A DNA stretch of 64,000 nucleotides from Lophium mytilinum (taxonomy: Eukaryota): contig MU004195.1 in NCBI GenBank assembly GCA_010093605.1, positions 496,001 to 560,000 of the forward strand, given 5' to 3'. The translations under genes and the position numbers were made by a program. The notes beneath the pieces were generated by a model. The model did no database searches. It was not told the DNA's origin and saw only the letters and a program-made list of their open reading frames with translations. Positions 1 to 64,000 of this stretch are shown here, piece by piece; positions within the stretch are counted from its first letter, which is position 1, and each line of letters starts with the position of its first letter.

Positions 1-230
1 AAGAATAGATTATAGTGTTAAAAGGCAGGCTGTTCAGCTACGCGTTAGAAACTACGAGGTACGGCTGAGAGCCGACGTAGCACTGAAAGGCTGGGGCATA
101 AATACGGCGGCTAAGAGCCTTGGCTCTTGGCTGCACTCTTAAGTTGATAATTCCATTAGGCAGCAACGTTATCTCGGTCTTGCCGTGGATCTTGTTCCTG
201 GCCTGGGATTTAGGACGTCAAGTCCTTACA
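1..230. mobile_element. Possible 3' part of a solo LTR (truncated by window edge)
   Basis: Non-coding, contains an ATAAATA TATA-like motif and ends in ...AAGTCCTTACA (LTR-like CA terminus) at 230. The 5' end and TSD are not visible. Confidence 0.2.
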
Positions 231-275
231 GGTAGGTCCGAATTGAGGACGCCTCCCGCATGAAAGCCCCAGATT

Positions 276-417
276 CAGTGATGGAAATGGACTGGAGCCA
301 TTTGAACGTGGACTTGATGGAGGTACCCTGAAAAGGCCTCGGACTGGACTGGGTTTCTATCTGGGTTGCGTGGATTGAAAGCCTCATCCAGTCCACTCCA
401 GTCCATCTCCATCACTG
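276..417. mobile_element. MITE-like element with ~22-bp terminal inverted repeats
   Basis: CAGTGATGGAAATGGACTGGAG at the left end vs CTCCAGTCCATCTCCATCACTG at the right end (one mismatch as reverse complement). Internal GGACT/AGTCC repeats; no clear TSD. Confidence 0.6.
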
Positions 418-839
418 CAGGCTAAGTTCTATTGGCGATGACCTGAACCATTCGCCGCAGGAAATATGCTACATTTCGTCCGTCATTTTGCTTGCGGTCC
501 TCCTTGGTCCAACAGCTATAAAGATTTATGCTCCTGGAATCCTGGGACCCTGAGACGGCTGGGATTTTCCCAGTAACTTGCTACTAGTTCAGAGTGATCA
601 CCATGCTTGTGTGCTTGACTAATAAGCAAATATGCAACTCAAGTCGTGAGACTAAAAACAACCAAGTAAGCAGACTACGGGGTCGTGATTTCCTTGGTTT
701 TCTTGCAAGTATTTGAATGATATAAGGTGTTGAGGTGCTTGTCGGGACTCAGATAGAATAATCTTTCTGTTCGTAATTACGCCACGTCAAGAAATCGTGA
801 TAATTCTAGACCAGTGCGCATACCGACCATACCGAAGCC

Positions 840-1112
840 GTAGATTCGATTGCACGGATCGGATTGGCCAAATATGTAGTGGTTGAAAAGTCGCACGCGT
901 AGTGGAGCAGATCCTCTCCATGTGTGACAGGGCAGCGCTGCGGCGGTGAGGATATCCGTATTCCCCGGCCCGACTTCCTGCGCGCAATTTTGGAGCTCTA
1001 GAAAGTCGTGATAATTTCAAAGCAATATGTATACCAACTAAGTTGAGGCAGTAGATTCGATTGCACGGGTCAGATTGATTAAATTTGTGGTGGTTGAGGA
1101 GTCGCACGTGTA
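840..1112 (+). repeat. Imperfect ~62-bp direct repeat (840-901 and 1051-1112)
   Basis: GTAGATTCGATTGCACGG...GGTTGA..AGTCGCACG.GTA occurs twice; differences are mostly transitions. Confidence 0.75.
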
Positions 1113-1184
1113 TTTGTAGCGCGGTTCCGCCGGGCGGTCTCCGGGCAGGCCCTCAAAAAGGCCCCTTCGTCACGTGCTCGCTAG

Positions 1185-1745
1185 CTTATTTTTTAAACAA
1201 TATAAAATTATTAAAATTAAAACTGCTATATTAGTAGGGGGCTAGTACTAGTACCCCCTCTAATTAATATAAGTATACTCTCTTTTTTTAGTATATATAT
1301 ACCCTTTATTTTATCTAGTCTTTTAATTAGCCTAGAGAGCTTAAAATACTACTTTAGTACTTTATAGTAAGGCTATATAGTACTTAGCTATATATAAGGC
1401 TATAGATAAAACTATAAATAAAACTATATATATAAGCTATATATAAGGCTATATATAAGGCTACTTATAGTAAGGCTATATAGTATATCTATTTTACTAT
1501 ATATACTTTCTATTTTCTATAGTATATATAGGCTATTATATTACTATCTATATATCTATATATTTATAAGTATACTAAAATAGTTAAATTTTTACCTTAT
1601 TATAGCCTCTCTATATTAAACCTAGCCCCTCTATATTACTACTATACCTCTCTAGCTATTCTAATCTATTAACCCCTCTATATACTAATTATATAATACT
1701 ATTTAATATTAGAGCTTCTTAATAGAGAAAGTCCTTTATTAAGGT
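1185..1745. mobile_element. RIP-degraded AT-rich repeat/transposon relic
   Basis: Abrupt, very AT-rich block with excess TpA, near absence of CpA/TpG and no ORFs; contains short TAAGGCTATATA duplications. Confidence 0.7.
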
Positions 1746-1974
1746 CCAGATCGACTTAGGCATCCCAATCATTTCCGCATTGTAAATAGTCCAGAGAAAC
1801 AGATGCGCCAAGTACTTCGCCTGCTTCTCTGGGCTCCGGGCTGGATTGTCTGTGGGAGGAGGTATGTAGTCCGCTGGTTCGTATTCTTGTCGGGGATATC
1901 GTCTCCAAAAGTTATGAAATAGGGCCCAGAACGCCGCGTCTGTGTTGTTGGATCTCGGATCCCAGCCTTTTGAA

Positions 1975-3731
1975 CGTAATGCAACTTCAATGCTTGCAAT
2001 GTTCTTGGTATACTTGTAGCCGACATTGAAAGTAGCCGAGTAGAGGAGTGTCTACCTTTACAAGTTCAGTACGCATGCCTCTACTGGATTCAGCACCTTC
2101 AGAAAAGCGGTCGTCAGCTTCACGGCAACGACCAGATTCTCCAGTTTCTGCAAGAACATCTTCTTCATTGGCTCGAAGCTCTTGCCTGGATGGATAAGAT
2201 CTCTGAAGGAATAGACGCCATCACTACTTTGGAGTCTATTGCTCTTGTAAGCCAATGTGAATGCGGTGTGAATCTTCGCTAATTCTGTGATTAGCTTAAA
2301 AATTGTTCCTCTCTTTTGAGTTTCTCTCATGACATCCTACGATTCATCCGCAGTAGCCGCACAACAATTGAGCAAGCTCCCAATCAGACCTATTGCAGCG
2401 CGCTCATTTTTACGCCAGCGTTAAGCACAGTCAGGGAGCAGTTCAAGGATTGCATACCTCAATGGATACAAAGACTACCGAAGGTTGAAGATGACTGGAA
2501 CGCTTTATTACAGACACTCGAGGGCCATGCAGCTCCGGTCAACGCCGTGGCCTTCTCTCACGATAGCAGGCTGCTAGCGTCTGCATCATGTGACAAGACA
2601 GTCAGGCTGTGGGACAGTAGGACAGGAGCAGTCTTACAAACGCTGAAGGGCCATTTGGACTACGTTACTAGTGTAGCGTTCTCTCCAGACAGCAAGCTAC
2701 TGGCATCGGCATCAAGAGACAAGACCATTAGGTTATGGGATACCCAGTCAGGTGGAGAAGTACAGATACTTAGGGACCATTCAGACTGGGTCTGGGCTGT
2801 ATCTTTCTCACCAGATGGAAAGCTACTGGCCTCGGCATCAAGCGATAGAACAGTCAAGCTATGGGATGCCAAGTCACGAGTAGTGTTATGGACGCTTGAT
2901 AGCCATGTAGGCTACGTAAGCGCTGTAGCCTTTTCACCTGACAGCAAGTTACTGGCATCGGCTTCAAGAGACTCTACAATCAAGCTTTGGAACACTCAGT
3001 CAGGAGAAGAACTACGGATGCTCAAGGGCCATTCAGACTGGGTTATGGCTGTGGTGGTCTCATCAGATGGCAAGCTGCTAGCCTCAGCATCAAGCGATGG
3101 GACGATCAAGCTATGGGACATCCAGTCGGCATCAAGCGAAGGGATGGAAAATCTATGGGACACCCAGTCAAGTGAAGCACTACAGACGCTTATTGGTTGT
3201 TCGGACTGGGTCGTGACTATGACATTCTCATTTGACGGCAATCTGCTAGCATAAACATCGAAAATTGGAATGTTTAAGCTATGGGACGTCCAGTCGGGAG
3301 CAACAATACAGACACTCGAGGGCCATTCAGCCCCCGTCACCGCCGTGGCTTTCTCTCCAGATGACAGGCTACTTCTAGCCTCAGCATCACGCGACAAAAC
3401 GGTTAAGTTATGGGACACCTAGTCTGGATTGGCGCTACAAACGTTTGAAGTTGATAATTTTGTTCAGGACCATTCATTCTCCGATGATGGAACCTTCCTC
3501 CAGAGCGATCGAGGACCGTTACATAGCGACTTTCTTTCCAAGGGAACAGTCGTATCACAACCAAGCGTTCCACCTTCTCTCTTTCTTCGCGAACAATGAA
3601 TAAACCATGGCATCGAAAAGATTCCCTGGCTTCCCTCTAAGTATCGGTTAGGCTGCGTTGCTATCTGCGGAAACGTTGTTGCTTTTAGTCATCCATCCGA
3701 TCGAGTATCATTTATAGCATTTAACCTTTGA
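1975..3731 (+). pseudogene. 5'-truncated NACHT-WD40 (HNWD/HET-E-like) NLR pseudogene
   Basis: Post-NACHT linker (LPLQVQYACLYWIQHL...FLQEHLLHWLEALAW), intron near 2247-2293, YCSALIFTP motif, 7 WD40 repeats of ~42 aa and a typical WLPSKYR tail. In-frame stops at 3252 (TAA), 3420 (TAG), 3597 (TGA); no NACHT P-loop upstream. Confidence 0.88.
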
Positions 3732-4109
3732 AAATTGCGTCGGCTCACTATATGTAGGTGAATACCATTCGTAAAGGATGTAAAATATAACCTGCCCAGC
3801 TTGCAAAGCGTACTTCTACTACAAGTGCGGTGCTGTATGCTCGACGGCCAACAAGGTATACTGTCACCTGGTCGAAAAGTATGAGACTTGTAGCGAAAGA
3901 TGTTCGAACAGGTGATACTGATTATATATCCATCATCTGTACCTAGAATGGCAGACTGATTATAGCAGATCACAGTCCATACCAAACGTTATCAATGTAC
4001 TGCACCAACACTAACCTCGCCGAAGCGAGCCCATGGTTGTTACAGCAAACGCCACCAAATCATCCCCAGTATCAAAGAAGCGCGTTTTGTCTCCTTTCCA
4101 GTACCCATC

Positions 4110-5194
4110 TCAGGCACCCGGATGATCCCTCAACGGCTCAAACCTTCCACTCGTCTCGCGCGAATGAGCGGGTCTAGCAAAAGGTTCATAAGCCGTCTCA
4201 GTGGTCAATGGCTTCTCATCCTCCGCCAAGCCCGGAGTCGAGATCTTCTCATACGTGCCACCTTCCGCCTTTAACGTGCGCAGACCACGACGGCGGCGTG
4301 CGGAGTCACTTGACTTGGCGGACGAGGACCACAGTCCGCCCTTGTTCGAGCGGTGGTGCGGGTTATGGCGTCCGGAGCAGCAGCAGGCGCTCAAGAGCCA
4401 GAAGAGCGTGCCGGCCCAGGCGAACAAGACGGCGAGCCAGCCGAGCTGGAGTGCTTCGGTGCCGATGAATAGATGGACGTTATAGGGTTTGAAGATCTCG
4501 TTCATACTGCTGACTAAGGCGGAGAAGATCACGGTGCTGGTGAGCACGGCGGCGAAAATGAAGAGTGATAAGATCTGTATCACGACTGTCAGTTGCTTGT
4601 ATTTGCGGTTGAGCAGGGGAAGAAGGGACGTACGATGCTGAAGAGCCAAGTGAGGAAACTCCCGATGCGGCTGAAGATGGCAAGAAAACCACACAGGATG
4701 GTCGCGAGCGAAGCCCACAACGCGATTTCGTAGGCAATGAACAGCCAAAACCCAGCACCGCGGTAGGTATCGAGTGTCTCCTGCGCCGCTTTACCAAGAA
4801 TCTTGCCCTCTTCATCGCCCGTCATATTCTGCTGCGCAGAATCCAACCCCCAGGTCATAATGGGATCGAAAAAGTAGTCCTTCATCTTCGGTGAGCACCA
4901 AGTGACGACCCTCTCGTTGGTATTGCGCTCGCAGAAGTTCCAGAGATGGATCTCGTAGACTCGCGCGAGTTGATTGCTTTCGGCGGATTGCTTGAGTGCG
5001 GCTGTGAGTTCGTCACTTGGGAGGTTGGACGCCGTGACATCGAGTTCCGTGAAGTTGGCTTTGAAGAAGTGCAACCCGCTCACCGTGCCTTTCGAGCCCC
5101 AGCCGGAGATTGTGATCAGGACGATGCACACGAAAGAGGCGATAGTAAGGACCCAGGGCGTGAAGATGCACGCGGCTCGTGCTGCTTTGCCCAT
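4110..5194 (-). CDS. SUR7/PalI family integral membrane protein
   Basis: Exons 5194-4634 and 4574-4110 (intron 4575-4633, GTACGT...CAG). N-terminal TM, YEIHLWNFC motif, three further TMs and CCSGR..H tail. Confidence 0.85.
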
Positions 5195-6342
5195 TTTTGA
5201 GGACTCGAACGGTGCTGCTGCCCGTGGTAATGGCTTCCTTGGGGCTGCTGCCGTTGGCTTCTTGCAGTCTCAAAGCTGCCTTCTCGACTGTAGCGCAAAT
5301 CGAGGCTTCGCAAACAGCAAATCCTCCAGATCGCAAGCGGAAAACAGACAGCTGAGACAGTCGGGCGGCGACCAGGAGCGAGATTATTATACGAGGATGG
5401 AGCTTATCGCAGACTTGCTGCTATGAGATACCCATAGTCCGGTCCTTTAGCTATGTATCATAGGGCAGGCCAGCTCAGTGTCTAGCTCGCGGCGCTCAGC
5501 TGAGGGAGATGCAGCTCTAACACCCGGTATCCCCTCCTTCTCGGTAGTGAACACCAGAACTGTGCAGTCGCATATGCAGCCAAGAACGAGGCTGGAAGAT
5601 GCTTTCGCCTAGTGGTCGAGCTTGACCGACAAAGTTTATAGCTGGCTGTGGATGTTTTATCTTTGACCGCTATTACATCCTGATGATAAATGTAGCGGCC
5701 TCTGTTAAATGAGTAGATTGTGATACCAGCACGCGTTTAGGCGGACTGACACAAATCAAACCGTCGCTTCTTTGAATGCAGAAATGATCGCACTGCCAGA
5801 GTGTCGAGAGATGTGAGAATCAGTGGCTTGAGTGCTTGACCGATACCAAACTTGCCAACTGCGGGCTGCGGGCCACGATCTAGACTCCAGAGCATTTTGA
5901 GCGTCGGTGTCGTGCTCAGCTGCGGCTGAAGATGGAGTGTAGGGCTGAAGATGGAGTTCAGTCCGGCTCCGCCTATCGAACATCGCGTGGCGCTCAGCTG
6001 AGCTTGTTAGTAAGAGAGAGGCTTGCATTTCGAGACCGCTAGTGGATATCACAGTTTCGGTCTCGCCAAATTATTCACTCACTTGTACACACCACAATCT
6101 GCATGCCAAGGCGAACGTAGAAGCCAAGTCCGAGATAAGCTCAGCTCACGATGTTGCAGCAGAGCTTGGAGCATGCAGGCTCATAATATAGAGTATGCTC
6201 ACTCCATTCATCATTCTGCCCGCTCCCTATCCCCTCTCCTACGCGTCGAACTGATCACCTATCTTCCAACGACTTCATTCTAGGGACGTCTATTATTTTC
6301 TCTCCAATTTCGTTGGCAACGGACGATACCATCCTCGCAGAG

Positions 6343-7238
6343 ATGCGTAGCAGCTGTCTCTTGGCCGGCCTGATTGGCATGGCATTGGCGCAAAGTAATA
6401 CCCAAAGCAATAACTGGTACTCGGCGTCAGTTGGAAGTTCGACGACTTCGACAAGTTCCAGCGTTGCTTCGACAAGTTCCAGCACAACACCGACGTTGAT
6501 ATCATTGTCAACTCCGTCATCCACGCAAATCACAACCACTACCACAAGTACAAGTACGACTTCGTCTAGCCCAAGCAGCAGCAGCGCAAGCAGTAGCACG
6601 GCTGTGCCTCTGAGAGCAAGTGAGTGGGTCGCGATTGCAAAGACAATGATCAAGCAGCATCACTGCAATGACCCCAGCCAGTTGGCGTGGCGTTCGCCGT
6701 ATCGCAAGCCGATGAGCATTACTGACAGTAGTCTTTAGCGGCAATAGTTACCAGCTACAACGGTACGAACGTGCATGGCGGCGTCATCTTCGAGCAAGCC
6801 GACGCAAACTCTCCGACCATTATCACCTACGACTTCGCCGGGAATGGGCCCCTGGGCCAACGTGGTATACATATCCACAGAGACGGCAATACCGACTGTT
6901 TGGCTGCCGGCCCTCACTGTATGATAAACAATGATCACATCTCCCTACATTGATGGATATGTCTAATGTTCCCAGTCAACCCCGCCGGCATCAACCACGG
7001 GGATATTAATGCCGCCGTGAGTCACGCAGGAGATCTTGGCAACATACCGACCGACAGCCAGGGCGATGCCAAAGGGTCCGTGAGCGCCAAGTTTGTCTCG
7101 CTGAGCGGCCCAAACAGCGTGATCGGCCGCACTTTCATTATCCACGGCGGCCGGGATGATCTCGGTACAGGCACTGGCGATAGCAACACGACTGGCAATT
7201 CTGGCCTTCGTGTAGCCTGCGGCATCATCATGGCGTAG
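6343..7238 (+). CDS. Secreted Cu/Zn superoxide dismutase with Ser/Thr-rich N-terminal stalk
   Basis: Signal peptide MRSSCLLAGLIGMALAQ then an S/T-rich tract. Introns 6620-6738 and 6919-6975 splice in frame. Motifs GIHIH, GPHFNP, NHG, HAGDLGNI, IGRTFIIH, DDLG, GNSGLRVACGII. Confidence 0.9.
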
Positions 7239-7559
7239 GTCAATAGCGCTTGCTTTCTCGAGATGTGAAGCCGACGACCTGCTTCAGTACTGACAGGCGA
7301 CTGGGATAGCGTTAGGAATGCGCAATGAGGAGTTCTGGTCATGGAATGACATGTATCGTTGTCTGTAGGGTGCGAAGGATAAGCTCAGATATTCCTATTG
7401 CGGCAGTTATATTGAACAATAAACGTAGTAGACGTCGCTAGCTTCTTTGCCGCGTTGCCTAATAGGAGTAGCTAGTATCTCTCGACTATAGATAAACAGC
7501 GTCGGAACTACGTTTAGCTTATTACCTATATATTTATATACGTTAAACTTAAGATATCA

Positions 7560-10075
7560 GAACGCTGCGCGCTGCTATGTCTACCTTGCGGATGTTTCCA
7601 AACTCGACAACAAAGCAGATGGCGAAATGACATGGGAAGAGGCCTTCAGGACGAGTCGATGGTTTACCCGAGGCTGGACGCTTCAAGAGCTTATTGCACC
7701 AAGGCTGGTTGACTTCTTCAGCTTGGAGGGCGAGCGACTTGGGAGCAAATTATTGCTTGAGTCCGAGATACAAGAGATTACCGGCATCGCAAAGAATGCT
7801 CTCCGAGGCGATGCATTGTCGAATTTTGGCATCAAAGAGCGGAGGTCCTGGGCAGAGCGTCGCAATACCGGAATTGAAGAGGATGAAGTGTACTGTTGAG
7901 TTGGGATCTTTAATGTCTCCATGGTGCCAAACTATGGGGAGGGAAGAGGTCACGCATTCCGGCGGCTGGAGGAAGAGATTCACAGGTTATACAAGGGTAA
8001 AGTCGTTGGACAGATGTGCTAAATAAAGCCATGGAACTGACCAGCACAGGTGTCGATTTCGAACAATTTGCCATCGGGCTCAACCTTGCGTCATTTCCTG
8101 AAGCTGCACAGTTCGTTGCTAGAGAGAAGGAGCTGTTGAAGATGCATGAGCTGCTTCATGGTCATAGTAGCCGATCGGCAGTCGTCCTTCACGGGCTTGG
8201 AGGAATTGGAAGACTCAGCTGGCGATCGAATACGTCAGACGACACAAGGAGAAATACACGGCGATGTTCTGGCTGAATGCGAATGATGAAGATTCCCTTC
8301 GGCTGAGCTTTCGAGGCATTGCTCAGCAAGTCCTGAAGCGTCATCCTTCGACTGCAGGACTTATGAATGTGGATATGGACGGAGACCTTGATCGAGTAGT
8401 CAGTGCAGTCAAAGCCTGGCTCGATCTCCCGGAAAATACACGTTGGCTGATGGCCTATGACAAATTATGACAATCCCAGGATCTCTAACGATTCCGACTG
8501 CTCGGCCGTGGATGTGCGTCGATATTTACCAGAAAGTGACCACGGCTCGATCATCATCACGACGCGGTCAGCGAGGGTTACCCAAGGTCGACGTCTCCAG
8601 GTTCAGAAGTTGACAGGAACTGAGGACGGCCTCAAGATCTTGTCGAACATGTCTGGAAGGGAGGGCATTGAAAATGGTATGTTATATTGGGATAACCCGA
8701 GTTGAACGGAGCTGATAAGGTAGATCCTGATGCCAAAGCGCTCGTCATGAAGCTAGATGGCCTGCCTCTTGCTCTGTCCACGGCTGGGGCATATCTAGAG
8801 CACGTGACCTTCAGCTTCGCGGAGTATCTTCAGCTATATGAAGCATCATGGCTGAAACTCCAGATGACGAGTCCAATGTTGAGTTCATATGAAGACCGAT
8901 CATTGTACACGACATGGCAGGTCACCTTTGATCAGATTCGAAAACAGAATGCGGCCTCAGCCCAGTTGCTTAAGCTGTGGGCATATTTTGACAAGCAAGA
9001 CGTGTGGTTTGAACCTCTTCAACATGCATGCTCTGCGGACGATAAGTGGATACGGAAGCTTACGGCCCAGGACGATGAGTGGATACGCAAGCTTACTGAG
9101 GACGATTTGAACTTTAACGAGGCAGTTCGACTGCTATGCGTATACGTTCTAGCACATGCAGAACCCTCACTTCGACAGCCGTCCAGGTTCGCTGGGTATA
9201 GTCTGCATAGCTGTGTGCACTCATGGACGATATCTGTATTGAACTGCGAGTGGGACAATAACTTAGCAAGGCTAGCCCTGACTTGCGTGGCATTCGAAGT
9301 TCCTAGCAGGGATGTAGACAAGTGGTGGCGTTTACAGCAGCGGCTCCTTCAACATGCTGCAAGACATGAATATTTTATCGCGGATGGAATCGTGGATACT
9401 AAGGGAATAGAATGGGTGCTGCATAACCTAGGCAGCCTCTACGGCGACCAAGGCAAGCTGGCCGATGCGGAGGCCATGTACACTCGGGCGCTGCAAGGTT
9501 ACAAGGAGGCACTTGGACCAAAGCATACATTAACACTGAAGATGATTAACAACCTAGGCATCGTCTACGTTAAGCAAGGCTTGCTCTACGCTGACCAAGG
9601 CAAGCTGGCCAACGCGGAGGCCATGTACACTCGAGCGCTGGAAGGCTATGAGGAGGCACTTGGACTAAAGCACACGTCGACACTTAATACGGTTCATAAC
9701 CTAGGCATTCTCTACAAGAAGCAAGGCAAGCTGGCCAACGCGGAGGCCATGTATACTCGGGCGCTGCAAGGTTACGAGGAGGCACTCGGCCTTCAACTTG
9801 TGCCATCATACTTACCAGCATTGATAACTATGTGGTCCCTTGGCGACCTCTTCTCGATGATAGGTCGAACAGACTCAGCGAAAGCAATGTACAGTCGGGC
9901 ATTAGCTGGATATACAACGGTCGAAGGACCTTCTTCGGAATCGTGTAGGCAGCTCAAAGATCTACTTCAGGCGTTGCAAGTTGCGTCTAATGAGCCGAAA
10001 GCAGGCCAAGATGAGTCTACAGAGATTGGAGCGCCAAAGTCAAGGTCTCTTGAGCGGAAACATTCCACAAGCTAG
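7560..10075 (+). pseudogene. HET - NB-ARC - TPR NLR pseudogene, 5'-truncated
   Basis: HET C-terminal part (SRWFTRGWTLQELIAP) with in-frame TGA at 7897. 1-nt deletion in Walker A (LHGLGGIG[K]TQLA) near 8210 and +1 frameshift near 8460. GSIIITTR, LDGLPLAL and TPR repeats (LHNLGSLYGDQGKLADAEAMYTRALQG). The 5' end is replaced by an AT-rich patch at ~7420-7560. Confidence 0.88.
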
Positions 10076-10559
10076 GAAGGCGGTTAAATGCAGGGTAGAC
10101 TGTAATGGCAGTAACTTTTTTCTAATAAGTCTGCCATTCCAACCCATTCATGTAAAGGACTGATCAATTATTCTCGCTTAACTTCCGGAACAGAATTAAG
10201 CACAGCCTATGCGGAACCCTTTGACCATTGGCTCAGCTTTCAGTGATGAAACGTGATTAAATTTACAGTATATTGGGGTAACAACTACAAAGACTTTCTG
10301 AAATAGCGATGGGAGCATGGATGAAGTTGTAAAGGTTGATGGCACAAAAAAGCCACCAAAGGTGGGCTGGCATCCGGGCTAGTAGGCCGAACAATGAATG
10401 AAAGAAACACCCGACTAAAAGAGATAGAAGTGTCACGAATGGAAACAAAGGAATAAAGACGTGGAATGACAATAGATTCCTATGTCTTTTAACTTACAAG
10501 AAATCACAGGCGGCACTTTCGGCTACTTACCTACTACCTAGCTCTATGCTGCTTTGTGG

Positions 10560-12109
10560 TCACTTACGGGGACGGGTCGCCCTGGCTATCATCCGTTTCC
10601 GTGGCTCTTCTACCGTGCTTGCATTTGCCGTGCCTGCAGCATTGTCCAAGTCCATCTCCGAGGGCGGCGGTGACGATTGGTTAGATGAGTTTTGCAGTCT
10701 TGCCGACCTCCTAACTTTAGGAGTGCCCATTTTCTGTTTCTTTTTGGGTGGGCTGCCATCACCGGCGGGGTCGAGAGTTCCATCTTGGGTGCGCTTCCTG
10801 GTGGAAATGGCAGCTACAGGGCTATCGCTATTGCGTTTACGTTTATTCTTCGGGGCAATCTTCTCCTCCTCTGTTTCGGCTTTAGGAGTTCGATCTTTTT
10901 GAGTAGATCGGGTGGTCTGCGCCGTGCTGATGCCTTCCTTCGCTTCGGGCAGATCAGGTACGGGAAGAAGTTTATAAGTATATTCCTTCTTGAAACCAGG
11001 TATACGTGTGGCCCTAACTTGTAGCGTCGATGTCAAATCCAACACCGGAATCTCGCCAGACTCCGCAATCTCATTCCAAGTTCTTTCCTGGAAGAAATGG
11101 TCAACATAAGCCATTGGGATGGCAGATATGACATAGCTTCTACCTCCTACATAATCCTTCCAATTTTGAGCTGATAGCCCATAGTACGGAATAATATCGT
11201 CGTCATCGTTTGTGCCTGGCAACGCCTCGATCACATGCCCGAATGTGGACATTTCCCAGGCCCTACCTTCTTCAGCCTCCAAGTCGTCGATACTATGGAA
11301 GATATGCTTTTTGTCCTCGAGATGTTTACCTTGGGTTGACCCAGAAAAACGGAGAAAATTGATTGCGTGCGCGATCTCATGACCAAGGGAGACCGCGAGC
11401 AGAAAGCATGATCGTCGATAAAGGCTTGGAGAAGCAGCGATGTCGGGATTTTTGAAGTAGTCGATTATAGAACTGTGGATGCGAATTACGGCTATATAGG
11501 GGATATCAGCGAACCCTATTGGTCGGTCGCCCAAAACGTTGCTGGCTTTCAACTTGTCTAGGTCCGTGTCAGCGAAGCTTTGCGTGGTTTTAGATTCAGC
11601 TGTGGAAGACCCTTATCAGTCTTGGGAGGCGGCATTGGCCGAAACTTGACGTATCTGGCTAGCTGTTTTAAACGTTTTCGAGTTCTGGTTATTCTCTCAG
11701 GTGTAACAGCTACTGGGTCGAGGTAGAGTCTCCTCATTTTCGGATCTTTATGCTTCGAAAAGTAACCATCGATCCATGTGTTCAACGATTGCGTGTCGAG
11801 TGGGGTCTTACCCATGGCTTTGGAGTCTTTACTCGTCTGATACTGTGCTGCGTTTGTCAGCATGTTTGTAACGTAGGATCGTACAGGGGCATCGTATGTT
11901 AGCAATTTGGAGAGAAGCTGCAAGCCGGGGCTCATATTTTCGTATGCCTCGATTGGTATTTGAAAACATGATGCCTGAAGCAAAGGGTGTAACTCATCAG
12001 CAAGGTCTATCTCGTCCATGGGTACAATGCCATAAGCTTGGAGTCGCTCCAAAGTCACGCTTTTCGTTGGCTCAAACTTTGGCGGATTCAGGTTTAGTCG
12101 TGGAGCCAT
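10560..12109 (-). CDS. Hypothetical protein with HExxH (zincin-like) motif and basic low-complexity tail
   Basis: ORFs 12109-11558 and 11552-10560 can be joined in frame by a 53-nt intron 11610-11558 (GTCTTC..CTGAC..TAG; weak donor). LAVSLGHEIAHA followed by EEGRAWE..TFG. Confidence 0.6.
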
Positions 12110-13848
12110 GTTGGCAATCTAGTCGTGTCTTCTAGTCTTTCGAGTAATTTTGAGAAAATTCAGAATCATGGATCAGGAGTTGGAGAACTCGGAACAGAAA
12201 CGGGATGGTTTTACTACTCGATCAGATGGCAAACAAAGGGAAAAGTTCTGACAAGGGATTTCGCAGACAAAAGAACAATAGGTTGGCCTTCCAGACAATC
12301 ACCTTCGTAGGACGAGATGGCTGGCTTTGTACATATTGCCCCACGAACGGGGTGCCACTTGCATTATCATACTGTATTGTATCAATGTGTAACGCATAGT
12401 TGAAGGACAGATGGTTAGAGCGGAGAAAGGTGCGAGAAATCTGCCTGGAACGTAAGGCTTAGTTGGACTGACGAACGTAAGCCCTAAAGATACTACGTCA
12501 TGTCGGTGAGCCAGAGATCAATAGCATAATGACCCCCGAGGTATACAGTGAGTTTCCTGGACTATTTGATACTGCTCAAAAGCGAAATGTGACGTAGCCT
12601 ATTATATGGTCGGGAGGGGCCCAAACCTCTCGAACTCGCACTATTTAGTTCAATCAACGCGAGGGTGCGTCCTGTGCAGCTTCGTCAAAGACTGATATTT
12701 TTGAACGTCGAAAGGAGACGACATAAAGTCCCCCGAAGGTAGTCCTGCTTTGAAAGCGAGGCTTACGACAGAGCTCGCCATCATTTAAACTTTCAGCAAT
12801 GATGTGCGCCGCCACTTGACGGTGAGCCAAAATTGCAAATTACTAACAGGTTTCCAAGCTGGAAACTCTAGTCGTTCATGATGGGCCAACGCTGGATCTG
12901 TATGATCTGGAGGTAGATCTAAATGCTGAAGAAGGCGAGGGATAAATCGTAAGCTCAATCACAACCTTTTGTGTAGCTTTAAGAACTGACTTTAGAGGGA
13001 AAGGTAAAGGGGCATGACGAAGTTTGAACACGAAAGTCCAACGCGGCGGGGTCAGGACTGGTCTTCACAGAGGCAGCAGCTCGATCTTTCGCATTCTACG
13101 AGTCGGCTTCGGTAAACGAGACGATAGAGAAGATCCCTCCCACAACATGCTGTAAGCATCTCTAGGTTGTGCATGGAAAGTGAAAATGACTGAAGAGGGA
13201 AAAGGGAGAAAATGAGAATCGGAGATGATTTCGGAGCTGCAGCGCCCGGAGAAGGTCGGCACAGTCTATGCCGAATCAAGTCTAGGTCAATCCCGCTCTC
13301 TCTCTTCCCCAACTCCAATTCTACCTCAACAAGGTTCATCAAGGCGTTTCGTCTCAACTCTCATGTATATGTCTTGCTACAGCCTTCAACGACTACCGCC
13401 GCTCTCGAGTTCTACCGGCCGACCGGCCAGTCCTCTCATTTCGGCACCGCTAGAACTATTGTTTCATGGCTGGTCGATGCCAACACTACTCAAAGATGAA
13501 ATTGAATGTCTTGCAACCTCGGAGTCTGGAGAGCCGCCACTTGACCGACAGAGATGATACGTCTGAATGATGATCTACGCTTGTCAAGACACGAGTCTCA
13601 AGCACAGATGCCGTTCCATCTCCACGGTGTCAGCACGGTCGCTGGGCTGCGTCTCTTGGTTTTCGAGTGAGTAGCTTTCGAAGCAGTGACCAGAGAGCTG
13701 GATGTCCCTGTGTCCGCACTGACCTACTAGCCATGAGTCTCGGTGTCGCGTGATGATTCTCCTCCAGAAACATCATGTATGAGATCAAGTTCCAAAAGAC
13801 TACGCACGGACAGCCACTTCATGAAACGGACAAAGCTACGATGAACCC

Positions 13849-15552
13849 ATGTATCAGCGTTATTTCAGCTACGATGATTTCAATAGCTTCTCGCGCTCGC
13901 TTCTCTATTCACCATTCCCAATTCTACGTGTAGTTTCTCAATCCATTCTTTTATCGGGCTACCTTAGCTTGTATATACCTCTCCTGTCAATTCCTTCCTC
14001 AACCGTTCTTGGGTCGGATCTACACGGAATGAGTATCTCAAATGAAGAATTTGGTGGTCCGGATGAAGTATCGAGAAGTATTATACACTTCTACATTTCG
14101 TGCTGGTGGCTGAAAAATGTGGATTTGGGCTGGGAACATCCCGTACTTAAAGAAATTCAACACTTCATGAGCCCGGAGGGTCGAGACCATTTGGGTCGGT
14201 TGTTCATCAAATTGACGGAATTAGGTGGACACGAATATTCGACTGGAGTGGTTCGCCGATTGAGAAGCGATATGACCAGAAAATCGTCGATCTGGGTAAA
14301 TCGGAGGGTCGACGAGATGGCACACGAAGTCGACAACATAGTTATGAACTTCAACATACCCATACCCTCTTCCGTAAATGTTACCGATTTCTCGGGGCGG
14401 CTCTCGACTTTATGGACTTATGAAAAGCTCTCAGCATGGCGTCTGGTGTTGGACTCAGGACTGATCAGCCTCTAAAGTCGAGACAGCTGCGCCGCACTGG
14501 AAAAAACAACGAGGATGCTTCAGATGCTCTCATTCATTCTGAAAGAAGTGTTCAAGTCGCAAGAACGGATCAGAACCAAAACTCTGATTGACAAGTTGGA
14601 AGATTACACCAACCAACAGATCGCTCGAGAGCTCAAGGAAACATCGCCGGTTGACAACACTGAATCTCCGAGGTAGTCACTTACGTCTAGATTCCGTTCG
14701 AGTTCCTTCATCTGATTTCTAAACCTGCTGACCCATTTTCAGGTCAGAGGCTACCCACGAGTACGAGTCGGTTCGTGTAGTTCTCCTCGGATGGCAACAG
14801 AGCGACATCAAGGATTTGTCTCGCGAGCTCTACTATCTCGAATACACCTTCGAGCATTTATACCGCTACGAGACATATCGCTATGACATGCACAATGACA
14901 ACCCGAACGTCAATTTGGTCAACTTCCTGGGAACGAACGGATTTCTACCAAAATCGGGCTATACCGTACCGAAGCCCGAAGAGAAACAGCTGGTCATTGT
15001 GGTATACGGAGGGCATAGCGATCATAATAATGAATTCGCGCCGTAAGTATTTTCCCGCTTTCTGCAATCTTACCATCCCACCCATTAATCTGGCACAGGT
15101 ATCGGCACGGCAACTCGGCCCTCTTGAGATGGAAACCCGTCCAAATGAGGCTCATGCAGCAGCACTATGATCTACTGGTCATAGTAGACACTTGCCATGC
15201 TGGTCAACCCATTCGTTCAAGTGCTTCTTCGAAAAATATGGTCTTGGCCGCGTGTGCAGCTGAGGAATCGGCTTTCGAGACTGGTGAATTTGGATACTCT
15301 TTCTCAAAGATCCTCAACGACGAGCTCCGCGCGCATGCCGAACAGGGTCTACCAGTTTCCATCCGCGCTCTTGTCCACGATCGGCTACTGCCAATGTGGC
15401 AGCATGGCCAAGATTGCGCGTTGCAGCACTCCATCAGGCCAAATGCGCACACATGCCTGGAAACGATATTGCAGTCGACTCCGAGTTGCTCCGCGATACC
15501 AGCAGACGATCTATCCATCGATATTGTACTTGCGCCCTTGCCGAAATTCTGA
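13849..15552 (+). pseudogene. Protein with C-terminal caspase-like (C14-type fold) domain; one premature stop
   Basis: The reading frame continues past TAA at 14473; introns 14673-14742 and ~15043-15098. Motifs YESVRVVLLGW, LVIVVYGGHS (His), DLLVIVDTCHAG (Cys), MVLAAC, SFSKIL..EL. The true start is uncertain. Confidence 0.65.
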
Positions 15553-15824
15553 CATAACCAGGTTCTTCTGTATTCTCTATTGCAAAGATGAATCGGTCTT
15601 AATCAGCGACTCATCCAAATTCATCGCAAAAAGTGGCACATAACATTAAACACACTGGTATGCCCGCTTGGCTTCAAAGCTGATCACTATTTGCAACATT
15701 CAACATTCGAGACTCCCCGGACTAGCACGATTCTCGCGCATATACACACCACCGACAACCATTTCTCAACCATCACACGCACGCATGCTTGCTCCACCTC
15801 ATCCACCTTCACACACAGCCCACT

Positions 15825-18058
15825 TTATTTCGAATCATCCTCCGCATAACCCCTCCTCTGCACCGCCCTCCCCACAACATCATGCTCCGCATCCCACGCC
15901 GCCAGCTCCGCATTCGGCACCTTCACCAGCTGATGCGTCGTCGCCCCAGAGTCATCCAACACCAACACCGTTTGCCTAATCTCATACTTCCCCCACTTTG
16001 GCAATAGAGTGATCCAAATATAGTAGTATATTCCACAGAAAATGATACTGTCACCACCGTTAGCAGTCGCTCGCAGTTTCCAATCCCATAACCTTCTTGA
16101 GGTCGGGGCTTGGGTGGGGGTAACACGTACATTCCAATCCCAACCACACAATACGTGGCATACCAGAAGCTCACGTCGCCGCCGGTCGCGCCGCCCGCCG
16201 GCGGGTACCACGGCATTATGACGGCGTACAGGTTGGCGGCGATGCAGAAGTAGACGGCGACGTTCCAGGCGCGGAATTCGGCGGTGGGGAGGCCGACGCG
16301 CTTGCGGCGCCAGCGGTAGACGAGCAGGCCGAGGGCGAGGGTGAATTGGAAGAAGGAGGTGGGGTAGATTGCGAGGTCGATGACTGCGGGATGGGTCAGT
16401 CATGAAGAGGGGTGAGGGAACGAGATGGGGACGAACCGAAGTTGAACGCATCACCAGCCGGCGGCGCGATGATCATCAAGATCGTGAGCGCCCATTTCAG
16501 GAAGTAGGGGCCCAGTGGTGTGCCGAAGGGTCTTGTGGAGGTCCAGAATTTCGTGAAGGGGAGGACGCCTTGTCTACTAGGAGTCAGCATGCTTCAACCT
16601 CTCACTTCTACCGCGCACATGGGAAAGGGCACAACTCACCTCCCACATTCCCTGATAACCCGACTCTGTCCAACCAACACAGCCAGCAAGTTCCCAAACG
16701 CACTCATCATGATCAAGAAATTAAGCGCCTTCGCCGCTCCGCTAGTGCCAAAAACATTCTCGAAAAACACGCTTGCGGCGACGGCCTTGGATTTGAGGAT
16801 CTCTTCTTTCGAGGCGGCAGAGAAGTAGGCGATGTTTGCTAGCATGTAGAGAATCGTTGCCGTTATAAGTGAAAGGGGGGCGGACCATTTCAACGTCTTG
16901 ATAGGATTCTAAGGAGGGTGAGCGGAGGGGTTTGGGACGAGAAGAGGATGCAAGGGAAAGTGGGAAAAACAAACCTTGACTTCGTTGACGAGGTTGAAAG
17001 CGTTGTCGTACCCGGCGTAAGCGAAGATGACCTTGTAGATGGCGTTCGTGGCGCCGTAGGCTGTTGCGTCAGAGGAGCCTTCGAAGGCGTTGCGGAAGTT
17101 GGCCGTGGGGTCTTTGACTTTGGTGTGGCCGCCGAGGACGACTAGGCCGGTGATGCCAATGCTGACGATGGTTAGATGGGAAACAGCAAACCAAATCTTT
17201 CGGGGAGATTTACAAGATTAGAGTCAGGAGCTTGATGATTCCGATAGCGTTGGAAAGCCTGAGAGACCAGCGGGTGTTGAAGAGGAGAACTGTATTTCAC
17301 AGGTTTAATTCCATTCAATGCCTAGAGAGATTTTGGGGTAGACTTTGGGGTACTTACACAAAACGGCAACCGTGTACCCAGCAACGGCAACGCCTTTCTG
17401 CTCCCACGGACTCGGCGTGTGCCCAGCTAACTTGAATAGGTACTGTGCCAGCACTATGGCCCATGATTAGCTGCAGAACATACACTAGAGCCAAATGGCT
17501 TACCAATAGCATTACTGCTACTAAAAGAAAGGATGACAGTTTGCACCGCAAACACGGTCGGGAAGAAATATTTCGGGCGCGGATACGCCTGCTCAAGATA
17601 CGCGACCTCGGCCCCCGATCGGCTGGGGAAATACGACGCGAATTCCAGATACACACTGAGCGAGCTTGCTGCGATCAGGAATCCGATTACCCAGAAGAAT
17701 AGGGCAAGGCCGACGGAGCCGGTTCCTCGTAAGATGGTAGATGCTATGATCTCTTAGTTCAGTGAGCTGGCATACCGCGGCGAGGACGCAACTTACGCGT
17801 AGAGAAGATACCCGTCCCGATGATCTTGCTCAGATTCAAGAACAGAATGGTAACCCATCCAACGGTGTATCCGAGTGGCGACTTGACTTCAACCGGAGCG
17901 CCGCTAGCTTCCTGGTACGTAGGCAATGAGGTGTTCCCGCCCTCCTCGACGGTATACTTGAGGTTGCCATCACCAACGACTGCAGTGGTGTCGTACGCGC
18001 CATCATTGACTTGCCTTTGGGACTCGGCCGCATTCTTCTCGTAGTCGAATTGAGACAT
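15825..18058 (-). CDS. MUP1: High-affinity methionine permease-like APC amino-acid transporter (multi-exon)
   Basis: PTYQEASGAPVEVKSPLGY, IIGTGIFST, YLEFASYFPSRSGAEVAYLEQAYPRPKY, SAFGNLLAVLVGQSRVIRECGR, PPAGDAFNF, SFWYATYCVVG. Confidence 0.85.
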
Positions 18059-19135
18059 GGTAGACAGAGAGGCTGCTCGAAAGGAGCACGATGATCTTGT
18101 CTCGTCCTGGTTCTGGGGAAGAAACCAGCAGATGGGAGGACGGTTCAACTTGTACTCTCGTCATCCTGGTAGACATGCCAGATAAAGCGATAGGATCCCG
18201 TGGAGGCGATCATGTCGATGCTCATAGCTCTGGGTGCTCGCGTCATGAAGAAACAGGCGCTTGTGGCGAGGTTTTGTTGGTTATCGAAACCTCCACGCCG
18301 GCTCGCGTAGCACCGCAGAATCGCAGGGCCGAATCAAGTTCCGATGCCTCCGCGGCGTAACCTGGGGAGTGGTACAGAAGTGTTCCCGCACCGGCAGGGC
18401 TAGCAGAGACCCGTGAGACAGGTAATGGGCAAGTCGCAATTCCGTGGTTGAGGTAAATGTCTTACAAATGCGCCAGATTCTTCGAGCACTCCTCTATCTG
18501 GGACGTTCCTTAAATCCTTCGCGCTTTCCGCTGTGTTGGATATCCGATCATCGACATGGACGGCCGTGTGCGGCCATTTCTTCCCAGTGTAAGTGCGTAC
18601 ATGGAGGTACAAATGGCGCAACCTGTCAAATTTTCCTCGTGTTGTCGTGCTATGCCCAGCTAATCCGGCCGATAGCTCTTACCACCTGCTTCATTCGTGA
18701 AGGCATAGTTGTGGTGTTGGATACAGCTTTCATTGCATGCTTGCAGGGATTGATGAGGTTGGATGTCGAAATGTTGACGATCGTTCCTGGCGCGTGGGGG
18801 CATCCCCGCAAAAAGTCTTTATATACAGCGATCTCGACGGCACCTAAGTTCTTTAGCTTGTTCGCGTATGCGGAGCGCAAGAGTCTTCCTAGTTAGTATA
18901 TACGCTACCTTGGGGTGATTGTGAAACCACAAATTCCTTCGATGGCTAAAGCTTCAAGTAGGGTGGACTAGCACGTCATTCCGATGCTTTCCGTGCATAT
19001 AGTAGAACTGCCGTTAGCAATTGCGATAGCTTTTTTCCCGAAACATGATCAGTTCATTGCTACTCAAGCTTCCGTCTGTCAAGAGGCATCTCAAGCATTT
19101 TCATTGTATCCAAATCAATATTGATAATCAATATA

Positions 19136-20464
19136 TCACTCGAAGAACTGATTCTTCGGACGCGGAAGTCCAAGATGTTCCCTCAAAGTCGTTCCCTCAT
19201 AGTCTTTCCGGAAGATACCACGGCGCTGTAACTCCGGTATGAGCCGTTCAGCAACGTCGTCCAACCCTTGGGGCAGGAACGGGAAGACAACGGTGAACCC
19301 ATCGGCCGCGTCCTCGGCTAGCCACTTCCCAAACTCCTCAGCGACCGTTTCAGGCGTGCCTACGAAAGCAAGCCCCGAATAACCACCCAATCGTTGCGCG
19401 AGTTGCCGAACGGTCAGATTTTCTTTCTCAGCCAGCTGAATCACGCTAAGACGGCTGGTCTTGCTAGAGTTAGTCTCCGGAATCTCCGCTGGCAAAGGCT
19501 TGTCCGGATCGAACCCAGACGCATCACTACCGAGCGCGATAGACAGCGATGCAATAGCGCTGTCGTAGTGGACGAAGGTGTCAAGCTTGAGACGCTTATT
19601 CTTCGCGTCTTCGACGGTGTCACCGATGACGATGAGAGCCGCCGGGAGAATCTTCAGATGGTCGGGGTCGCGCCCAACGGCTTTCGTTCGCCCTTTGATA
19701 TCTGCGTACAACGCCTTTGCGGCGTCCAAGTCTCGTGGCGAGCAGAACACAACTTCGGCCGTTTCGGCGGCTAACTGTCTCCCAGGCTCCGATTGTCCAG
19801 CTTGAACAATGACGGGCCAGCCTTGAACCGGCCGCGCGATGTTGAGTGGGCCCTTCACCTTCAACTCATCGCCCTTGTGGTTAAGGACGTGTAGCTTCTC
19901 CGGGTCAAAATAGACGCCGCTTTCCCGGTCCCGGATGAAGGCGTCATCCGCAAAGCTGTCCCACAGGCCGGTGACAACGTCGTAAAATTCTCGCGCTCGC
20001 TTGTAGCGCTCGCTGTGCTCTACGTGCTCGTCGAGACCGAAGTTCTTCGCGGACTCTGGGTTACCCGTTGTGACAATGTTCCATGCCGCACGACCATCGC
20101 TGAGATGATCAAGTGACGCGAAACGCCGTGCGATATGGTATGGCTCATCATAAGTCGTCGAAGCCGTTGCCGCTAGCCCAATCTTGTCTGTTACCTGCGA
20201 TAATGCCGAGAGCAGCGTGAACGGTTCGAAGGACGTCACAGTATGGCTTCGCTTCAGCGCTTCAACGGGCATGTTGAGCACCGCCAAATGGTCTGCCATG
20301 AAGAATGCATCGAATTTGGCCGCTTCTAGCTTTTGAATGAAGGATATGATGTGCTTGAGGTTGAAGTTGGCATCCGGGTACGAGCCTGGATACCGCCATG
20401 CGCCGGTATGTAAGCTGACTGGTCGCATAAACGCCGTGAGATGCAATTGCTTTGGTTCCGACAT
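19136..20464 (-). CDS. NtaA/DszA/SnaA-family FMNH2-dependent (luciferase-like) monooxygenase
   Basis: Intronless, 442 aa. HTGAWR, FDAFFMADHL, ARRFASLDHLSDGRAAWNIVT, QAGQSEPG, AETAEVVF, PELQRRGIFRKDYEGTTLREHLGLPRP. Confidence 0.92.
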   Translation of the reverse strand: MSEPKQLHLTAFMRPVSLHTGAWRYPGSYPDANFNLKHIISFIQKLEAAKFDAFFMADHLAVLNMPVEALKRSHTVTSFEPFTLLSALSQVTDKIGLAATASTTYDEPYHIARRFASLDHLSDGRAAWNIVTTGNPESAKNFGLDEHVEHSERYKRAREFYDVVTGLWDSFADDAFIRDRESGVYFDPEKLHVLNHKGDELKVKGPLNIARPVQGWPVIVQAGQSEPGRQLAAETAEVVFCSPRDLDAAKALYADIKGRTKAVGRDPDHLKILPAALIVIGDTVEDAKNKRLKLDTFVHYDSAIASLSIALGSDASGFDPDKPLPAEIPETNSSKTSRLSVIQLAEKENLTVRQLAQRLGGYSGLAFVGTPETVAEEFGKWLAEDAADGFTVVFPFLPQGLDDVAERLIPELQRRGIFRKDYEGTTLREHLGLPRPKNQFFE

Positions 20465-21369
20465 GGCGTTCCTGATCGCTCAAAACTCTTCAAAACCTAA
20501 TGGATGAAATAGATTAGACAAAAGCAGGTCGGATTTGTTCGAAACTTAACTTCCGTGAGATGAGTTGATATAGATGATGAGATATAAATGTCTGTATAGT
20601 GATAATTACAAATGCGATGGAGTTCGGGAGCTCCAGCGGGGTTCGGCGGATGATGTGCGATCACGACATTGATAGCTGTATTAGTGATCTTATTGGACCG
20701 AAGCTACCGTATGGAAGAGCAGTGGAACGGCGTGATATAGAACTCAAGCGATGTCCTCGAAGAATTTGATTCATGATAAGATAGAGTGAGGGAACAAGAG
20801 CGCTGGCATTGAATGAGGTCTGTCGTCTCCTCGCGCTTAGTAAGTCTTCACGTGACCCGCCTGAGCAGTGTAATACTTCGCATGTTCACTTCCTTCGGAG
20901 TAAGTTGAAGATGAAACAAGAGGAGCAAAACATTGAAGCCGCTTCAATTACTTCGTTGTTCAAGCTTGTAGAGACTTGCACGTGATCAGATACCTTATAT
21001 GGAAGAATCTATAAAGTTTGACACTGGCACATTCCAAAAATACCCAAGATCAGAGTTAATTACCTCTCGAGTAGTCATGCTTCTCAACATAGTAGATAAG
21101 ATCGAATCGACTATACCCGCTCGTAGGTTTCATGGTTACCTTTGTGGTTAAGCCTAGGGACATCCCCCCAACTTCGTGTAATCGAATCCACCGTGTTCAA
21201 ACTCTCGCCGCACCTAAAGTTATCGTGAACATTGCGAGAAGAAAAGCGTTCTTTAGGATGGATACTAGTTCAGAGCTTCCCAAGCCCCCTCGCCACAAGA
21301 CGTGACGCTACTTTGCATTCAGTCATCACAACCAACTTCAATACTGTCATTTGTGCCATCGCTGCCATT

Positions 21370-24300
21370 TCAGTCATTGTCCTTTCCTCCGTCAAACGCA
21401 TCGCTACACTCCTGTTCAAAACTATCGCACCAATGACAGTGGCGCGACACTCCGATATCTTCCACGTTCTCCTCGTTCTTCGGTATTGCTTGCGCATCCG
21501 GCCTCAACAAATCAAACTCGTCGCCAAGAAATCTTACAAGTCTCTTAGGCAGTACATCTAGAAGGCGCTAGTCAGTAAGATTTCAGAAATCCTCGGTCTT
21601 TGTGGAACCTACATGTCTTTACATCGCTCAACACCTCCTCCGTCTCATGCAAGATTACAGAGTTGACAACGAAGAGCTCGGAGATCCGCCGTCGCCAGTA
21701 ACCCCAAATAAAGATTTCGAGGGCTTTGGGCGATGGTTCTAGCGTCTTCATTTGCCCAATGAACTCTTCCATCAGTTCGTTCAACTGGTGGGCATTTTTT
21801 CGCTCTTGGTCGTCAGATCTGATCCTTCGGATTATACTTCGATGACGATTTGCTATTACATAAGGCGCTTTGGAGTACTCAGACGGATCCTCCTTCCAGT
21901 CGGAGTATGTATAAATACGCTTTCTGTCGAGACTGACTTTCTTGAGACTACAACAAGTATGTGTCATTTCGAGGGCTTCGAAAGTAAGAAGCCGCACAAG
22001 CTCGAGGGGCAGATTGACCAGCTCGCTGTCTTCTACGCCGGCAATATCGAACTCATAGTGGAAGATGATGTGCCGCAAAAAGTCCCCTGTGCGCTCCGCT
22101 TTTAGGGATCTCGTCACTCCGTGGCGGTCGGCATGCGCATTCCAGAGTGATTTGAGGGGCGAACAGCCTTTTCCTTCAGGGTTACACCAACAAGAGCAAT
22201 TGTCTCTAACAGTAACCAGGGATAGTTCCCGAACTATCTTCCAAGGCAGTAGATACTGCTGTATTATCTTCCCTGGTGGTGAATCTTCTAGGTCTCGGTA
22301 TGTCCCCCAGTTCTCATAGTCTTCCCCTGACATGGCGGCAATGTAATGCCAGCCAGTAGCGTGGACGTTGAGACCCATCCTCCATGGATCCTCTGGCGTT
22401 TGATCGAGCAACCCTTGTTCGTGTAGCCATAGCAGCATTGCAACAATTTGCTCTGCGTCTGTTTTAAAGATGTCAATTAGGAAGAACTGGGTTCGCCAGA
22501 CCATGATCGGGGTCAGTCCCATGTCGTCGTGCGACTTGAAGTCTCGAAACCCTTCCTCAAAAAATATGCGGAAGTGATGGATCGGGATTACAGGATAGTG
22601 GTACATCGTTGCGTGTCGAGGTCCTACCCTGAGAGATGGAGGGATGAAGATACCGGCCTCATCTAGAGCTTTACAGAGATATGCTGCAGCACCATCAGGT
22701 ACGTGGGACGAGCTCGTGTGTTGCAAACTTCCAAGCTCTCGCTGGGCTAGTTCGAGTAGCCTTCGCCTTCTATCAGCTAGATTAGAAACAATAGCAGTAG
22801 CACATTCGCGTGTTGCTTTTTCAAAGGGTAGCTGGTTCTCCCAGTTGAATGCAAATGTGCATCCTGCCTTCATGAGGAGATCCACCGATTCCGCACAATC
22901 TTGCCCAATAGCCAGGACAACAGGCAGCATAAGCTGATAATCGGAATAATCGGAATCAATCAGACTCTTGGCGTCCGTCGTGAGGAGCATCTGCAAGCCT
23001 TGTGGCCAGCTAGCACATAGCTGCAGGGTCGTGAAGCCCTCAAACTTTTCCATGGGAGCTTCGGGGTCGCGTGAAATGTGATGATTGAGATCCACAAGAG
23101 ATCGTGATAAGATTGCACGAGCCATTGGGGAAACGTCCAATTCTGAAGATAGTTTTGATTAGTAGAGGCCTTGCAATATGCCTAGAGATGCAAAAATCGT
23201 TGCACGTATACGTACTTTCCACAACTAGCAGGCGGCTCAAAGAAGGGATAGCATCAAAACGTGTAACCCATTCGAATAGGTCATTCAAATCGAACTCGAA
23301 TACATCAGCAAGATACGAGGTCATCATTCTCTTATTTAACCACTGGTCTTGGACTACGTTGCCTTGACTCAAATCGAGAACTAAACGGCCAAGTGCACTG
23401 AGTATGCTTTCAGTAGATGGTAAGCTCACTATGATATTGAGACTTACACCTTTTCTTCTTCGCCTTGTACAATATTCACTATGGTTTGAAGTATCTGCAA
23501 CACTGCTGCCATTACCGAATGGTGGGATGAGATTACCTCCAATGTATTCCTCCACAGTATCGTGTCGACGAACATCTGCTTCACTGTCAGAATAGCACGA
23601 AAAATGCTAGGACTAATGTGAAGTCACCATTGCGTGACTTCTCCCCTCTTCATCTCGATCACTGGGGGACGCTCTCCCATCTCGGTACATGGAGAGCACT
23701 GCACGCTCACATGATTCAATTTGCGAAATTATATCCTCATAGGCCTTACTGTGTTGCTCGGAATCATAAAGAAATAACAGGTTAACAAATTCGTCATAAA
23801 TTGGACTGTCACACTTTCGCACGACGTTCTTCAAGCGTACCGAAATCCCAAGATCACTGGAGCCATTAGTATAAGCCATGCAGACGTAAGTAATCCTGGT
23901 GAAGAACCGAGCCATTTTGATCGGAATCTGTGCATTGATATTCCGCTGGCTCTTCGAATCTATGCCAAAAAACTTGCAACCTCGATGGTGTTTTGACGGT
24001 TGCTGGTAGTCATAGTGAAATTTCATGCCCCAGAAAGAGTACGAGTACGTGACCGGGCGGCTCTCGGATGGACAGGCGCACATTGGCGGCTTGGGTGTGG
24101 GACAAGCCCTCACGGCCCCTGTTGATGCCGTGTCTTTCGACAATGTAAATTCAGGCCTTTGTTCGAATGAAGAACCCCTCGAGCCAGGTTGTTGTAGATT
24201 GCTACTATCAGGACACTGCGGTCTCATGTGATAGCGTTCCAAGTTTTCCTCGTTTTGCTTCATGATCTCGTACATCTGGTTAGTCTACAATAACAGAGTC

Positions 24301-25177
24301 AGCCCAAAAGATCCTCGCGAAGAGCGATGTGTCGAAAATTGTGATCGTTGGGCACTTACCTTCTCCATCACTTCCATAAGTCTATCAGCCATCACCGAAC
24401 TCGTCGAAGCGATCGATGTCACGTCAGTGTGCATCAAAGTAAATCTCCCGCTCATGTTTTGACCAAGATCCCAGACTCTCCACTCTGTGCGCAACACTCC
24501 ACTCTCAATCGTAGCGAGACTATCAGTGACATTACGTTGCAGCGATTGAAGTTGGTCGGCATTCTCCTGTATCTTTGTGTGCAAGTCCCTCACTGAAGCG
24601 CTTTGGAGGTGTGAGCTAGCCTCGAGGCCTTCGATGTGGGTTCTGATAGTAAGAGTCTCATCAAAGTGCGTTACGCCAAATTTACTAACCGGAGAATGTT
24701 AGTTATGGACGAATTAAAGGGGGGGTATTACTCGTACAGCGTTGCGACTTCTATCGCCGACTTCAAGTTATCAAGTAGATTTTGCAACGTCTGTCGAAGT
24801 AAATCCAGTTTCCCTTCTTGAAATGGATGAATGAGTATCCGACCAGCCTCTTTCACCTTTTGTTTGGTGCTTGTCCGGCTCTCAGGGCCCCTCCATTTGA
24901 TCAACAATTGTTGGAGTTCCAGGAGTTTCTCCTCGCTGTCTCCGAGACATGTTCGGATGGTGGCGGATTCAGCGGTTCCCCTTCGCTCGATTTCGGGCAG
25001 GATGTCGTTCAAAGAGTAAAAGATTGACACCAGTCTCTGAACTTCCTTGAGATCATCCGCTATCCTCTGACGTCTCCCCTCGATCGAACGCAAATACCAG
25101 ACAAGACTTTGGCAGACCTGTATGCCTAGGGACGCAATGCCAGCGGCGCTACCCGCTACGGAGAGGGGATCTGACAT
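21370..25177 (-). CDS. Fungal HeLo-like/SesA-type N-terminal domain protein with ankyrin-like central region (7 exons)
   Basis: N-terminus MSDPLSVAGSAAGIASLGIQVCQSL; coiled-coil region; ankyrin-like segments (GFTTLQLCASWPQGLQMLL, GLTPIM); DNCSCWCNPEGKGCSPL and RLLTFEALEMTHTCC motifs. The ORF pieces splice in frame through canonical introns. Confidence 0.75.
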
Positions 25178-26987
25178 GTCTCACGGGATATTCTGGAAAG
25201 AATCGCGTAACATTTGGGAAGCATATATGAAAACAAAAAGCGTTCGTGCTGGAGCTTACATCTGGCTCGCGAGAAAATGAGGCAAAGGTTGAGATCGTGC
25301 GGGCGCCAACGCATACATACCAACTTTCTGCACTGTGGTTCTAGCGCTGCGCCTCAGCGGCACGGCTTTCTCTGAGTCCTGACGGAACGAATCAAATGAT
25401 CACAGCGACGAGGCTGGAGTGGGTACACAATACATCAAACATGCCTCGCAAGGCATTTCAGAGAGATCCGGTGAGTGAAGCTGCAGGTTTCGGCGCCGTG
25501 ATTGGTCGGCCTACTTCAGCCCTTGTTCGAATTGCCCAATCAAAGCTTGTGAGCTCGATACTATCTGCAGTGTACCGTGGCAGTGCAATTCAGCCTTGTA
25601 GGCGTTCGACTGCCCGTCCATACCATGGCAATGGGTCACTCAATCAAGATCCAAGATGCAGTAGCCACTGACCAGGAATTAAACCCCACTTTAGACGTGA
25701 GTACCCAAAGACCTCAGCCACCTACCAGTCGTCGCAGATTGATGCATGTCTAGGTTTCTTGGCATGGCCGTTATCACCAAGGCTGTTCCACTGTTAGCCT
25801 AGTGAGATATGAGATGCCACGTGACCTTAGCTGTGCAGTTTGAGGGGTTTAAGAAAAAGCAAATGAACACACTGGATGGCCATACCACGTTCTGCAGCGC
25901 TGGAGTATCTTCATTACCGCCCATGATTGTCTCGATAACTCCTTTCCCCGCACTCACCAAGGTATGTGGACTTAGGCAGACTCGACCTGGTCCAACTAGA
26001 TGACCTTTGGTGCGTTGACTTCCACCATCCTGTTCTCACGTGCGATCTGCACTTCCTACATGCACGGCGGGAACTCCCGCAACTTTAGCTTCAGCTGGAA
26101 GAGCTGAATAATAGCTTGAGCTCTGTAGATCCCACATGATTATGCGGAGAACATGGTGGTGTGGGATAAGACCTCTCTAGATTCAGCCTTCCCGTAAGTC
26201 TCGCCAAAGTCAATCACACCCCTCGAGACCTCCGCATGAAATCCGCACCCGAGCTGTGGAAGCTTTGTGAAAGCGGCTGGCTCAAGATAAGCTTCAATGC
26301 TTGGCCAAGTCTTGGAAGCTTACAGCGGAGCTGAAACCTTGAGAAAGTGCATCCCGCCTCTACGGAATCTTCGTTCTCTGTGCCTAAGTGGCTACTTCGT
26401 GCGGCAGCTGAAATGTCGAAAATGAAATCTAGAATGCGACTTACAGTCACACGACCTCCTGCCGTATCCTCTCGGCATCGGCACTGGAAGCCAGCTGAAG
26501 AGAGCATCTTGCTTTCATGCAAACGAGCGAGTGTCCAGACTAAACGCTGGGCAAGGAGATTCTTCCTATGAAGCTGATTTGCTGCGTCATATTGATCTTT
26601 GTAGTAAGTATATATATCCGTAAGTTAGTAAGCGCCTTCAGACAGCGCCGGAAAATTGGCGGACGTGATAGAGATTCTCGTCTGGCGGGATTCCCTTACG
26701 TGGCTGGCTGAGTGGCTTTGTCATTATAGCATCGTCCAACTATATGCGGCAGGCTTGGAGAGGAGCGGTGTGTACGGCAGGTGCGTGAGGTATATAGACC
26801 TCCTCTTTCCAGGCTACTCTCTTCTCTCTACTCTCCTATTTTCTCCGCTCTATTCTAAGACGCGACACACATACGCTCTATCACCTCTTTAGTGGACCTA
26901 GCAGTGACGTTTCGCTCTTTCGGAGGAGCTCTCCGGTGAACCACTTTTCCTACACACCACTCAAGCTGCCCAAATACGATAGCCACT

Positions 26988-28214
26988 ATGAGCCCTCAAC
27001 AAACACCCGTCAGCGGCACAGGGACTGCTACGAACGCGACGCAGGATTTGCTTAGCAGCTTTTACAACATCGACAACCTGGTCACCGTCAACATCACTCT
27101 TCCTGATGCCACTTGGCAAACCATAAAGAACGCTAGACCTCGCGGCGAGTTTGGATACATCGGCCCACCAGCGCGCTATGACTGGTACCAAGCCACCTCT
27201 GTCACGATATCCGGCACCAAGGTTGCGACACAAGCTACTACCTTTTCCAACGTTGGGATCATCAAGAAGTCCTTTGCCGGATCTTTCAGCACCACGAAAC
27301 CCTCGCTCCGCCTCGACTTCACAAAGTACGACAACAACGAGGCGGGTATCGAAACGTTGATTGGTACGAAAAGTTTGATCTTGAATAACTCGATCCAGGA
27401 TCCGGCCTACATCCGGCAGCCACTTGGCTATGAACTCTTCCGGCAAGCAGGCGTGCCCAACTTCCGCTGCAACTTCGCGAAGGTCATTGTCAATGGTACC
27501 AACATGGGAGTGTTCGTGAACCTCGAGCCATTGAAGAAGCGCTTCATGGAAAATCATTTCGCGGGCAATGACAAGGGCAACGCCTATGAGATCGAGCTTG
27601 ATCAGGATTTCAACGCTTCCACACTTGACTCGGGCCATATGAGCTTTGAAGGCTTCTCAAAGTACGAAGACAAGAAGGACGTCAGACTCGTTGCCGGGCA
27701 GATCGTTTCCGGGGGCTTGGCGGCTGCGCAGCAAGTGGTGGATTTGGATGCTTTCATTCGCTTCTTTGCGATGGAGTCGCTCTTGAAGCACTGGGATGGT
27801 TACACGCAGCAAACGAACAATACCTACGTCTACAACGACAAAAGAGCTGTTGAGAACCCAGCCGTCGCCGATGTGAAGCTTAAGTTCATCCCCTCGGGTA
27901 TCGATCAGATTCTTCAAGAGGACCGCGGCTTTCGCCTGGGGAGTAAGGCGGTGCTTGCTCAGCTAGTCAAGTCTGATGCCAACGCCGCCACCAAGGCGAA
28001 GCTGTTTGCGCAAATCCGCCAGTATGCAAACACGATCTTCAGCCCGACGAACCAGGATACTGTTCTCAAGCCACTGGTAGACCGTATAGTGGCCGTTCTG
28101 ATGAGCGCGGGCGTTAGCTCTAGTGAGGTCGCGGGGCCCATCGATGTCGTCAGAAAGCAACTCAAGCTGGTGAGGGGAGGAGCTTTTCAACTCATTGGAG
28201 AAAGAGAGACGTAG
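26988..28214 (+). CDS. cotH: CotH-family atypical kinase, intronless, no signal peptide
   Basis: NVGIIKKSF.GSFSTTKPSLRLDF, LILNNSIQDPAYIRQ.LGYELFRQAGVP..RCNFAKV.VNG..MGVFVNLE, DLDAFIRFFAME.LL.HWDGY...NN.YVY, FIPSGIDQ. Confidence 0.85.
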   Translation: MSPQQTPVSGTGTATNATQDLLSSFYNIDNLVTVNITLPDATWQTIKNARPRGEFGYIGPPARYDWYQATSVTISGTKVATQATTFSNVGIIKKSFAGSFSTTKPSLRLDFTKYDNNEAGIETLIGTKSLILNNSIQDPAYIRQPLGYELFRQAGVPNFRCNFAKVIVNGTNMGVFVNLEPLKKRFMENHFAGNDKGNAYEIELDQDFNASTLDSGHMSFEGFSKYEDKKDVRLVAGQIVSGGLAAAQQVVDLDAFIRFFAMESLLKHWDGYTQQTNNTYVYNDKRAVENPAVADVKLKFIPSGIDQILQEDRGFRLGSKAVLAQLVKSDANAATKAKLFAQIRQYANTIFSPTNQDTVLKPLVDRIVAVLMSAGVSSSEVAGPIDVVRKQLKLVRGGAFQLIGERET

Positions 28215-28864
28215 TGTGTATAGCTGAAGAATCGATATCGGAAGGTGAGCGCGAGGTGCTTGATACGGATTGATGCTGGACGAAGGTTGACATTCTTTTA
28301 TGCTTAATACACCATCACGTGCTGCTTTATCAAATTATATATCTTCTCCTAAATAACGCGTTTCAACACCCCAATGTGCACCCTATCCGACCCCTGTGCG
28401 CACGTGATTACTCCTGTCGATAACGAGACCGATGTTACGAGGTATACCGCCACCCATAGCTGAGATGAACACCGGATGTAGAAGCGTGCGGAAAGAACAC
28501 CGGCCTAGAGAGTATGTAGATTGAGCCGCTTGACAAGAGGAGGTATGATTTCGGCGTAGGATCTTCCAAAAATAACAATTTGATTTAGCTTCTGGATTAA
28601 GCGCGTATATTTCTGTACAGCCATTTCGTATAGACTTGAGGTTACTCAAACTGCGAGAGACATGACCTTGCTGGCGGCGCTTCAAGAGATGTACAAAGCC
28701 CTAAACTTAAAGCGACTTGAATCTTTAACATTCATTATTTCTCTGATTATGGGTAAAGCGACTAACCGCGAGTCCTGAGGTATCATTACTCCCATCGAAT
28801 CAGTCCGAAAGTGTCATCCATTTGGCGTCCCGTTCTTTCTGTGACAGTGAGGCTGGTACTCTAA

Positions 28865-30267
28865 TTACTCTAAAGCCGTACTCGTTGGCCTTAACGGTAA
28901 GCCTGCCTTCAAGTATGTTGCATCGATCATCTCCAACTGCTTGATCGAGTCTTTACTATCAATCCATACTCCAGACCCTTCCCGCTTCTTGACACGGTTC
29001 ACAAACTCCTCCAATTGGTACCTGTATGTACTCCACCATTCCTCGCCCACTTGGCCTTCCTCTAGCCATCGGTACACTTTCACAGTCTTCTTCTCCGTCC
29101 ATTTCTTGATCAACTTCTCCCCACGAGGTGGGTGCAGCGTATGCTGCTCGATGATCTCGATCCGATGCCAATGCGTCGGCATCATGTAGTTCGTAAACAC
29201 GAACGCCCTTTGCACAACATGACTTGGACCTTCAGAATCTGAAATATCCTGCTCCTTCAGCTTCACAGTAATCGTAGGCAGGCCCTTGAAGTAGCCAGGC
29301 CAATATGCCGTCAGCCAGGGCAAGGGCAGCCCACCGCGTGCCTGCAGATCAACCTCGATACTCCCTTTCGCGCCACCCGGGAACTCGTACGTCGCACGCA
29401 TGGCCTCGTCGATCCTGTCGTCCGCTGCCGCTTTCCGCGGCTCGGCTGAGATGACACTGACGGGCTCCGCGCGGAATACTTGCCGAAGCGTGCTGAGGGC
29501 GTAGGTCCCGAAGTCCATAAGCGTTCCGCCGGCGAGCGAGTAGTTGAAACGGATGTCGTCTAAGGGGAAGAAGCCAGCGAAGAGATACTGCGACACGGTA
29601 GCTGACGCTATGTCGGATCCATCGAAGAGCGAGAGGAAGGTCTGCCATGCCGGGTGGAAACGGTAATGAAATGCCTCGAGGAGAACCGGCGGGTCCGGCG
29701 ATGATAGGAGCGGAAGGTTGAAGAGGGAGGCGGCTTCGATGGCGTTGGAGGTGCTAGGTTTCTCGAGGAGAACATGCTTTCCGGCTTTGAGGGATTTGAC
29801 GGCCCATTCGTAGTGGAGGCCGTTGGGCAGGGGGATGTAGACGGCGGTGATGGTAGAGTCCGCGAGGAGGGCTGGCGCATGTTAGAATAGTTTGATGAAG
29901 GTTCGATGAAGGTATGGTCAAGTAACGCTGCTACCGCTGATCCGACCAGAAAGAACGTACCCTCATACGAATCATGCACAATGGGAATACCATGCTTCTT
30001 CGCATACGCCTGCGCCTTGCTCTTATCACGTGAAGCGATTGCCGCGACGATCACCTCAGGATGGCTGCGGGAAGGGCCGATTATGGCATTCGGACTGAGC
30101 AGCAGAGTCAGTTTCGAAAATTAAAGATCAGGTGTAGAATAAGAGGCTACCTACGCGATCCACGAAGCTCCGAATAAACCAAATCGAATCGCATTCTCCT
30201 TCTTCGGGGCTACTGGCGGGGACATGGCGCTGGAATTCCGCTTCAGAAACCCGATCAAGGACGCCAT
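28865..30267 (-). CDS. Gfo/Idh/MocA family NAD(P)-dependent oxidoreductase (3 exons)
   Basis: IRFGLFGAS.IA, VAAIASRD, VYIPLPNGLHYEW, GKHVLLEKP, EAFHYRFHPAW, LAGGTLMDFGTYA. Confidence 0.9.
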
Positions 30268-30757
30268 ATTCCTTGACTATATGACGTACACTCCACCGTG
30301 TGAGAGAAGAAATGTAAATGATGCAGGTAAAGTTGAACGGCCGGGGAATCGTCTCGGATGATACGATACTCGTGCCCATGTGATCGACACCCCCATGCAG
30401 TTACCCCTCCTTCTCAACCAATCAGAGGCGCAGTCTTTTGCCATTTTCTTAACCAAACAGGGAAGCATCATTTTTTGCTCCAATCTCCAAAATCACTTTG
30501 AAGGGCTAGCTCAAAGACGCTTGGGACGGAGAGATGGTGTTGCAGTGCACTGGCGTCTTTTTCAAACGCATAGCCAGGTATAAGAAAACCCGTTCAAACC
30601 TCCTCAATGCCCGTCACGTCCACCCTATCTTTCTAAGAGAAGTCTCGTAACTTTGACCCGCTCTGCAAGATGAAGACTTGATATCAGCCAGCAACTCTAA
30701 GTCTCGAGTATAGTACTATCTACAGCTGAGCCACAGAACCAACACTCCATCGGCAAA

Positions 30758-31699
30758 TCAGTTCAGCGGCGTTTGTTCGAGCACATCTTCAAGTGAACAA
30801 GAATATCCTGAGCAACTCACTTCCACTCGATTACTCAGTCTGGGATCATAGTCAGGCTGCTCCCACAGCGGCACAGCAGGAGCAATTCTACGGTAGCGTG
30901 CCGTATCTTCCAATCCAAAATCCCAGTCTCCTCGACCGAAGACAAAGTCGGCTTCCAGAGCATGCGTTCTCCGCCAGCGATTTGCGAAGTACTTGTTGAT
31001 CAGATCCTCGACATCCTCGTCGCCATTGTCGTCGACGTCGACAATAAGCGTTTCGCTCACGTGCTGTGAAATGAACCTCAATATGTACTCTAGCTAGTTG
31101 CCTCCAATCGCTCTTTCGCTATTAGTCAAGGTATTGTACGGCCATGGTCCAATGGAGTGGAAGAACCCATTCATGTTCGTGTGCTGCTTCGCTACGATGA
31201 CCAGTTTGGTCAAGCGGGCAAGGATCGGAGACCAGAGCTGGATGTCGATAAATGGCTTCCCGCCACCCTCCAGGACCAATTGCAGGTTGCATATATGTGC
31301 TATGTCGTCGGGACCGAGTTTTCTTTCGAGCAGTTCTCCGCCGTCGTAATTGAGCCGATACTGGAATGTGGTTTGCCGAGAGAGAACATCACCGGCTTCG
31401 AAGCGAATTTGGCTCGAAACACCGAGAAAGCCCATTCCAGGAGGTCTTACCTCATGTCGACGGTGGTCGTCAAGAAGGAAAAGGTCGATGAAGGAGTCCC
31501 GGGAGAGACAGTGGCGGTAAATCTCTATGCGTAGTTCCGCTGGCAGGTCGAGGAAGCCTGGAGATATCGATTTCGGCTTCGATGGACTTGGAGTCGAGCT
31601 CTTCTTCATGTCGACAACGGCCTTGTGACCTGCAAAGAAGACGGCCAGTATCCGAGCCAGATTCCGCATTCGATGCTGATCCCTGGAGTTGGATGCCAT
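30758..31699 (-). pseudogene. F-box-like (FLDLPAELRIEIY) protein with one in-frame stop
   Basis: The two ORFs share a frame and are separated only by TAG at 31096-31094 (N*LEYILRFI; probably TGG originally). Confidence 0.65.
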
Positions 31700-31912
31700 C
31701 TGCGATGGAGAGGAAGTCCCTTCTTTTCAAATATGTGGATAGTTGTCTACTCAAATACTGGGTTGAGCGCCGCGCGTTCAACAAAGTCAAGACTAGGCAG
31801 CGACATGAGAAATAGTCACGTGCCCAGTCTTGTGTATCAAGATTCAGCCCGAGGTGACATTCTATCTTCCAAGGTTGGTTGTTCCTTCTTGCAGTTGATT
31901 ATTCTACAATCA

Positions 31913-33727
31913 TCAGCCGATACTTGGGTGGAGGAAATCGAAGTTCTCCTTCAGCTGCGACACGACTCGTTCGAAGACCTCTTTCTGAAATGCCTCATCA
32001 TGGAGGTTGCTCGCCCGACAGTCAAAGTTACATCGGATACATCTCCGCACGGCGTCACTAAACTTATCTCCTGCCTCACTATACAAATCATCGACGATGC
32101 GGTCAGCTGTGTTCCACTGTGTCCTTAGGTCCACGCTGGCATCCCCCGAATCTATCGATCCGTCCTCTGGCTTGTGAAGCTCACAAAGGGACTTTCCATA
32201 CCAGAGTTCTATCAGAAATACTCCAAGGGAGAATAGGGTGGGATTGCGGATGATGCGACTCATTGAAGTGGGTATTTTGCTCGACTGAAATGGTGTTGAT
32301 GTCTGGCTGAAATGCTGCGAGACGAATGGGTGATTGTAAAGTATGCCGCCCGATCTTTCGATGAAGAACACATTCCCCTTTCCCCAATCTTCAAGCCAAG
32401 GGGTCTCATGAAGCTGTAGGACGCTGGAGGATAGGGTAACGGCCAATTGAAGCCGATCCTGACGGGTGAACTTTGGGTCTTGCAAGACCTGTCGAATAGA
32501 CGCAACATTCCATGACTCGGGATTCATTGGCGGATCCTGGTGGGGATATATCAGGATGCCGTACTTCTGCTTCGCATATTCTTCAATAAGGAAAGGCAGG
32601 CAAACATCTCGTTGAGGCTTTTGGAGTGCACTGATGGCTGCGCATAAATTTTGAATTGGCTGAAGGTTCGGATGCGGATCGAGGGCGGCCTTCACAGCTT
32701 TCTTTGCCTGGGCTGCGAATCGAACCCCTTTGGTGCCACCAGCCGGACAAGGCTGCGGTTGAGGTGAAAGTGTCTGCTGGAGTTTGATCCGCACCTCGGC
32801 CTCCTCCCAAATCCAGGGAGACGCGGCGGGAGGGCTGGAGAGTCCAGAATGCGAATGGCTGTATCGAAATAAAACATGAAATGGATCGCGCATGTTCTCA
32901 TTGTCGCTGTCGCTTTCGTCGTCGCTTGGCATATCTTCCATTCGAGACTCTAGGCGGAGATTGACGCTGTGGTCCGCATGGCAAGGGCACTTCCACCCGG
33001 AGCTCAACGCGGAGTAGAAACCTTGAGCGCGATCATGGATGACGTTGAATTTCGGCATGGTCTGGCGGTACGACTTGGCGTTAGCACTGTTGAGGTTTCC
33101 AAGAGAAATGGTCTGAGTGGTCATTCGGTAGAGCCCAAGATTTGCTGCTCGAATCGATTGCATTACATCATCATAGTCGCTTTTCTTAAGGCTGAAGCAC
33201 AGCCTCTTGTAATGCTCTTTGAAAGCGCTGTGATCATAGAACTGAGGCTGATGAGAATTAGAGCGGTCACGTGACGTTTGTTGAGATGTGAGACCTCGGG
33301 ATCAAGTGAGACATCGAAAGTTGAGGGTAAAACATACCTTGCCAGACCCATCAAGCTTCAGTCTCTGCAAGAACTTACTCACAGCTGCGTCCATCGATTC
33401 AATGGTGTCGATGTACGATTCGTAGGTAGTGCCAAGACGGTCCTTCAGTTTCTTCTCAAACTTCGCGTCCTTCCATCGCGTCCCACGTGGATCTTTCAGA
33501 AAGTCCGCCATCTCTCTCGGTTTAACGACACCAATGAGCAGCATGTTGATCGAGTTCAGGCACATCGTGCTTTCACACTTCAGCTCCACGGCAAGGCCCT
33601 TGATCCCTTCTCGGTACTTCCAATACCGTTTGGAGACGGCGATTCCTTTACCGTAGAACTCCAGTCCAGCGAGGATGAGCGGAATCGAGCCGAGGACGAG
33701 CCCCGCTGTCTCAACGCCAGTCACCAT
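31913..33727 (-). CDS. HeLo-like N-terminal + degenerate kinase-like C-terminal (DUF7580-type) protein
   Basis: MVTGVETAGLVLGSIPLILAGLEFY N-terminus; intron 33337-33248; WKCPCHADHSVNLRLE; RLQLAVTLSSSVLQLHETPWL, IRNPTLFSLGVFLIELWYG, DAVRRCIRCNFD. Confidence 0.75.
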
Positions 33728-33962
33728 GATGTTAATGGGATTGTTGAAGGAGGGAAGGAGGTAATTGTCAGACAAGGCTGAGAGAGGAGCTGAAGACGTG
33801 GCGGGTCACGGAAGAAGCGGGGTGCTCCTTTGGCCCCCAAATTTGGAGGCTGAGAAGTGATATCGCAGGCTATCGCTAACGACCATCACCATTCTAAACC
33901 TCACGGAAACTCTCCCCTTCTTCAGGACTCCAGAAGACACAATTCCGTGGCATGCGTGAAAT

Positions 33963-36900
33963 ATGGAAACCCTCCATCTTGCTTCCCAGGTCACCGACTG
34001 TGGACGCGACTTTCGGAGCCTTGGTGAAGCACTGAAGCAAGTTCCCCGTTTCGCGGCGCAAGTGTCACCAGAAAAGATCAACGATGAGTTCGATAGGTTC
34101 AAGATATGGGCTGGAAACGTTGCTGCCCACAGAAAAGGGCGGCGAAGTTTAGAGTATCGCCTTCGCGATGCAGTTCATCTCAAGAATGAAGCAGGCGAGC
34201 TTCTTACAGCCTTGCAAGAATCTCTGAACAACAGTAAGTAATTCTGAGGAATCAAATATATGAAACCATCACTCATGCAATACTAGCTCTGAGCATTGTT
34301 ACTGGAGAGAAAGTACCATGGGATGAGATGTCTGATTCTGATACAGATTCCGGTACTGAAGCTGGTTCTCCGGAGCCCGACACGAGAGCGCTGGAAGATG
34401 AAACGGAGTTGAAGCAATTATTCTCTGGAATACGAGACACGATAAGTTGCCTTTTTCGCCTTTCGATGGCTATCCGAAATCCTGCCCCAAATACCCAATC
34501 CGGCAGTACCATCACTGCGGACAAATCCTACTACGAAGACTACGATATTGAACACGTGAGGGCAAAATTCCACGAGGAGAAGTTCCACAATTGCGACAAA
34601 GTCTTGATGGAACGACTGGGCAGAGCCATCTCAGCTCGGCGTCAGTATTTGAGTTATCGCGAAGAGCATTATAAGAAGTTGGCAAAAGGAGTCGAGAAAA
34701 TTGGATTCGAAGAGGCAAGGACTGAACAAACGGCGAACAGCACTGAAGCATCACCCATGCCAAAACTCCTCGGCACTCCTACAGATGATAATAGATTAGT
34801 TGAGGATAAGCTGGTCGATGACGGAGAAGATGACTTATCTCAATCGTCCCGTGCTACATCAACGAATGCGACGATCCGGGTGCCCTCTTTGCCGAAGGAG
34901 TCATTAGAAAACGAACACTACGAATGTCCCCTTTGTTTCATGATCGTTTCCATACACACGAGACCGGCTTGGAAGTACGGCATTTCCCGATTCTTCGCAA
35001 GACGTGTTGCTGACCGCTCACAGGGAACATGTGTACCGCGACCTTCATCCTTACGCTTGCACGTTCAAGCACTGCAATACAGCCGACCGCCTGTATGATT
35101 CTCGGAGAGCATGGTTCAAGCATGAAATGGAAGCCCACAGAGCTGTATGGCAATGCATAGAGGGGTGTGAGAAGGCGTTTCCTTCAGAAAATGACTTTGT
35201 ACAACATGCCCAGCGAGCACACCCTGAAGTTGCTTCTCAAGAAGCCATAGCGATCTTGAAGAAGACCTCGATACGAAGCGCATACGGGACGGATAAAGCC
35301 AGCTGTCCGATATGTGACCAGTCCATGAGTCTTCGGGCTCTGCAAAAACATTTGGGTCGCCATCAAGAGCAGCTGGCACTGTTCGCACTGCCGGTCAATG
35401 AGGACGACGCTGAAGATGAAGATGATGGCCCAAACTCCACTGAAGAACCAGAGCAGCAAGAATCGGGTGACCAGCGCTTCGAAAGAACTAGCTCAAGTTC
35501 TGAAGATGAAGACGTTGACATACCGGCCGTCCGCGACCATACCACCGATCGATTCAAGACCATAGGGTATGAGTACATTCCGCGCGAGTTCGACGAGGCC
35601 GGCGAGAAGAAAGTGACGGTCACTGGGTATCTGCTGGACGGCCGCGAGTATAAGTGCCGGACATTCTTCACCCTGAACAGAGGCGATAAGCTATTTATGC
35701 TCGCAACGGAGTGTGCTCGCGTATTAGGTTACAGCCACTCCGACTTTCTCTTCAAGGAGAACAGGTCGCTGTACAAAATCATTGCTACACAGGTTGACAA
35801 GGACGACCTTATCCGACAAGAAATACTGCCATACTCGTACCGGTCGCGCCAGATCGCACTTGTGACCGCCCGGTCTATGTTCCGGCAGTTCGGCAGCAGA
35901 CTTGTTTTGAATGGAAGACCTGTCCGCGACGATTATTGGGAGAGCAAGGCTAGAAAGCAAGAATCTGCAGCCGATGGAGCCCCGCTCTCTCCCGTCTCCC
36001 CCGATTCAGGTCCCACAGACCCAAACCTCCCCAAAGTGCCTTCCGGGTGGATGTCTCAATGGGATAATCTGTAGGTCCCTCCTTCCCCTCCTCCGACCAA
36101 CGATTTCCTTCCCCTTCATACCTCAGTGCTATCCACCGCGCATACGTGTTCTTTCACTAGATAATCGCTTACACCCGTTATCTTTACTAGCTACCCCGAA
36201 CACTACTACAGCCAATTCGCTTCCGGCGCCTCCCAGTGGACTATCCCTACCTTCGTCGCGCCTACCGCGCGCCCGGCGCTTCGCCCGCTGGCACACCGGC
36301 CCAGCGTAGGACTAGAACCAAGCGAAGGCCAGACGGAGCGTGACCAAAGCAAGAACAATCGCAGCAACGGTGATGAAACAAGTGTTGAAAAGACAATCGA
36401 AAGCCGCGTTGCTCGCATCAAAGCTCGTGTCGCTGGACTCACTGGTGATGCGAAAGTCGAGCAGGAGGATTTTGATACAGTCTTGGCGGCCGATAATGGC
36501 AAGTTCAGATGGCCACATCTCCCGGAGGCTGGGCGAGATGGGAAGGAGTTTGCGTGTCCGTACTGCTCTATGATTATCAGGGTTGACAGCCAAAGTTGGA
36601 AGTAAGTACCCTACAAACCCCGAATAAGGGATGCCTAATTCTGACCATTTGTTAGAAAGCATGTGTATTCGGACCTTGGGCCTTATATCGCGACTGGAAA
36701 TGCCGAGAAACAAGCTGCAGATGAGGTCACCGAGAGCACGAAGACAGTACACAAGGGAGCTGACACCAAATCTACAACTGAATCCGAGCAGACAGCAGTT
36801 CCAACAGCTGCAGATAATTCTAGAGTCACAGATAAGCTTCAGCATCTCTTCGAACCTTCGCCGAGAGATACGGGAGACTTCGACGATGGCGTTAACAAAT

Positions 36901-37654
36901 CCGCTCCCGCCAGTACGGTTGCTTCAGACCTGCTTGAGCATATTACCGAGCAGGTGCGCGGCCAGCTGCTGAATGACTCGAAGGGAAAGGGCGCTGAAGA
37001 TGGCGCTATCCGTACTCAGGAAGCAGATGACGATTGGGAATTTTCCACTACCACTAAAAAGGACAAGAAGGGCAAGAAAGGGGCTAGTGAAGTTGTTCAT
37101 GAGCCGCTTGTAGAGGTATCACCACCAGCAGAGCCGATTCCAGCTGCAAGAGACAATTCGGAATCCTTCGCTAAGGGCGACGAGGACAAGGGGAAGAAGC
37201 GGCGACATGAGCTCGAGGACGCCGTGAGCAAGGCCCTCAAGATCCACCCTACCTACACCAAAATCCACAAGGATCACCTCTCTATGGACACCCTACTTTA
37301 CTATGAGATTCCGTGGGAATATGACAAGGTTTGTTGCCTTCTTTCCGCAGTATCCCTTCGCTACTACTTTCACTGAATTGTGCTAACCTCTATCGTTAGC
37401 ACGACCACGATTACTTCGTCATCCTGCGCGAACTGGATGAGCGCGACACAGACGTGTTGTTCGAGCACACGCGCCGCCTTCGCTCCAGGGATACTTCTCG
37501 CCTCCTACCGATCGAAGAGCGCACCCGCCACGGCAATCCTGAGTACGCGTGGGTGCGGCACAAGGAGCGCCAGCCAAGTAGGAGTCCAGGCCGAAGACTC
37601 AGCTTGCCGACAAGGGCTGTTGGGATCGGGAGTATGCCAGAGAAGAAGAAGTAG
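33963..37654 (+). CDS. Mosaic C2H2 zinc-finger protein with Rsc7/Swp82-like, WW and additional domains (6 exons)
   Basis: RFKIWAGNVAAH..SLEYRLRDA N-terminus; YECPLCF..W|EHVYRDLHPYACTF..C; CPIC..LQKHLGRHQEQLALFALP; Rsc7/Swp82-like block ~35570-35960; WW motif split by an intron (VPSGW..QWD|..YY...SGASQWTIP); second FACPYC..W|KHVYSDLGPY; C-terminal PTYTKIHKDHLS.DTL.YY.IPWEYD..LFEHTRRLR. Confidence 0.75.
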
Positions 37655-38074
37655 GAGGATGAGCTTGACGACGCTACGCGGAAGCGCCTAGGCGAGCAGT
37701 TCAACGTTGGTAACCAGACCGAGGGCGCAGATGTCGGATCAGCTGGATTGCAATCGTCCCGAAGGCATTGCATACACCAGTCAGACGAACTTTGAACATG
37801 CTGCCAGTGCGCAGCGGTGAATCTAATTGGCGTAGCCCCTGATATGTGCCCTGTTTGCGGGCATTACAAATGTGCTTAGCTTTCATAGCTCAATAGGCCC
37901 ACGATTTGAGTAGCAAGGAATATCATAGAAGCAGCACCATGCCACAGATCAACGCCTTTCACAGGTGCTGGTGTAGCGTATTGAGAATTTGAGTAGAATT
38001 GTCGATCTCCGATTTAGAATCCTTCCGCACCCTTTACTTGAACATCAGCCATTGAAGCCATCCTCTCCTCATCA

Positions 38075-38075
<1 letters not shown>

Positions 38076-38105
<30 letters not shown>
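38076..38105. repeat. Poly-C homopolymer (30 nt)
   Basis: Direct count of uninterrupted C. Confidence 0.95.
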
Positions 38106-38107
<2 letters not shown>

Positions 38108-39930
38108 ACTACCACATCCGCCAGATGGCGATGGCGAGGGCGGCGAGGAGCTAGTAGGTGAGTTGGCGGGGGGCCGATAGGAGGGGGTGCGTGGATTCGC
38201 GCATTGTCAGGATGGGTTTGCTGGGTTTGGAGGTGGTGGAGATGGATTATGGTGGTGATGTGGTTTGTGGGGGGAAATAGGTTAGGGTTGAGATGGAAGG
38301 TGTTGGGGTGGGTACAGTTGACGCACTTGAACCGTGGTTGGTGAACTCGAGGTTGAAAATCGACTGCCCTGACGTGCGAGCTTGCACAGTGCTTTATTGG
38401 GGGTCCTTCGATGAGGATTATCGGACCCGAAAATTCTCAAGATATGATATTGCAACCTTGATGAAAAGAACATTTCCCCTGAGTCGGAGCTCATTTGTTG
38501 AGAGTTTGGGGCTTCACAGCCCTCGTCGAAGCGCCGCTGGCAGTGTCACCGTCTGTACAGATTTGTGAGAAGGTACTGTACCTCTGGATGTTTTTGAAAA
38601 TAAATGTCTGATCCTGGGCTGTGTCTTGTAAGCACCAAGCAAAGCCTGGTGGTTTTGAACATCCCGAACGAGAATTCGATGTCTGGTGGCATCGACGTGG
38701 ACGACCTGCACTACAACCAGGAAACGGAGCATAGTTCTTTCGTCCGGGGATCTGAGGGTCTGAAACCTTGTTGAAGGACGCCCCGCAGTGTCGTAACAGA
38801 AGCCAAACTCCTGAGTTCAGCGTGGATTGGATCTAGAGACGAGCAAATTCGATAGAAAGGATAGCAAGAGCTCAGACAAGAACCTCGAACAAAAACCTAA
38901 CGCAGTCGTCCCCGAAGTGCATGCTCTCAAGACGCCGGAAGCCGTAGCGTTCCTCAAACTCCATTAACAACCGATTCGTGAATGCAGCAACCGCAGTCGT
39001 ATCCCCACCTCTCCTCATCCCTTCTACCAGTCCAGCCGCCACGGGGAGGGGTCCAGCATGTCTTTGTGGCCTTGGGCTTGTGGGCGGGCGATTCGACGCA
39101 AGGGTGGTTGGGGGTGGATGCAGGGGGCTTGCTGCAAAAGGGAACTCACCCTGCTCAGTCTCGGCTCAGATGCGCTCAGTCTTGGCTCAGGATGCACAGC
39201 CACAGCTCAGCAAGGATTCAAGAGCGCACCCACTACACTTCCAAGAGATATCAAGGTTAAGCTAATACTAAGGGATAGGGCTCTAGCTAAAATTTCTTAA
39301 AGATTGCTAAGTAGAGGACTGTGGATATACAAAGGTATGTGTAATTGATGATAGCCAGGTGGAGAGACCATGATTTTCATACTGATACTGAAAACTGAGA
39401 AGACCCGGGTTATAGGCAGACGACTACGAGACAGAAGAAGAGGCCGTGTTATCCTGTTCGGTTTCTAATGCGGAGACATAGCTTAGGTGCGGATTTGGGA
39501 TGCATGCATCAGGCAGCAATGACGCGAGTAGCTCTCACCGGTGAAGCAGCGCGTCAGAGAACTAGCCAATAACCTACAAAGGAACACGTGTTACGCAGAT
39601 ACGCTGTCCTTTGCCTTCCAGTTGTTCGGACGGTCGATCGCTTGCAGAGTGCCTAGGCCCTCAGCCTGACTGCGCCTACTGTCGAAAAAGAAACGAACCC
39701 CGTATTATCTCTCAATGCTTGTAATCTATACAACTTGACCAAGGTCTGCATGTGCAAAATATCCTCGTATATCACTTCTCAGTGTTTGAAAAACCTGTCC
39801 GGATCTCTTCTTTCTTTTCTTCAAGGACTAGTTCGCATTGCAAATTATCACTGACCCGTCGTACACTTCTCTACTCCATCTACTCTCGCGTACCTATACA
39901 ATACTGCCCCTAGGCCTACAGCTCCATAAC

Positions 39931-41742
39931 ATGAGTACTCAATTGAATGGCTTATATGCAGAATGCATTCTGCCTCTCAACAAACCAACGATACGAGTCT
40001 TATACCTAAAGCCAGGACATGAAAGCGACGAGATTCAGGCACACTTACGGCTTTTGGATATTGATACGGATCTATCTCCTCAATATGAAAGCTTGTCTTA
40101 TGTCTGGGGAGACCCCGCATTCACTAAACGAGTCATCATCAACGAGCATTTTATCGAAATCAGGAAGAATCTATATGGTGCTCTTCGCCATATCAGGTCC
40201 AAGACAGAGACGTTGATCATTTGGGCGGACGCCATCTGTATAAATCAGTCGGACATGGATGAAAAATCACATCAAGTTGCCCTCATGGCAGAAATCTATC
40301 GTCGGTGTTCGAAAGTATATATATGGCTGGGATTGCCTGAACCTGGCAGCCTCACAGGCGATCCATTTGAGTTCTTGAACCATTTTGTACAGGGGAAACA
40401 CTTTTATGAATTTCCCGGTTTCGATCGCGATGAATCAACTGGATGTTTCACCTGGAAAGAGAATGAAGCCTGTGACAAAATCCTGAACGATTTCCTCCAA
40501 ATCGTCGGAAGTCCATGGTGGACAAGGGCCTGGACTGTTCAAGAATGCCTATTACCAAAAGAGACTGTGATCATGTTTGGAACATGGGCAGTAACATGGG
40601 AATACATCCAAAGAGCTGGTTACATGAAGAATACTCATGGCGATGGTCCAACGAAGTGTTGCGTACAAGCCAATACTGTTTTTAATCCTCATCAGCTGCA
40701 TTTGATTAACGAATGGATGTGGCATCCTTGCTGGGCAGAAGGATATAGGCAGACAATACATGGAAGAAACCCAACGCCACAATGGTTCTACCAAGCCCTA
40801 CTGGCATTCTCAAGTCGACAATGTTCAGACCCTCGCGACAAGATATACTCTCTGCTCTCCTTGGCCACGCACCCAGTTTACCGGGACTTCAAGCCGAATT
40901 ACCGCGACGATCTCCCAACAATATGCACCGATGTATTCACTCGCATGGTTCAAGAAACCGATGGCAGCTTCGATTGTTTCATGGGAGGAGGATTTGGATC
41001 TTCAATGTCGGGTCTTCCATCATGGGTTCGGGATTTCTCGCAAATTAGAGCTGCAGGAGTTATTGCCGGCGAGCAACGAAGGATCTGGTATGCCTCGCTC
41101 TATCGAGCGTCTCTCACGTCACCCGTTCCGGTCCAATGGAACGAAAACAGAGAATTCCATTACAGAGGTACTTACGCAGACACAATCACGGCCGTTGGGC
41201 AACATATGTCTACTTCACATATGTCCACACTAAAACCGAACTTTGGTCCAGTCTTCCGCCAATGGCTTGACCTTTGCCAAGATACAATGGCCACTTGCGA
41301 ACCCCGGGTACTCCGCACCACATTTTCACGTATAATTTGCGGAGATGTGTGCAAAAATGTTGAAGGAGATGCAGAGTTCAGGAGAGCTATTGAAACAGAC
41401 TTTCCCCAAAAGCATACTTGGGATCAGATCATGGACGGTGATATTTGTGCTGCGGATGCACGAGGTTATGGTTGGGGCCTAAACTTTGCCATGTGGGGCA
41501 GATGTTTTTTCACTACTTACTCCAGCAGAATGGGATTATGTCATCCAAACACACGTGCAGGGGATGAAGTGTGGGTTATGAGAGGTGTTCAGGTGCCATT
41601 TGTTGTCCGACCTCTTGAGCACGCTGATGCAGGATGTTCTGGTAGATATTCCCTTGTTGGCGATTGTTTTTTAGATGGCGCTATGGATGGTGAGGTAGAG
41701 GAAAAAGAGAAATCGACGGAACGGCCTATAGTTATGATTTAG
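39931..41742 (+). CDS. HET-domain protein (HET-6-like), intact and intronless
   Basis: IRVLYLKPG, YESLSYVWG, NLYGALRHIR, IWADAICINQSDMDEKSHQVALMAEIY, PWWTRAWTVQE, CSDPRDKIYSLL, LPSWVRDFS, GDEVWV..G..VPFVVRP, YSLVGDCFLDGAMDGE. Confidence 0.92.
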   Translation: MSTQLNGLYAECILPLNKPTIRVLYLKPGHESDEIQAHLRLLDIDTDLSPQYESLSYVWGDPAFTKRVIINEHFIEIRKNLYGALRHIRSKTETLIIWADAICINQSDMDEKSHQVALMAEIYRRCSKVYIWLGLPEPGSLTGDPFEFLNHFVQGKHFYEFPGFDRDESTGCFTWKENEACDKILNDFLQIVGSPWWTRAWTVQECLLPKETVIMFGTWAVTWEYIQRAGYMKNTHGDGPTKCCVQANTVFNPHQLHLINEWMWHPCWAEGYRQTIHGRNPTPQWFYQALLAFSSRQCSDPRDKIYSLLSLATHPVYRDFKPNYRDDLPTICTDVFTRMVQETDGSFDCFMGGGFGSSMSGLPSWVRDFSQIRAAGVIAGEQRRIWYASLYRASLTSPVPVQWNENREFHYRGTYADTITAVGQHMSTSHMSTLKPNFGPVFRQWLDLCQDTMATCEPRVLRTTFSRIICGDVCKNVEGDAEFRRAIETDFPQKHTWDQIMDGDICAADARGYGWGLNFAMWGRCFFTTYSSRMGLCHPNTRAGDEVWVMRGVQVPFVVRPLEHADAGCSGRYSLVGDCFLDGAMDGEVEEKEKSTERPIVMI

Positions 41743-43742
41743 CTGTACGGCTGTGGAAAGACTAAGCTTGTTAGACGGTCGGCATTTGACGGTGCTGCTG
41801 GAACATTGGGCTTTGCTATCGGAAAAGGCAGGAGCGGGAAAAGGAGGAACGATAGAAGAAGTAGGGTATCAGAGTGATGGAAGCGCTGTGAGTTTCGCTT
41901 CTGATCGCGCGGGAAAACTTGAGGATTAGGGAGGGAGAAAATCTAGAAGAAAGTCAGGAAGAAGATGAGAATAAGGAATAAGTAGTGTAGACAGATAGTG
42001 GGAAATGAAACAGTGTCTACACCGCAGTCTCTCAAATTATCGTTCCTCTTCAAAGTTCTCCCAGACAGGAAGTCTTGCATGATTTCACCACACTGAAGCA
42101 CATTTGCTTAAAAATCTCAATAATCATGCCTTGTATCCAGATATATGTTGCACTACTAGATTTTTCGAGATCAAGAGAAGGGTATGAAAGAGCTTAGGAA
42201 CAGGCACGCGGACTCGCCGAACCGGAATTGCTCCCCGGTCGATGCTTGACTGAACCAAGGTGTTGGGAGGGCCCTCAGATGCCGAAGTCTTGGGTACATG
42301 CTGCGCTCACGTGTGTCGAACCTGCCTGGCGTCCTCGGACTACGAATTCATCGCCGCGCTCCACCACTCACAGCGTCGTCAGAATGCCCGGCTTCTTAGA
42401 CCGCCGCGCTCCCGCTACTGTTGGCCGATTGCGACTGATATCGGCCTGCGAGCCTTGCTCCTTTTGGAGGCCGTGAGACACGTTCAATATTGACTGTCTG
42501 CCAGCTCTATGTCTATAAAACACGCACATATAGTACCACCTACCAGCACGGGTAGGTCTCGTAAGGCTGCAACGCTACGCTCATTTGTGCCCTCGCAATC
42601 GTCTCGCCGCGATGACAACGCCTATGCGCCCGTCTGGCAGCCTGTAGCAGCCCCTGAGCAATGCTGCAAGCCGGTCAGCCAGTGCACTTCCACCACCAAG
42701 CACTTCACGAGAGGGCCAGAACTGGCTCGTTGCAGCAGCACGGAGTTATGCCGCCCCGGGTCCGAGTCGCTGAGCAGACAAAGCATCAGCACGACAAGCT
42801 GGATCCCACTCCTTAGGGTGCAGTCTGGCGCAGGGCGGGCTCATATGCATGCACCGAACCCTTCTAGCGCAGAAATTGGCAATATTGTCAGGCTATGCAT
42901 TACGGCACTCGCTCGCAATGCCACATTGACACTGTCGTTTCATGCCGTAAAAGGAGCGATGGTGTTGCACCCGTGGTCAGAGCAAAGGCGTTGCACCCGT
43001 GGTGAGAGCAAAGACGGCCGCTCTGAGAGCGGATTGCCTTTCTGGACACCGATGCCCCTGCTCCTGCTGAAGCTCACACTCCTGCTTGAAGATAGGCGCT
43101 CGGGAACAGCTCTCGCTTTTTCCGTACAAGGCGAACATCCGCTGCTGAAGCGACGCCAACTCCGTCTGCCCTGCGTCCGAAATTCGCAGCAAAATGGACA
43201 ACGAGGATGCTCGGTCAGTGAGCCATCGCACCGCGGAACAACTCTCCATATACTTCCATCTTTCCAATGCCCCGAGGTTCGTTTCCCCCACACAGTCAGG
43301 TGAAGCACCCCAAGAGGAATCAAACGAGGGTTCTAATAAGGAGTCCAATGAAGGATCCAACCAAGATTCCAGGTAGATTCCAGAGGAGACGGTGAAACTA
43401 AATAGTCTGATGGAGCGCCTTATGAAGTGTCCAATGAAGATTCTAGCGAAAAGTCTAATTCAGGAGCGGAAGACCTTGAACAACTGATAGACGACATCGC
43501 CGCTCTCACGAGAGAGCTCTGCGAGTCTAGCAGTTTTCAAGAGCTTCTACTGTCGCTTGTGCAAGATGCGTCGAAGCTGAAAGATCCCGCCGTCGACCAG
43601 GGTCGAATTTCCGCTAAAAGACGTAAGCGACCAGGATCGAACGGACTCTAGGACTCTACCTACGGATCTCTTCGACTTGCGAGAATTGAGGGAGGCAAAA
43701 GAAGAGGAAACTGCGGATGTTCTCCTTAGACAGCTACAAAAC

Positions 43743-43973
43743 TAAGGCAGCATGTCCCTAAGACGACACATTCTTAGGAAGGCATGTTCTTAAGACAGCC
43801 TAGTCTTGAAACAGCCATGGTCTTATAACAGTAGCATCTCAAGACAAGGATGTTCTCTAGAGAGTCACACTCCCTAGATAGACCTGTCTTAAGATAGTTA
43901 TATTCTCAAGATAGATATGCTCGCAAGACAGTCACGTACCAAGATGGTGATGTTCTTAGGACAATCTTGTTCT
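43743..43973. repeat. Degenerate minisatellite, ~14 units of 16-17 bp
   Basis: Units such as TAAGACAGCCTAGTCT, CAAGACAAGGATGTTCT, CAAGATGGTGATGTTCT; consensus approximately YAAGACAGNCATGTTCT. Confidence 0.75.
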
Positions 43974-44380
43974 TTAGTTGTCTACGCTATCTGCTTCAAG
44001 CGCTTCTACTATTCTATTTGGATTAAATGCAAAGCCTAGCACTATTAATATACTATCATGACAGTTCCGTAGTTGGATCAATAGATAACTACCCATTTAA
44101 TGAGCTCATATACTGAACTGACTGAACCTATCAGCTATTCGTGGGTTTACCCTTACATGGATGATAAAGTGGCGCAGATCAACCTTAGGTCAATTTTCAT
44201 CGGAAGGTTAGTTTACTTAAGAATTAGGGCCCTGGAACTAGAACCTGGCAGGCCTACAGGCCCGGAAATGGGCCTTCCGAGGCAGGCGAGGATCCTAGTC
44301 TCAACTCTCTCTGTCGAATATAGGGCCCAATACTGGGTTCCAACTAGCTGCTTAGCCTCGGCTTAGGATGCGCTCACTCC

Positions 44381-44653
44381 CAGGGCTGTCAAGCAATCAA
44401 CCAATTGCCCCGTTGAATTGAATTGATTGAAGTCTTGGCAATCAATTCAATCAATGGGCTATTTGGAAAAGGTTCAATCAATCAATCAGGAGGGTCTGAA
44501 TTGGTTGACCATACAAATAACTGTCAATATTGTCAATATTGCCAATATTGACGGTTTCAATCAATTCAATCAACTGAAACCTCTGCTGACTAAGCCGTCA
44601 ATTCAATCAATCTCGAGGGGCCTGGTTGATTGATTGATTGCTTGACAGCCCTG
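44381..44653. mobile_element. hAT-type MITE (273 bp) with 20-bp perfect TIR and 8-bp TSD
   Basis: TIR CAGGGCTGTCAAGCAATCAA at both ends; TSD CTCACTCC at 44373-44380 and 44654-44661; many internal CAAT/ATTG motifs. Confidence 0.92.
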
Positions 44654-44756
44654 CTCACTCCAGCACAGCCACAGCTCAGGCTGGGAGCATGAGCAGTCAG
44701 TTCCCTGAACGGAAAAGGAATGTACTTGGGTGCACATTGGGATATTGTACTACCTG

Positions 44757-45493
44757 TTATAGCGATAATAGCGAACTCGACTCTCTTTTACTGTCTACTA
44801 CATGCTCTCCGTTGCTGTTCGCGGCTTTCGATACCTCGCAATTTTTCTGGTTATGTCGTCGTCCTTTCAGTATATTTTGGGTGGCAAGAACAAGCAGCAA
44901 TCCCGAACAGGCGAGGAAGAGTATGCTGAATAGAGCCAGGCCAACTCTGGACGAATAAGTGATCTCGCTCGAGCTTCTTGCCTTCTTCAGCGCCGAGACA
45001 AAATCAGGGTTACCTCCGAGCGCAATCACGGAACTTTTACTTATCGCAGTGTTATTACCATGGAGCAATAGCTGCAGTCGGAATTACAGTTGTGTGGGTG
45101 GGATGTCTAGGGGTACAGTCCAACTGTATGCCAGGTGTTGAGTACTGCACTGCTGATAGTATTTGCCGATGACTTTGATCACGGTTGAATTGTTGATGCG
45201 GGCAATCGATCCATCTAAGTTATATGATTAGCATATAGGCTTCTGATTTTTCTCAGCTTCGTGCTTCAAGACTTGCCTAGAACTTCAAAGGATTGACCGT
45301 ACCCATAGCCTATGTCGAGGTGTACAAGGCGCAACGAATATGATGTGGACGTGTCATACCCCAGCCAAGATATCGTCGATATTGTTCCTCGCGTCCAATT
45401 GCTTGCTATCCCGTTGGTTTCCGAGTTTGGGCTTATAAAATCTCCCGGTTGGAACTCATAAAACTGGCAATCACTTGCATCTTGTGCCATCAT
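44757..45493 (-). CDS. Possible small single-pass membrane protein (multi-exon, uncertain)
   Basis: 5' ORF with FISP...NWTRG..STISW..YSLRL (extracellular-like) and 3' ORF with a hydrophobic helix VGLALFSILFLACSGLLLVLA followed by basic residues. Splicing is not resolved. Confidence 0.35.
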
Positions 45494-46233
45494 TGCACCA
45501 CGAGGGTCAGTTGAAAAAGCACTGACGATGAATCCAAGTGGGGTAGAGTTCGTATCTCTATATATGCGCCTTCGGTGACAAGACCTTCTGTCCATCCAGT
45601 AAGTTGTGGTGAAGTGATCGAGCAGCGACGTTAACAACTTCACGATAATACGACTGCGGCCGAAAACAGAGGTTGCGTCATTCTTGGCCTGTTTTTAGCG
45701 TCCAAATCGTTGTAGGGCTGTGTTTGGACGCTACGTTCGATTCTTTGGGTTTCGCTTGCATATGTGCCCCCCGTTTACCAATAAGGTGAAATCAGCTAAT
45801 CGCGAAATCAGGGGGGCACATACACCCCGCTAACACAGCCGCCTACCTCGCTGACACAGCCGCCTACCTTCAACATCAACAGGATAGTGTCGCTTGATAC
45901 TCCGCCTCAAAATCACACCTCATTACGCCCAAAGCAGTGAAGTGTTGCCTCCTGTGAACTCATGGAGCTGCTTTCGTCTACATATACTGAGCTCCGACGC
46001 CATCAACAGAAAATTACACCTTATCTTTGAGTCTCTTCTTTGGAAGCAGGCGGTGTAAAATTCTCAACAATGACTGAGCAACATCCGCTTGGCAAAGGGC
46101 ACGAGGTGCTGATACATGAGTACCACTCTGGTCAGAACCAGGTCAGTCTGTCTGTATCGTGCGAGGTACAAGCTTATTTTGTCGAGAATTGTAGCTGCCG
46201 ATTAAACTCAAGCTAAGCTGGTACATTCATACC

Positions 46234-48506
46234 ATGATCGTCATCAGCTCCCTCGGAGTGCTGTTTTCTGTTGGCTTTGTTTCATTCCTGTGGTTCGCAT
46301 GGGACGAAAATCGTACCTGGCGCCGGATAGCTCACAACGAGTGGATGGTGCCATCTGTAACCTCAACGTCTGCAGTCTTGAGGACAGCGATTTCAATACA
46401 AGCAGCTTTGGTTTCTTCAATGCTTGCATGTTTAGCATTCGAAAGGAGGGAAGTCTTCTTGATGGACCTGCCAATTGTGTCAGTCATGCGCAATAATTCA
46501 AGCGGCCCTTTTGCATTAAGCTGGTATATGCTTGCAGCATTCTCCAGAAAACTTCGATCAAGGGAGCACCTCGTCCTTCCAGCATTGACCATGTTGCTTT
46601 GTGTGTCGAGCTTTACCTTGCAATTCACTTCAACCATTCTGGTTTCAGATATTCGAACGGGATGGATCTCAGGGTTGGTTATCTCACTTCCGAACTTCAG
46701 AAGCTACACAGCACACCCAGAGCTCCTGGAACCATGAGGTGTCATAATCTGTGGGGATTTTCTGCTGACAAGCATAGATACACATTCACTGGAGATACGA
46801 AGACAGGACTGGCCAAAGGATCTCCGAGTGAACTCACCACTACTACTGCGGCCATTTCTCGATGGATGACCAAGCCCCCGATGTATCCCACATTTGCTGA
46901 ATTTCATGAGGATAATGCTGTCAATACTATTGACGGCATGTCGGACACCGGAACAACGATGAGAGCTTTCCTACCGTTCACAGATGCACCAACGAGGTCA
47001 TCTATCAAAGAATACAGCGGATATGCGGCGGTTGTCAATACTCGTGCCGTCTGCATGCGGCCTGATATCACCAACTGCACAATTTCCATGAATTGAAACC
47101 GCACTCTGCCTGTCATCAATGGCATCTTCAGTGTTCCTCAAGACCTCAAGACCTCAGGAATCGACCAGCGAACGCGTCAAGGAATACGTCTTGGAGGTTA
47201 GTAGACTACACCGATCAGCCCACGCTTGCGAATTGCAGCATAAATTCGGAGGATGTGGGAAGCTTGTACCACGCAGATGATTGGCACTTCAATCTGTGTT
47301 ATCTTCCGAACGACCCCGCTTTTTTGATATCAGATTTCTACGACGTAGATACCGATGCTAACGCTTACACATCTGCTTCTAACGCTTTCCTCGCTATAAA
47401 TCAAAGCAAAACGCCTGACGATACTCTTGCGTTCTTGGAACTTGGAGGAAACAAATCTCTGTCGGTCATAAAAAACCATGCAGAAGGTGACTGGTTTCAT
47501 CTGCAGTTTAAAACAAACTCATTCTCACCCTCGGGTGAGACTGAGGGTGAATTCATCGATCATGACTTCAACGTGAGCATTAGCTTATGTTTCGCCGCCC
47601 TTAGTGGCATTTCAAGTCCGATACTTGCATCGGCACCAAACAATCGGACAGAGCCTGTCCCAAGGAACATCAACGGCACATTTAGTTTTGAGGACGTACG
47701 AAGACAGCTGGGCCAGACGCCACATCTAACGTCTGGGGAGCGTGGTATCCTAGAACTAGAGAAGGAAGATTGGATCAGTAGGCGTTTCGAGGCTAGCGAT
47801 ACGCTGGATTACATTGAGGACGCAGGGCGGATGAAAACGACTACCTACAGTTCGGACCCAGCTACGTCCCTCTTTCTCACACAGATCAGACCTGCATTCG
47901 ACAATTGTTATGCCGATCCAATGATCGCGATGCTCTTCCAGGAAATACTAAAGACCGAGGGAGGCATCCCCTTCGCTCTACAATCTGCCATGACAGTGTT
48001 GGCCAGTATGGCATACTACGATCAGACCCCATTTTTCGACGAAACAACGAAAAGCAACCAAACCTTTTTCGACTTGCGGCAAATTCCAGGGGGTCAGTCC
48101 CACTACCTTGCTTCACCAGCTGGTTTCATGCCTGGCTATTTAACCGTGATGTGCATGCTATCAGTACATTGTATAGTGGTCGCAGTGGTTAGCTGGATGT
48201 TCTTCTACGGTAAGTTTTACCTGTTACCTCCTCGAATACACGCAATGTGATGCTCAATCCATTTCAGGAACCTCTATCTCCACACTCCACAATGTTTGGC
48301 AGGTAATCGCTCAGCTTCAGACATTTCCAGCAGACACATATCTTGCCAAAGCTTCCTTTACGAAGGACAAAGAGGTACAGGACTGGATCAAGGCGGATGG
48401 TCATCACTCTCAACTCGTCGGTATCGCACCTTCTAACACAGGGGTGAATACAGAGATAGCAGGTTTGCGGAGGCGAGGTGAACCGTACACATTCATTGGG
48501 ACATGA
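46234..48506 (+). pseudogene. Fungal multi-pass membrane protein of unknown function, probably disrupted
   Basis: N-terminal TMs ending QFTSTILVSDI; YPTFAEF..DTGTTMRAFLPF..YSGYAAVVNTRAVCMRP; ALQSAMTVLASMAYYD; C-terminal TM and STLHNVWQVIAQ. In-frame TGA at 47094 plus a frame change before ~47200. The start may lie upstream (~46070). Confidence 0.6.
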
Positions 48507-49424
48507 CGGTGATGAGGTACAACTACATCAATTCGACAGTAATCCGCGCTCGCAAGATGAAGAAGAGGCAGAGAGCCGAGGCGCACGCTAATCGGTACGT
48601 CGTTGAGAGTCGGAGGGCGATAGTTGCGAGATATATACTCTCTATATGTTTGTGTAGATACAAGTTCTATTGAAACTGTCCCTTCTTAATCAAAAACTTA
48701 CCTACAAGAAACAAGAGGGTGGAAGTCCTTTCCCGCTTAATAAGCCGTCACGTGATGTTTCCTTGAATTCGCTTTTCTTTTCCTAACGAAATCCAGCTAG
48801 GTGTTTCCTTCTGAAACTGCATTGAGCTTAATGGTGTTCCCTCCTTACCGCTTGTGCAGGGTTCTTCACGTGATAACTATAGTGGAGCAGTCTAAATTTG
48901 GTGAGGCACAGCTCGGGGAGTACCAAACACCAACACACTCCCTTGCTCAAGCGCCAGCCTTTTGGAATGGTGAACCTAGAGACCACGTAAACGGCCTCGC
49001 GCTCCAGGTTGAATTTGATCGGTTCGCAGCCTCCTCAGCCTTGTCCCATCTACCGCTCCGTTGCCTTCTCTATAATATCTCCAGGTCGTACCACCAATGG
49101 CTGCGACGTGTTCCGACACGCGGGCGGGGTGCTTGCAGACCATTCACGTCTGATCCCCGCCCTCCTGGAAACGTAGCCGTCACTCAACATTCTGCCTGGT
49201 GCCATTCGTGTAACAGCTCGTAGGAAGGGGCGGGGTGCGGCGAGGCGCGTTCCAACATGTAGCCTTTCTATCTATAACTCTTGCGTTCCCTCTCCCGCAA
49301 GCCTTCTTCATATCCTCTCTCTCAGTCCTCCTCAGCCGACTTTTTCTCGCAAATACAAGTTGTCCGTATATTGTCACTTCCAGAATAACCTCTATCTGCC
49401 TCCAACTCCCCACTACCCCTCACG

Positions 49425-49871
49425 ATGAAATCCGTCACCCTCCTCACCCTCGCCGCCTACGCCCTCGCAGCTCCCCTCCCCCCACCCGCCCAAATCCCCT
49501 TCAACGTCCCCCCAACAACCATCCAACTCGCGCTCTACGACCCCAAAAACACCTACCTCGGCTGCGCAACCTCCATCGGCCAGTGGACTACCGACTCCTC
49601 CCAATGCCGCACCTTCACCTCCACCTCCACATCCCACACCAGCGCCGGCGAGACTTGCGGCACGACGCTGCTCTCCGCCGAAGCTGGCGACGGCACCTTC
49701 TGGAATTGCGGCGACAACGGCGCGACCGCGTTTTGGGTCTCCAACGCGACCGACGCGGCGGAGGGGAGGAAGATCAGCGATCGGCCGGTGCATGTGTGGG
49801 ATTTCTATCGCGATAGGGATGATGCGCCGCATTGGACGCCCGGGCCGTGGTGTTGTGTGCATAATCCTTGA
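49425..49871 (+). CDS. Small secreted cysteine-rich protein (148 aa, 6 Cys)
   Basis: Signal peptide MKSVTLLTLAAYALAA; intronless; strong coding-type base composition. Confidence 0.75.
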   Translation: MKSVTLLTLAAYALAAPLPPPAQIPFNVPPTTIQLALYDPKNTYLGCATSIGQWTTDSSQCRTFTSTSTSHTSAGETCGTTLLSAEAGDGTFWNCGDNGATAFWVSNATDAAEGRKISDRPVHVWDFYRDRDDAPHWTPGPWCCVHNP

Positions 49872-50359
49872 GAGCACATACTAAAGGAAGAGACGATAAA
49901 CGTTCGGGCATTGGATTGCGGGACCATGATGATGCGCGAGGGCAAGCTGAGGGCGCGAGGAGACCAATACGCTATTCGGATCCCGGTGTATTGCTTGGCT
50001 GTAAAGCTTAGGTGAAAGCTTCGCTTCGCTAAGCTGAAACGCGAGACTGAAGCATGAAGAGTTGGGAGGGTGGATCTGAAACGGGGACCTGGAACAGGGA
50101 AGCGTCGGCGTCACGTGACCTGCCTGCCCAACTCTTGAGGCTTCGAATCTCCCTTCAGCCGACGCTATAGCCTATTTAATGAGAGCGGCCCGAGTACAGA
50201 CAAAGCGTATGGACGGTAGGCCGTCGAGTGGATTCAGCATCAGCGCCTGGCGCAAGTGGATGGTGTTGAGGGTGAAGGAGGGCACGAGGTCGGTGTTTTG
50301 GAAGATTGGGAGGTTATTTTGGACGGCTATGGTGCCGTTTACTATGAGGGTTAAGGGGC

Positions 50360-50570
50360 TGTAGTCTTGAATTAGGCGTATTAGACTTTAAGGAGACTAG
50401 ATGTTACTTACCAAGCATCTTCCAAGAGGTAGAGTTTTAAACGCCGACTATCTAAAGATTATATAGTTAAACTATAAGTAGTTTCTATCTCAGCTTTGTA
50501 TAACTATTACTACTGCTTTATTATAGAGAGGCGGCCTCTAGACCCTTATATATTTAAATAGCATTACAAT
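50360..50570. other. Small RIP-like AT/TpA-rich patch
   Basis: Local TpA excess and CpA/TpG depletion between two genes. Confidence 0.45.
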
Positions 50571-50919
50571 TGCACCATCGACTGTACTTCGCGATTTCGG
50601 CCGTCTCCGCTCCGGCACTTGCTACAGCTTTCTCGAAAACGATAGATCGATCGGGAGTGTTTGCCGACGGATACTGACAGAGCGCATCGCTCCACGGCTG
50701 GAGCTACTAGTCCGGCCTAATGGCAGGGCATTACGGCTAGTCCCCTTGCATCTATAGCTATACTGACTAAGCGCTCTAGCAACAAATATAACGTCTTTCT
50801 TACAGCATCTATCTACGATATGCAACCTTTTGTATTGCAGCAACAAAGCAAAACATTCACCGCTTGGTGCACACATTAACCCCATTTCCTGCTCTCCTCT
50901 ACAACCTCAAGCAGCAGAG

Positions 50920-51756
50920 ATGGCAATCAACAACTCGGGAAACCTAGCTTTGCTAATTGATGGCGACAACGTCTCGTCCAAGATCATCGTCGGCCTTATG
51001 GCTGAGATCGCAAACTACGGCACGGCCAGCGTGCGACGCATCTACGGCGACTGGACCAAACCCGACCTCAAGGGCTGGAAAACCCGCCTGCTAGACCACT
51101 CGATACTGCCGATGCAGCAATTCGCATACACCACCGGCAAGAACTCCACCGACGGTGCCATGATCATCGACGCCATGGACCTGATGTACACCGGCCGCTT
51201 CTCCAGCTTCTGTATCGTCTCGAGCGACAGCGACTTCACGCGCCTTGCGGCCCGCATCCGCGAGCAAGGCATCACGGTCTACGGCTTTGGAGAGCGAAAG
51301 ACCAACTCTGCGTTTATTGCGGCCTGCGACAAATTCGTGTACTTCGACGTGCTCAAAGTGCCGGTGTACGAGTCTGAGGAGCCGCTTGCTGCACTTCAAA
51401 AACTCACACTCAGGGCGACTACTACACCTGAACCAACTGCACGACCGTGGGCACTTGCGCGTGTGGAACCGTCGAAAAGGCAGATCGATCAGGCGGCGCT
51501 CGACGGATTGGCAAATGCGGTGAGGAATACCGTTGGCTACGACGAAAATTACGCCAACCTAGCCGAAGTTGGCACATATCTAAGCAAGATCTCGCCCGAC
51601 CTGAACGCGCGCAACTACGGCTATGAGCGCCTTCGGGAATTTGTGCAAGCGTCCGGAATTGTGAACCTGAAGTGGAAGGACATGGGAGACAGTGCTCCGA
51701 TTGCCCTAGTACGTCTCAAAGAAAATCTGGAGAATACTAACTCCCGGACTTCCTAA
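50920..51756 (+). CDS. NYN (LabA/DUF88 PIN-fold) domain + C-terminal OST-HTH/LOTUS protein
   Basis: LALLIDGDN, RRIYGDW, GKNSTDGAMIIDAMD, IVSSDSDFTRLA.RIRE.G..VYGFG, ACDKF; C-terminal LAEVGTYLSKISPDLNARNYGYERLREFV. Intronless. Confidence 0.92.
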   Translation: MAINNSGNLALLIDGDNVSSKIIVGLMAEIANYGTASVRRIYGDWTKPDLKGWKTRLLDHSILPMQQFAYTTGKNSTDGAMIIDAMDLMYTGRFSSFCIVSSDSDFTRLAARIREQGITVYGFGERKTNSAFIAACDKFVYFDVLKVPVYESEEPLAALQKLTLRATTTPEPTARPWALARVEPSKRQIDQAALDGLANAVRNTVGYDENYANLAEVGTYLSKISPDLNARNYGYERLREFVQASGIVNLKWKDMGDSAPIALVRLKENLENTNSRTS

Positions 51757-53025
51757 CGGCAAATTGCCGCGGCTCCAGTCTTCTTATCTTTGTTTATTGT
51801 GGCCCAGCATTTTTTTTGACGGTCTCTTCCTTATGCTCTTGGATTTCAAGCACGTTTCTTATATAAGCTTGGCTCATAAACATTCGTCTCAGGTGAATCA
51901 TTGCGGATCGATACGAACAAATGCAGATTCAATGGGCCTCGTCCACATCGGAACGTTGACAGGTAAATCGCAAAAGCTTCATATCAAGGGACTGGTGAGG
52001 GGCTTTTATGAACTCAAATTTCAAAGAGATGTTCACGAATCTTAACTTTTTCCTATCTTTAGCTCATCTGTTTTGAATTCAAAGTCCACGTGGATATTCT
52101 TTTCAGTTTAGCTAAGGATACAAGGAAGAAGGACGATGAGTCTAGTAAGGGTCTCTTGATAACGCTCCCGGTAGCATGCTCCCTATGATTTCTAGCAACG
52201 CTGAGCGGAAACCCAGCGACGATTTTCGGGTAGCTCTAGGGCATAAAGATGGAGAGGGCCGCGGAATGCATGAAGCTGAGTAGTATGACTCGCTGAGAAA
52301 CGGTCGTCCTACACAGTAACACTTGACTCCAAAATAAAATTATGTTCCACGCTCCATACTTCCATATTCATCATGCAAAGCTTCACAGAAACTCGATGTA
52401 CGAGCAAGAAAACTCCGTTCATCATGCTAGTAGAAATTTGGTACAGTGATTACAGAGTGACATCAAGTCTGTGCTAATTGTCGACCTTGACTGATAGTGA
52501 GAGCTAACACAAAAGAACGACGGTCATATCGAGAGGAATTTTTCTAGGAGTCGTGTTGCCTAGGTACTGCATCAGAACCACCTTCGGTGTCGGTCAAGGC
52601 AATGATTAGCAACTGCTTGCTCAAACGTATATTCCGGTGGCGGAAGATGCAATAGAAGACGTAGTATGGGCTCGTGCCAGGTACAGCATGAAGTAAATTG
52701 AATGCTAAAATCAAGCTCGGGGAGACCAAAGCCAAGGCTTTGAGGCCCAGAAAGGCTATTAACGAGGAGATGAGAGAAACCAGAACGCAAAAAGCACCAA
52801 GAGGATAACGGGCAGCGTGAGTAGACTTGCGAGCCGAAGCCTAATGAAGAGCGCCTATCTCGTCTGGAATGATCTTGCCTTACGTCTCCTCCCAGGTAGA
52901 ATCGGCAAGGCTGAGAGAGCAGACGGCGCTTCAAAGATATCGAGTTCGACATGCTTGCATGCACGCGTTGTCCAATCAGCCCATGCATGACCTTGGCGTG
53001 TCTCGCGAACCTCAGCTGAACTGAG

Positions 53026-55514
53026 ATAGGTCATGAAATCGAGCCCGTCGTATGAGTAAGAGACTCCTCCTACGGGACGGTAGTATGGGATCTTGATTCG
53101 TTCGTGCGCGTTGTTGGGGAGATCGAGGTGTTCCATTTTTGCATAAGGAATTTGTTTCGTTTTGGGAGAGTCGTGGAAAGGTAAGAGGCTGCGCTGGCCC
53201 CAACGCTGCGGCTGGGATCTTTCAGCCTGGTCAGCTATCAGCGACAGACCGTTCGGCTTCTCCTTCTCCTCAAGGCTAGCCACCTCCAACCCTACCCAGT
53301 CGCTCGAAAACCTTGGCCCGTTTTTGCAAACCTGGCTGTCCTTTGGTCTCTTCTCGCGCGTGACAGGACTGAATATAACGACTGCAGACTATCTGAGGCA
53401 GGATGAACAAGGAGATGTGTACGTGACTACTAAAGCATTGCAGGAGTATGGAGATCGCTGGGTAGATTATCTGAACGAAGAGAAAAGCGAGGAGTAGAAG
53501 AGGGATGTTTCGAAAAGGTTGAATTCTCTACGGGACGTTCACCTTATTTTGAACCAAATCGAGAACGTGATCCGGCGGACGTCGGAGGACCCGGTGGTGT
53601 GAATGCCCCAGGGTGTGCTCTTTGAGTTTGGAACCGGCAGCTGGGTCATGTCGGCACCGGAGGAGCGGATGCATAGTAAGACTGTGGCTGCGGTGTTGGC
53701 AGACATCGACTTCTCGTGCCGAATTCTCGCTGCCGCACTGGACGGTAGAAGTGGGAATGGCGCTGGGGCATACGCAAGTCTATTGCTGTTGCTGTATCGA
53801 CGCATGCTCGAGGACGAGTGGTGTCCATTCTACGTCGAGCGGATGAGGTTCACCCTGTCTATTGAGAACCAGGTCCGCGCTTTCGCGCTGGGAAGCGTAC
53901 GCTGTGCACTGGACCACTCGGAATGCAATCAGAGTAGATGCGTGCAAGATCGAGCAAATGGCGGCTACAATCCTGTTCATTGCGTAGCAGGCTGCGAGTG
54001 TGGTCTGATTCGGCCTCCGATGGAGAATATGATTCAAGTATTGAAGAATGGAGATATCCCGGTTCTGGCGTTGAGCGATGAGGAAGATGATGCTTCTAAG
54101 ATGAGAGTATATGCCGCAAAAGACTGTTCGTACGTTGCCATATCCCATGTGTGGGCAGATGGCTTGGGAAATCCAGAAGAGAATGCGATATTACGGTGTC
54201 AGGCTAGACGGTTACATCGGCACCGGCTTTCGTACATGGAAGGAGGAGAAGACCTAGAACACACACGTCGCATTTGACCGAGATCCTGCCGTTCTGGCTG
54301 GATACACTTTGCATTCCTGTAGCACCGGAGCATAAGGATCTGCGTAATGCGTCCATAGTGCAAATGCACCAGATTTACCGAGACGCAAAGGTGACTCTAA
54401 TCTTGGATCAAGACCTGGAGCAGATTGCCCACTGGGAGACCGCTCCAAACGTTCTGGTGCGGATGGCCTTTTCTGCATGGTAAATTTATATAGTCTTGGA
54501 AAGATCCAGGGAGCTAATTAAACGTCAAATAGGAATTCACGGCTCTGGACTTACCAAGAGGGCGCCGCAGCTAAAGAGTTGCACGTTGCGGTAGATGGCG
54601 AATCTATTAATGTCGACATGCTCCTTGACCAATACGAGAACTACGAGCACTTGCAACACGAGTTCAAAGATCTCTTAGCGATATTTGAATTCCGGAATGC
54701 CGCAAACCGCATACTAGCACAGTCGAGCGACTATAGTGACTGGCAAGCTCAATGCATGCTGGTCGCAATCCGTCAAAGGCTGACTAGTCGAGAGGACGAC
54801 GAAGCAATCTGTATTGGTTCATTCTTGGGATTCAACGTATCTGTGGTTCTCGAGGCTGAGCCAGGAGATAGAATGAAAGCTCTTCTACCACTTTTTCCAA
54901 CGGTTCCACCTAATATAATGTTTGGGATTGGCAAGCGCATAGCCGAACAAGGTTTTCGTTGGGCCCCGAAGACCCTTCTCTATCCCAAAGGCGTTGCTTC
55001 AAACACGTTAGACAGAGAAATGCAACCAAAATATGCAACCATAAAGATGCATAAGAGTCTCTACACGGACGCCGGTGCTCTGGAAAGAAAATTGGAGGCA
55101 ATACAACGACCAGACTCTTATCTTCACCCGGAGGGTCTTGGATTGGTAACTTTCTTCCCGAGTATACAGCTTATGGGGGGCGAGGAGCTTATCCAGCACT
55201 TCATCCTCCGTATCGAACCTACGATGGACCGCTTCTCTGTGAGCTTTGAATATGGTATAGATGCGCCATCCCCGAGCATTAGTTTCGATCGACTATCTAT
55301 CCTACATACAGGGGAAGTAGTGGACATGAACTCGTTGGTCGGATTGCGTGGGAATTTGCTCGAACAGACTGGAGAGCAGATTGAAGATCGCACTGCGGCT
55401 CGATATATAGGTTGGGTCTTCAGCACACCACTTGCTGGCAATGAAGTCAGGGACCACGGGACACCGGTAGTAACAGGGATACCACTGGAAGCAAAATGGT
55501 GGCTGGTAGATTGA
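53026..55514 (+). pseudogene. HET-domain pseudogene with inverted 5' end
   Basis: FLQTWLSFGL, GDIPV, YVAISHVWADGLGNPEENAI..CQ, FWLDTLCIP, M.QIYR.A..TLILD, RLWTYQEG, GFRWAP. Stops at 53495 and 53600, frameshift before 54274, intron 54480-54531. The first 37 codons lie on the minus strand (53136-53026). Confidence 0.88.
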
Positions 55515-55588
55515 GGTAGCTTCACGACTCAATCCCCCGTGCTGCCTCATTTCCTATCGTTGTAGAGTGTACGAGTAGGACATCGTGC

Positions 55589-56320
55589 TCACACCCCACT
55601 AATGAAGTCCAACAATCCAAAAAGTAACTTGTTATCAACACTACACCCCTCATTTTGATTCTGTGCCTGTCGAAAGCCTTCGTAAAGCCAGCTCCGAATC
55701 GTGTGTGCATCTAACCCTCGAAAGTTTTGCTGGGAAATAAGGACGTAGGCTTGCGTACACGGCGTGGTGGATTCGTGACCCTTTGCAGGGAAAGAAATAC
55801 AAGAAGATGAGTTGGAGGACATGAGGGCGAGCAGTTCGGGGTCTTCAGTGTATGGAATGTCCAGAGATAGGGTTGGAGCAGAAGTTGATGAAGGCGGGGG
55901 GAAGGCGCATTGTGGGTTTTGGAGTTGACATTGCTGGAGACATGCTTCTGGTAATACTGGTAGTTGTTGATGGCAGACCACGTCTGGTATCTCGAATGCA
56001 GGCGCCTCTGAGGCTAGGTCCTTAGACGTGTTGATATTGTGCCTCGAAGGTATGTATCCAGACTCAACCCTCACCACCACACCGCTTCTCCATCTTTCGA
56101 GCTCTACCCTTGAAAACTCAAGCTCCTTTTTAATCTCCTCCATCGCCTTGTTTGCATCTTCCAAGCTCTGTTCCAACGACGCGATGTAGTCTCGCCGCCT
56201 CTCACGATGTCTTCGCTGATTATTCCGGACGCGTGTGAGGGTATGGGCGGGGGATACGGTATTCCGTTTCTTGACGGGATGGCTAGCAGGCTTATCCAGT
56301 GTATTGATTGTTGGAGGCAT
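55589..56320 (-). CDS. bZIP transcription factor with Cys-containing C-terminal domain
   Basis: Basic region RVRNNQRRHRERRRDYIASLE plus a leucine-zipper-like heptad; C-terminal STTPC..AY.LI.QQN..W...GF...EGC.VDN.LLF.LLD.IS; 7 Cys downstream of the zipper. Confidence 0.85.
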   Translation of the reverse strand: MPPTINTLDKPASHPVKKRNTVSPAHTLTRVRNNQRRHRERRRDYIASLEQSLEDANKAMEEIKKELEFSRVELERWRSGVVVRVESGYIPSRHNINTSKDLASEAPAFEIPDVVCHQQLPVLPEACLQQCQLQNPQCAFPPPSSTSAPTLSLDIPYTEDPELLALMSSNSSSCISFPAKGHESTTPCTQAYVLISQQNFRGLDAHTIRSWLYEGFRQAQNQNEGCSVDNKLLFGLLDFISGV

Positions 56321-56424
56321 TCTTGCTGCGGTCGTTTGTTGACGATTGATAGGTACCTGGACAGGTTAAAGTGGACGTGAAGGGTGACGGAACGTTGGCG
56401 ATCTCGAAATCAGAACGCCAAGAC

Positions 56425-56583
56425 CGGTGACATATCGACGGCACCCTAGCTCCAATTTATATTGTTGTAACCGAAGGTCACACGGCATAGTTCAGATCGT
56501 GAAACTTGTGTTATCGGTGACATATCGACTATATATGAGCTTTAAGCTTCAATGCTGTTAAGCATGCAGCGGTGACATATCAC
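56425..56583. promoter_or_regulatory. Triplicated motif CGGTGACATATC in the bZIP/arsM bidirectional promoter
   Basis: CGGTGACATATCGAC at 56425-56439 and 56515-56529; CGGTGACATATCAC at 56570-56583. Confidence 0.7.
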
Positions 56584-56778
56584 TATTTCAAATGCAGATA
56601 TATATCTGGTCTGAGTGCTTCTCCTTCAACTCCCAATTCCAATAACTCAACTCAAGCCTTAGGTTCTTCAGGCTTAATATTTCATCTCTCTCAATCCCAA
56701 CTTCACTTCCCCTATCAAGCTCTCTAAACTGCACTCCCCAGACTCCAGTCCCAGGCTCCATTCCCAAACTCCGTCCCT

Positions 56779-57901
56779 ATGGATCCCCAAACCATCCACA
56801 CCGCCGTGCAATCCCGCTACGGCACCGCCGCCCTCTCCCCCACCTCCCCGCACAGCACCTCCATCGCCACCGCCTTCGGATACAGCCCCGCCGAACTCTC
56901 CTCCATCCCCAGCGACTCTAACCTGGGCCTCTCGTGCGGCAACCCCCTCGCACTCGCCGCCCTCTCCCCCGGCGAAACCGTCATCGACCTAGGCAGCGGC
57001 GCCGGCTTCGACGTCTTCCTCGCCGCCAAACGCGTCGGTCCCACCGGTCGGGCAATCGGGGTGGATATGAACGACGCCATGCTCGCCCGCGCCAACAAGA
57101 ACCGCGAGAAGTTGGGTCCAGAGGGCGAGAATATCATCTTCATCAACTCCAACATCACAGCGACACCCTTAGAAACTGAGATCGCCGACTGCATCATCAG
57201 CAACTGCGTCATTAACCTCGTCCCCACCTCTCTGAAGCCCCTCGTCTTCTCTGAGATCTACAGGTTGCTTAAACCCGGTGGGCGGGTGGCGGTGTCGGAT
57301 ATCCTGGCTCGCAAGCCGTTGCCGCAGGAGCTGAAGGAGAGTATGGCGCTGCATGTGGGGTGTGTTGCCGGGGCGGAGGAGGTGGGAGCGTACGAGGGAT
57401 GGTTGATGGAGGCGGGGTTTGCTGGTATGTGTTGGCGAGATGAGGTAGAATGATTTGCTGATGAAAATGTAGATGTGCTGATTGTGGACGCGGGGAATGA
57501 TCTGAATGTGTATAAATCTGGCGTGGAAGGGGGTGAGAATGGATGGTATGGCAGTGGGACGGGAGCGCAGACGGAAGGGAGATCTGGGGACTGCTGCGGG
57601 AACGGGAGTGGAGAGGAGAAAGGGAAAGATTGCTGTGATAGGGCTGATTACTGTCATAAGAAAGATTGCTGTAATATAGCTTGTTGCGGCGGTGGGAAGA
57701 AGAAGGATACGTGCTGCGGAGACCGAAACGATGACGGGATCTTGAAGGAAATGACTGCGGAGCACAAGGAACTCGACTTCAATGAATGGGCTGGTAAGTT
57801 ATCCAATTCTCGTACATACTCTGAAGCTGTACATTTCGCTAACGGAGGTGTTTTCAGGGTCGTTCAAGATCTATGCTGTGAAGCCGCAGGTCGAGCACTA
57901 A
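56779..57901 (+). CDS. arsM: Arsenite S-adenosylmethionine methyltransferase with Cys-pair-rich insert
   Basis: NLGLSCGNP, VIDLGSGAGFDVFLAA..VG..GRAIGVDM, IISNCVINL, LKPGGRVAVSD, VGCVAGA. Introns 57425-57472 and 57794-57857; ends DFNEWAGSFKIYAVKP. Confidence 0.93.
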
Positions 57902-58103
57902 GAGTATCGTCAGCACACATCGAAGAGATCTAAACTTACAGGCAACCAATCACTGTTCTTGACGTGGGGGATTTCAATTAATGAACTAAGTCCAGCATGA
58001 ATCAGTGTAGTGAAAACTTAGACCTGGGAACCTTGATTCGCCTCATGAACCAGGCCAGAAGCTCTATGTTCGCTATGCTACAGGACTGCCATCTCATCCC
58101 CAA

Positions 58104-59126
58104 CTAGTTTGTCGGTAATCTGCCCACAACCTCGGCCATCTCTTCATCCGTGTAGATCCTGAAGCCCTTCGCCTTGGTGACACTCGCCAGCTGCACATTC
58201 TTCGAGTCCAGCTTCTCCTCCATGACCTGCTTCAGTGTCTTAAGCACCAGCACCTCGGCCTCCTCGAGCGAGAGAGACTTGTGAAACTCGTTCTGGAGCT
58301 CGGCTTGAGCACCCTCGGAGCCAGATCCTATGGCCTTGGCATCGTAGCGGTAGAATGTGCCGGAGGGTTCCGCGTGATATCTGTGTTCCAGTCAGCTAGT
58401 TTCTCTGTGTTTCCTTGCCCACAAATTATAGCGCCATAACCTACAGCGATGGTCCATCCTCATCGTATCCCGCGATAAGCAAAGCCACACCAAACGGCCG
58501 GCTCATGATGCTCTCCTCGCCCTCCGCACCCTCGCCAAATCGCAGCGCCAGATCGCATATCGCCTGTGTGCAGCTCTCAACCCGCAGCGGTTCGTTGTAG
58601 TGGAAGGCGTGGTTCTGTGACTCGACGCGGGCGTGCTCGACCATGGAGCGGGCGTCGGCCTGCAACCCAGACATGGCGCATCCAATGTGGCTGTCGATCT
58701 CAACAATCTTTTCGACAGAGGAGGTTTCGAGGAGAGTGGAGGTCACGCGCTTTTCGACGCCGAGGATCACGCCCTCGCCGGTTGCGACCTGGAGGTTTGT
58801 GAGCTTGTGTGGGGAGATTGAGTGTCTGTTGGTATTGGGATTTGAGGGCGAGCTTACGCCTATTGCCGTAGAGCCAAGCTTAATGGCTTCGAGGGAGTAT
58901 TCGACTTGGAAGAGGCGGCCTTCTGGCGAGAAGGTGCTGAGAAATTGTGAGCGGAGCTGGAGGAGAGGGTTTGAGGGTTCACCAACTTGATGCCACGATC
59001 TAAGTTTTATGTGATTAGCTAGGTTTCTATGCGCATGTAGGATACTCTACTTACCATATTCGCTGCGAGCTATGAACTACCAAATGTCAGCGCACATAGA
59101 CAGATATTTGGAGGTTGAAGTACCAT
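58104..59126 (-). CDS. PUP2: 20S proteasome subunit alpha-5
   Basis: [96 protein letters not shown]; multi-exon. Confidence 0.96.
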
Positions 59127-59605
59127 GATGCCTGTCTATTCTCGAAATACAGGGCTGTTTGAGGAAGCCGAGGATTTAGTGGGGGAGGATGGAGGAGAGG
59201 CGACAGGTCACAGAGATGAGGCGGTCGGAAAGGTGGTTTCTTGGGGAAAGCAGGCAGGATGGTGAACGGTGTTGTCGTCGAGCTTGAGCTCCTTCAAGGC
59301 AACATGAGCCGCGTCGTGAAGCTAAGGCCATGCCAAGAATTGATGCACGTGATTAATTGCGACAGCCCAGAAGTTGTTTTCATTCTATATCTTCGGGAAA
59401 GAGACTGATGTGAGATTGAGTTTATTAGTAGATCACGATGAACCAATTCTTATTGCGGAAGGATAGAGGGTGTCCAACCTATCTCCGCTACCCAAGTACG
59501 TACCAAAGTCTCCTCCGCCAAAACACCGACTCTCTTCTCTCAACCACCATCCCACCTGGATTTCGACGCGCGCAACTACCAACATTCCACCAATCTCACT
59601 ACTTA

Positions 59606-59830
59606 ATGAGCGTGAAGGCTGTTTCAGAAGCTTTTTACTGTCTCCAGCGGATCTGTGCTCCGATTCGTAGAATAGAATACCTGAACAAGATCGCAGGCTC
59701 ACATTTCTCCTGCAAGTCTCTGCAAGCTGAGGCCACCAAGCTTCTCGATCACCACATCAAGTTCCATACCTACTTTAACATAGCAAGGCGTTCACGTGGG
59801 CAATGGTATCGAGGTGCATTTAGGTTTTAG
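59606..59830 (+). pseudogene. Degenerate fragment paralogous to the F-box gene at 63679
   Basis: 59711-59746 (CKSLQAEATKLL) matches 63772-63807 (CKSLHAEATKLL) at 32/36 nt; the upstream part is frameshifted. Confidence 0.6.
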
Positions 59831-61082
59831 ATCGCGTAGTCAAATGGGTGGTACTCTATTTTCTTATCGTCATCTGTAAGCAGCCCCATCAGCCAAGCCT
59901 CGAAGTATGCATTATGCCAAGCGTCTTGATATACAAAGTGGGCTTCCTAGTGCGTGAAGTGTGCGAATAGAAGGTCGTATCATGCTCCTAAACCCTCATT
60001 GGTGTTCTTTATCTGAGATTGGTATGTGTATATACGTAGGTTCCAGACCATCTCCTCCTTTGAGAGCAAAGTTTCTCTAGGTCTTTTTTGCCAACCTTTT
60101 CGCCTCCCATCTCACTATAATGAGCTCTCCTTGAATCGACTCAACTCAGCCTTCGATGATATCTCGTATGTATACCACGGTCAATGCTTTGGTACAGTTG
60201 TATCTATTATGGTGTGTGTTACCACGTTAGCGACTGCTAGCTACTCATGCTGTTTAAGAGTGAGATGCTCTCTTACCTAACGTGATACTGTGGATATCAG
60301 GTGAGCTGGAGGTATGTGTGGTGACGGGGGTCTGGGCATTGCCTCGGAAGGACAGGCGATGGTACAAAAGTGGGCCGATTTTGTTATCATACTGATCTAC
60401 CTCTGCTTGTTCCTAGACTATCAACATGCTAGCTGAGCGAGAAGACACAGGAACAGTCGGGATGCCTAATTGCAACCGCGTCGGTCTGCATACGAACTTC
60501 AGTGTCCTCAAATATTTAAAAGCCTAACATTTTCCGGCGCCATATATGATGGCGTTTGGCATTAGTAGATCTTAGTATGTAATCCTTCGATAGCGTTACC
60601 CCACAGCCGTCCTAAGGGTGAAATCTAAGGATGAACCAACTTAAGTCCTCAGAGTAGGCCAGATCTCTAGTCACATGGTCTGTTGCACGTGATCTCTGGA
60701 CTTGACCTCGGCCTAAGGCCTGTAACCTCTATCACTACCTCGTGACTACGCGTCTTTACCTGCTTCAAGCGTTCCTCTTTGTATGTAAGCGCCTTCTCGC
60801 ATCAAGCCTGTTCCTACGCTTTTTCTGGCCTCTCCAGTTACAATGTTGTGTTTTTGGTCCCTCGGAGCGGGGTAATACATATCATGTCGTCAACGATAAT
60901 CAAGGCTCAGGTCGCACGAGGAGAACGCCCGCATAAAGAACGATCGCGTCATCGACGAAGTACCGCGATGTTTCCTTCTACTCTCCGCTTTGATTCGAGA
61001 AGAGGTATGGAACAAATCAGCCACACTTACTAACGCTAAGGTTAGCAGATCTTGGTACTGGCCCCGGGCTGTTCTCTTTAGT

Positions 61083-63097
61083 ATGCGTAAATCCCTGTTA
61101 CGGGAGGACCATTCCAGCCCCTCCTCTTCGAATATTCCGCTCCTTCACGACCACGACATGGACGACGACCATCAGCTTGCATTTGACAATGGCAAAAACG
61201 CTTCTTCTACGGCGTATGATGGCCCCAGGCCGCATAACTACAAGGATTCTCTTAGTCCTATAGAGACATCGTCGACTGATGTTGACGAGGAATCGACTTG
61301 GAAGTCCACTCGCTTCCGATGGTTTGTGATCTTCGTTCTCAGCTTCAGCGGCGATGGCTGGAGCTATGAGGCTAGTGTCATCAGCTCTGTGTTGAACATG
61401 CCTCAATTCATTGCGCGTAAGTATAGTCGCGTTTGACTCGGGCGCATGATCAAGTAGCTGACACTTGCAGACATGGGATACGCTGATACGGGTGTCTTGC
61501 CGCATACCGCCAATATCCTCGTTGGCCCGATCTATTCGTGAGATATCCCGACACGCAATAACTACTTTCCACTAACGAAACACTTTCGCCTAGTCTTGGC
61601 CAACTCGTGGGCGGTCTTGTAGCAGGCTGGCAAGCCGACAGGTTTGGTCGCAAATCCACGCTTTGGACTGGCACGGTCCTTGTCCTCTTTTCGACCTCGC
61701 TGCTCATTTGGGCGCCCGACGTCGGCGTGCTCATCTTTGCCAGAATCGTCCAGGGAATGGCAATTGGATTCCTCATCTTGGGATTTCAGATCTATACTGC
61801 AGAAGTGGCCAACCAAAGGGAACGAGGCTTCCTCTCTGGAACATCCCTCATCTCAGGATGTATATTTTCGACCATTGCGGCGGCCGTAGCCTATGGAGTA
61901 ACGTACTCGAGTGGCAACTGGGGCTGGAGGCTGGCGTTGGCTATATCCTACATTCCTTCTGTGATTCTATTCTTCATGCTTCCGTTTATTCCCGAGAGCC
62001 CAAGATACTATTACGCCAAAGGCGAGGAGAAGAAGTCCCAAGAAACATTCATCCGATACCATGGCACCGATTCGGGACGGATGACGAAGCGAGCTGAACT
62101 CGAATATGAAGGCATGAAGGCTGCTTTGGCTTATGATCGAGAGGCCAAGAATACGGGGTGGAGTGCATTCTACAGTAAGATCGCTAATGATCTATCTAAG
62201 CCTCGACTGTTACGATTCTGACCAAATCCTCACAGACACCAAGGTTGCTCGTAAACGAACATTCATCGCGCTCTCCAGTCAGCTCATCTGGCCTTGGGCC
62301 GGCCAGAGCGCTTGGACATACTACTTTGGCCGCATGTACACGTACGCAAACATCACCGATGTCCACACCCAGTTCGGCATCAACTTAGCTCTGACTGTTG
62401 CTCAAATCTTCGCGGCCATCGGTGGTTCTTATCTGCTCGATCGCATGGGTCGGCGTCCTGCATTTCTCATCGGCATAGGCCAGGCAATCATCTTCTTGTT
62501 CATCCAGTTCATCCTTGCCATCAAGTTCTTCGACACCAACAGCAATAACAAAGCCGCCGGCGCTGCTTTCGTCAGCTGCTACTTTATCAGTCAGACGTTC
62601 TGGGTCATGTTCTTCAGCCCAGTCGTCTATCTGTATGTATGCGAGATCTTTGCAGGGCCGACTCGCGCGCGAGGGTTTGCTATTGGAAATGTTATTAGCA
62701 TGTTGGGTGCGTTTCCACCCTACTTTTTCATTTATAAATCCTGCTAACGAATTCAAAGGTGGCTTCATAGCCTTGGTTTCTTCACAGCCTACATTTGATA
62801 GCTTAAAAGGCTATGTGAGTTTGCGCGAACTCTTCCGTCCTCATAGACCACGCTAACATTTCCCGATTAGACCTGGTTGCTCTTCGCAGGCATTGAAACC
62901 GTGCTCTTCATCAACATTTTCTTCATGTACCCGTGAGTTCACCCCTTGCGCTGCTCGCTCGAGAACCAACTAACGTGGCTCCTAGTGAAACTAAGGGCAA
63001 GACTCTTGAGGAGATCGAGACTGTACTTGGCTCTGAAGCTGGTGCTAGTTTCGCTCACCACGTGGCCGAAGTGCGCGCAGAGGAACACATGGATTAG
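61083..63097 (+). CDS. MFS sugar porter (lactose/cellodextrin/hexose transporter-like), multi-exon
   Basis: ADRFGRK, ARIVQG.AIG, Y.AEVA...ERG, WGWRL, PESPR, LDRMGRRP, YVCEI....RARG, PETKGKTLEEIE. The start codon is uncertain. Confidence 0.9.
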
Positions 63098-63678
63098 CAG
63101 TCGTGTAGCAGTCGATTCGGCCAACGGCGTGCGTGAACGTAGGACTTTACAGCAAGATTACGATGAAGAAGCGCATTTGAAGCTAACTAAAAAGGAAGAA
63201 AGGCAGAGAGCGAGCTAGAAGTTAGGCGTGGTCTTGGCCAGTTATCTGTCATGGATACAGCAATAGACACGACATATGTGTTTCAGAATAGTATGAGAAA
63301 AGACGGGGATGAATGAACCGAAGTGTCTCTCTGTCAACCTCCTCCTTCTTTCTCGAGAGGTCCACGGCAGCATGAGCCGCGTTGTATCACCTAAATAGGC
63401 CAAGCTCAAATGAGGAGACAAGAATCACGTGATCTTCACACTGATATGTGTGATAAAACGTTCTGCGCGTTTATGTGATACGTATACTCTTGTAACTCAT
63501 TAAGAACATCCGCTCATTGATATTCTTCACAAGTGCTGCGAAAAAAAAGAGGTTACTGCGGGGGACGTGGTAGCTAGCAAATAAAGTGCCACCCAGGGCC
63601 CAGGCCCTCAACATATCAAGAACACCGTCCTTCCCCTCTGAATACCACTCACGTCTGTCATCAACAACGAATTATACA

Positions 63679-64000
63679 ATGTCCGCTCCCTTTGATCGCT
63701 TATCAGCAGATCTTGTGCCCCAGATATTCCAGTTCGTGCACGAGCGAGATCATTATAAGCTTACACTTGTCTGCAAATCTCTTCACGCTGAAGCCACCAA
63801 GCTTCTCTATAGCGACCTCGATCTCTTGCTCCGCTTTGACAGTAACGTAGCGCTCTTTGTTCGCACAATTATAGATCACCCCAACCTTGCCGAGCATGTC
63901 AAGGTCCTGGACGCACGCGGAGAGGCGGTCTCAGAAAACCTCGCTCGGCAGAGGAAAATGGAAGTTCGCCAAATCTTGTCACCAAAGCAACTGCGTACCC
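63679..64000 (+). CDS. F-box-like protein, truncated by window end
   Basis: MSAPFDRLSADLVPQIFQFV....LTLVCKSLHAEATKLLYSDL...LFVRTIIDHPNLAEHVKVL; open to the window edge. Confidence 0.7.
   Translation, partial: MSAPFDRLSADLVPQIFQFVHERDHYKLTLVCKSLHAEATKLLYSDLDLLLRFDSNVALFVRTIIDHPNLAEHVKVLDARGEAVSENLARQRKMEVRQILSPKQLRT

What the first reader, a model, noticed from the sequence alone, without database searches (positions are those of the whole stretch)
31913..37654. Head-to-head pair resembling a sensor/executor immune module
Seen: the ATGs at 33727 (-) and 33963 (+) are only ~235 bp apart, and both genes look intact in a region full of decayed immunity genes. The left gene has an amphipathic HeLo-like N-terminus (GVETAGLVLGSIPLILAGLEFY) plus a degenerate kinase-like C-terminus, an MLKL-like layout. 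The right gene has a conserved helical/zinc-finger N-half followed by a patchwork of unrelated domains. Known: HeLo/HELL domains are fungal membrane-targeting death effectors, and plant paired NLRs (RRS1/RPS4, RGA5/RGA4) are divergent pairs with integrated decoys. Inference: a non-NLR fungal guard system in which the zinc-finger protein presents baits and controls the HeLo-like partner.
Basis: partly seen in the sequence, partly recalled or inferred. Interest (0 to 1): 0.75.

Follow-up and report, generated by a model that had tools for sequence, protein, structure and literature searches.

The report
Fungal MLKL-like gene with zinc-finger partner
Two back-to-back fungal genes, one resembling the animal cell-death protein MLKL and one a zinc-finger protein whose tail carries different borrowed domains in different species, stay together across many fungi and are predicted to bind each other, which makes them a good candidate for an undescribed sensor-and-killer immune pair.

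Summary
Two intact genes start 235 bp apart on opposite strands (ATGs 33727- and 33963+). They match the public models P0002 and P0121. Contigs of run X1 join across five of their six introns.

The left gene (574 aa) has a confident N-terminal helical bundle that starts with a conserved glycine-rich hydrophobic helix. Behind it lies Pfam DUF7580, whose model resembles a kinase C-lobe without catalytic motifs. The layout is MLKL-like by fold only; no HeLo or kinase HMM matches.

The right gene (1114 aa) has a conserved 440-aa front half: a four-helix bundle plus AcuF-type C2H2 fingers. Its tail is a mosaic holding the Rsc7 core, a WW-like motif, a partial finger duplicate and a DUF8035-like end.

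- **Linkage:** it is conserved on the same contig for 23 of 36 right-gene homologs, and head-to-head in 10 of 12 assessable metagenome loci.
- **Trees:** both gene trees place Monosporascus among Pleosporales.
- **Binding:** a cognate pair is predicted to bind, with score 0.78 against a best control of 0.00.
- **Tails:** they differ between close relatives and, family-wide, include NACHT, ankyrin, TPR and WD40.

A sensor/executor death module is the best reading (about 0.5). Toxicity, bait function and any immune role are untested. I found no paper describing it.

The parts
33338..33727 (-). Left gene, exon 1 (130 aa). It encodes the Gly-rich hydrophobic N-terminal helix and most of the N-terminal helical bundle.
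   Evidence: The exon matches the N-termini of P0002 and P0001. The bundle, residues 1-188, is modelled at pLDDT 76-94. Residues 1-30 are the best-conserved stretch: 0.82 against 0.68 overall. No Pfam family matches. In the Atlas feature search, 5 of 30 hits fall in clusters where 29% of members carry HeLo.
33248..33337 (-). Left gene intron (GTATGT ... CTAAT ... CAG).
   Evidence: The sequence is shown. The junction equals that of P0002 and P0001. A 10-nt loose end of an X1 contig at 33338 fits the start of exon 2.
31913..33247 (-). Left gene, exon 2 (444 aa plus stop). It holds the end of the bundle and DUF7580, a degenerate kinase-like domain that spans about 31940-33040.
   Evidence: Pfam PF24476 matches at E 8.9e-28. 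All 47 of 47 orthologs match it, and none matches a kinase family. Model residues 367-540 align to the C-lobes of CTR1 (Z 7.1), Roco4 (6.9), the rat MLKL pseudokinase (6.7) and RIP1 (6.3).
33728..33962 (.). A 235-bp shared upstream region between the two start codons.
   Evidence: Searches show the sequence. One X1 contig runs through it from left exon 1 into right exons 1-3. A contig across two genes does not show a single transcript.
33963..35400 (+). Right gene, conserved N-half (aa 1 to about 445). It comprises exon 1, exon 2 and the first part of exon 3. It holds a four-helix bundle (aa 1-160), a helical linker and AcuF-type C2H2 fingers (aa about 296-440). Introns are at 34234-34286 and 34975-35023.
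   Evidence: Homology to all 35 other homologs ends at aa 443-530 of P0121. P0121 carries PF26082 in the precomputed annotation. Both introns are joined across by an X1 contig.
35520..35960 (+). Integrated Rsc7/Swp82 (Npl6) core domain, in the same exon as the zinc fingers.
   Evidence: PF08624 matches at E 1.5e-47. The copy is 82% identical over 147 aa to residues 67-213 of the stand-alone Npl6 P0157, and nothing else is shared. It is 72-80% identical to the 120 stand-alone homologs listed. The same X1 contig covers the N-half and this domain up to 36023.
36027..36239 (+). WW-like motif, split by the predicted intron 3 (36071-36190).
   Evidence: P0121 reads ...PSGWMSQWDNL|YPEHYYSQFASGASQWTIP. 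A source names P0121 'WW domain-containing protein'. Pfam WW was not reported at E<=0.001. The intron rests on the public model, on the motif and on an exon-4 frame that is open for 137 codons with no ATG before about 36570.
36432..36695 (+). Partial internal duplicate of the pre-finger region and the first zinc knuckle. Its intron (36602-36655) sits at the same codon position and phase as intron 2.
   Evidence: P0121 aa 750-819 aligns to aa about 160-350 of the N-half of 34 of the 35 homologs at 26-45% identity. The shared phase can be read from the sequence.
37236..37507 (+). DUF8035-like C-terminal module, with an intron at 37329-37399. The gene ends at 37654.
   Evidence: P0121 aa about 1000-1066 is 41-63% identical to parts of 7 of the 35 homologs. 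Ten homologs carry PF26118 in the precomputed annotation. The label for the window copy is recalled by eye, not called by an HMM.

Best explanation
This is a two-gene module read outward from a shared 235-bp region.

**The left protein as executor.** It has a four-helix-bundle N-domain that begins with a strongly conserved glycine-rich hydrophobic helix. A linker joins it to a catalytically dead kinase-like domain (DUF7580). This is the layout of MLKL.

**The right protein as sensor.** Its conserved 440-aa front half (helical bundle plus AcuF-type zinc fingers) is predicted to clasp both the bundle and the kinase-like C-lobe of the executor. Its tail carries domains copied from housekeeping proteins. 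Here that is the core of the chromatin-remodelling subunit Rsc7/Npl6 plus a WW-like motif.

**Proposed mechanism.** At rest the pair forms a heterodimer that keeps the executor's N-domain inactive. When something binds, modifies or destroys the tail domain, the clasp opens. The candidates are a product of a virus, bacterium or rival fungus. The executor then oligomerises, goes to a membrane and kills or arrests the cell.

**Shown by computation.**
- The gene models and the spliced forms.
- The folds at moderate confidence.
- The conserved head-to-head linkage and the congruent gene trees.
- The predicted binding and the tail variability.

**Inferred.**
- The direction of control (inhibitor rather than activator).
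- Membrane attack.
- Bait function and immune role.
For: **Linkage.**
- 23 of 36 right-gene homologs share contig length and organism with a listed left-gene homolog.
- Consecutive locus tags occur in two Monosporascus assemblies, in Kalmusia and in Neocucurbitaria.
- The partner lies head-to-head in 10 of 12 assessable metagenome loci. L002 and L003 are near-duplicates, so this is 9 of 11 distinct loci. The count includes pairs of 27-40% identity.

**Co-inheritance.** The left and right trees both put Monosporascus (a Sordariomycete) inside a Pleosporales clade, with SH-aLRT 100 and 92-100.

**Predicted binding.**
- ipSAE was 0.78 in three runs (0.79, 0.78, 0.78), against 0.00 for the best of 3 controls.
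- The runs agree in at least 69% of contacts, and the partner's pLDDT is at least 67.
- The mark was reached by 51 of 78 solved complexes and 2 of 108 mismatched pairs. On eukaryotes the figures are 39 of 65 and 2 of 126.
- No solved relative of the left protein exists by sequence, so a pass from memory is unlikely.

**MLKL-like layout.**
- Full-length MLKL 4btf aligns at Z 7.9 over residues 6-539 (257 aligned, rmsd 15.6).
- The N-domain aligns to AtMLKL3 (Z 7.3), the MLKL N-terminal domain (7.0), NRG1.1 (6.8) and HET-S (6.6).
- The C-part aligns to kinase C-lobes at Z 6.1-7.1.

**Atlas lead.** 5 of 30 feature hits for the left N-terminus lie in clusters where 29% of members carry HeLo (score 0.95).

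**Tails.**
- Among the 36 close homologs the shared part ends at about aa 445. Tails carry BAG, SH3, Myb, DnaJ, ULD_2, homeodomain, RRM, Drf_GBD, Zn_clus or Rsc7.
- Of 141 further representatives of the family, 39 carry extra domains of about 25 families. These include NACHT-type NPHP3_N, ankyrin, TPR and WD40.
- Only the folded Rsc7 core was captured, at 82% identity to a stand-alone Npl6.
- A distant relative, P0279, carries a separately diverged Rsc7 core at another position.

**Partner-less copies.** L007 and the L005/L012/L013 group lack the N-terminal exon, and L013 has broken frames.

**Family dynamics.** PF26082 is listed among copy-number-overdispersed families, alongside HET, in a Neurospora pangenome paper (passage read).
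Against: - **No sequence-level homology.** HeLo, HELL, SesA and protein-kinase HMMs do not match the window protein or any of 47 orthologs, even at E<=5. The PDB sequence search found nothing. Foldseek gave no match at E<=0.001.
- **Weak fold specificity.** The structural Z-scores (6.6-10.8) lie in the range the tool says helical bundles reach by chance. The partner's unrelated N-terminal bundle gives nearly the same list of matches. The 'death-domain' call therefore has low specificity.
- **No interface conservation signal.** Predicted interface residues are not more conserved than the rest: left 0.675 against 0.683 (p 0.68), right 0.677 against 0.612 (p 0.051).
- **High conservation of the left protein.** It is 44-80% identical over its full length across orders. 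That is unlike many fast-evolving immune genes.
- **Recurrent tail modules.** BAG is found in 8 of 36 close homologs. DUF8035 is found in about 16 of 36, counting Pfam annotation and BLAST together. These modules could have a fixed function rather than act as baits.
- **An exception to linkage.** One full-length left-gene relative (L015) has no partner within 10 kb upstream.
- **Possible annotation artefacts.** Many tails come from automatic gene models that may merge neighbouring genes. Only the window's N-half-to-Rsc7 continuity is checked against DNA and a spliced contig.
- **No functional data exist.**
Confidence: 0.5

Rival explanations
1. The pair is a conserved regulatory or proteostasis complex with no role in cell death or immunity. 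The zinc-finger protein is a scaffold or adaptor. Its tail (BAG, DnaJ, ubiquitin-like, SH3, WW or chromatin readers) sends the kinase-like partner to different clients. The two genes are co-regulated from a bidirectional promoter.
For: - The left protein is well conserved and of constant length.
- BAG, DnaJ and ULD_2 tails all point to Hsp70 and ubiquitin systems.
- No death-domain or kinase HMM matches.
- The predicted binding fits any stable heterodimer.
Against: - The distribution is patchy, and both trees place Monosporascus among Pleosporales and Talaromyces beside Zopfia. That is unusual for a core housekeeping complex.
- The N-half is also fused to NACHT, ankyrin, TPR and WD40, which are typical of fungal receptor proteins.
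- The best-conserved part of the left protein is a glycine-rich hydrophobic N-terminal helix.
Confidence: 0.25
2. The pair is a selfish or allorecognition element of the toxin-antidote type. The left protein is a latent toxin and the right protein its antidote. The module spreads or persists because loss of the antidote is lethal, and it serves incompatibility or drive rather than pathogen sensing.
For: - The linkage is tight and the orientation divergent.
- The pair appears to have been transferred together into unrelated classes.
- Partner-less copies lack the N-terminal exon.
- The predicted clasp covers both domains of the left protein.
- A HET-domain gene lies 2 kb away.
Against: - This reading does not explain why the antidote should collect varied housekeeping domains.
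- An intact solo left gene exists, L015.
- The left gene is highly conserved rather than allelically diverse, though no population data were examined.
Confidence: 0.15
3. The gene pair is real, but the tail patchwork is neutral. The 3' end of the zinc-finger gene lies in unstable DNA and picks up fragments of other genes, or gene predictors merge neighbours. These tails would have no sensing role.
For: - The window tail contains a truncated duplicate of the gene's own finger region and low-complexity spacers.
- Orphan WD40 and TPR frames nearby suggest a rearranging region.
- Three of the close homologs are 'partial' models.
Against: - The Rsc7 core is captured with exact domain borders, stays in frame in the same exon as the fingers and keeps 82% identity to stand-alone Npl6.
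- A second relative carries the same core.
- All six exons keep an open frame of 1114 codons.
- X1 contigs join introns 4 and 5 in the tail on the + strand.
Confidence: 0.1

Closest known systems
MLKL (animal necroptosis executioner) and plant MLKLs
   Same: Both have an N-terminal four-helix bundle followed by a non-catalytic kinase-like domain. Full-length mouse MLKL aligns over both parts of the model (4btf: Z 7.9, 257 residues, rmsd 15.6). The C-part matches TKL-type kinase C-lobes, including the rat MLKL pseudokinase at Z 6.7.
   Different: There is no sequence-level similarity. The kinase N-lobe is poorly modelled and carries an invariant Cys/His motif instead of the ATP-site motifs. The predicted controller is a bound zinc-finger protein encoded next door, not an upstream kinase such as RIPK3. 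That MLKL is controlled by RIPK3 is taken from passages of PMC12881547.
Fungal HeLo/HELL executioners and their two-gene clusters (het-S/nwd2; gasdermin/protease)
   Same: A putative membrane-targeting executor lies beside a gene for its controller. The controller family has variable sensor parts that include NACHT, ANK, TPR and WD40. The two-gene logic is described in passages of PMC10197012. A review notes that some HELL domains are fused to kinase or pseudokinase domains (passage of PMC12881547).
   Different: No HeLo, HELL or SesA HMM matches. I saw no amyloid signalling motif at the left C-terminus; this was by eye and not formally scanned. Coupling is predicted to be a direct heterodimer rather than amyloid templating or proteolysis. 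Most partners lack a nucleotide-binding domain.
Plant paired NLRs with integrated decoys (RGA5/RGA4, RRS1/RPS4)
   Same: The genes are head-to-head. One member carries varied integrated domains copied from host proteins. The other is the conserved executor with a helical-bundle N-domain. The sensor is proposed to restrain the executor. Details of the plant pairs are recalled, not read here.
   Different: Neither window protein has an NB-ARC or NACHT domain or leucine-rich repeats. The executor is kinase-like, not an NLR. Putative integrated decoys in fungal NLRs have been reported for Sordariales (passages of PMC12258605), but not for this family.
Pfam DUF7580 (PF24476) and zf-C2H2_AcuF (PF26082)
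   Same: The window proteins are members of these two families.
   Different: Neither family has a described function. 'DUF7580' occurs in 0 papers of the library. PF26082 occurs in one paper, as a copy-number-variable family.

Membership tests
Pfam DUF7580 (PF24476) | A match to the family HMM above the gathering score. | tested here: met
   Exon 2 scores 98.3 bits (cut-off 27), E 8.9e-28, over profile positions 7-316 of 319. All 47 of 47 orthologs match.
Pfam zf-C2H2_AcuF (PF26082) | A match to the family HMM. | tested here: met
   P0121, which is identical to the window protein, carries PF26082.1 in the precomputed annotation, as do 32 of the 35 other homologs. The local hmmscan copy reported no PF26082 or PF26118 match for any of these proteins, so I could not re-score it.
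HeLo (PF14479) / HELL = PigL_N (PF17111) / SesA (PF17107) | A sequence match to one of the family HMMs. | tested here: not met
   No hit for exon 1 at E<=1. No hit for any of 47 full-length orthologs at E<=5.
HeLo/HELL/MLKL-4HB/RPW8-CC superfamily (fold level) | A four-helix bundle with an N-terminal helix that can be released into a membrane. | tested here: inconclusive
   A confident helical bundle spans residues 1-188. It aligns to Sw-5b SD (Z 10.8), Rx-CC (8.9), AtMLKL3 (7.3), the MLKL N-terminal domain (7.0), NRG1.1 (6.8) and HET-S (6.6). Generic bundles score as high, and the partner's bundle gives the same list. In the Atlas feature search, 5 of 30 hits lie in clusters with HeLo on 29% of members. 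Membrane insertion is not testable here.
Protein kinase superfamily (as a pseudokinase) | A bilobal kinase fold. For an active kinase, also the VAIK, HRD and DFG motifs. | tested here: inconclusive
   No Pkinase or PK_Tyr_Ser-Thr hit. Model residues 367-540 align to the C-lobes of CTR1, Roco4, MLKL, WNK3, RIP1, MEK1, TNNI3K and RIPK2 at Z 6.1-7.1. The N-lobe region, residues 190-330, has pLDDT below 55. By eye, no DFG or conserved HRD appears in the consensus.
NLR / STAND receptors | A central NACHT or NB-ARC nucleotide-binding domain. | tested here: not met
   No such domain is found in either window protein. Two of 141 distant relatives of the right N-half do carry NPHP3_N: P0281 and P0414.
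Rsc7/Swp82 (CRC_subunit, PF08624) | A match to the family HMM. A genuine subunit also has the flanking regions of Npl6. | tested here: met
   The domain matches at E 1.5e-47. Only the core, residues 67-213 of P0157, is present. It is therefore an integrated domain, not an Npl6 ortholog.
WW domain (PF00397) | A match to the family HMM: two Trp about 20-22 residues apart and a Pro. | tested here: inconclusive
   It was not reported for P0121 at E<=0.001. The W..W..P pattern is visible, and one source names the protein 'WW domain-containing'.

The most novel reading that the evidence does not exclude
The zinc-finger N-half is a dedicated clamp and adaptor for an MLKL-like executioner. Together they would form a large, mostly NLR-independent 'integrated-decoy' immune receptor class in filamentous fungi. 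The profile of the zinc-finger protein finds 10,943 representative clusters, though how many have a DUF7580 neighbour is unknown. Tails copied from chromatin, chaperone, RNA-binding and signalling proteins would act as baits for effectors of viruses, bacteria or mycoparasites. The whole two-gene unit would move between fungal classes by horizontal transfer, much as bacterial defence systems do.
Probability: 0.35. Interest if true: 0.85.

Novelty: new variant of a known kind. Interest (0 to 1): 0.72.

Why it matters
**What fungal regulated cell death is known from.** So far it rests on a handful of systems: HET-S/NWD2, HELLP, gasdermin/protease pairs and HET domains. What triggers their sensors is stated as a major open question (passage of PMC12881547).

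**What this pair would add.**
- A third kind of two-gene death module, coupled by direct protein binding.
- A fungal protein with the full MLKL layout, together with its likely controller.
- A set of borrowed domains (Rsc7, BAG, DnaJ, Myb, RRM, SH3, WW, Macro and others) that each name a candidate target of fungal pathogens. This makes the trigger question experimentally approachable.

**What it would assign.** It would give two large families of unknown function their first working hypothesis: DUF7580 and zf-C2H2_AcuF. 'DUF7580' occurs in none of the papers searched.

Tried and rejected
- **Whole genome.** None is held for this window, so paralog counts and the genome's own Npl6 gene could not be checked. 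No Lophium Npl6 appears among the best 120 of 752 hits; this is uninformative.
- Searches failed on my frame errors and were corrected.
- **Foldseek against PDB.** There was nothing at E<=0.001; the best kinase row was JAK2 JH2 at E 0.39.
- **PDB sequence search with the left profile.** 0 hits at E<=10.
- **Pfam HeLo, HELL, SesA and Pkinase.** No hits.
- **hhalign of the left against the right alignment.** No homology, probability 0.4%. The two bundles are not detectably paralogous.
- **Conservation of predicted interface residues.** They are not enriched.
- **Atlas on the right N-terminus.** It found only unnamed clusters below 0.9. One structural row reached TM 0.49 to the PigL_N part of an NLR cluster, which the tool marks as under the bar.
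- **Sequencing runs.**
  - No RNA holder is listed. The single holder, X1, is of unrecorded kind.
  - No X1 contig covers 32870-33257 or 36168-36361. Intron 3 (36071-36190), and with it the junction between the Rsc7 part and the tail, is therefore not bridged.
- **Earlier findings of this scan.** Nothing was relevant by place, words or sequence.
- **Literature.**
  - 'DUF7580' occurs in 0 papers.
  - 'acuF-like', 'PF26082', 'DUF8035' and 'PF26118' together occur in 1 paper.
  - 'fungal MLKL', 'MLKL-like', 'HeLo-like', 'Pezizomycotina' and 'zinc finger' with at least 3 terms found only the NLR N-termini paper. That paper has no occurrence of 'zinc' or 'C2H2'.
  - Supplements of these papers were not opened and might list these families.
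- **Metagenome loci that could not be assessed for a partner.** Eight loci were set aside because the flank was too short or the gene start was off the contig or undetected: L004, L005, L006, L011, L012, L014, L017 and L021.
- **Gene fusion as a pure annotation artefact for the window.** I considered and rejected this. The fingers and the Rsc7 core share one uninterrupted exon.

Full report
**1. What is in the sequence**

The window is fungal. The best matches are 99-100% identical to named proteins of a Dothideomycete, Lophium mytilinum (P0002 and P0121).

The left gene, on the minus strand:
- It starts at the ATG at 33727. It has one intron (33337-33248, GTATGT...CAG) and stops at 31913, giving 574 aa.
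- The public model P0002 has the same start and junction. It also removes a further 114 aa that every ortholog keeps, so the longer model is preferred.

The right gene, on the plus strand:
- It starts at 33963 and has six exons: 33963-34233, 34287-34974, 35024-36070, 36191-36601, 36656-37328 and 37400-37654.
- These give 1114 aa, identical to public protein P0121.

Support from run X1:
- X1 is the only public run that holds this DNA, and its kind is not on record. Its contigs join across GT..AG introns 1, 2, 4 and 5 of the right gene.
- One 2594-nt contig runs from left exon 1 through the 235-bp spacer into right exons 1-3.
- That contig ends with 10 letters that fit the spliced start of left exon 2.
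- Spliced forms of both genes therefore exist, and the zinc-finger half and the Rsc7 domain lie on one spliced contig.

Intron 3 (36071-36190) is not bridged by any contig. It rests on three things:
- the public model;
- a WW-like motif that reads through the junction;
- an exon-4 frame that is open for 137 codons with no in-frame ATG before about 36570.

**2. The left protein**

- Exon 2 is Pfam DUF7580 (E 8.9e-28). Exon 1 has no Pfam family.
- Full-length orthologs of 560-605 aa, 44-80% identical, occur across Pleosporales and Mytilinidiales. They also occur in one Talaromyces and several Monosporascus assemblies.
- The first 30 residues form a glycine-rich hydrophobic helix (G4, E6, G9, L10, L12 and P16 are invariant). 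They are the best-conserved stretch: 0.82 against 0.68 overall.

The AlphaFold model of the 80%-identical ortholog P0001 (mean pLDDT 68) shows three regions:
- a confident helical bundle at residues 1-188 (pLDDT 76-94);
- a poorly modelled middle, residues 190-330;
- a moderately confident C-terminal part.

Structure comparisons:
- Foldseek found nothing significant.
- The exhaustive aligner matched the bundle to plant CC and SD domains, MLKL and AtMLKL3 N-domains, NRG1.1 and HET-S at Z 6.6-10.8.
- It matched residues 367-540 to C-lobes of TKL-type kinases at Z 6.1-7.1. These include the rat MLKL pseudokinase and RIP1.
- Full-length mouse MLKL aligned over both parts at Z 7.9.
- The tool warns that helical bundles reach such Z by chance. 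The partner's own N-terminal bundle gave almost the same list.

Other evidence:
- A language-model look-up placed 5 of 30 nearest clusters in a set where 29% of members carry HeLo.
- No HeLo, HELL, SesA or kinase HMM matches the window protein or any of 47 orthologs.
- No solved structure matches by sequence.

The 'MLKL-like layout' is therefore supported at fold level only. The protein is not a demonstrated member of the HeLo or kinase families.

**3. The right protein**

All 35 other homologs share only the first 443-530 residues with P0121. That front half ends in the motif ...RHQEQLALFALP. The model of P0122 shows three elements:
- an N-terminal four-helix bundle at residues 1-160;
- further helices;
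- a zinc-finger region at residues 289-435, annotated PF26082 zf-C2H2_AcuF.

The window tail then contains four pieces:
- (a) The Rsc7/Swp82 core (E 1.5e-47). It is 82% identical over exactly 147 aa to residues 67-213 of a stand-alone Npl6, and shares nothing else with it.
- (b) A WW-like motif.
- (c) A partial copy of the gene's own pre-finger region and first zinc knuckle, with an intron at the same codon position and phase as intron 2.
- (d) A tail that 7 of 35 homologs share at 41-63% identity. It resembles the PF26118 module annotated on ten homologs.

**4. Linkage**

- For 23 of the 36 right-gene homologs, a left-gene homolog of the same organism is listed on a contig of the same length. 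The other 13 have none among the 120 of 178 left hits that were listed, which says nothing about absence.
- Four pairs have consecutive locus tags: DL765_004072/73, DL769_006801/02, N0V90_010982/83 and N0V83_005415/16.

A scan of metagenome contigs with the left alignment gave 22 loci. I tested each with tblastn:

| Class | Number | Loci |
|---|---|---|
| Could not be assessed (short flank, or gene start off the contig or undetected) | 8 | L004, L005, L006, L011, L012, L014, L017, L021 |
| Lack the N-terminal exon, with no partner in 4.5-8.4 kb upstream | 2 | L007, L013 |
| Partner on the opposite strand, 160-750 bp upstream | 10 | L001, L002, L003, L008, L009, L010, L016, L018, L019, L022 |
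| No such partner | 2 | L015, L020 |

- L002 and L003 are near-duplicates.
- Four of the ten paired loci hold pairs that are only 27-41% identical to the query.
- L015 is an intact solo copy. L020 has two tandem left paralogs, with a right-family gene about 8 kb downstream.
- L005, L012 and L013 share upstream sequence and look like one decaying locus.

**5. Co-inheritance**

- In the left tree (47 rows), six Monosporascus sequences form one clade. It sits inside a clade with SH-aLRT 100 that also holds six Pleosporales genera. Talaromyces is sister to Zopfia, with support 99.
- In the right N-half tree (36 rows, 431 columns), Monosporascus again sits with Lophiostoma (support 100). That group lies inside a clade with five Pleosporales genera (support 92).
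- The trees are midpoint-rooted and no donor test was run. The two genes show the same unexpected placement, as expected if the pair was inherited or transferred as a unit.

**6. Predicted binding**

The cognate Mytilinidion pair was tested: P0001 full length with P0122 residues 1-430.
- It scored ipSAE 0.78 in three runs (0.79, 0.78, 0.78), against 0.00 for the best of three controls.
- The runs agree in at least 69% of contacts, and the partner's pLDDT is at least 67.
- In the tool's calibration the mark was reached by 51 of 78 solved complexes and 2 of 108 mismatched pairs. On eukaryotes the figures were 39 of 65 and 2 of 126. Among blind neighbouring genes, 7 of 44 passed.
- On the left protein, the contacts involve bundle helices 33-66 and 163-178. 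They also involve the kinase-like C-lobe and C-terminal helix (391-396, 458-464, 502-543, 565-569).
- On the partner, they involve its bundle (37-53, 72-83), helix 129-160 and finger region 333-403.

The model supports binding but does not show it. The interface residues are not more conserved than the rest.

**7. Tail variability**

Among the 36 close homologs (432-1719 aa), Pfam found the following at E<=0.001:
- BAG in 8;
- Rsc7, SH3, Myb, ULD_2, homeodomain, RRM, Drf_GBD, DnaJ and Zn_clus in one to three each;
- no extra domain in 17.

Close relatives in the tree carry different tails.

A profile of alignment A2, which includes some tail columns, was searched against 1.84 billion representatives:
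- It found 10,943 proteins at E<=0.001 and 2,262 at E<=1e-30.
- The best 150 all score below E 1e-112 and are 233-2111 aa long.

Of the 141 new proteins, 39 carry extra domains of about 25 families at E<=1e-5:
- receptor-type parts: NPHP3_N (NACHT type), ankyrin, TPR and WD40;
- others: Pkinase, Macro, MIT, WW, ARID, Chromo, PHD, RhoGEF, PAH and a second Rsc7 core.

That second Rsc7 core (P0279) sits at another position. It is only 48% identical both to the window copy and to stand-alone Npl6, while the N-halves are 42% identical. This fits a separate or much older capture.

**8. Interpretation**

The best-supported reading is a sensor/executor pair:
- an MLKL-like protein is held by the conserved half of a zinc-finger protein;
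- the variable tail of that zinc-finger protein is the sensing part.

Three things remain inference:
- the direction of control;
- the killing activity;
- the immune role.

The main counter-arguments:
- there is no sequence homology to death domains;
- the bundle matches are generic;
- the left gene is highly conserved;
- the BAG and DUF8035 tails recur and may have a fixed function;
- many tails rest on automatic gene models.

**9. Comparison with the literature**

- Reviews describe fungal two-gene death clusters. One notes that some HELL domains are fused to kinase or pseudokinase domains (passages of PMC10197012 and PMC12881547).
- Putative integrated decoys have been proposed for Sordariales NLRs (passages of PMC12258605).
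- PF26082 is listed as a copy-number-variable family alongside HET (passage of PMC13412767).
- No paper in the library mentions DUF7580. None links an MLKL-like fungal protein to a zinc-finger partner.

I therefore rate this a new variant of a known kind.

Noticed in passing
related proteins P0010, P0018-P0026 (left) and P0133, P0140, P0145 (right): Both gene trees place Monosporascus (Sordariomycetes) inside Pleosporales clades. The left tree also places Talaromyces proteolyticus beside Zopfia (SH-aLRT 99-100). This suggests horizontal transfer of the pair. The trees are midpoint-rooted and no donor test was run.
   Followed up: partly
window 32580-32610 and 31990-32010 region (left protein residues about 215-223 and 533-536 in P0001 numbering): The left protein has invariant W215, C217, C219 and near-invariant H223 (motif GWKCPCHADH), plus invariant C533 and C536 (RRCIRC). 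These may form a metal site linking the poorly modelled N-lobe to the C-terminal helices. I could not check whether they lie close together in the model.
   Followed up: no
window 2295-3251 (+) and 8696-10072 (+): A 319-aa WD40 frame and a 459-aa frame with TPR_10/TPR_12 repeats stand without any NACHT or NB-ARC in frames of 110 aa or more within 1-16500.
   Followed up: partly
window 39832-41739 (+) and 50767-51753 (+): A 636-aa frame with a HET domain (E 3.2e-29) lies 2 kb downstream of the right gene. A NYN + OST-HTH/LOTUS frame lies further on.
   Followed up: no
window 31097-31726 (-): A small frame directly downstream of the left gene has a weak F-box-like match (E 6.5e-4, below the cut-off).
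   Followed up: no
window 34975-35023 and 36602-36655: Introns 2 and 4 of the right gene interrupt the same codon (after TGG AA, phase 2) of two copies of the first zinc knuckle. The tail copy therefore arose by duplication of genomic DNA, not of a processed transcript.
   Followed up: partly
proteins P0281, P0414, P0396, P0404, P0402, P0346: Relatives of the zinc-finger N-half are fused to NPHP3_N (NACHT type) with or without ankyrin, to TPR, or to ankyrin + cytochrome b5 + WD40. The N-half can therefore serve as the N-terminal module of NLR-like receptors.
   Followed up: no
L020 938-5691 and 11728-13645: Two tandem paralogs of the left gene lie on one strand. A right-family gene lies about 8 kb downstream on the other strand. 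This is a different arrangement from the usual head-to-head pair.
   Followed up: partly
L007 6558-7640: The partner-less left-gene copy that lacks its N-terminal exon has, upstream, a reading frame that looks kinase-like by eye. I did not run it against Pfam.
   Followed up: no
window 61562-62744 (+): A sugar-transporter gene is read in two overlapping frames (61562-62218 and 62118-62744). This could be an intron or a frameshift.
   Followed up: no

Follow-up and report, generated by a model that had tools for sequence, protein, structure and literature searches.

A captured Rsc7 domain in a transcribed zinc-finger gene of Lophium mytilinum

A zinc-finger gene of the Dothideomycete Lophium mytilinum contains, in a single uninterrupted exon (35024-36070), both a C2H2 finger region and the conserved domain of Rsc7/Npl6, a subunit of the chromatin remodeller RSC. 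The chimeric gene is transcribed and four of its introns are spliced. Sequence comparisons indicate that the capture was independent of other such fusions and is lineage-specific. With a probability of roughly 0.5 we favour the reading that a member of the zf-C2H2_AcuF family (PF26082) gained the Rsc7 winged helix independently, probably as a nucleosome-, DNA- or ligand-binding cargo outside RSC. The analysis used a window of 64,000 nucleotides, to which all positions refer.

Table 1. Features of the chimeric gene and its neighbours in the window.
Feature	Position	Strand	Remarks
Whole chimeric gene	33963-37654	+	six exons, product 1114 aa
Exons of the chimeric gene	33963-34233, 34287-34974, 35024-36070, 36191-36601, 36656-37328, 37400-37654	+	open frame, GT..AG introns
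N-terminal helical module	33963-34885	+	about aa 1-290, includes intron 1; host-family homology
C2H2 zinc-finger array, zf-C2H2_AcuF type	34898-35414	+	about aa 295-450, interrupted by intron 2 (34975-35023)
Acidic linker	35415-35519	+	aa 451-485, read from translation; no homology to canonical Rsc7
Captured Rsc7 CRC / extended winged-helix domain	35520-35960	+	aa 486-632, 147 aa, PF08624
Altered motif GYSHSDFLFKE	35727-35759	+	aa 555-565; canonical GYRDSYLLFNK
WW-like motif	36048-36248	+	aa 662-688, spans intron 3 (36071-36190)
Second, truncated host-module copy	36282-36716	+	about aa 700-826, first half of finger signature only
C-terminal conserved block	37248-37507	+	aa 1004-1066, split by intron 5; BLASTP
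Head-to-head neighbour, DUF7580	31913-33805	-	PF24476 E 9.5e-28
Downstream neighbour, HET domain	39832-41742	+	PF06985 E 3.2e-29

The frame of 1114 codons is intact and all five introns are GT..AG. Its translation is letter for letter that of P0151, 'hypothetical protein BU16DRAFT_565175 [Lophium mytilinum]' (an NCBI model); the species was assigned by this identity. Transcription was examined in X1, a public run labelled 'RNA?' (the label is a guess), which consists of data separate from the assembly. The cDNA-like X1 contigs skip 34234-34286, 34975-35023, 36602-36655 and 37329-37399 exactly, i.e. introns 1, 2, 4 and 5. One record of 2594 nt runs from before 33700 to 36023 with 0 mismatches and with exons 1-3 spliced; it bridges the zinc fingers and the entire Rsc7 domain. 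The depth in X1 was low (5-8), and the X1 contigs cover neither 36024-36413 nor the exon 3-4 junction. Intron 3 has 120 nt, the other four 49-71 nt; if it were retained the product would stop at 36072-36074 and have 669 aa.

An earlier note on this DNA had read the segment as an Rsc7/Swp82 domain embedded in frame in an unrelated zinc-finger protein. Profile searches bear this out. The ORF 34944-36074 (+) matched the Pfam profile PF08624 (CRC_subunit) at E 1.8e-47 and 161.6 bits against a cut-off of 25, spanning profile positions 4-134 of 135, and full-length P0151 scored 159.1 bits. Fingers and domain lie in the same ORF and the same exon, the peptide quoted in the note is present, and the translation has the acidic (upstream) and Pro-rich (downstream) flanks which it had described. 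By tblastn, no second PF08624 copy was detected within the 64-kb window. Among PDB sequences the captured block matched residues 127-273 of chain 23fj_T (E 1.7e-68), residues 116-250 of yeast RSC7 in chain 6k15_F (E 3.2e-35) and Swp82 (E 6e-12). The core of the domain is predicted with a pLDDT of at least 95. Foldseek with this model returned only weak hits, all at E >0.001, among them the winged helix of SMARCB1 and the Dachshund-homology domain of SKI. The N-terminal winged helix of SMARCB1/INI1 may be of a like fold class (9rn1_M, probability 0.99, rmsd 2.9 over 78 columns; further SMARCB1 chains among the Foldseek rows were 6lth_M, 7y8r_M and 5aj1), although its identity to the captured domain is 16-19% with E above 0.001, and the captured domain has N- and C-terminal extensions.

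The canonical Rsc7 of the same species, P0158 (gene BU16DRAFT_365211, 616 aa), was found as a protein on another contig. This is the stand-alone housekeeping copy which had been expected in the note. The chimera is not the sole Rsc7 copy, its transcripts include the block, and an assembly chimera at this junction is largely refuted: of the three outcomes that the note had named as speaking against its reading, none was found. Residues 486-632 of the chimera align without a gap with P0158 residues 104-250, 118 of 147 being identical (80%). Outside that block, nothing in the 1114-aa protein matches P0158. Canonical Rsc7/Npl6, a SMARCG-type RSC subunit, is a stand-alone protein of about 550-750 aa (those named here about 610-750) with the CRC domain near its N-terminus, whereas in the chimera the same 147-aa domain, with a confidently predicted fold, is located behind a zinc-finger array. 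The remainder of canonical Rsc7, with its N-terminal region, its Req/eReq helix and its long C-terminal part, is missing. For the Req helix this statement is based on its description in PMC13580576 and on the homology to P0158, which breaks off at residue 250 of the 616.

The captured block is 77-81% identical to each canonical domain; the canonical domains are 89-96% identical to one another. It has kept 93 of the 108 canonical-invariant columns, i.e. 15/108 were changed compared with 14/39 variable columns (Fisher p 0.005). In Rsc7-domain trees the captured copy joined no well-supported clade, and its end branch was 0.17 against 0-0.08 for canonical end branches in the same tree. The dN of the fusion block was at least 0.11 versus a median of 0.038 among canonical pairs. 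dS was saturated (NG86, YN00) between the captured block and all 47 distinct canonical loci, and also in most canonical pairs. As judged from these alignments, the captured block has diverged faster than canonical Rsc7 yet appears to be still under constraint. The stretch GYRDSYLLF occurs in 17/17 aligned canonical sequences and reads GYSHSDFLF in the captured copy, as stated in the earlier note. Over the extended motif GYRDSYLLFNK six of 11 positions are altered, which account for 6 of the 15 changes at canonical-invariant columns. Possibly these changes mean that the original binding surface was lost. In 66 of the 76 loci that gave a hit, one HSP without gaps spans the canonical domain, and introns are uninformative on retrocopying. 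Neutral drift of a young captured copy is compatible with the saturated dS. The note had further called the capture recent. This is not supported in view of the identities given above, the saturated synonymous sites and the lack of any common flanking sequence in the captured copy and canonical Rsc7; the event appears lineage-specific, but these sequences do not date it.

The recipient belongs to a fast-evolving family of Pezizomycotina, in which the N-terminal module is conserved and the domains behind it vary greatly. PF26082.1 for P0151 was taken from precomputed Pfam and the name zf-C2H2_AcuF from the Atlas. Local Pfam, from which this model is apparently absent, gave PF26082 for no family member, only weak C2H2 matches on the finger array and no match in exons 1-2, 4, 5 or 6. 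Foldseek on the finger array returned weak matches to CTCF and TFIIIA arrays (E 0.04-1). With aa 1-480 as a query 133 proteins were retrieved at E <=1e-10 (best 5.4e-174). The best match among the 119 listed besides P0151 was P0268 of Aaosphaeria arxii with 61% identity over 94%. P0268 (PF26082+PF26118) has the same plan, a conserved N-terminal module followed by variable cargo, and has the C-terminal block of aa 1004-1066 in common with the chimera. The model of another member, P0119, is a helical bundle with a pLDDT mostly >90. Foldseek of the host module against PDB found nothing at E <=0.001, and the family profile matched only C2H2 fingers and low-complexity segments among PDB sequences, with no HeLo or MLKL. 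In the protein atlas aa 1-300 fell into unnamed clusters only, one with PF26082 on 16% of its members. The cargo of the family is varied. It includes BAG, DnaJ, ULD_2, HMA, annexin and SH3 domains and many nuclear or nucleic-acid binders (such as homeodomain, GATA, Zn_clus, PHD, RRM); in some members the C-terminus consists of TPR or ankyrin repeats of NLR type. The cargo of the former, non-chromatin kind would suit a bait platform no less than a regulator.

Downstream of the captured domain a second host-module copy was detected by BLASTP, in which aa 654-826 aligned with family members at their residues about 97-357. Identity between this and the first copy is only 29%, and the intron of the second copy (36602-36655) has the same codon position as intron 2. 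A double finger signature was seen in 1 of 106 signature-bearing proteins compared, namely P0151. In front of this copy is a WW-like motif, which is complete only once intron 3 has been removed. A WW domain is marked by two Trp spaced by about 20-23 residues, with an aromatic pair in the interval and a Pro behind the second Trp. A WW-like pattern was present in 2 of 379 proteins compared, P0151 and P0043, of which P0043 has a Pfam WW domain at E 1.4e-9. In P0151 there is no Pfam WW match at E <=0.5; its UniRef name is 'WW domain-containing protein'.

PF08624 occurs in none of the 119 listed closest relatives of the host module. A host-module tree was built from 56 rows chosen from 138. In a clade of 26 (support 100/99) P0151 alone carried the Rsc7 domain. 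The tree forced at least four gains or losses of this domain, and 0/200 bootstrap trees needed only one. Because P0151 is the lone bearer in a supported clade and at least four changes are forced, the tree argues for an independent, lineage-specific capture. In neither of the two length classes searched did a protein cover both halves at high identity (best 40% at 89% coverage and 32% at 93%), and no close orthologue of the chimera was found in 5.8 billion proteins. Other captured copies are located beside PHD, C2H2, Zn_clus and GATA domains. PF08624 was also encountered together with DUF7708+NACHT (P0042), SesA (P0048) and KilA-N+HET (P0053) in predicted proteins, these fusions being gene predictions only. 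In L004 a 1053-bp copy of a canonical-Rsc7 fragment with 95.7% DNA identity adjoins another PF26082 gene. In a RIP check 22 of its 34 derived changes were G>A or C>T, but only 6/22 in CpA/TpG context.

What might the captured domain do? The CRC domain of Npl6 has been described as a winged-helix homologue related to SMARCB1 and as a likely binder of nucleosomal DNA (PMC6959994). According to the description in PMC13580576, the CRC domains at the N-terminus adopt an extended winged-helix fold, and a Req/eReq helix outside CRC anchors the subunit by packing on Sfh1 RPT1/2 and the SWIRM domain of Rsc8/Ssr1. We propose that a PF26082 family member picked up the N-terminal CRC domain of Rsc7 as a copy of 147 aa; the chimera further contains the WW-like motif and, in truncated form, part of another member of the family. 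What was copied of Rsc7 is the winged helix alone, the part near nucleosomal DNA in published structures. Because the anchoring Req/eReq helix, which is C-terminal of the winged helix, is absent, the chimeric protein most likely is not in RSC. Probably the domain serves the zinc-finger platform as additional cargo that binds nucleosomes, DNA or a ligand. We infer that it works outside RSC and contacts chromatin.

The least unlikely of the alternatives is an integrated bait, or decoy. PF26082 proteins would be a sensor platform without a NOD, their N-terminal bundle an executor akin to MLKL, CC or HeLo domains, and their cargo, including the Rsc7 winged helix, would serve as bait, i.e. as copies of host proteins at which effectors, toxins or mycoviruses are aimed. 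The support for an integrated decoy is circumstantial. It comprises the NACHT, SesA and KilA-N+HET fusions of PF08624, which are predicted gene models, the gains or losses forced in the host-family tree and the very recent Rsc7 fragment copy in L004 beside a PF26082 gene. It further comprises the NLR-type TPR or ankyrin ends of family members and the diverse cargo including HMA; many cargo domains, however, are nuclear or nucleic-acid binding. The neighbours of the chimera are a HET gene, the DUF7580 gene in head-to-head orientation, and TPR and WD40 ORFs of NLR type. In Neurospora crassa zf-C2H2_AcuF and HET are among the most copy-number-dispersed families (PMC13412767), and integrated decoys have been proposed in fungal NLRs (PMC12258605). 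The terms 'CRC', 'Rsc7', 'PF08624', 'AcuF' and 'PF26082' were absent from the searched supplementary files of the latter (13/17).

The structural likeness is weak. In VIA-align the N-terminal bundle of P0119 aligned over 98-123 residues with plant CC/CC-R domains and the like (Z of 11.1 for Sw-5b, 11.0 for Rx CC, 8.4 for NRG1 CC-R, 8.0 for MLA13), with MLKL N-terminal domains (8.9 and 8.3; AtMLKL3 8.3) and with the HET-S HeLo domain (7.1), although a Z below about 13 for helical bundles perhaps reflects merely a common arrangement. Pfam HeLo appeared at the N-terminus of 2/53 family members (E 6.5e-4 and 1.8e-3), both matches being under the 23.2-bit cut-off, and the profile search against PDB gave no HeLo or MLKL sequence. 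The N-terminus of the host family appears to be without the Gly-rich hydrophobic first helix of HeLo-type domains. P0151 itself has no NOD or known death domain and no NACHT or NB-ARC match in Pfam at E <=0.5. We know of no effector that targets Rsc7. In integrated decoys of plant NLRs, too, a copy of a housekeeping domain is inserted into a variable, fast-evolving family and the parent is kept (PMC4246468); the copy diverges faster than its parent, as in the chimera. NLR integrated decoys have a nucleotide-binding domain, whereas the chimera has none. A wider form of this reading is slightly more doubtful still. It would make zf-C2H2_AcuF an undescribed NOD-less fungal sensor platform, in which interchangeable baits are borne by an MLKL/CC/HeLo-like four-helix bundle and a finger array. 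The winged helix of Rsc7 would have been captured here, at least three more times in the family and additionally by NACHT, SesA and HET proteins, because an antagonist (effector, toxin or mycovirus) targets that lobe of RSC which binds nucleosomes.

A further notch less likely is a young or drifting chimera without specific function, left over from duplication in a region of rapid turnover and transcribed only incidentally. This would suit a patchwork gene, in which a first host copy, the Rsc7 block, the WW-like motif and the truncated second copy of the host module follow one another. The lack of a close orthologue in the proteins searched, the long end branch, the disrupted invariant motif and the low X1 depth point in the same direction. 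On the other hand, the frame of 1114 codons is intact with five clean introns, 93 of the 108 canonical-invariant residues are kept with changes that avoid invariant columns, and the core is predicted to fold with high confidence.

It is improbable that the chimera is an alternative or competing RSC subunit which replaces Rsc7 or titrates its partners and equips the remodeller with zinc fingers. In its favour, the domain belongs to the RSC type of paralogue, as the far better E values for Rsc7 chains than for Swp82 indicate, and other captures are found beside chromatin domains (PHD, C2H2, Zn_clus, GATA). But RSC assembly is described as proceeding via the Req/eReq helix outside the CRC domain (PMC13580576), and homology stops at canonical residue 250 of 616. 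An artefact, be it of assembly or from the merging of two gene models, is the most improbable explanation and for the zinc-finger-Rsc7 junction largely refuted: the exon 3-4 junction has no RNA cover and intron 3 is the longest, but fingers and Rsc7 domain share one exon, the spliced contig from separate data spans exons 1-3 without a mismatch, exon 4 has no ATG before aa 795, and splicing of intron 3 is what completes the WW-like motif.

Taken alone, the L. mytilinum gene is a single lineage-specific domain-shuffling event in a fungus. The wider interest lies in the apparently repeated, independent copying of the winged helix of an essential and very slowly evolving RSC subunit into one rapidly evolving zinc-finger family and into proteins with NACHT, SesA and HET domains. 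Repeated pick-ups in related fungi hint at a targeting or sensing role. If the cargo is used for chromatin targeting, the winged helix of Rsc7 would prove to be a module that can bind nucleosomes or DNA away from RSC and is portable between proteins. If the copies are baits, this would be a concrete, testable candidate for an integrated decoy in fungi, an idea that has so far been proposed from domain surveys (PMC12258605). A literature search found no paper on this fusion or on repeated capture of the Rsc7 winged helix; PF08624/CRC_subunit was met in work on SWI/SNF subunits and PF26082 in a pangenome survey.

About 160 bases separate the first ORF of the DUF7580 neighbour from the ATG at 33963. 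At the other end of the gene, the C-terminal conserved block gave no match in local Pfam. By BLASTP it is 45-62% identical to P0286, P0289, P0117, P0272, P0305 and P0110, and it is common to members with a precomputed PF26118, which is not listed for P0151 itself.

We conclude that the capture of an Rsc7 domain by this zinc-finger gene is real, transcribed, independent and lineage-specific. The earlier note had placed an Rsc7/Swp82 domain inside a zinc-finger gene, and the Pfam profile bore this out: the open reading frame at 34944-36074 (+) contains both the C2H2 finger region and a PF08624 match (CRC_subunit, Rsc7/Swp82; E 1.8e-47, 161.6 bits, cut-off 25), and both share one exon. The complete gene was read from the flanking frames. 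Its product equals, letter for letter, P0151 (NCBI name 'hypothetical protein BU16DRAFT_565175 [Lophium mytilinum]'), which carries the precomputed Pfam entries PF26082 and PF08624. A second PF08624 copy was not detected in the 64-kb window.

Coordinates of the chimeric gene, its neighbours and a metagenomic Rsc7 fragment
Feature	Position	Strand	Remarks
Chimeric gene	33963-37654	+	six exons, five GT..AG introns, 1114 aa
Captured Rsc7 domain	35520-35960	+	aa 486-632
DUF7580 gene	31913-33805	-	head-to-head with chimeric gene, ~160 bases from ATG
HET-domain ORF	39832-41742	+	
NLR-type TPR ORF (TPR_10/TPR_12)	8696-10075	+	
WD40 ORF	2295-3254	+	
NYN ribonuclease domain + OST-HTH/LOTUS domain, and CotH kinase-like ORF	50767-51756, 26940-28214	+	
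Rsc7-fragment region of metagenome locus L004	L004:84-4738	+	compared with L001:2382-3434

By sequence comparison the gene is a patchwork of at least three sources: it combines the Rsc7 block, a second, truncated host-module copy (aa 654-826; 29% identical to the first and closer to other paralogues than to it) and a C-terminal block (aa 1004-1066) common to P0151 and PF26118-type relatives of the host family. P0151 alone among 106 signature-bearing proteins collected has the finger signature twice.

A stand-alone parental copy had been proposed and does exist: P0158 (616 aa), the canonical Rsc7 named for Lophium mytilinum, sits on another contig, which differs in length. P0151 aa 486-632 and P0158 104-250 align without gaps (118 of 147 residues identical), and no homology beyond these segments was found between the two proteins. 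In yeast RSC7 the block corresponds to residues 116-250, and in chain 23fj_T to residues 127-273; with E 1.7e-68 and 3.2e-35 to Rsc7 chains vs 6e-12 to Swp82, it belongs to the RSC and not the Swp82 type.

A whole-library protein search with exon 3 returned 233 cluster representatives at E <= 1e-30; a protein of 191-2000 aa spanning both exon 3 halves at high identity was not found. The Rsc7 domain occurred in 14 of the 138 finger-core proteins collected. P0151 was the single Rsc7-bearer in the smallest well-supported clade containing it, both in a quick tree of 138 rows (49 rows, SH-aLRT 100) and in a careful tree of 56 rows hand-chosen to sample clades (26 rows, 100/99). On the careful tree, well-supported branches force all four of the changes that the Rsc7 label requires, and 0 of 200 bootstrap trees needed only one. 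One older clade of the quick tree holds eight finger+Rsc7 proteins. Other predicted proteins join the Rsc7 domain to DUF7708+NACHT, SesA, KilA-N+HET, HMA, an AMPK carbohydrate-binding module, RRM, PHD, C2H2, Zn_clus, WW, SH3 or a response-regulator receiver domain. Extra copies seem common beyond the Lophium mytilinum genome. Another Dothideomycete, Zopfia rhizophila, has two PF08624 proteins, P0432 and P0169 (539 and 677 aa).

Metagenome locus L004 carries what looks, from its sequence, like a very young Rsc7-fragment copy adjoining another PF26082 gene. This 1053-bp fragment has 95.7% DNA identity to the canonical Rsc7 gene of locus L001 and lies ~2 kb downstream of a PF26082-type finger gene with annexin repeats and a GATA finger; the source gene call P0007 (500 aa) makes it a separate gene. 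The strand order is AcuF-like finger region, annexin repeats, GATA finger, Rsc7 fragment and a PNGase-like gene (Transglut_core, Rad4). Three long ORFs lie in one frame with single stop codons between them.

With a probability of about 0.5, the best-supported mechanism is that the captured winged helix would work outside RSC, as cargo on a modular zinc-finger protein. The core of the block is predicted with pLDDT >=95, and SMARCB1 winged-helix chains are among its weak Foldseek rows. The available text of PMC6959994 describes the Npl6 CRC domain as a winged-helix homologue and likely nucleosomal DNA binder. Searches with aa 1-480 gave 133 protein matches at E <= 1e-10 (best 61% identical); among the matches listed, 0 of 119 host-module relatives carried PF08624. 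Precomputed domains downstream of the shared module in the listed relatives were PF26118, ULD_2, BAG, DnaJ, homeodomain, RRM, Zn_clus, SH3, Myb, TPR, ankyrin and others. In Neurospora crassa, zf-C2H2_AcuF and HET are among the most copy-number-dispersed families, according to the available text of PMC13412767. In the family member P0327 the cargo is a SnAC domain (Snf2-ATP coupling, E 8e-8), the second SWI/SNF-type remodeller fragment seen in the PF26082 family.

Alternatively, the domain may be an integrated bait, i.e. a decoy of a targeted host protein on a sensor platform; this is possible, at rather long odds. In the model of P0119, a family member 60% identical to P0151 in alignment, the N-terminal module is a helical bundle that precedes the finger array (mean pLDDT 83). 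Foldseek gave weak finger-array matches only. VIA-align listed Sw-5b (Z 11.1), Rx CC (11.0), MLKL (8.9), NRG1 CC-R (8.4), AtMLKL3 (8.3), MLA13 (8.0) and HET-S HeLo (7.1), values in a range (Z < ~13) that the tool calls common for helical bundles. HeLo matches were sub-threshold, in 2 of 53 family members, and a family profile search found no HeLo/MLKL/CC-like sequence in the PDB. The resemblance of the modelled bundle to CC/MLKL/HeLo bundles is a lead, not a finding.

That the chimera drifts without specific function is doubtful. The canonical Lophium domain is 90-96% identical to those of other Dothideomycetes (7 compared) and 89-93% to other classes; the captured copy is 77-81% identical to every canonical domain. 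It is altered at 15 of the 108 columns (of 147) invariant across 17 canonical sequences and at 14 of 39 variable ones, i.e. changes are rarer at invariant columns (Fisher p 0.005). Six of the 15 fall in GYRDSYLLFNK, which reads GYSHSDFLFKE here; the change from GYRDSYLLF to GYSHSDFLF given in the earlier note is correct. At 2 of 3 class-diagnostic columns the copy agrees with the Dothideomycetes; of the 3 states that only the Lophium canonical protein shows, it has none. Its dS was saturated against all canonical genes, whose DNA came from metagenome loci, and therefore yields neither an omega nor an age for the capture. Since the canonical domain is intronless in 66 of 76 loci with a match, the missing intron is uninformative on retroposition.

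An alternative RSC subunit is quite improbable. According to the available text of PMC13580576, the CRC domains at the N-terminus adopt an extended winged-helix fold, and a separate Req/eReq helix anchors the subunit in the complex. Because the homology covers the CRC block alone, the captured piece is without the known anchor; P0151 shares the 147-aa block with canonical Rsc7 but would lack Req/eReq.

An artefact, be it an assembly chimera or a merged gene model, is hardly credible: one 2594-nt record runs from before 33700 to 36023 through exons 1-3 without mismatch and takes in the fingers and the entire Rsc7 domain, so that transcripts include the block, as the earlier note had required. 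Expression data were one public run kept as contigs, whose label 'RNA?' is a guess; these skip exactly 34234-34286, 34975-35023, 36602-36655 and 37329-37399, all GT..AG, and therefore derive from spliced RNA. The coverage gap at 36024-36413 includes intron 3 (36071-36190). Three points favour its splicing: the first ATG of exon 4 does not come before aa 795, only the spliced product contains a complete WW-like motif (aa 662-688), and UniRef names P0151 'WW domain-containing protein'.

The HET, TPR and WD40 ORFs of the window carry domains often seen in fungal non-self-recognition genes, and the window may represent a variable region with many such genes. The 2594-nt RNA-like contig extends upstream into the DUF7580 gene. 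The first ORF of that gene is without a Pfam match and has a Gly-rich hydrophobic start; such a stretch is typical of HeLo-like N-termini. Just downstream of the chimeric gene, a run of ~25 C (38076-38100) follows a Pro-rich coding-like stretch.

Follow-up and report, generated by a model that had tools for sequence, protein, structure and literature searches.

A conserved arsM-bZIP gene pair of Pezizomycotina with a shared 13-bp promoter element: a candidate arsenic-responsive module

Introduction

How do fungi control the gene that encodes the enzyme for arsenic methylation? Fungal arsenic methylation contributes to arsenic volatilisation and to methylated arsenic in soils and crops, and we found no literature on the regulation of arsM in any eukaryote. 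In bacterial ars operons that contain arsM, a cysteine-bearing, metalloid-sensing ArsR is encoded beside arsM and has its operator in its own promoter. A 64-kb stretch of contig MU004195.1 of Lophium mytilinum, which we call the window, raises the question for a eukaryote: here an arsM gene and the gene of a cysteine-bearing bZIP-like protein share an intergenic spacer with a repeated sequence element.

Two precedents are known in fungi. In S. cerevisiae, the Yap8 gene is clustered with ACR2 and ACR3, whose common promoter contains the 13-bp element bound by Yap8, and Yap8 depends on Cys132, Cys137 and Cys274 (PMC6545440). In Aspergillus and Penicillium, the arsenic-resistance cargo of Starship elements includes a bZIP accessory gene, ENOG503PUQW, for which a Yap8-like role was proposed (PMC12256816); a fungal arsenic-cluster bZIP with such a proposed role is therefore already published.

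Results

Gene models of the bZIP-arsM locus

The features of the locus are listed in Table 1. The bZIP gene and arsM are arranged head-to-head, and the spacer measures 458 bp, in agreement with the distance of about 460 bp given in an earlier reading of this DNA from the sequence alone (the sequence-only reading). That reading had also taken 55589..57901 as one unit, and position 57901 indeed falls at the arsM stop codon. The 243-aa bZIP protein is identical to collection protein P0001, and the 336-aa arsM protein P0288 has 100% identity to exon 1 over the entire query. In public run X1, an RNA contig spans the bZIP gene without a joint, and a spliced contig bridges both arsM introns (57425-57472, 48 nt, and 57794-57857, 64 nt), each of the GT..AG type. 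The run is labelled 'RNA?', and its contigs cross GT..AG introns; because such contigs cannot fix transcript ends or levels, X1 was confined to the gene models and no start site was drawn. At the spacer, the X1 contigs end at 56403 and resume at 56662, with a small piece at 56452-56610. The window was also said to be devoid of ACR3, ArsH and ArsC, and none of these families was found among its 53 ORFs of at least 130 aa.

Table 1. Features of the bZIP-arsM locus in the L. mytilinum window
Feature	Positions	Strand	Basis or placement
Gene of the bZIP-like regulator in one exon; 243 aa and stop	55589..56320	-	ORF
C-terminal cysteine domain, residues 183-243; C188 (55757-55759), C226 (55643-55645)	55592..55774	-	AF2, alignments
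Leucine-zipper-like coiled coil, residues 46-78	56087..56185	-	AF2
Basic region, residues 26-45, HTLTRVRNNQRRHRERRRDY	56186..56245	-	alignment A1
Spacer common to both start codons, 458 bp	56321..56778	.	bZIP ORF and arsM ATG at 56779
Site 1, CGGTGACATATCG	56425..56437	+	centre 111 bp from bZIP ATG, 348 bp from arsM ATG
Site 2, CGGTGACATATCG, with TATATAT immediately after it (56530-56536)	56515..56527	+	
Site 3, CGGTGACATATCA, followed by ATATATAT run (56598-56605)	56570..56582	+	centre 203 bp 5' of arsM ATG
arsM exon 1, encoding the core of the SAM-methyltransferase; cysteines C53 (GLSCGNP), C143 (SNCVINL) and C195 (VGCVAGA)	56779..57424	+	Pfam, NCBIfam, PDB
arsM exon 2, Cys-rich stretch with five CC pairs	57473..57793	+	translation
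arsM exon 3 plus stop; complete protein of 336 aa	57858..57901	+	RNA contig

Family assignment of the arsM product

The arsM protein contains the core of a class I SAM-methyltransferase (Pfam Methyltransf_31, residues 63-201, 6.8e-30). For the full 336 aa, the best family by far is the NCBIfam arsenite methyltransferase NF008823 (249.4 bits, E 4.4e-74), the score lying 14 bits below a cutoff of 263 that was set for prokaryotes, and the match runs no further than position 229 of the 272 in the profile, the point at which the Cys-rich insert of the fungal protein starts. The best solved relatives in the PDB are the arsenite methyltransferases 5evj and 4fr0. Residues C53 (CGNP motif), C143 (SNCVINL) and C195 (C(V/I)AG) align to 5evj, and all 13 neighbour genes whose sequence spans these positions retain them. 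In work on CmArsM, the cysteines of these three motifs are reported to be As(III) ligands.

A repeated element in the spacer

The spacer holds three exact copies of CGGTGACATATC on the + strand, starting at 56425, 56515 and 56570, and this sequence occurs nowhere else in the window, as had been read from the sequence alone; with up to one mismatch allowed, the window has no match beyond these three. In shuffles the mean number of matches was 0.21, and three matches were reached in 0 of 100. The 9-mer core TGACATATC is likewise confined to the three sites in the entire 64 kb. The spacings are 90 bp between copies 1 and 2 and 55 bp between copies 2 and 3. Copies 1 and 2 do have the 15-mer CGGTGACATATCGAC in common that had been noted for them, and copy 3 reads CGGTGACATATCACT. 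In copy 3, the earlier reading drew attention to the near-palindrome GTGA-CATA-TCAC. The relatives do not conserve this form: at the last position, 31 of 42 sites have G and 10 have A. On these grounds, the near-palindrome was rejected as the functional form.

Linkage of the bZIP gene and arsM in relatives

For comparison, we used 39 metagenomic loci with a gene for a relative of the bZIP protein, 27 of them non-redundant. An arsM gene adjoins the bZIP relative at 20 of the 39 loci (14 of the 27 non-redundant ones). Twelve loci extend for 2 kb or more upstream and 1.3 kb or more downstream, and at 10 of these arsM is adjacent; since the loci are akin to one another, the counts of linkage, as well as those of the motif below, are of non-independent events. 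Twelve of the 20 adjacent pairs are head-to-head and 8 are tandem. The divergent synteny that had been predicted therefore stands as to adjacency and in part as to orientation, and the linkage is common but not universal. At loci L003, L004, L009 and L012, the pair stays together as its order relative to the neighbouring STI1 and FolB genes shifts. The two genes have consecutive locus tags in Cladophialophora carrionii (G647_02208/02209) and Phialophora macrospora (PV04_08341/08340), and in 11 further named species both proteins are encoded on contigs of equal size. In Zopfia, Massariosphaeria, Cirrosporium and Phaeosphaeriaceae sp. PMI808, bZIP and arsM lie on separate contigs.

Conservation of the element in both promoters

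Across the relatives, the element has the 13-bp consensus CRGTGACATATCR. The exact 10-mer GTGACATATC was found at 24 sites in the 17,429 bp of promoter zones, for which 0.03 would be expected, in 16 of the 27 non-redundant loci, and at 0 sites in the remaining 174 kb. A weight-matrix scan returned 41 sites within the zones of 23 of the 27 non-redundant loci and 0 outside; because the matrix was derived from these same sites, it is the zero outside the zones that serves as the control. Positions flanking the searched 10-mer are also kept (C in 31 of 42, G/A in 40 of 42 and G/A in 41 of 42). The arsM-proximal site lies 89-203 bp 5' of the ATG, in identical orientation, in 15 of 15 cases. For the bZIP gene, 19 of 23 cases have a site no more than about 250 bp from the start. 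Dyad symmetry is limited to the outer CG..CG and one T/A pair, the element being otherwise asymmetric.

The motif is thus conserved in the orthologous spacers, as expected from the sequence alone: it is found 5' of every arsM and of most bZIP genes, and none was found elsewhere. Because the motif is kept 5' of arsM and of bZIP and is absent elsewhere, its placement fits the idea, also put forward earlier, of an autoregulated two-gene module whose site is readable from sequence, with the bZIP protein as the presumed binder.

Local duplication can yield short repeats, and the 15-mer common to copies 1 and 2 could be viewed in this way. Nevertheless, that the adjacency and the repeat are a coincidence or an artefact of local duplication has practically no probability left, and we count it as already refuted by the shuffles, by the recurrence of motif and gene pair in 14 non-redundant, unrelated contigs and in named genomes, and by the unconserved flanks of the sites. 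Taken together, the pairing of bZIP and arsM is conserved in distant relatives in at least two gene arrangements, and the element is present in both promoters and nowhere else in the DNA examined.

A non-canonical basic region and a predicted zipper

Relatives of the bZIP protein number 84 by word search; at E<=1e-30 they form 182 clusters in four classes of Pezizomycotina, and identity is as low as about 23-27% in the best aligned segment. In alignment A1, residues T27, L28, R30, V31, R32, N34, Q35, R36, R37, R39 and R41 of the basic region are invariant in 29 of 29 relatives. The match to Pfam bZIP_1 is below threshold (15 bits against a gathering cutoff of 27.6, E 0.027), and precomputed Pfam annotation is absent for all of the 84 relatives. 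In the register of the HapX-type structure 7aw7 and ATF-2, the protein departs from the signature N-x2-A-A-x2-(S/C/F)-R and reads V31, N34, Q35, H38 and R39; V31 occupies the position of the canonical DNA-contacting Asn, and no more than the final Arg and the Yap-typical Gln are retained. In Yap-type basic regions, the Ala position is taken by Gln and the Ser position by Phe/Tyr. Compared with Yap, Q35 is the Yap Gln, with H38 in place of Phe and V31 in place of Asn. The best PDB sequence match of the basic region is a Yap-like bZIP, a weak one (E 0.18).

The AF2 model has a single helix over residues 24-80 (pLDDT 90-98), and L49 lies 10 residues past R39. As a homodimer, the protein was modelled parallel and in register, with a score of 0.40 against 0.01 for the best control, 100% of contacts in common among three runs, and a partner pLDDT of at least 82. 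The mark for homodimers was passed by 21 of 30 solved homodimers and by 0 of 23 single chains; among eukaryotes it was passed by 17 of 29, and by 1 of 7 of those without an older solved relative, so the pass of our model may be a memory of known bZIP structures.

It could be argued that a different, unlinked transcription factor binds the element, with bZIP and arsM merely as its co-regulated targets and the targets of the bZIP elsewhere. A site that is asymmetric and strictly oriented to arsM is unusual for a homodimeric bZIP, yet the element contains a TGAC half-site, and 13 bp with conserved outer CG..CG are expected of a dimer with extended half-sites. The protein lacks the Asn that is canonical in bZIPs, and its Pfam score is under the threshold, but its basic region and the core of the site are both near-invariant despite the low bZIP identity noted above. 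Co-occurrence is what links bZIP and motif, and the element accompanies the bZIP gene, in its upstream region, even at loci without arsM (L002, L007, L019 and L024). Considering these points, we regard another factor as unlikely, and favour the bZIP protein itself as the candidate that binds the element.

The C-terminal cysteine domain and its relation to Yap proteins

All 29 relatives in alignment A1 and all 20 sequences in alignment A2 keep both C188 and C226, and one or more linker cysteines are present in each relative. A fold search with the whole bZIP model returned long-helix matches with Z up to 5.7, Pap1 (1gd2) being one among many unrelated coiled coils; since this search was uninformative, the C-terminal domain was modelled alone (pLDDT 83.9, pTM 0.73). 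Among solved structures, the Yap1 c-CRD, 1sse_B, comes first in VIA-align (Z 4.3, rmsd 3.6 over 59 residues) and also in Foldseek (TMq 0.52, E 0.84), all of these scores falling within the range of chance matches. The nearest ESM Atlas clusters carry PF08601 PAP1 (score 0.94, 189 of 256 features in common). At the sequence level, a PDB profile search with the C-terminal domain gave one chance-level match (2vxg, E 0.16), Pfam gave nothing meaningful on the C-terminal domains of 20 members, and the Pfam and PDB searches gave no significant match of this bZIP to Yap proteins. For longer proteins, the best 120 of 378 matches all belong to the same bZIP family, and no Yap1-sized or PF08601 protein is among the matches listed. 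The sequence-only reading had considered the regulator independent and not Yap8-like. That claim is now doubtful because of the C-terminal likeness, weak as it is, to the Yap1/Pap1 redox domain: the Yap1 c-CRD is the top match twice, the embedding neighbours carry PF08601 and the best match of the basic region is of Yap type, each of these indications being weak.

The likeness to the Yap1/Pap1 redox domain, in structure and in embedding, would fit a thiol or redox sensor equally well. The cysteines of the Yap1 c-CRD respond to diamide, NEM and menadione (PMC6545440). The module may then be real and serve a signal other than arsenic, as a general thiol, electrophile or oxidant sensor or one for selenium, tellurium or antimony, with the methyltransferase as one target of a stress response. 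The bZIP and its site are retained without an adjacent arsM in some genomes (at L007 and L034, arsM was absent from the 6 kb on either side), but across rearrangements only one gene is repeatedly found beside the regulator, an arsM that has the complete set of three arsenite-methyltransferase cysteine motifs. The pair is flanked by housekeeping genes (STI1, FolB, UDPGP, proteasome). No recurring antioxidant gene was found in the flanks of related loci, a point against this alternative. At one locus, L037, an ACR3 arsenite-efflux gene lies 4.3 kb from the pair and places it in an arsenic setting; no motif scoring at least 8 was found upstream of this ACR3, which favours another signal. Overall, a non-arsenic signal appears to us rather improbable.

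Discussion

We propose that arsM and a dedicated, divergent AP-1/Yap-like bZIP form a conserved two-gene module of the Pezizomycotina that responds to arsenic and acts via the 13-bp element, and we consider this proposal to be probably correct. Both arsenic sensing and DNA binding by the bZIP protein are what we infer from the evidence above. In the proposed mechanism, the bZIP would homodimerise through zipper residues 46-78, and its invariant non-canonical basic region would bind CRGTGACATATCR before arsM and before its own gene. C188 and C226, together with linker cysteines, would bind the arsenical, either trivalent arsenic or a methylated form, and this binding may alter the activity or location of the regulator, as activator or repressor, to induce arsM and the regulator's own gene.

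The proposed module resembles that of Yap8/Arr1 from S. cerevisiae (PMC6545440): a cysteine-bearing AP-1-like bZIP is encoded beside arsenic-resistance targets, a 13-bp element lies in the shared or adjacent promoter, and the cysteines are in the middle and C-terminal regions, the action on the element being a proposal in the present case. Unlike in yeast, where the targets are ACR2/ACR3 and the Y8RE is the pseudo-palindrome TGATTAATAATCA, the target here would be arsM and the element is the asymmetric one described above; the basic region here reads V..NQ..HR without the canonical Asn, and a site is also located upstream of the regulator's own gene. Similar to Yap1/Pap1 (PF08601), the protein joins a bZIP to a C-terminal Cys domain, which has two invariant cysteines instead of the three of the Yap1/Pap1 c-CRD, and no n-CRD can be recognised. 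The Starship gene ENOG503PUQW is likewise a bZIP that recurs next to arsenic genes of fungi (PMC12256816); it belongs to mobile cargo centred on arsH, arsC and arsB, whereas the pair here is without those genes and sits amid housekeeping genes, and no Aspergillus or Penicillium member of this bZIP family is among the matches listed. The arrangement is also analogous to bacterial ArsR operons in having a regulator, here a presumed sensor, beside arsM and a site in its own promoter. In contrast to ArsR, a winged-helix repressor with another fold and DNA-binding mode, it is a eukaryotic pair of monocistronic genes.

Our literature search found no paper that describes this bZIP family or motif. 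The string TGACATATC gave nothing on fungal gene regulation among the matches listed, as far as their available text goes, and this regulator is not described in the available parts of the Cladosporium, Hebeloma and Botrytis Starship papers. It is conceivable, and we put it forward tentatively, that the protein is the first dedicated eukaryotic sensor for arsenic methylation: an offshoot of Yap, present throughout the Pezizomycotina, that lost the Asn, acquired a new, oriented 13-bp specificity, regulates itself, and senses As(III)/MAs(III) directly via a two-Cys c-CRD-like domain and linker cysteines.

The locus supplies a candidate regulator family, an exact hypothesis of the binding site, and residues for mutation, and therefore makes the question of arsM regulation directly testable. 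If the proposal is true, it would provide a second, structurally divergent case of the Yap8 principle, in which a cysteine-sensing bZIP is encoded beside its metalloid-resistance target, and would show that a bZIP without the canonical Asn can read an asymmetric site. The element may also be a possible arsenic-responsive promoter part for biosensors. If, further, the bZIP is a dedicated sensor, the arsenic-methylation capacity of soil fungi would become predictable and engineerable from sequence.

The gene pair and its arsM product

Since contigs of the public sequencing run X1 bridge both introns, the exon boundaries of arsM are fixed (table below).

Features of the bZIP-arsM region and related positions in the window
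Feature	Coordinates	Strand	Basis or remark
bZIP ORF, 243 aa	55589-56320	-	ORF; X1 contig covers the ORF without a joint
arsM exons	56779-57424, 57473-57793, 57858-57901	+	X1 spliced contigs
arsM introns, both GT..AG	57425-57472, 57794-57857	+	bridged by X1 spliced contigs
CGGTGACATATC, sites 1, 2 and 3	56425, 56515, 56570	+	exact scan of the window
TATAAA	56456-56461	-
159-nt RNA contig in spacer	56452-56610		low depth
Cys-rich insert, arsM exon 2	57556-57730
Region crossed by RNA contig, arsM to proteasome gene	57900-58600
Intron of proteasome gene	58381-58444		CT..AC
Weaker match TGGTCACATATCG	35308-35320	-	matrix score 14.8
Weaker match CGTTGACATACCG	35513-35525	+	matrix score 14.3
ORF with Rsc7/Swp82 domain	34944-36071

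The plus-strand gene is predicted to encode an arsenite methyltransferase. Exon 1 matched Methyltransf_31 (Pfam, 6.8e-30), and by far the best family for the full 336-aa protein, identical to P0288 of the protein collection, was NCBIfam NF008823 "arsenite methyltransferase" (249.4 bits, E 4.4e-74; 14 bits under a cutoff tuned on prokaryotes). The best solved relatives are the arsenite methyltransferases 5evj, 4kw7 and 4fr0, and the protein has the cysteine motifs CGNP (C53), SNCVINL (C143) and CVAGA (C195). For both the ArsM and the bZIP proteins, the closest named relatives belong to Mytilinidion, Glonium and Cenococcum. Exon 2 also encodes a Cys-rich insert with five CC pairs (GDCCGNG...KDCCDRADYCHKKDCCNIACCGG...DTCCGD), located past the end of the NF008823 match and matched by no Pfam family, which may be a metalloid-binding tail. 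Downstream, one RNA contig extends from arsM into the convergent proteasome alpha-subunit gene; the transcripts of the two genes thus abut or overlap at their 3' ends, and the contig does not prove a single transcript.

A motif common to both promoters

The sequence-only reading had reported a triple repeat between the two genes, and the repeat is real. All three copies of CGGTGACATATC are housed in the 458-bp spacer between the bZIP ORF and the arsM start, with no further match in the window even when one mismatch was allowed, and three copies were reached in 0 of 100 dinucleotide-preserving shuffles. Copies 1 and 2 share an identical 15-mer, successive copies are 90 and 55 bp apart, and the 9-mer core has no occurrence in the 64 kb besides the spacer copies. 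At a matrix score of at least 14, the whole window has five matches, three of them the spacer sites, versus a shuffle mean of 0.5. The two weaker matches, 205 bp apart, are both within a long ORF bearing an Rsc7/Swp82 chromatin-remodelling domain and may be due to chance or mark a weak additional target.

The expected conservation in related intergenic regions also held, as the motif was present in every arsM-upstream region. In 27 non-redundant loci (191,674 bp), 24 exact GTGACATATC sites were found in 16 loci, all within promoter zones (17,429 bp; up to 600 bp upstream of bZIP, or bZIP-arsM spacers), where 0.03 would be expected; the remaining 174 kb had none. With a weight matrix derived from 42 sites, 41 matches fell in the zones of 23 of the 27 loci and none outside; of the four loci lacking a match, two have less than 110 bp of upstream DNA and two are short contigs on which bZIP is matched in part. 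The consensus C-(G/A)-GTGACATATC-(G/A) includes conserved positions beyond the searched 10-mer, further flanks being uninformative, and the 13-mer has a symmetric outer CG..CG and an asymmetric core. That the pair or the motif arose by chance is excluded.

In all 15 cases, the window among them, the arsM-proximal site is 89-203 bp from the ATG and has the same orientation. For bZIP, 19 of 23 cases, loci without arsM included, have a site no more than about 250 bp from the approximate start, in either orientation. Tandem loci usually have a site ahead of each of the two genes (L003, L004, L012); in L035 the single site is upstream of arsM. In the window, the bZIP strand has a TATA-like element upstream of site 1, and site 1 falls between it and the end of the bZIP RNA contig (56403; the end of a contig is no marker of a transcript start), a position that would suit a repressor as well. 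The separate RNA contig spanning sites 2 and 3 may stem from a minor upstream transcript of one of the two genes or from stray DNA in the run.

Linkage of bZIP and arsM across fungi

A metagenome scan with the bZIP family alignment gave 39 loci encoding bZIP relatives, representing 27 non-redundant groups. Divergent synteny had been proposed: adjacency stood in 20 of the 39 loci (14 of 27 groups; tblastn with arsM exon 1), but only 12 pairs share the head-to-head order of the window; the other 8 are tandem pairs led by bZIP. Where at least 2 kb upstream and at least 1.3 kb downstream were available (12 groups), arsM was present in 10 and absent in two (L007, L034); in the other 11 groups one side is too short for a decision. 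The three cysteine motifs are kept in all 13 neighbouring arsM genes that cover them.

The flanking genes are ordinary. STI1/HOP, FolB and UDPGP recur in L003, L004, L007, L009 and L012 on differing sides of the pair, which therefore stayed together through rearrangements. L007 has the neighbourhood of L004 (STI1/HOP, bZIP, RING-finger gene) without arsM between bZIP and RING, its bZIP and upstream site being intact. In L002, an intact bZIP with the upstream site kept is followed downstream by a 45-aa arsM remnant (3117-3251; 49% identical to residues 140-184), which is near a Tc5-transposase HTH ORF (4971-5387); this looks like arsM decay in one lineage.

Among named genomes, arsM and bZIP have consecutive locus tags in Cladophialophora carrionii (G647_02208 and G647_02209) and Phialophora macrospora (PV04_08341, PV04_08340). 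The contigs that carry the two proteins are equal in length in Mytilinidion, Glonium, Xylogone, Delitschia, Lentithecium, Periconia, Dendryphion, Clohesyomyces, Plenodomus tracheiphilus, Pyrenochaeta sp. and Phaeosphaeria sp.; separate contigs carry them in Zopfia, Massariosphaeria, Cirrosporium and Phaeosphaeriaceae sp. PMI808. As first read, no ACR3, arsC or arsH was found in the window (53 ORFs of at least 130 aa), nor in the flanks examined except in L037, where an ACR3 arsenite efflux gene (10935-11531; TIGR00832, 1.1e-24, first exon) is situated some 4.3 kb downstream of the pair, with no motif upstream of it at score threshold 8.

The bZIP-like candidate regulator

The 243-aa protein matched Pfam bZIP_1 weakly (E 0.027). 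Its family is well defined: a word search gave 84 relatives, and an exhaustive profile search gave 182 (E<=1e-30) or 443 (E<=1e-10) clusters; named members are from Dothideomycetes, Eurotiomycetes (Onygenales, Chaetothyriales), Leotiomycetes and Sordariomycetes. Almost all of them bear no annotation beyond hypothetical, uncharacterised or "BZIP domain-containing"; a few carry the unrelated name "Trappc4". In an alignment of 29 members, the basic region TLxRVRxNQRRxRxR is invariant and followed by a heptad-repeat helix, and the linker is variable and always cysteine-containing. In the AlphaFold2 model, a disordered linker joins a single helix (24-80) to a compact C-terminal domain. Residues 20-85 were modelled as a parallel, in-register homodimer (score 0.40 vs best control 0.01; 100% contact agreement over three runs; partner pLDDT at least 82). 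Of 30 solved homodimers 21 reached this mark, and of 23 single chains none; for a family with known complexes, a pass may reflect structures already in the predictor's training.

The best PDB profile matches of the basic region, both non-significant, were the Yap-type bZIP 7aw7 (E 0.18) and ATF-2 (E 0.54). In their register, V31 takes the place of the canonical Asn, N34-Q35 of Ala-Ala and H38 of Ser/Phe, R39 is the Arg, and the invariant L49 follows ten residues later. Because V31, N34-Q35 and H38 occupy canonical contact positions, the minus-strand protein is predicted to be bZIP-like with unusual DNA-contact residues. Its dimer would bind the 13-bp element and thereby regulate arsM and its own gene; a main rival is that a different factor binds the element.

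The C-terminal domain is conserved over about 60 residues, with C188 and C226 invariant in the 29-member alignment and in 20 of 20 translated loci. Modelled in isolation (pLDDT 83.9, pTM 0.73), it has the order beta-alpha-alpha-beta-beta-alpha. Its top structural match in both searches was 1sse_B, the oxidised Yap1 redox domain (residues 589-650, the C-terminal cysteine-rich domain or c-CRD): VIA-align against 48,161 chains gave Z 4.3 (rmsd 3.6, 59 aligned; no chain reached Z>=5), and Foldseek gave E 0.84, probability 0.41 and TMq 0.52. In an ESM Atlas feature search (165-243), the nearest clusters were "Transcription factor PAP1 domain-containing protein" (score 0.94, 189/256 features shared, PF08601 on 60% of members; score 0.92, PF08601 on 54%). 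A Yap/PAP1 link by sequence was not found with Pfam, PDB profiles or longer relatives (the last among the best 120 of 378). As a lead, not proof, the models suggest that the family may be a distant offshoot of Yap/Pap1 proteins; with the c-CRD the top structural match twice and PF08601 on the nearest clusters, the independence from the Yap family first claimed is doubtful.

Proposed arsenic sensing

Taken together, the results show a conserved regulator-enzyme gene pair with a highly specific cis-element common to both promoters. By analogy with Yap8, the yeast clustered bZIP of ACR2/ACR3, and with the Yap1 c-CRD, arsenicals may act through C188, C226 and the linker cysteines. Yap8 requires Cys132, Cys137 and Cys274, and its element TGATTAATAATCA equals the present 13-mer in length; the Yap1 c-CRD is electrophile-sensing (PMC6545440, in excerpt). 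The other main rival is that the signal is general thiol or redox stress. Comparison largely supports the reading of the locus as a putative arsenic-sensing module.

In Starship arsenic clusters, the bZIP ENOG503PUQW is a frequent accessory gene with a proposed Yap8-like role (PMC12256816, in excerpt). No description of the present bZIP family, the motif or any eukaryotic arsM regulator was found in the literature searched. We rate the bZIP-arsM module as a probable Yap8-type clustered metalloid regulator, whose target, site and subfamily would all be new.
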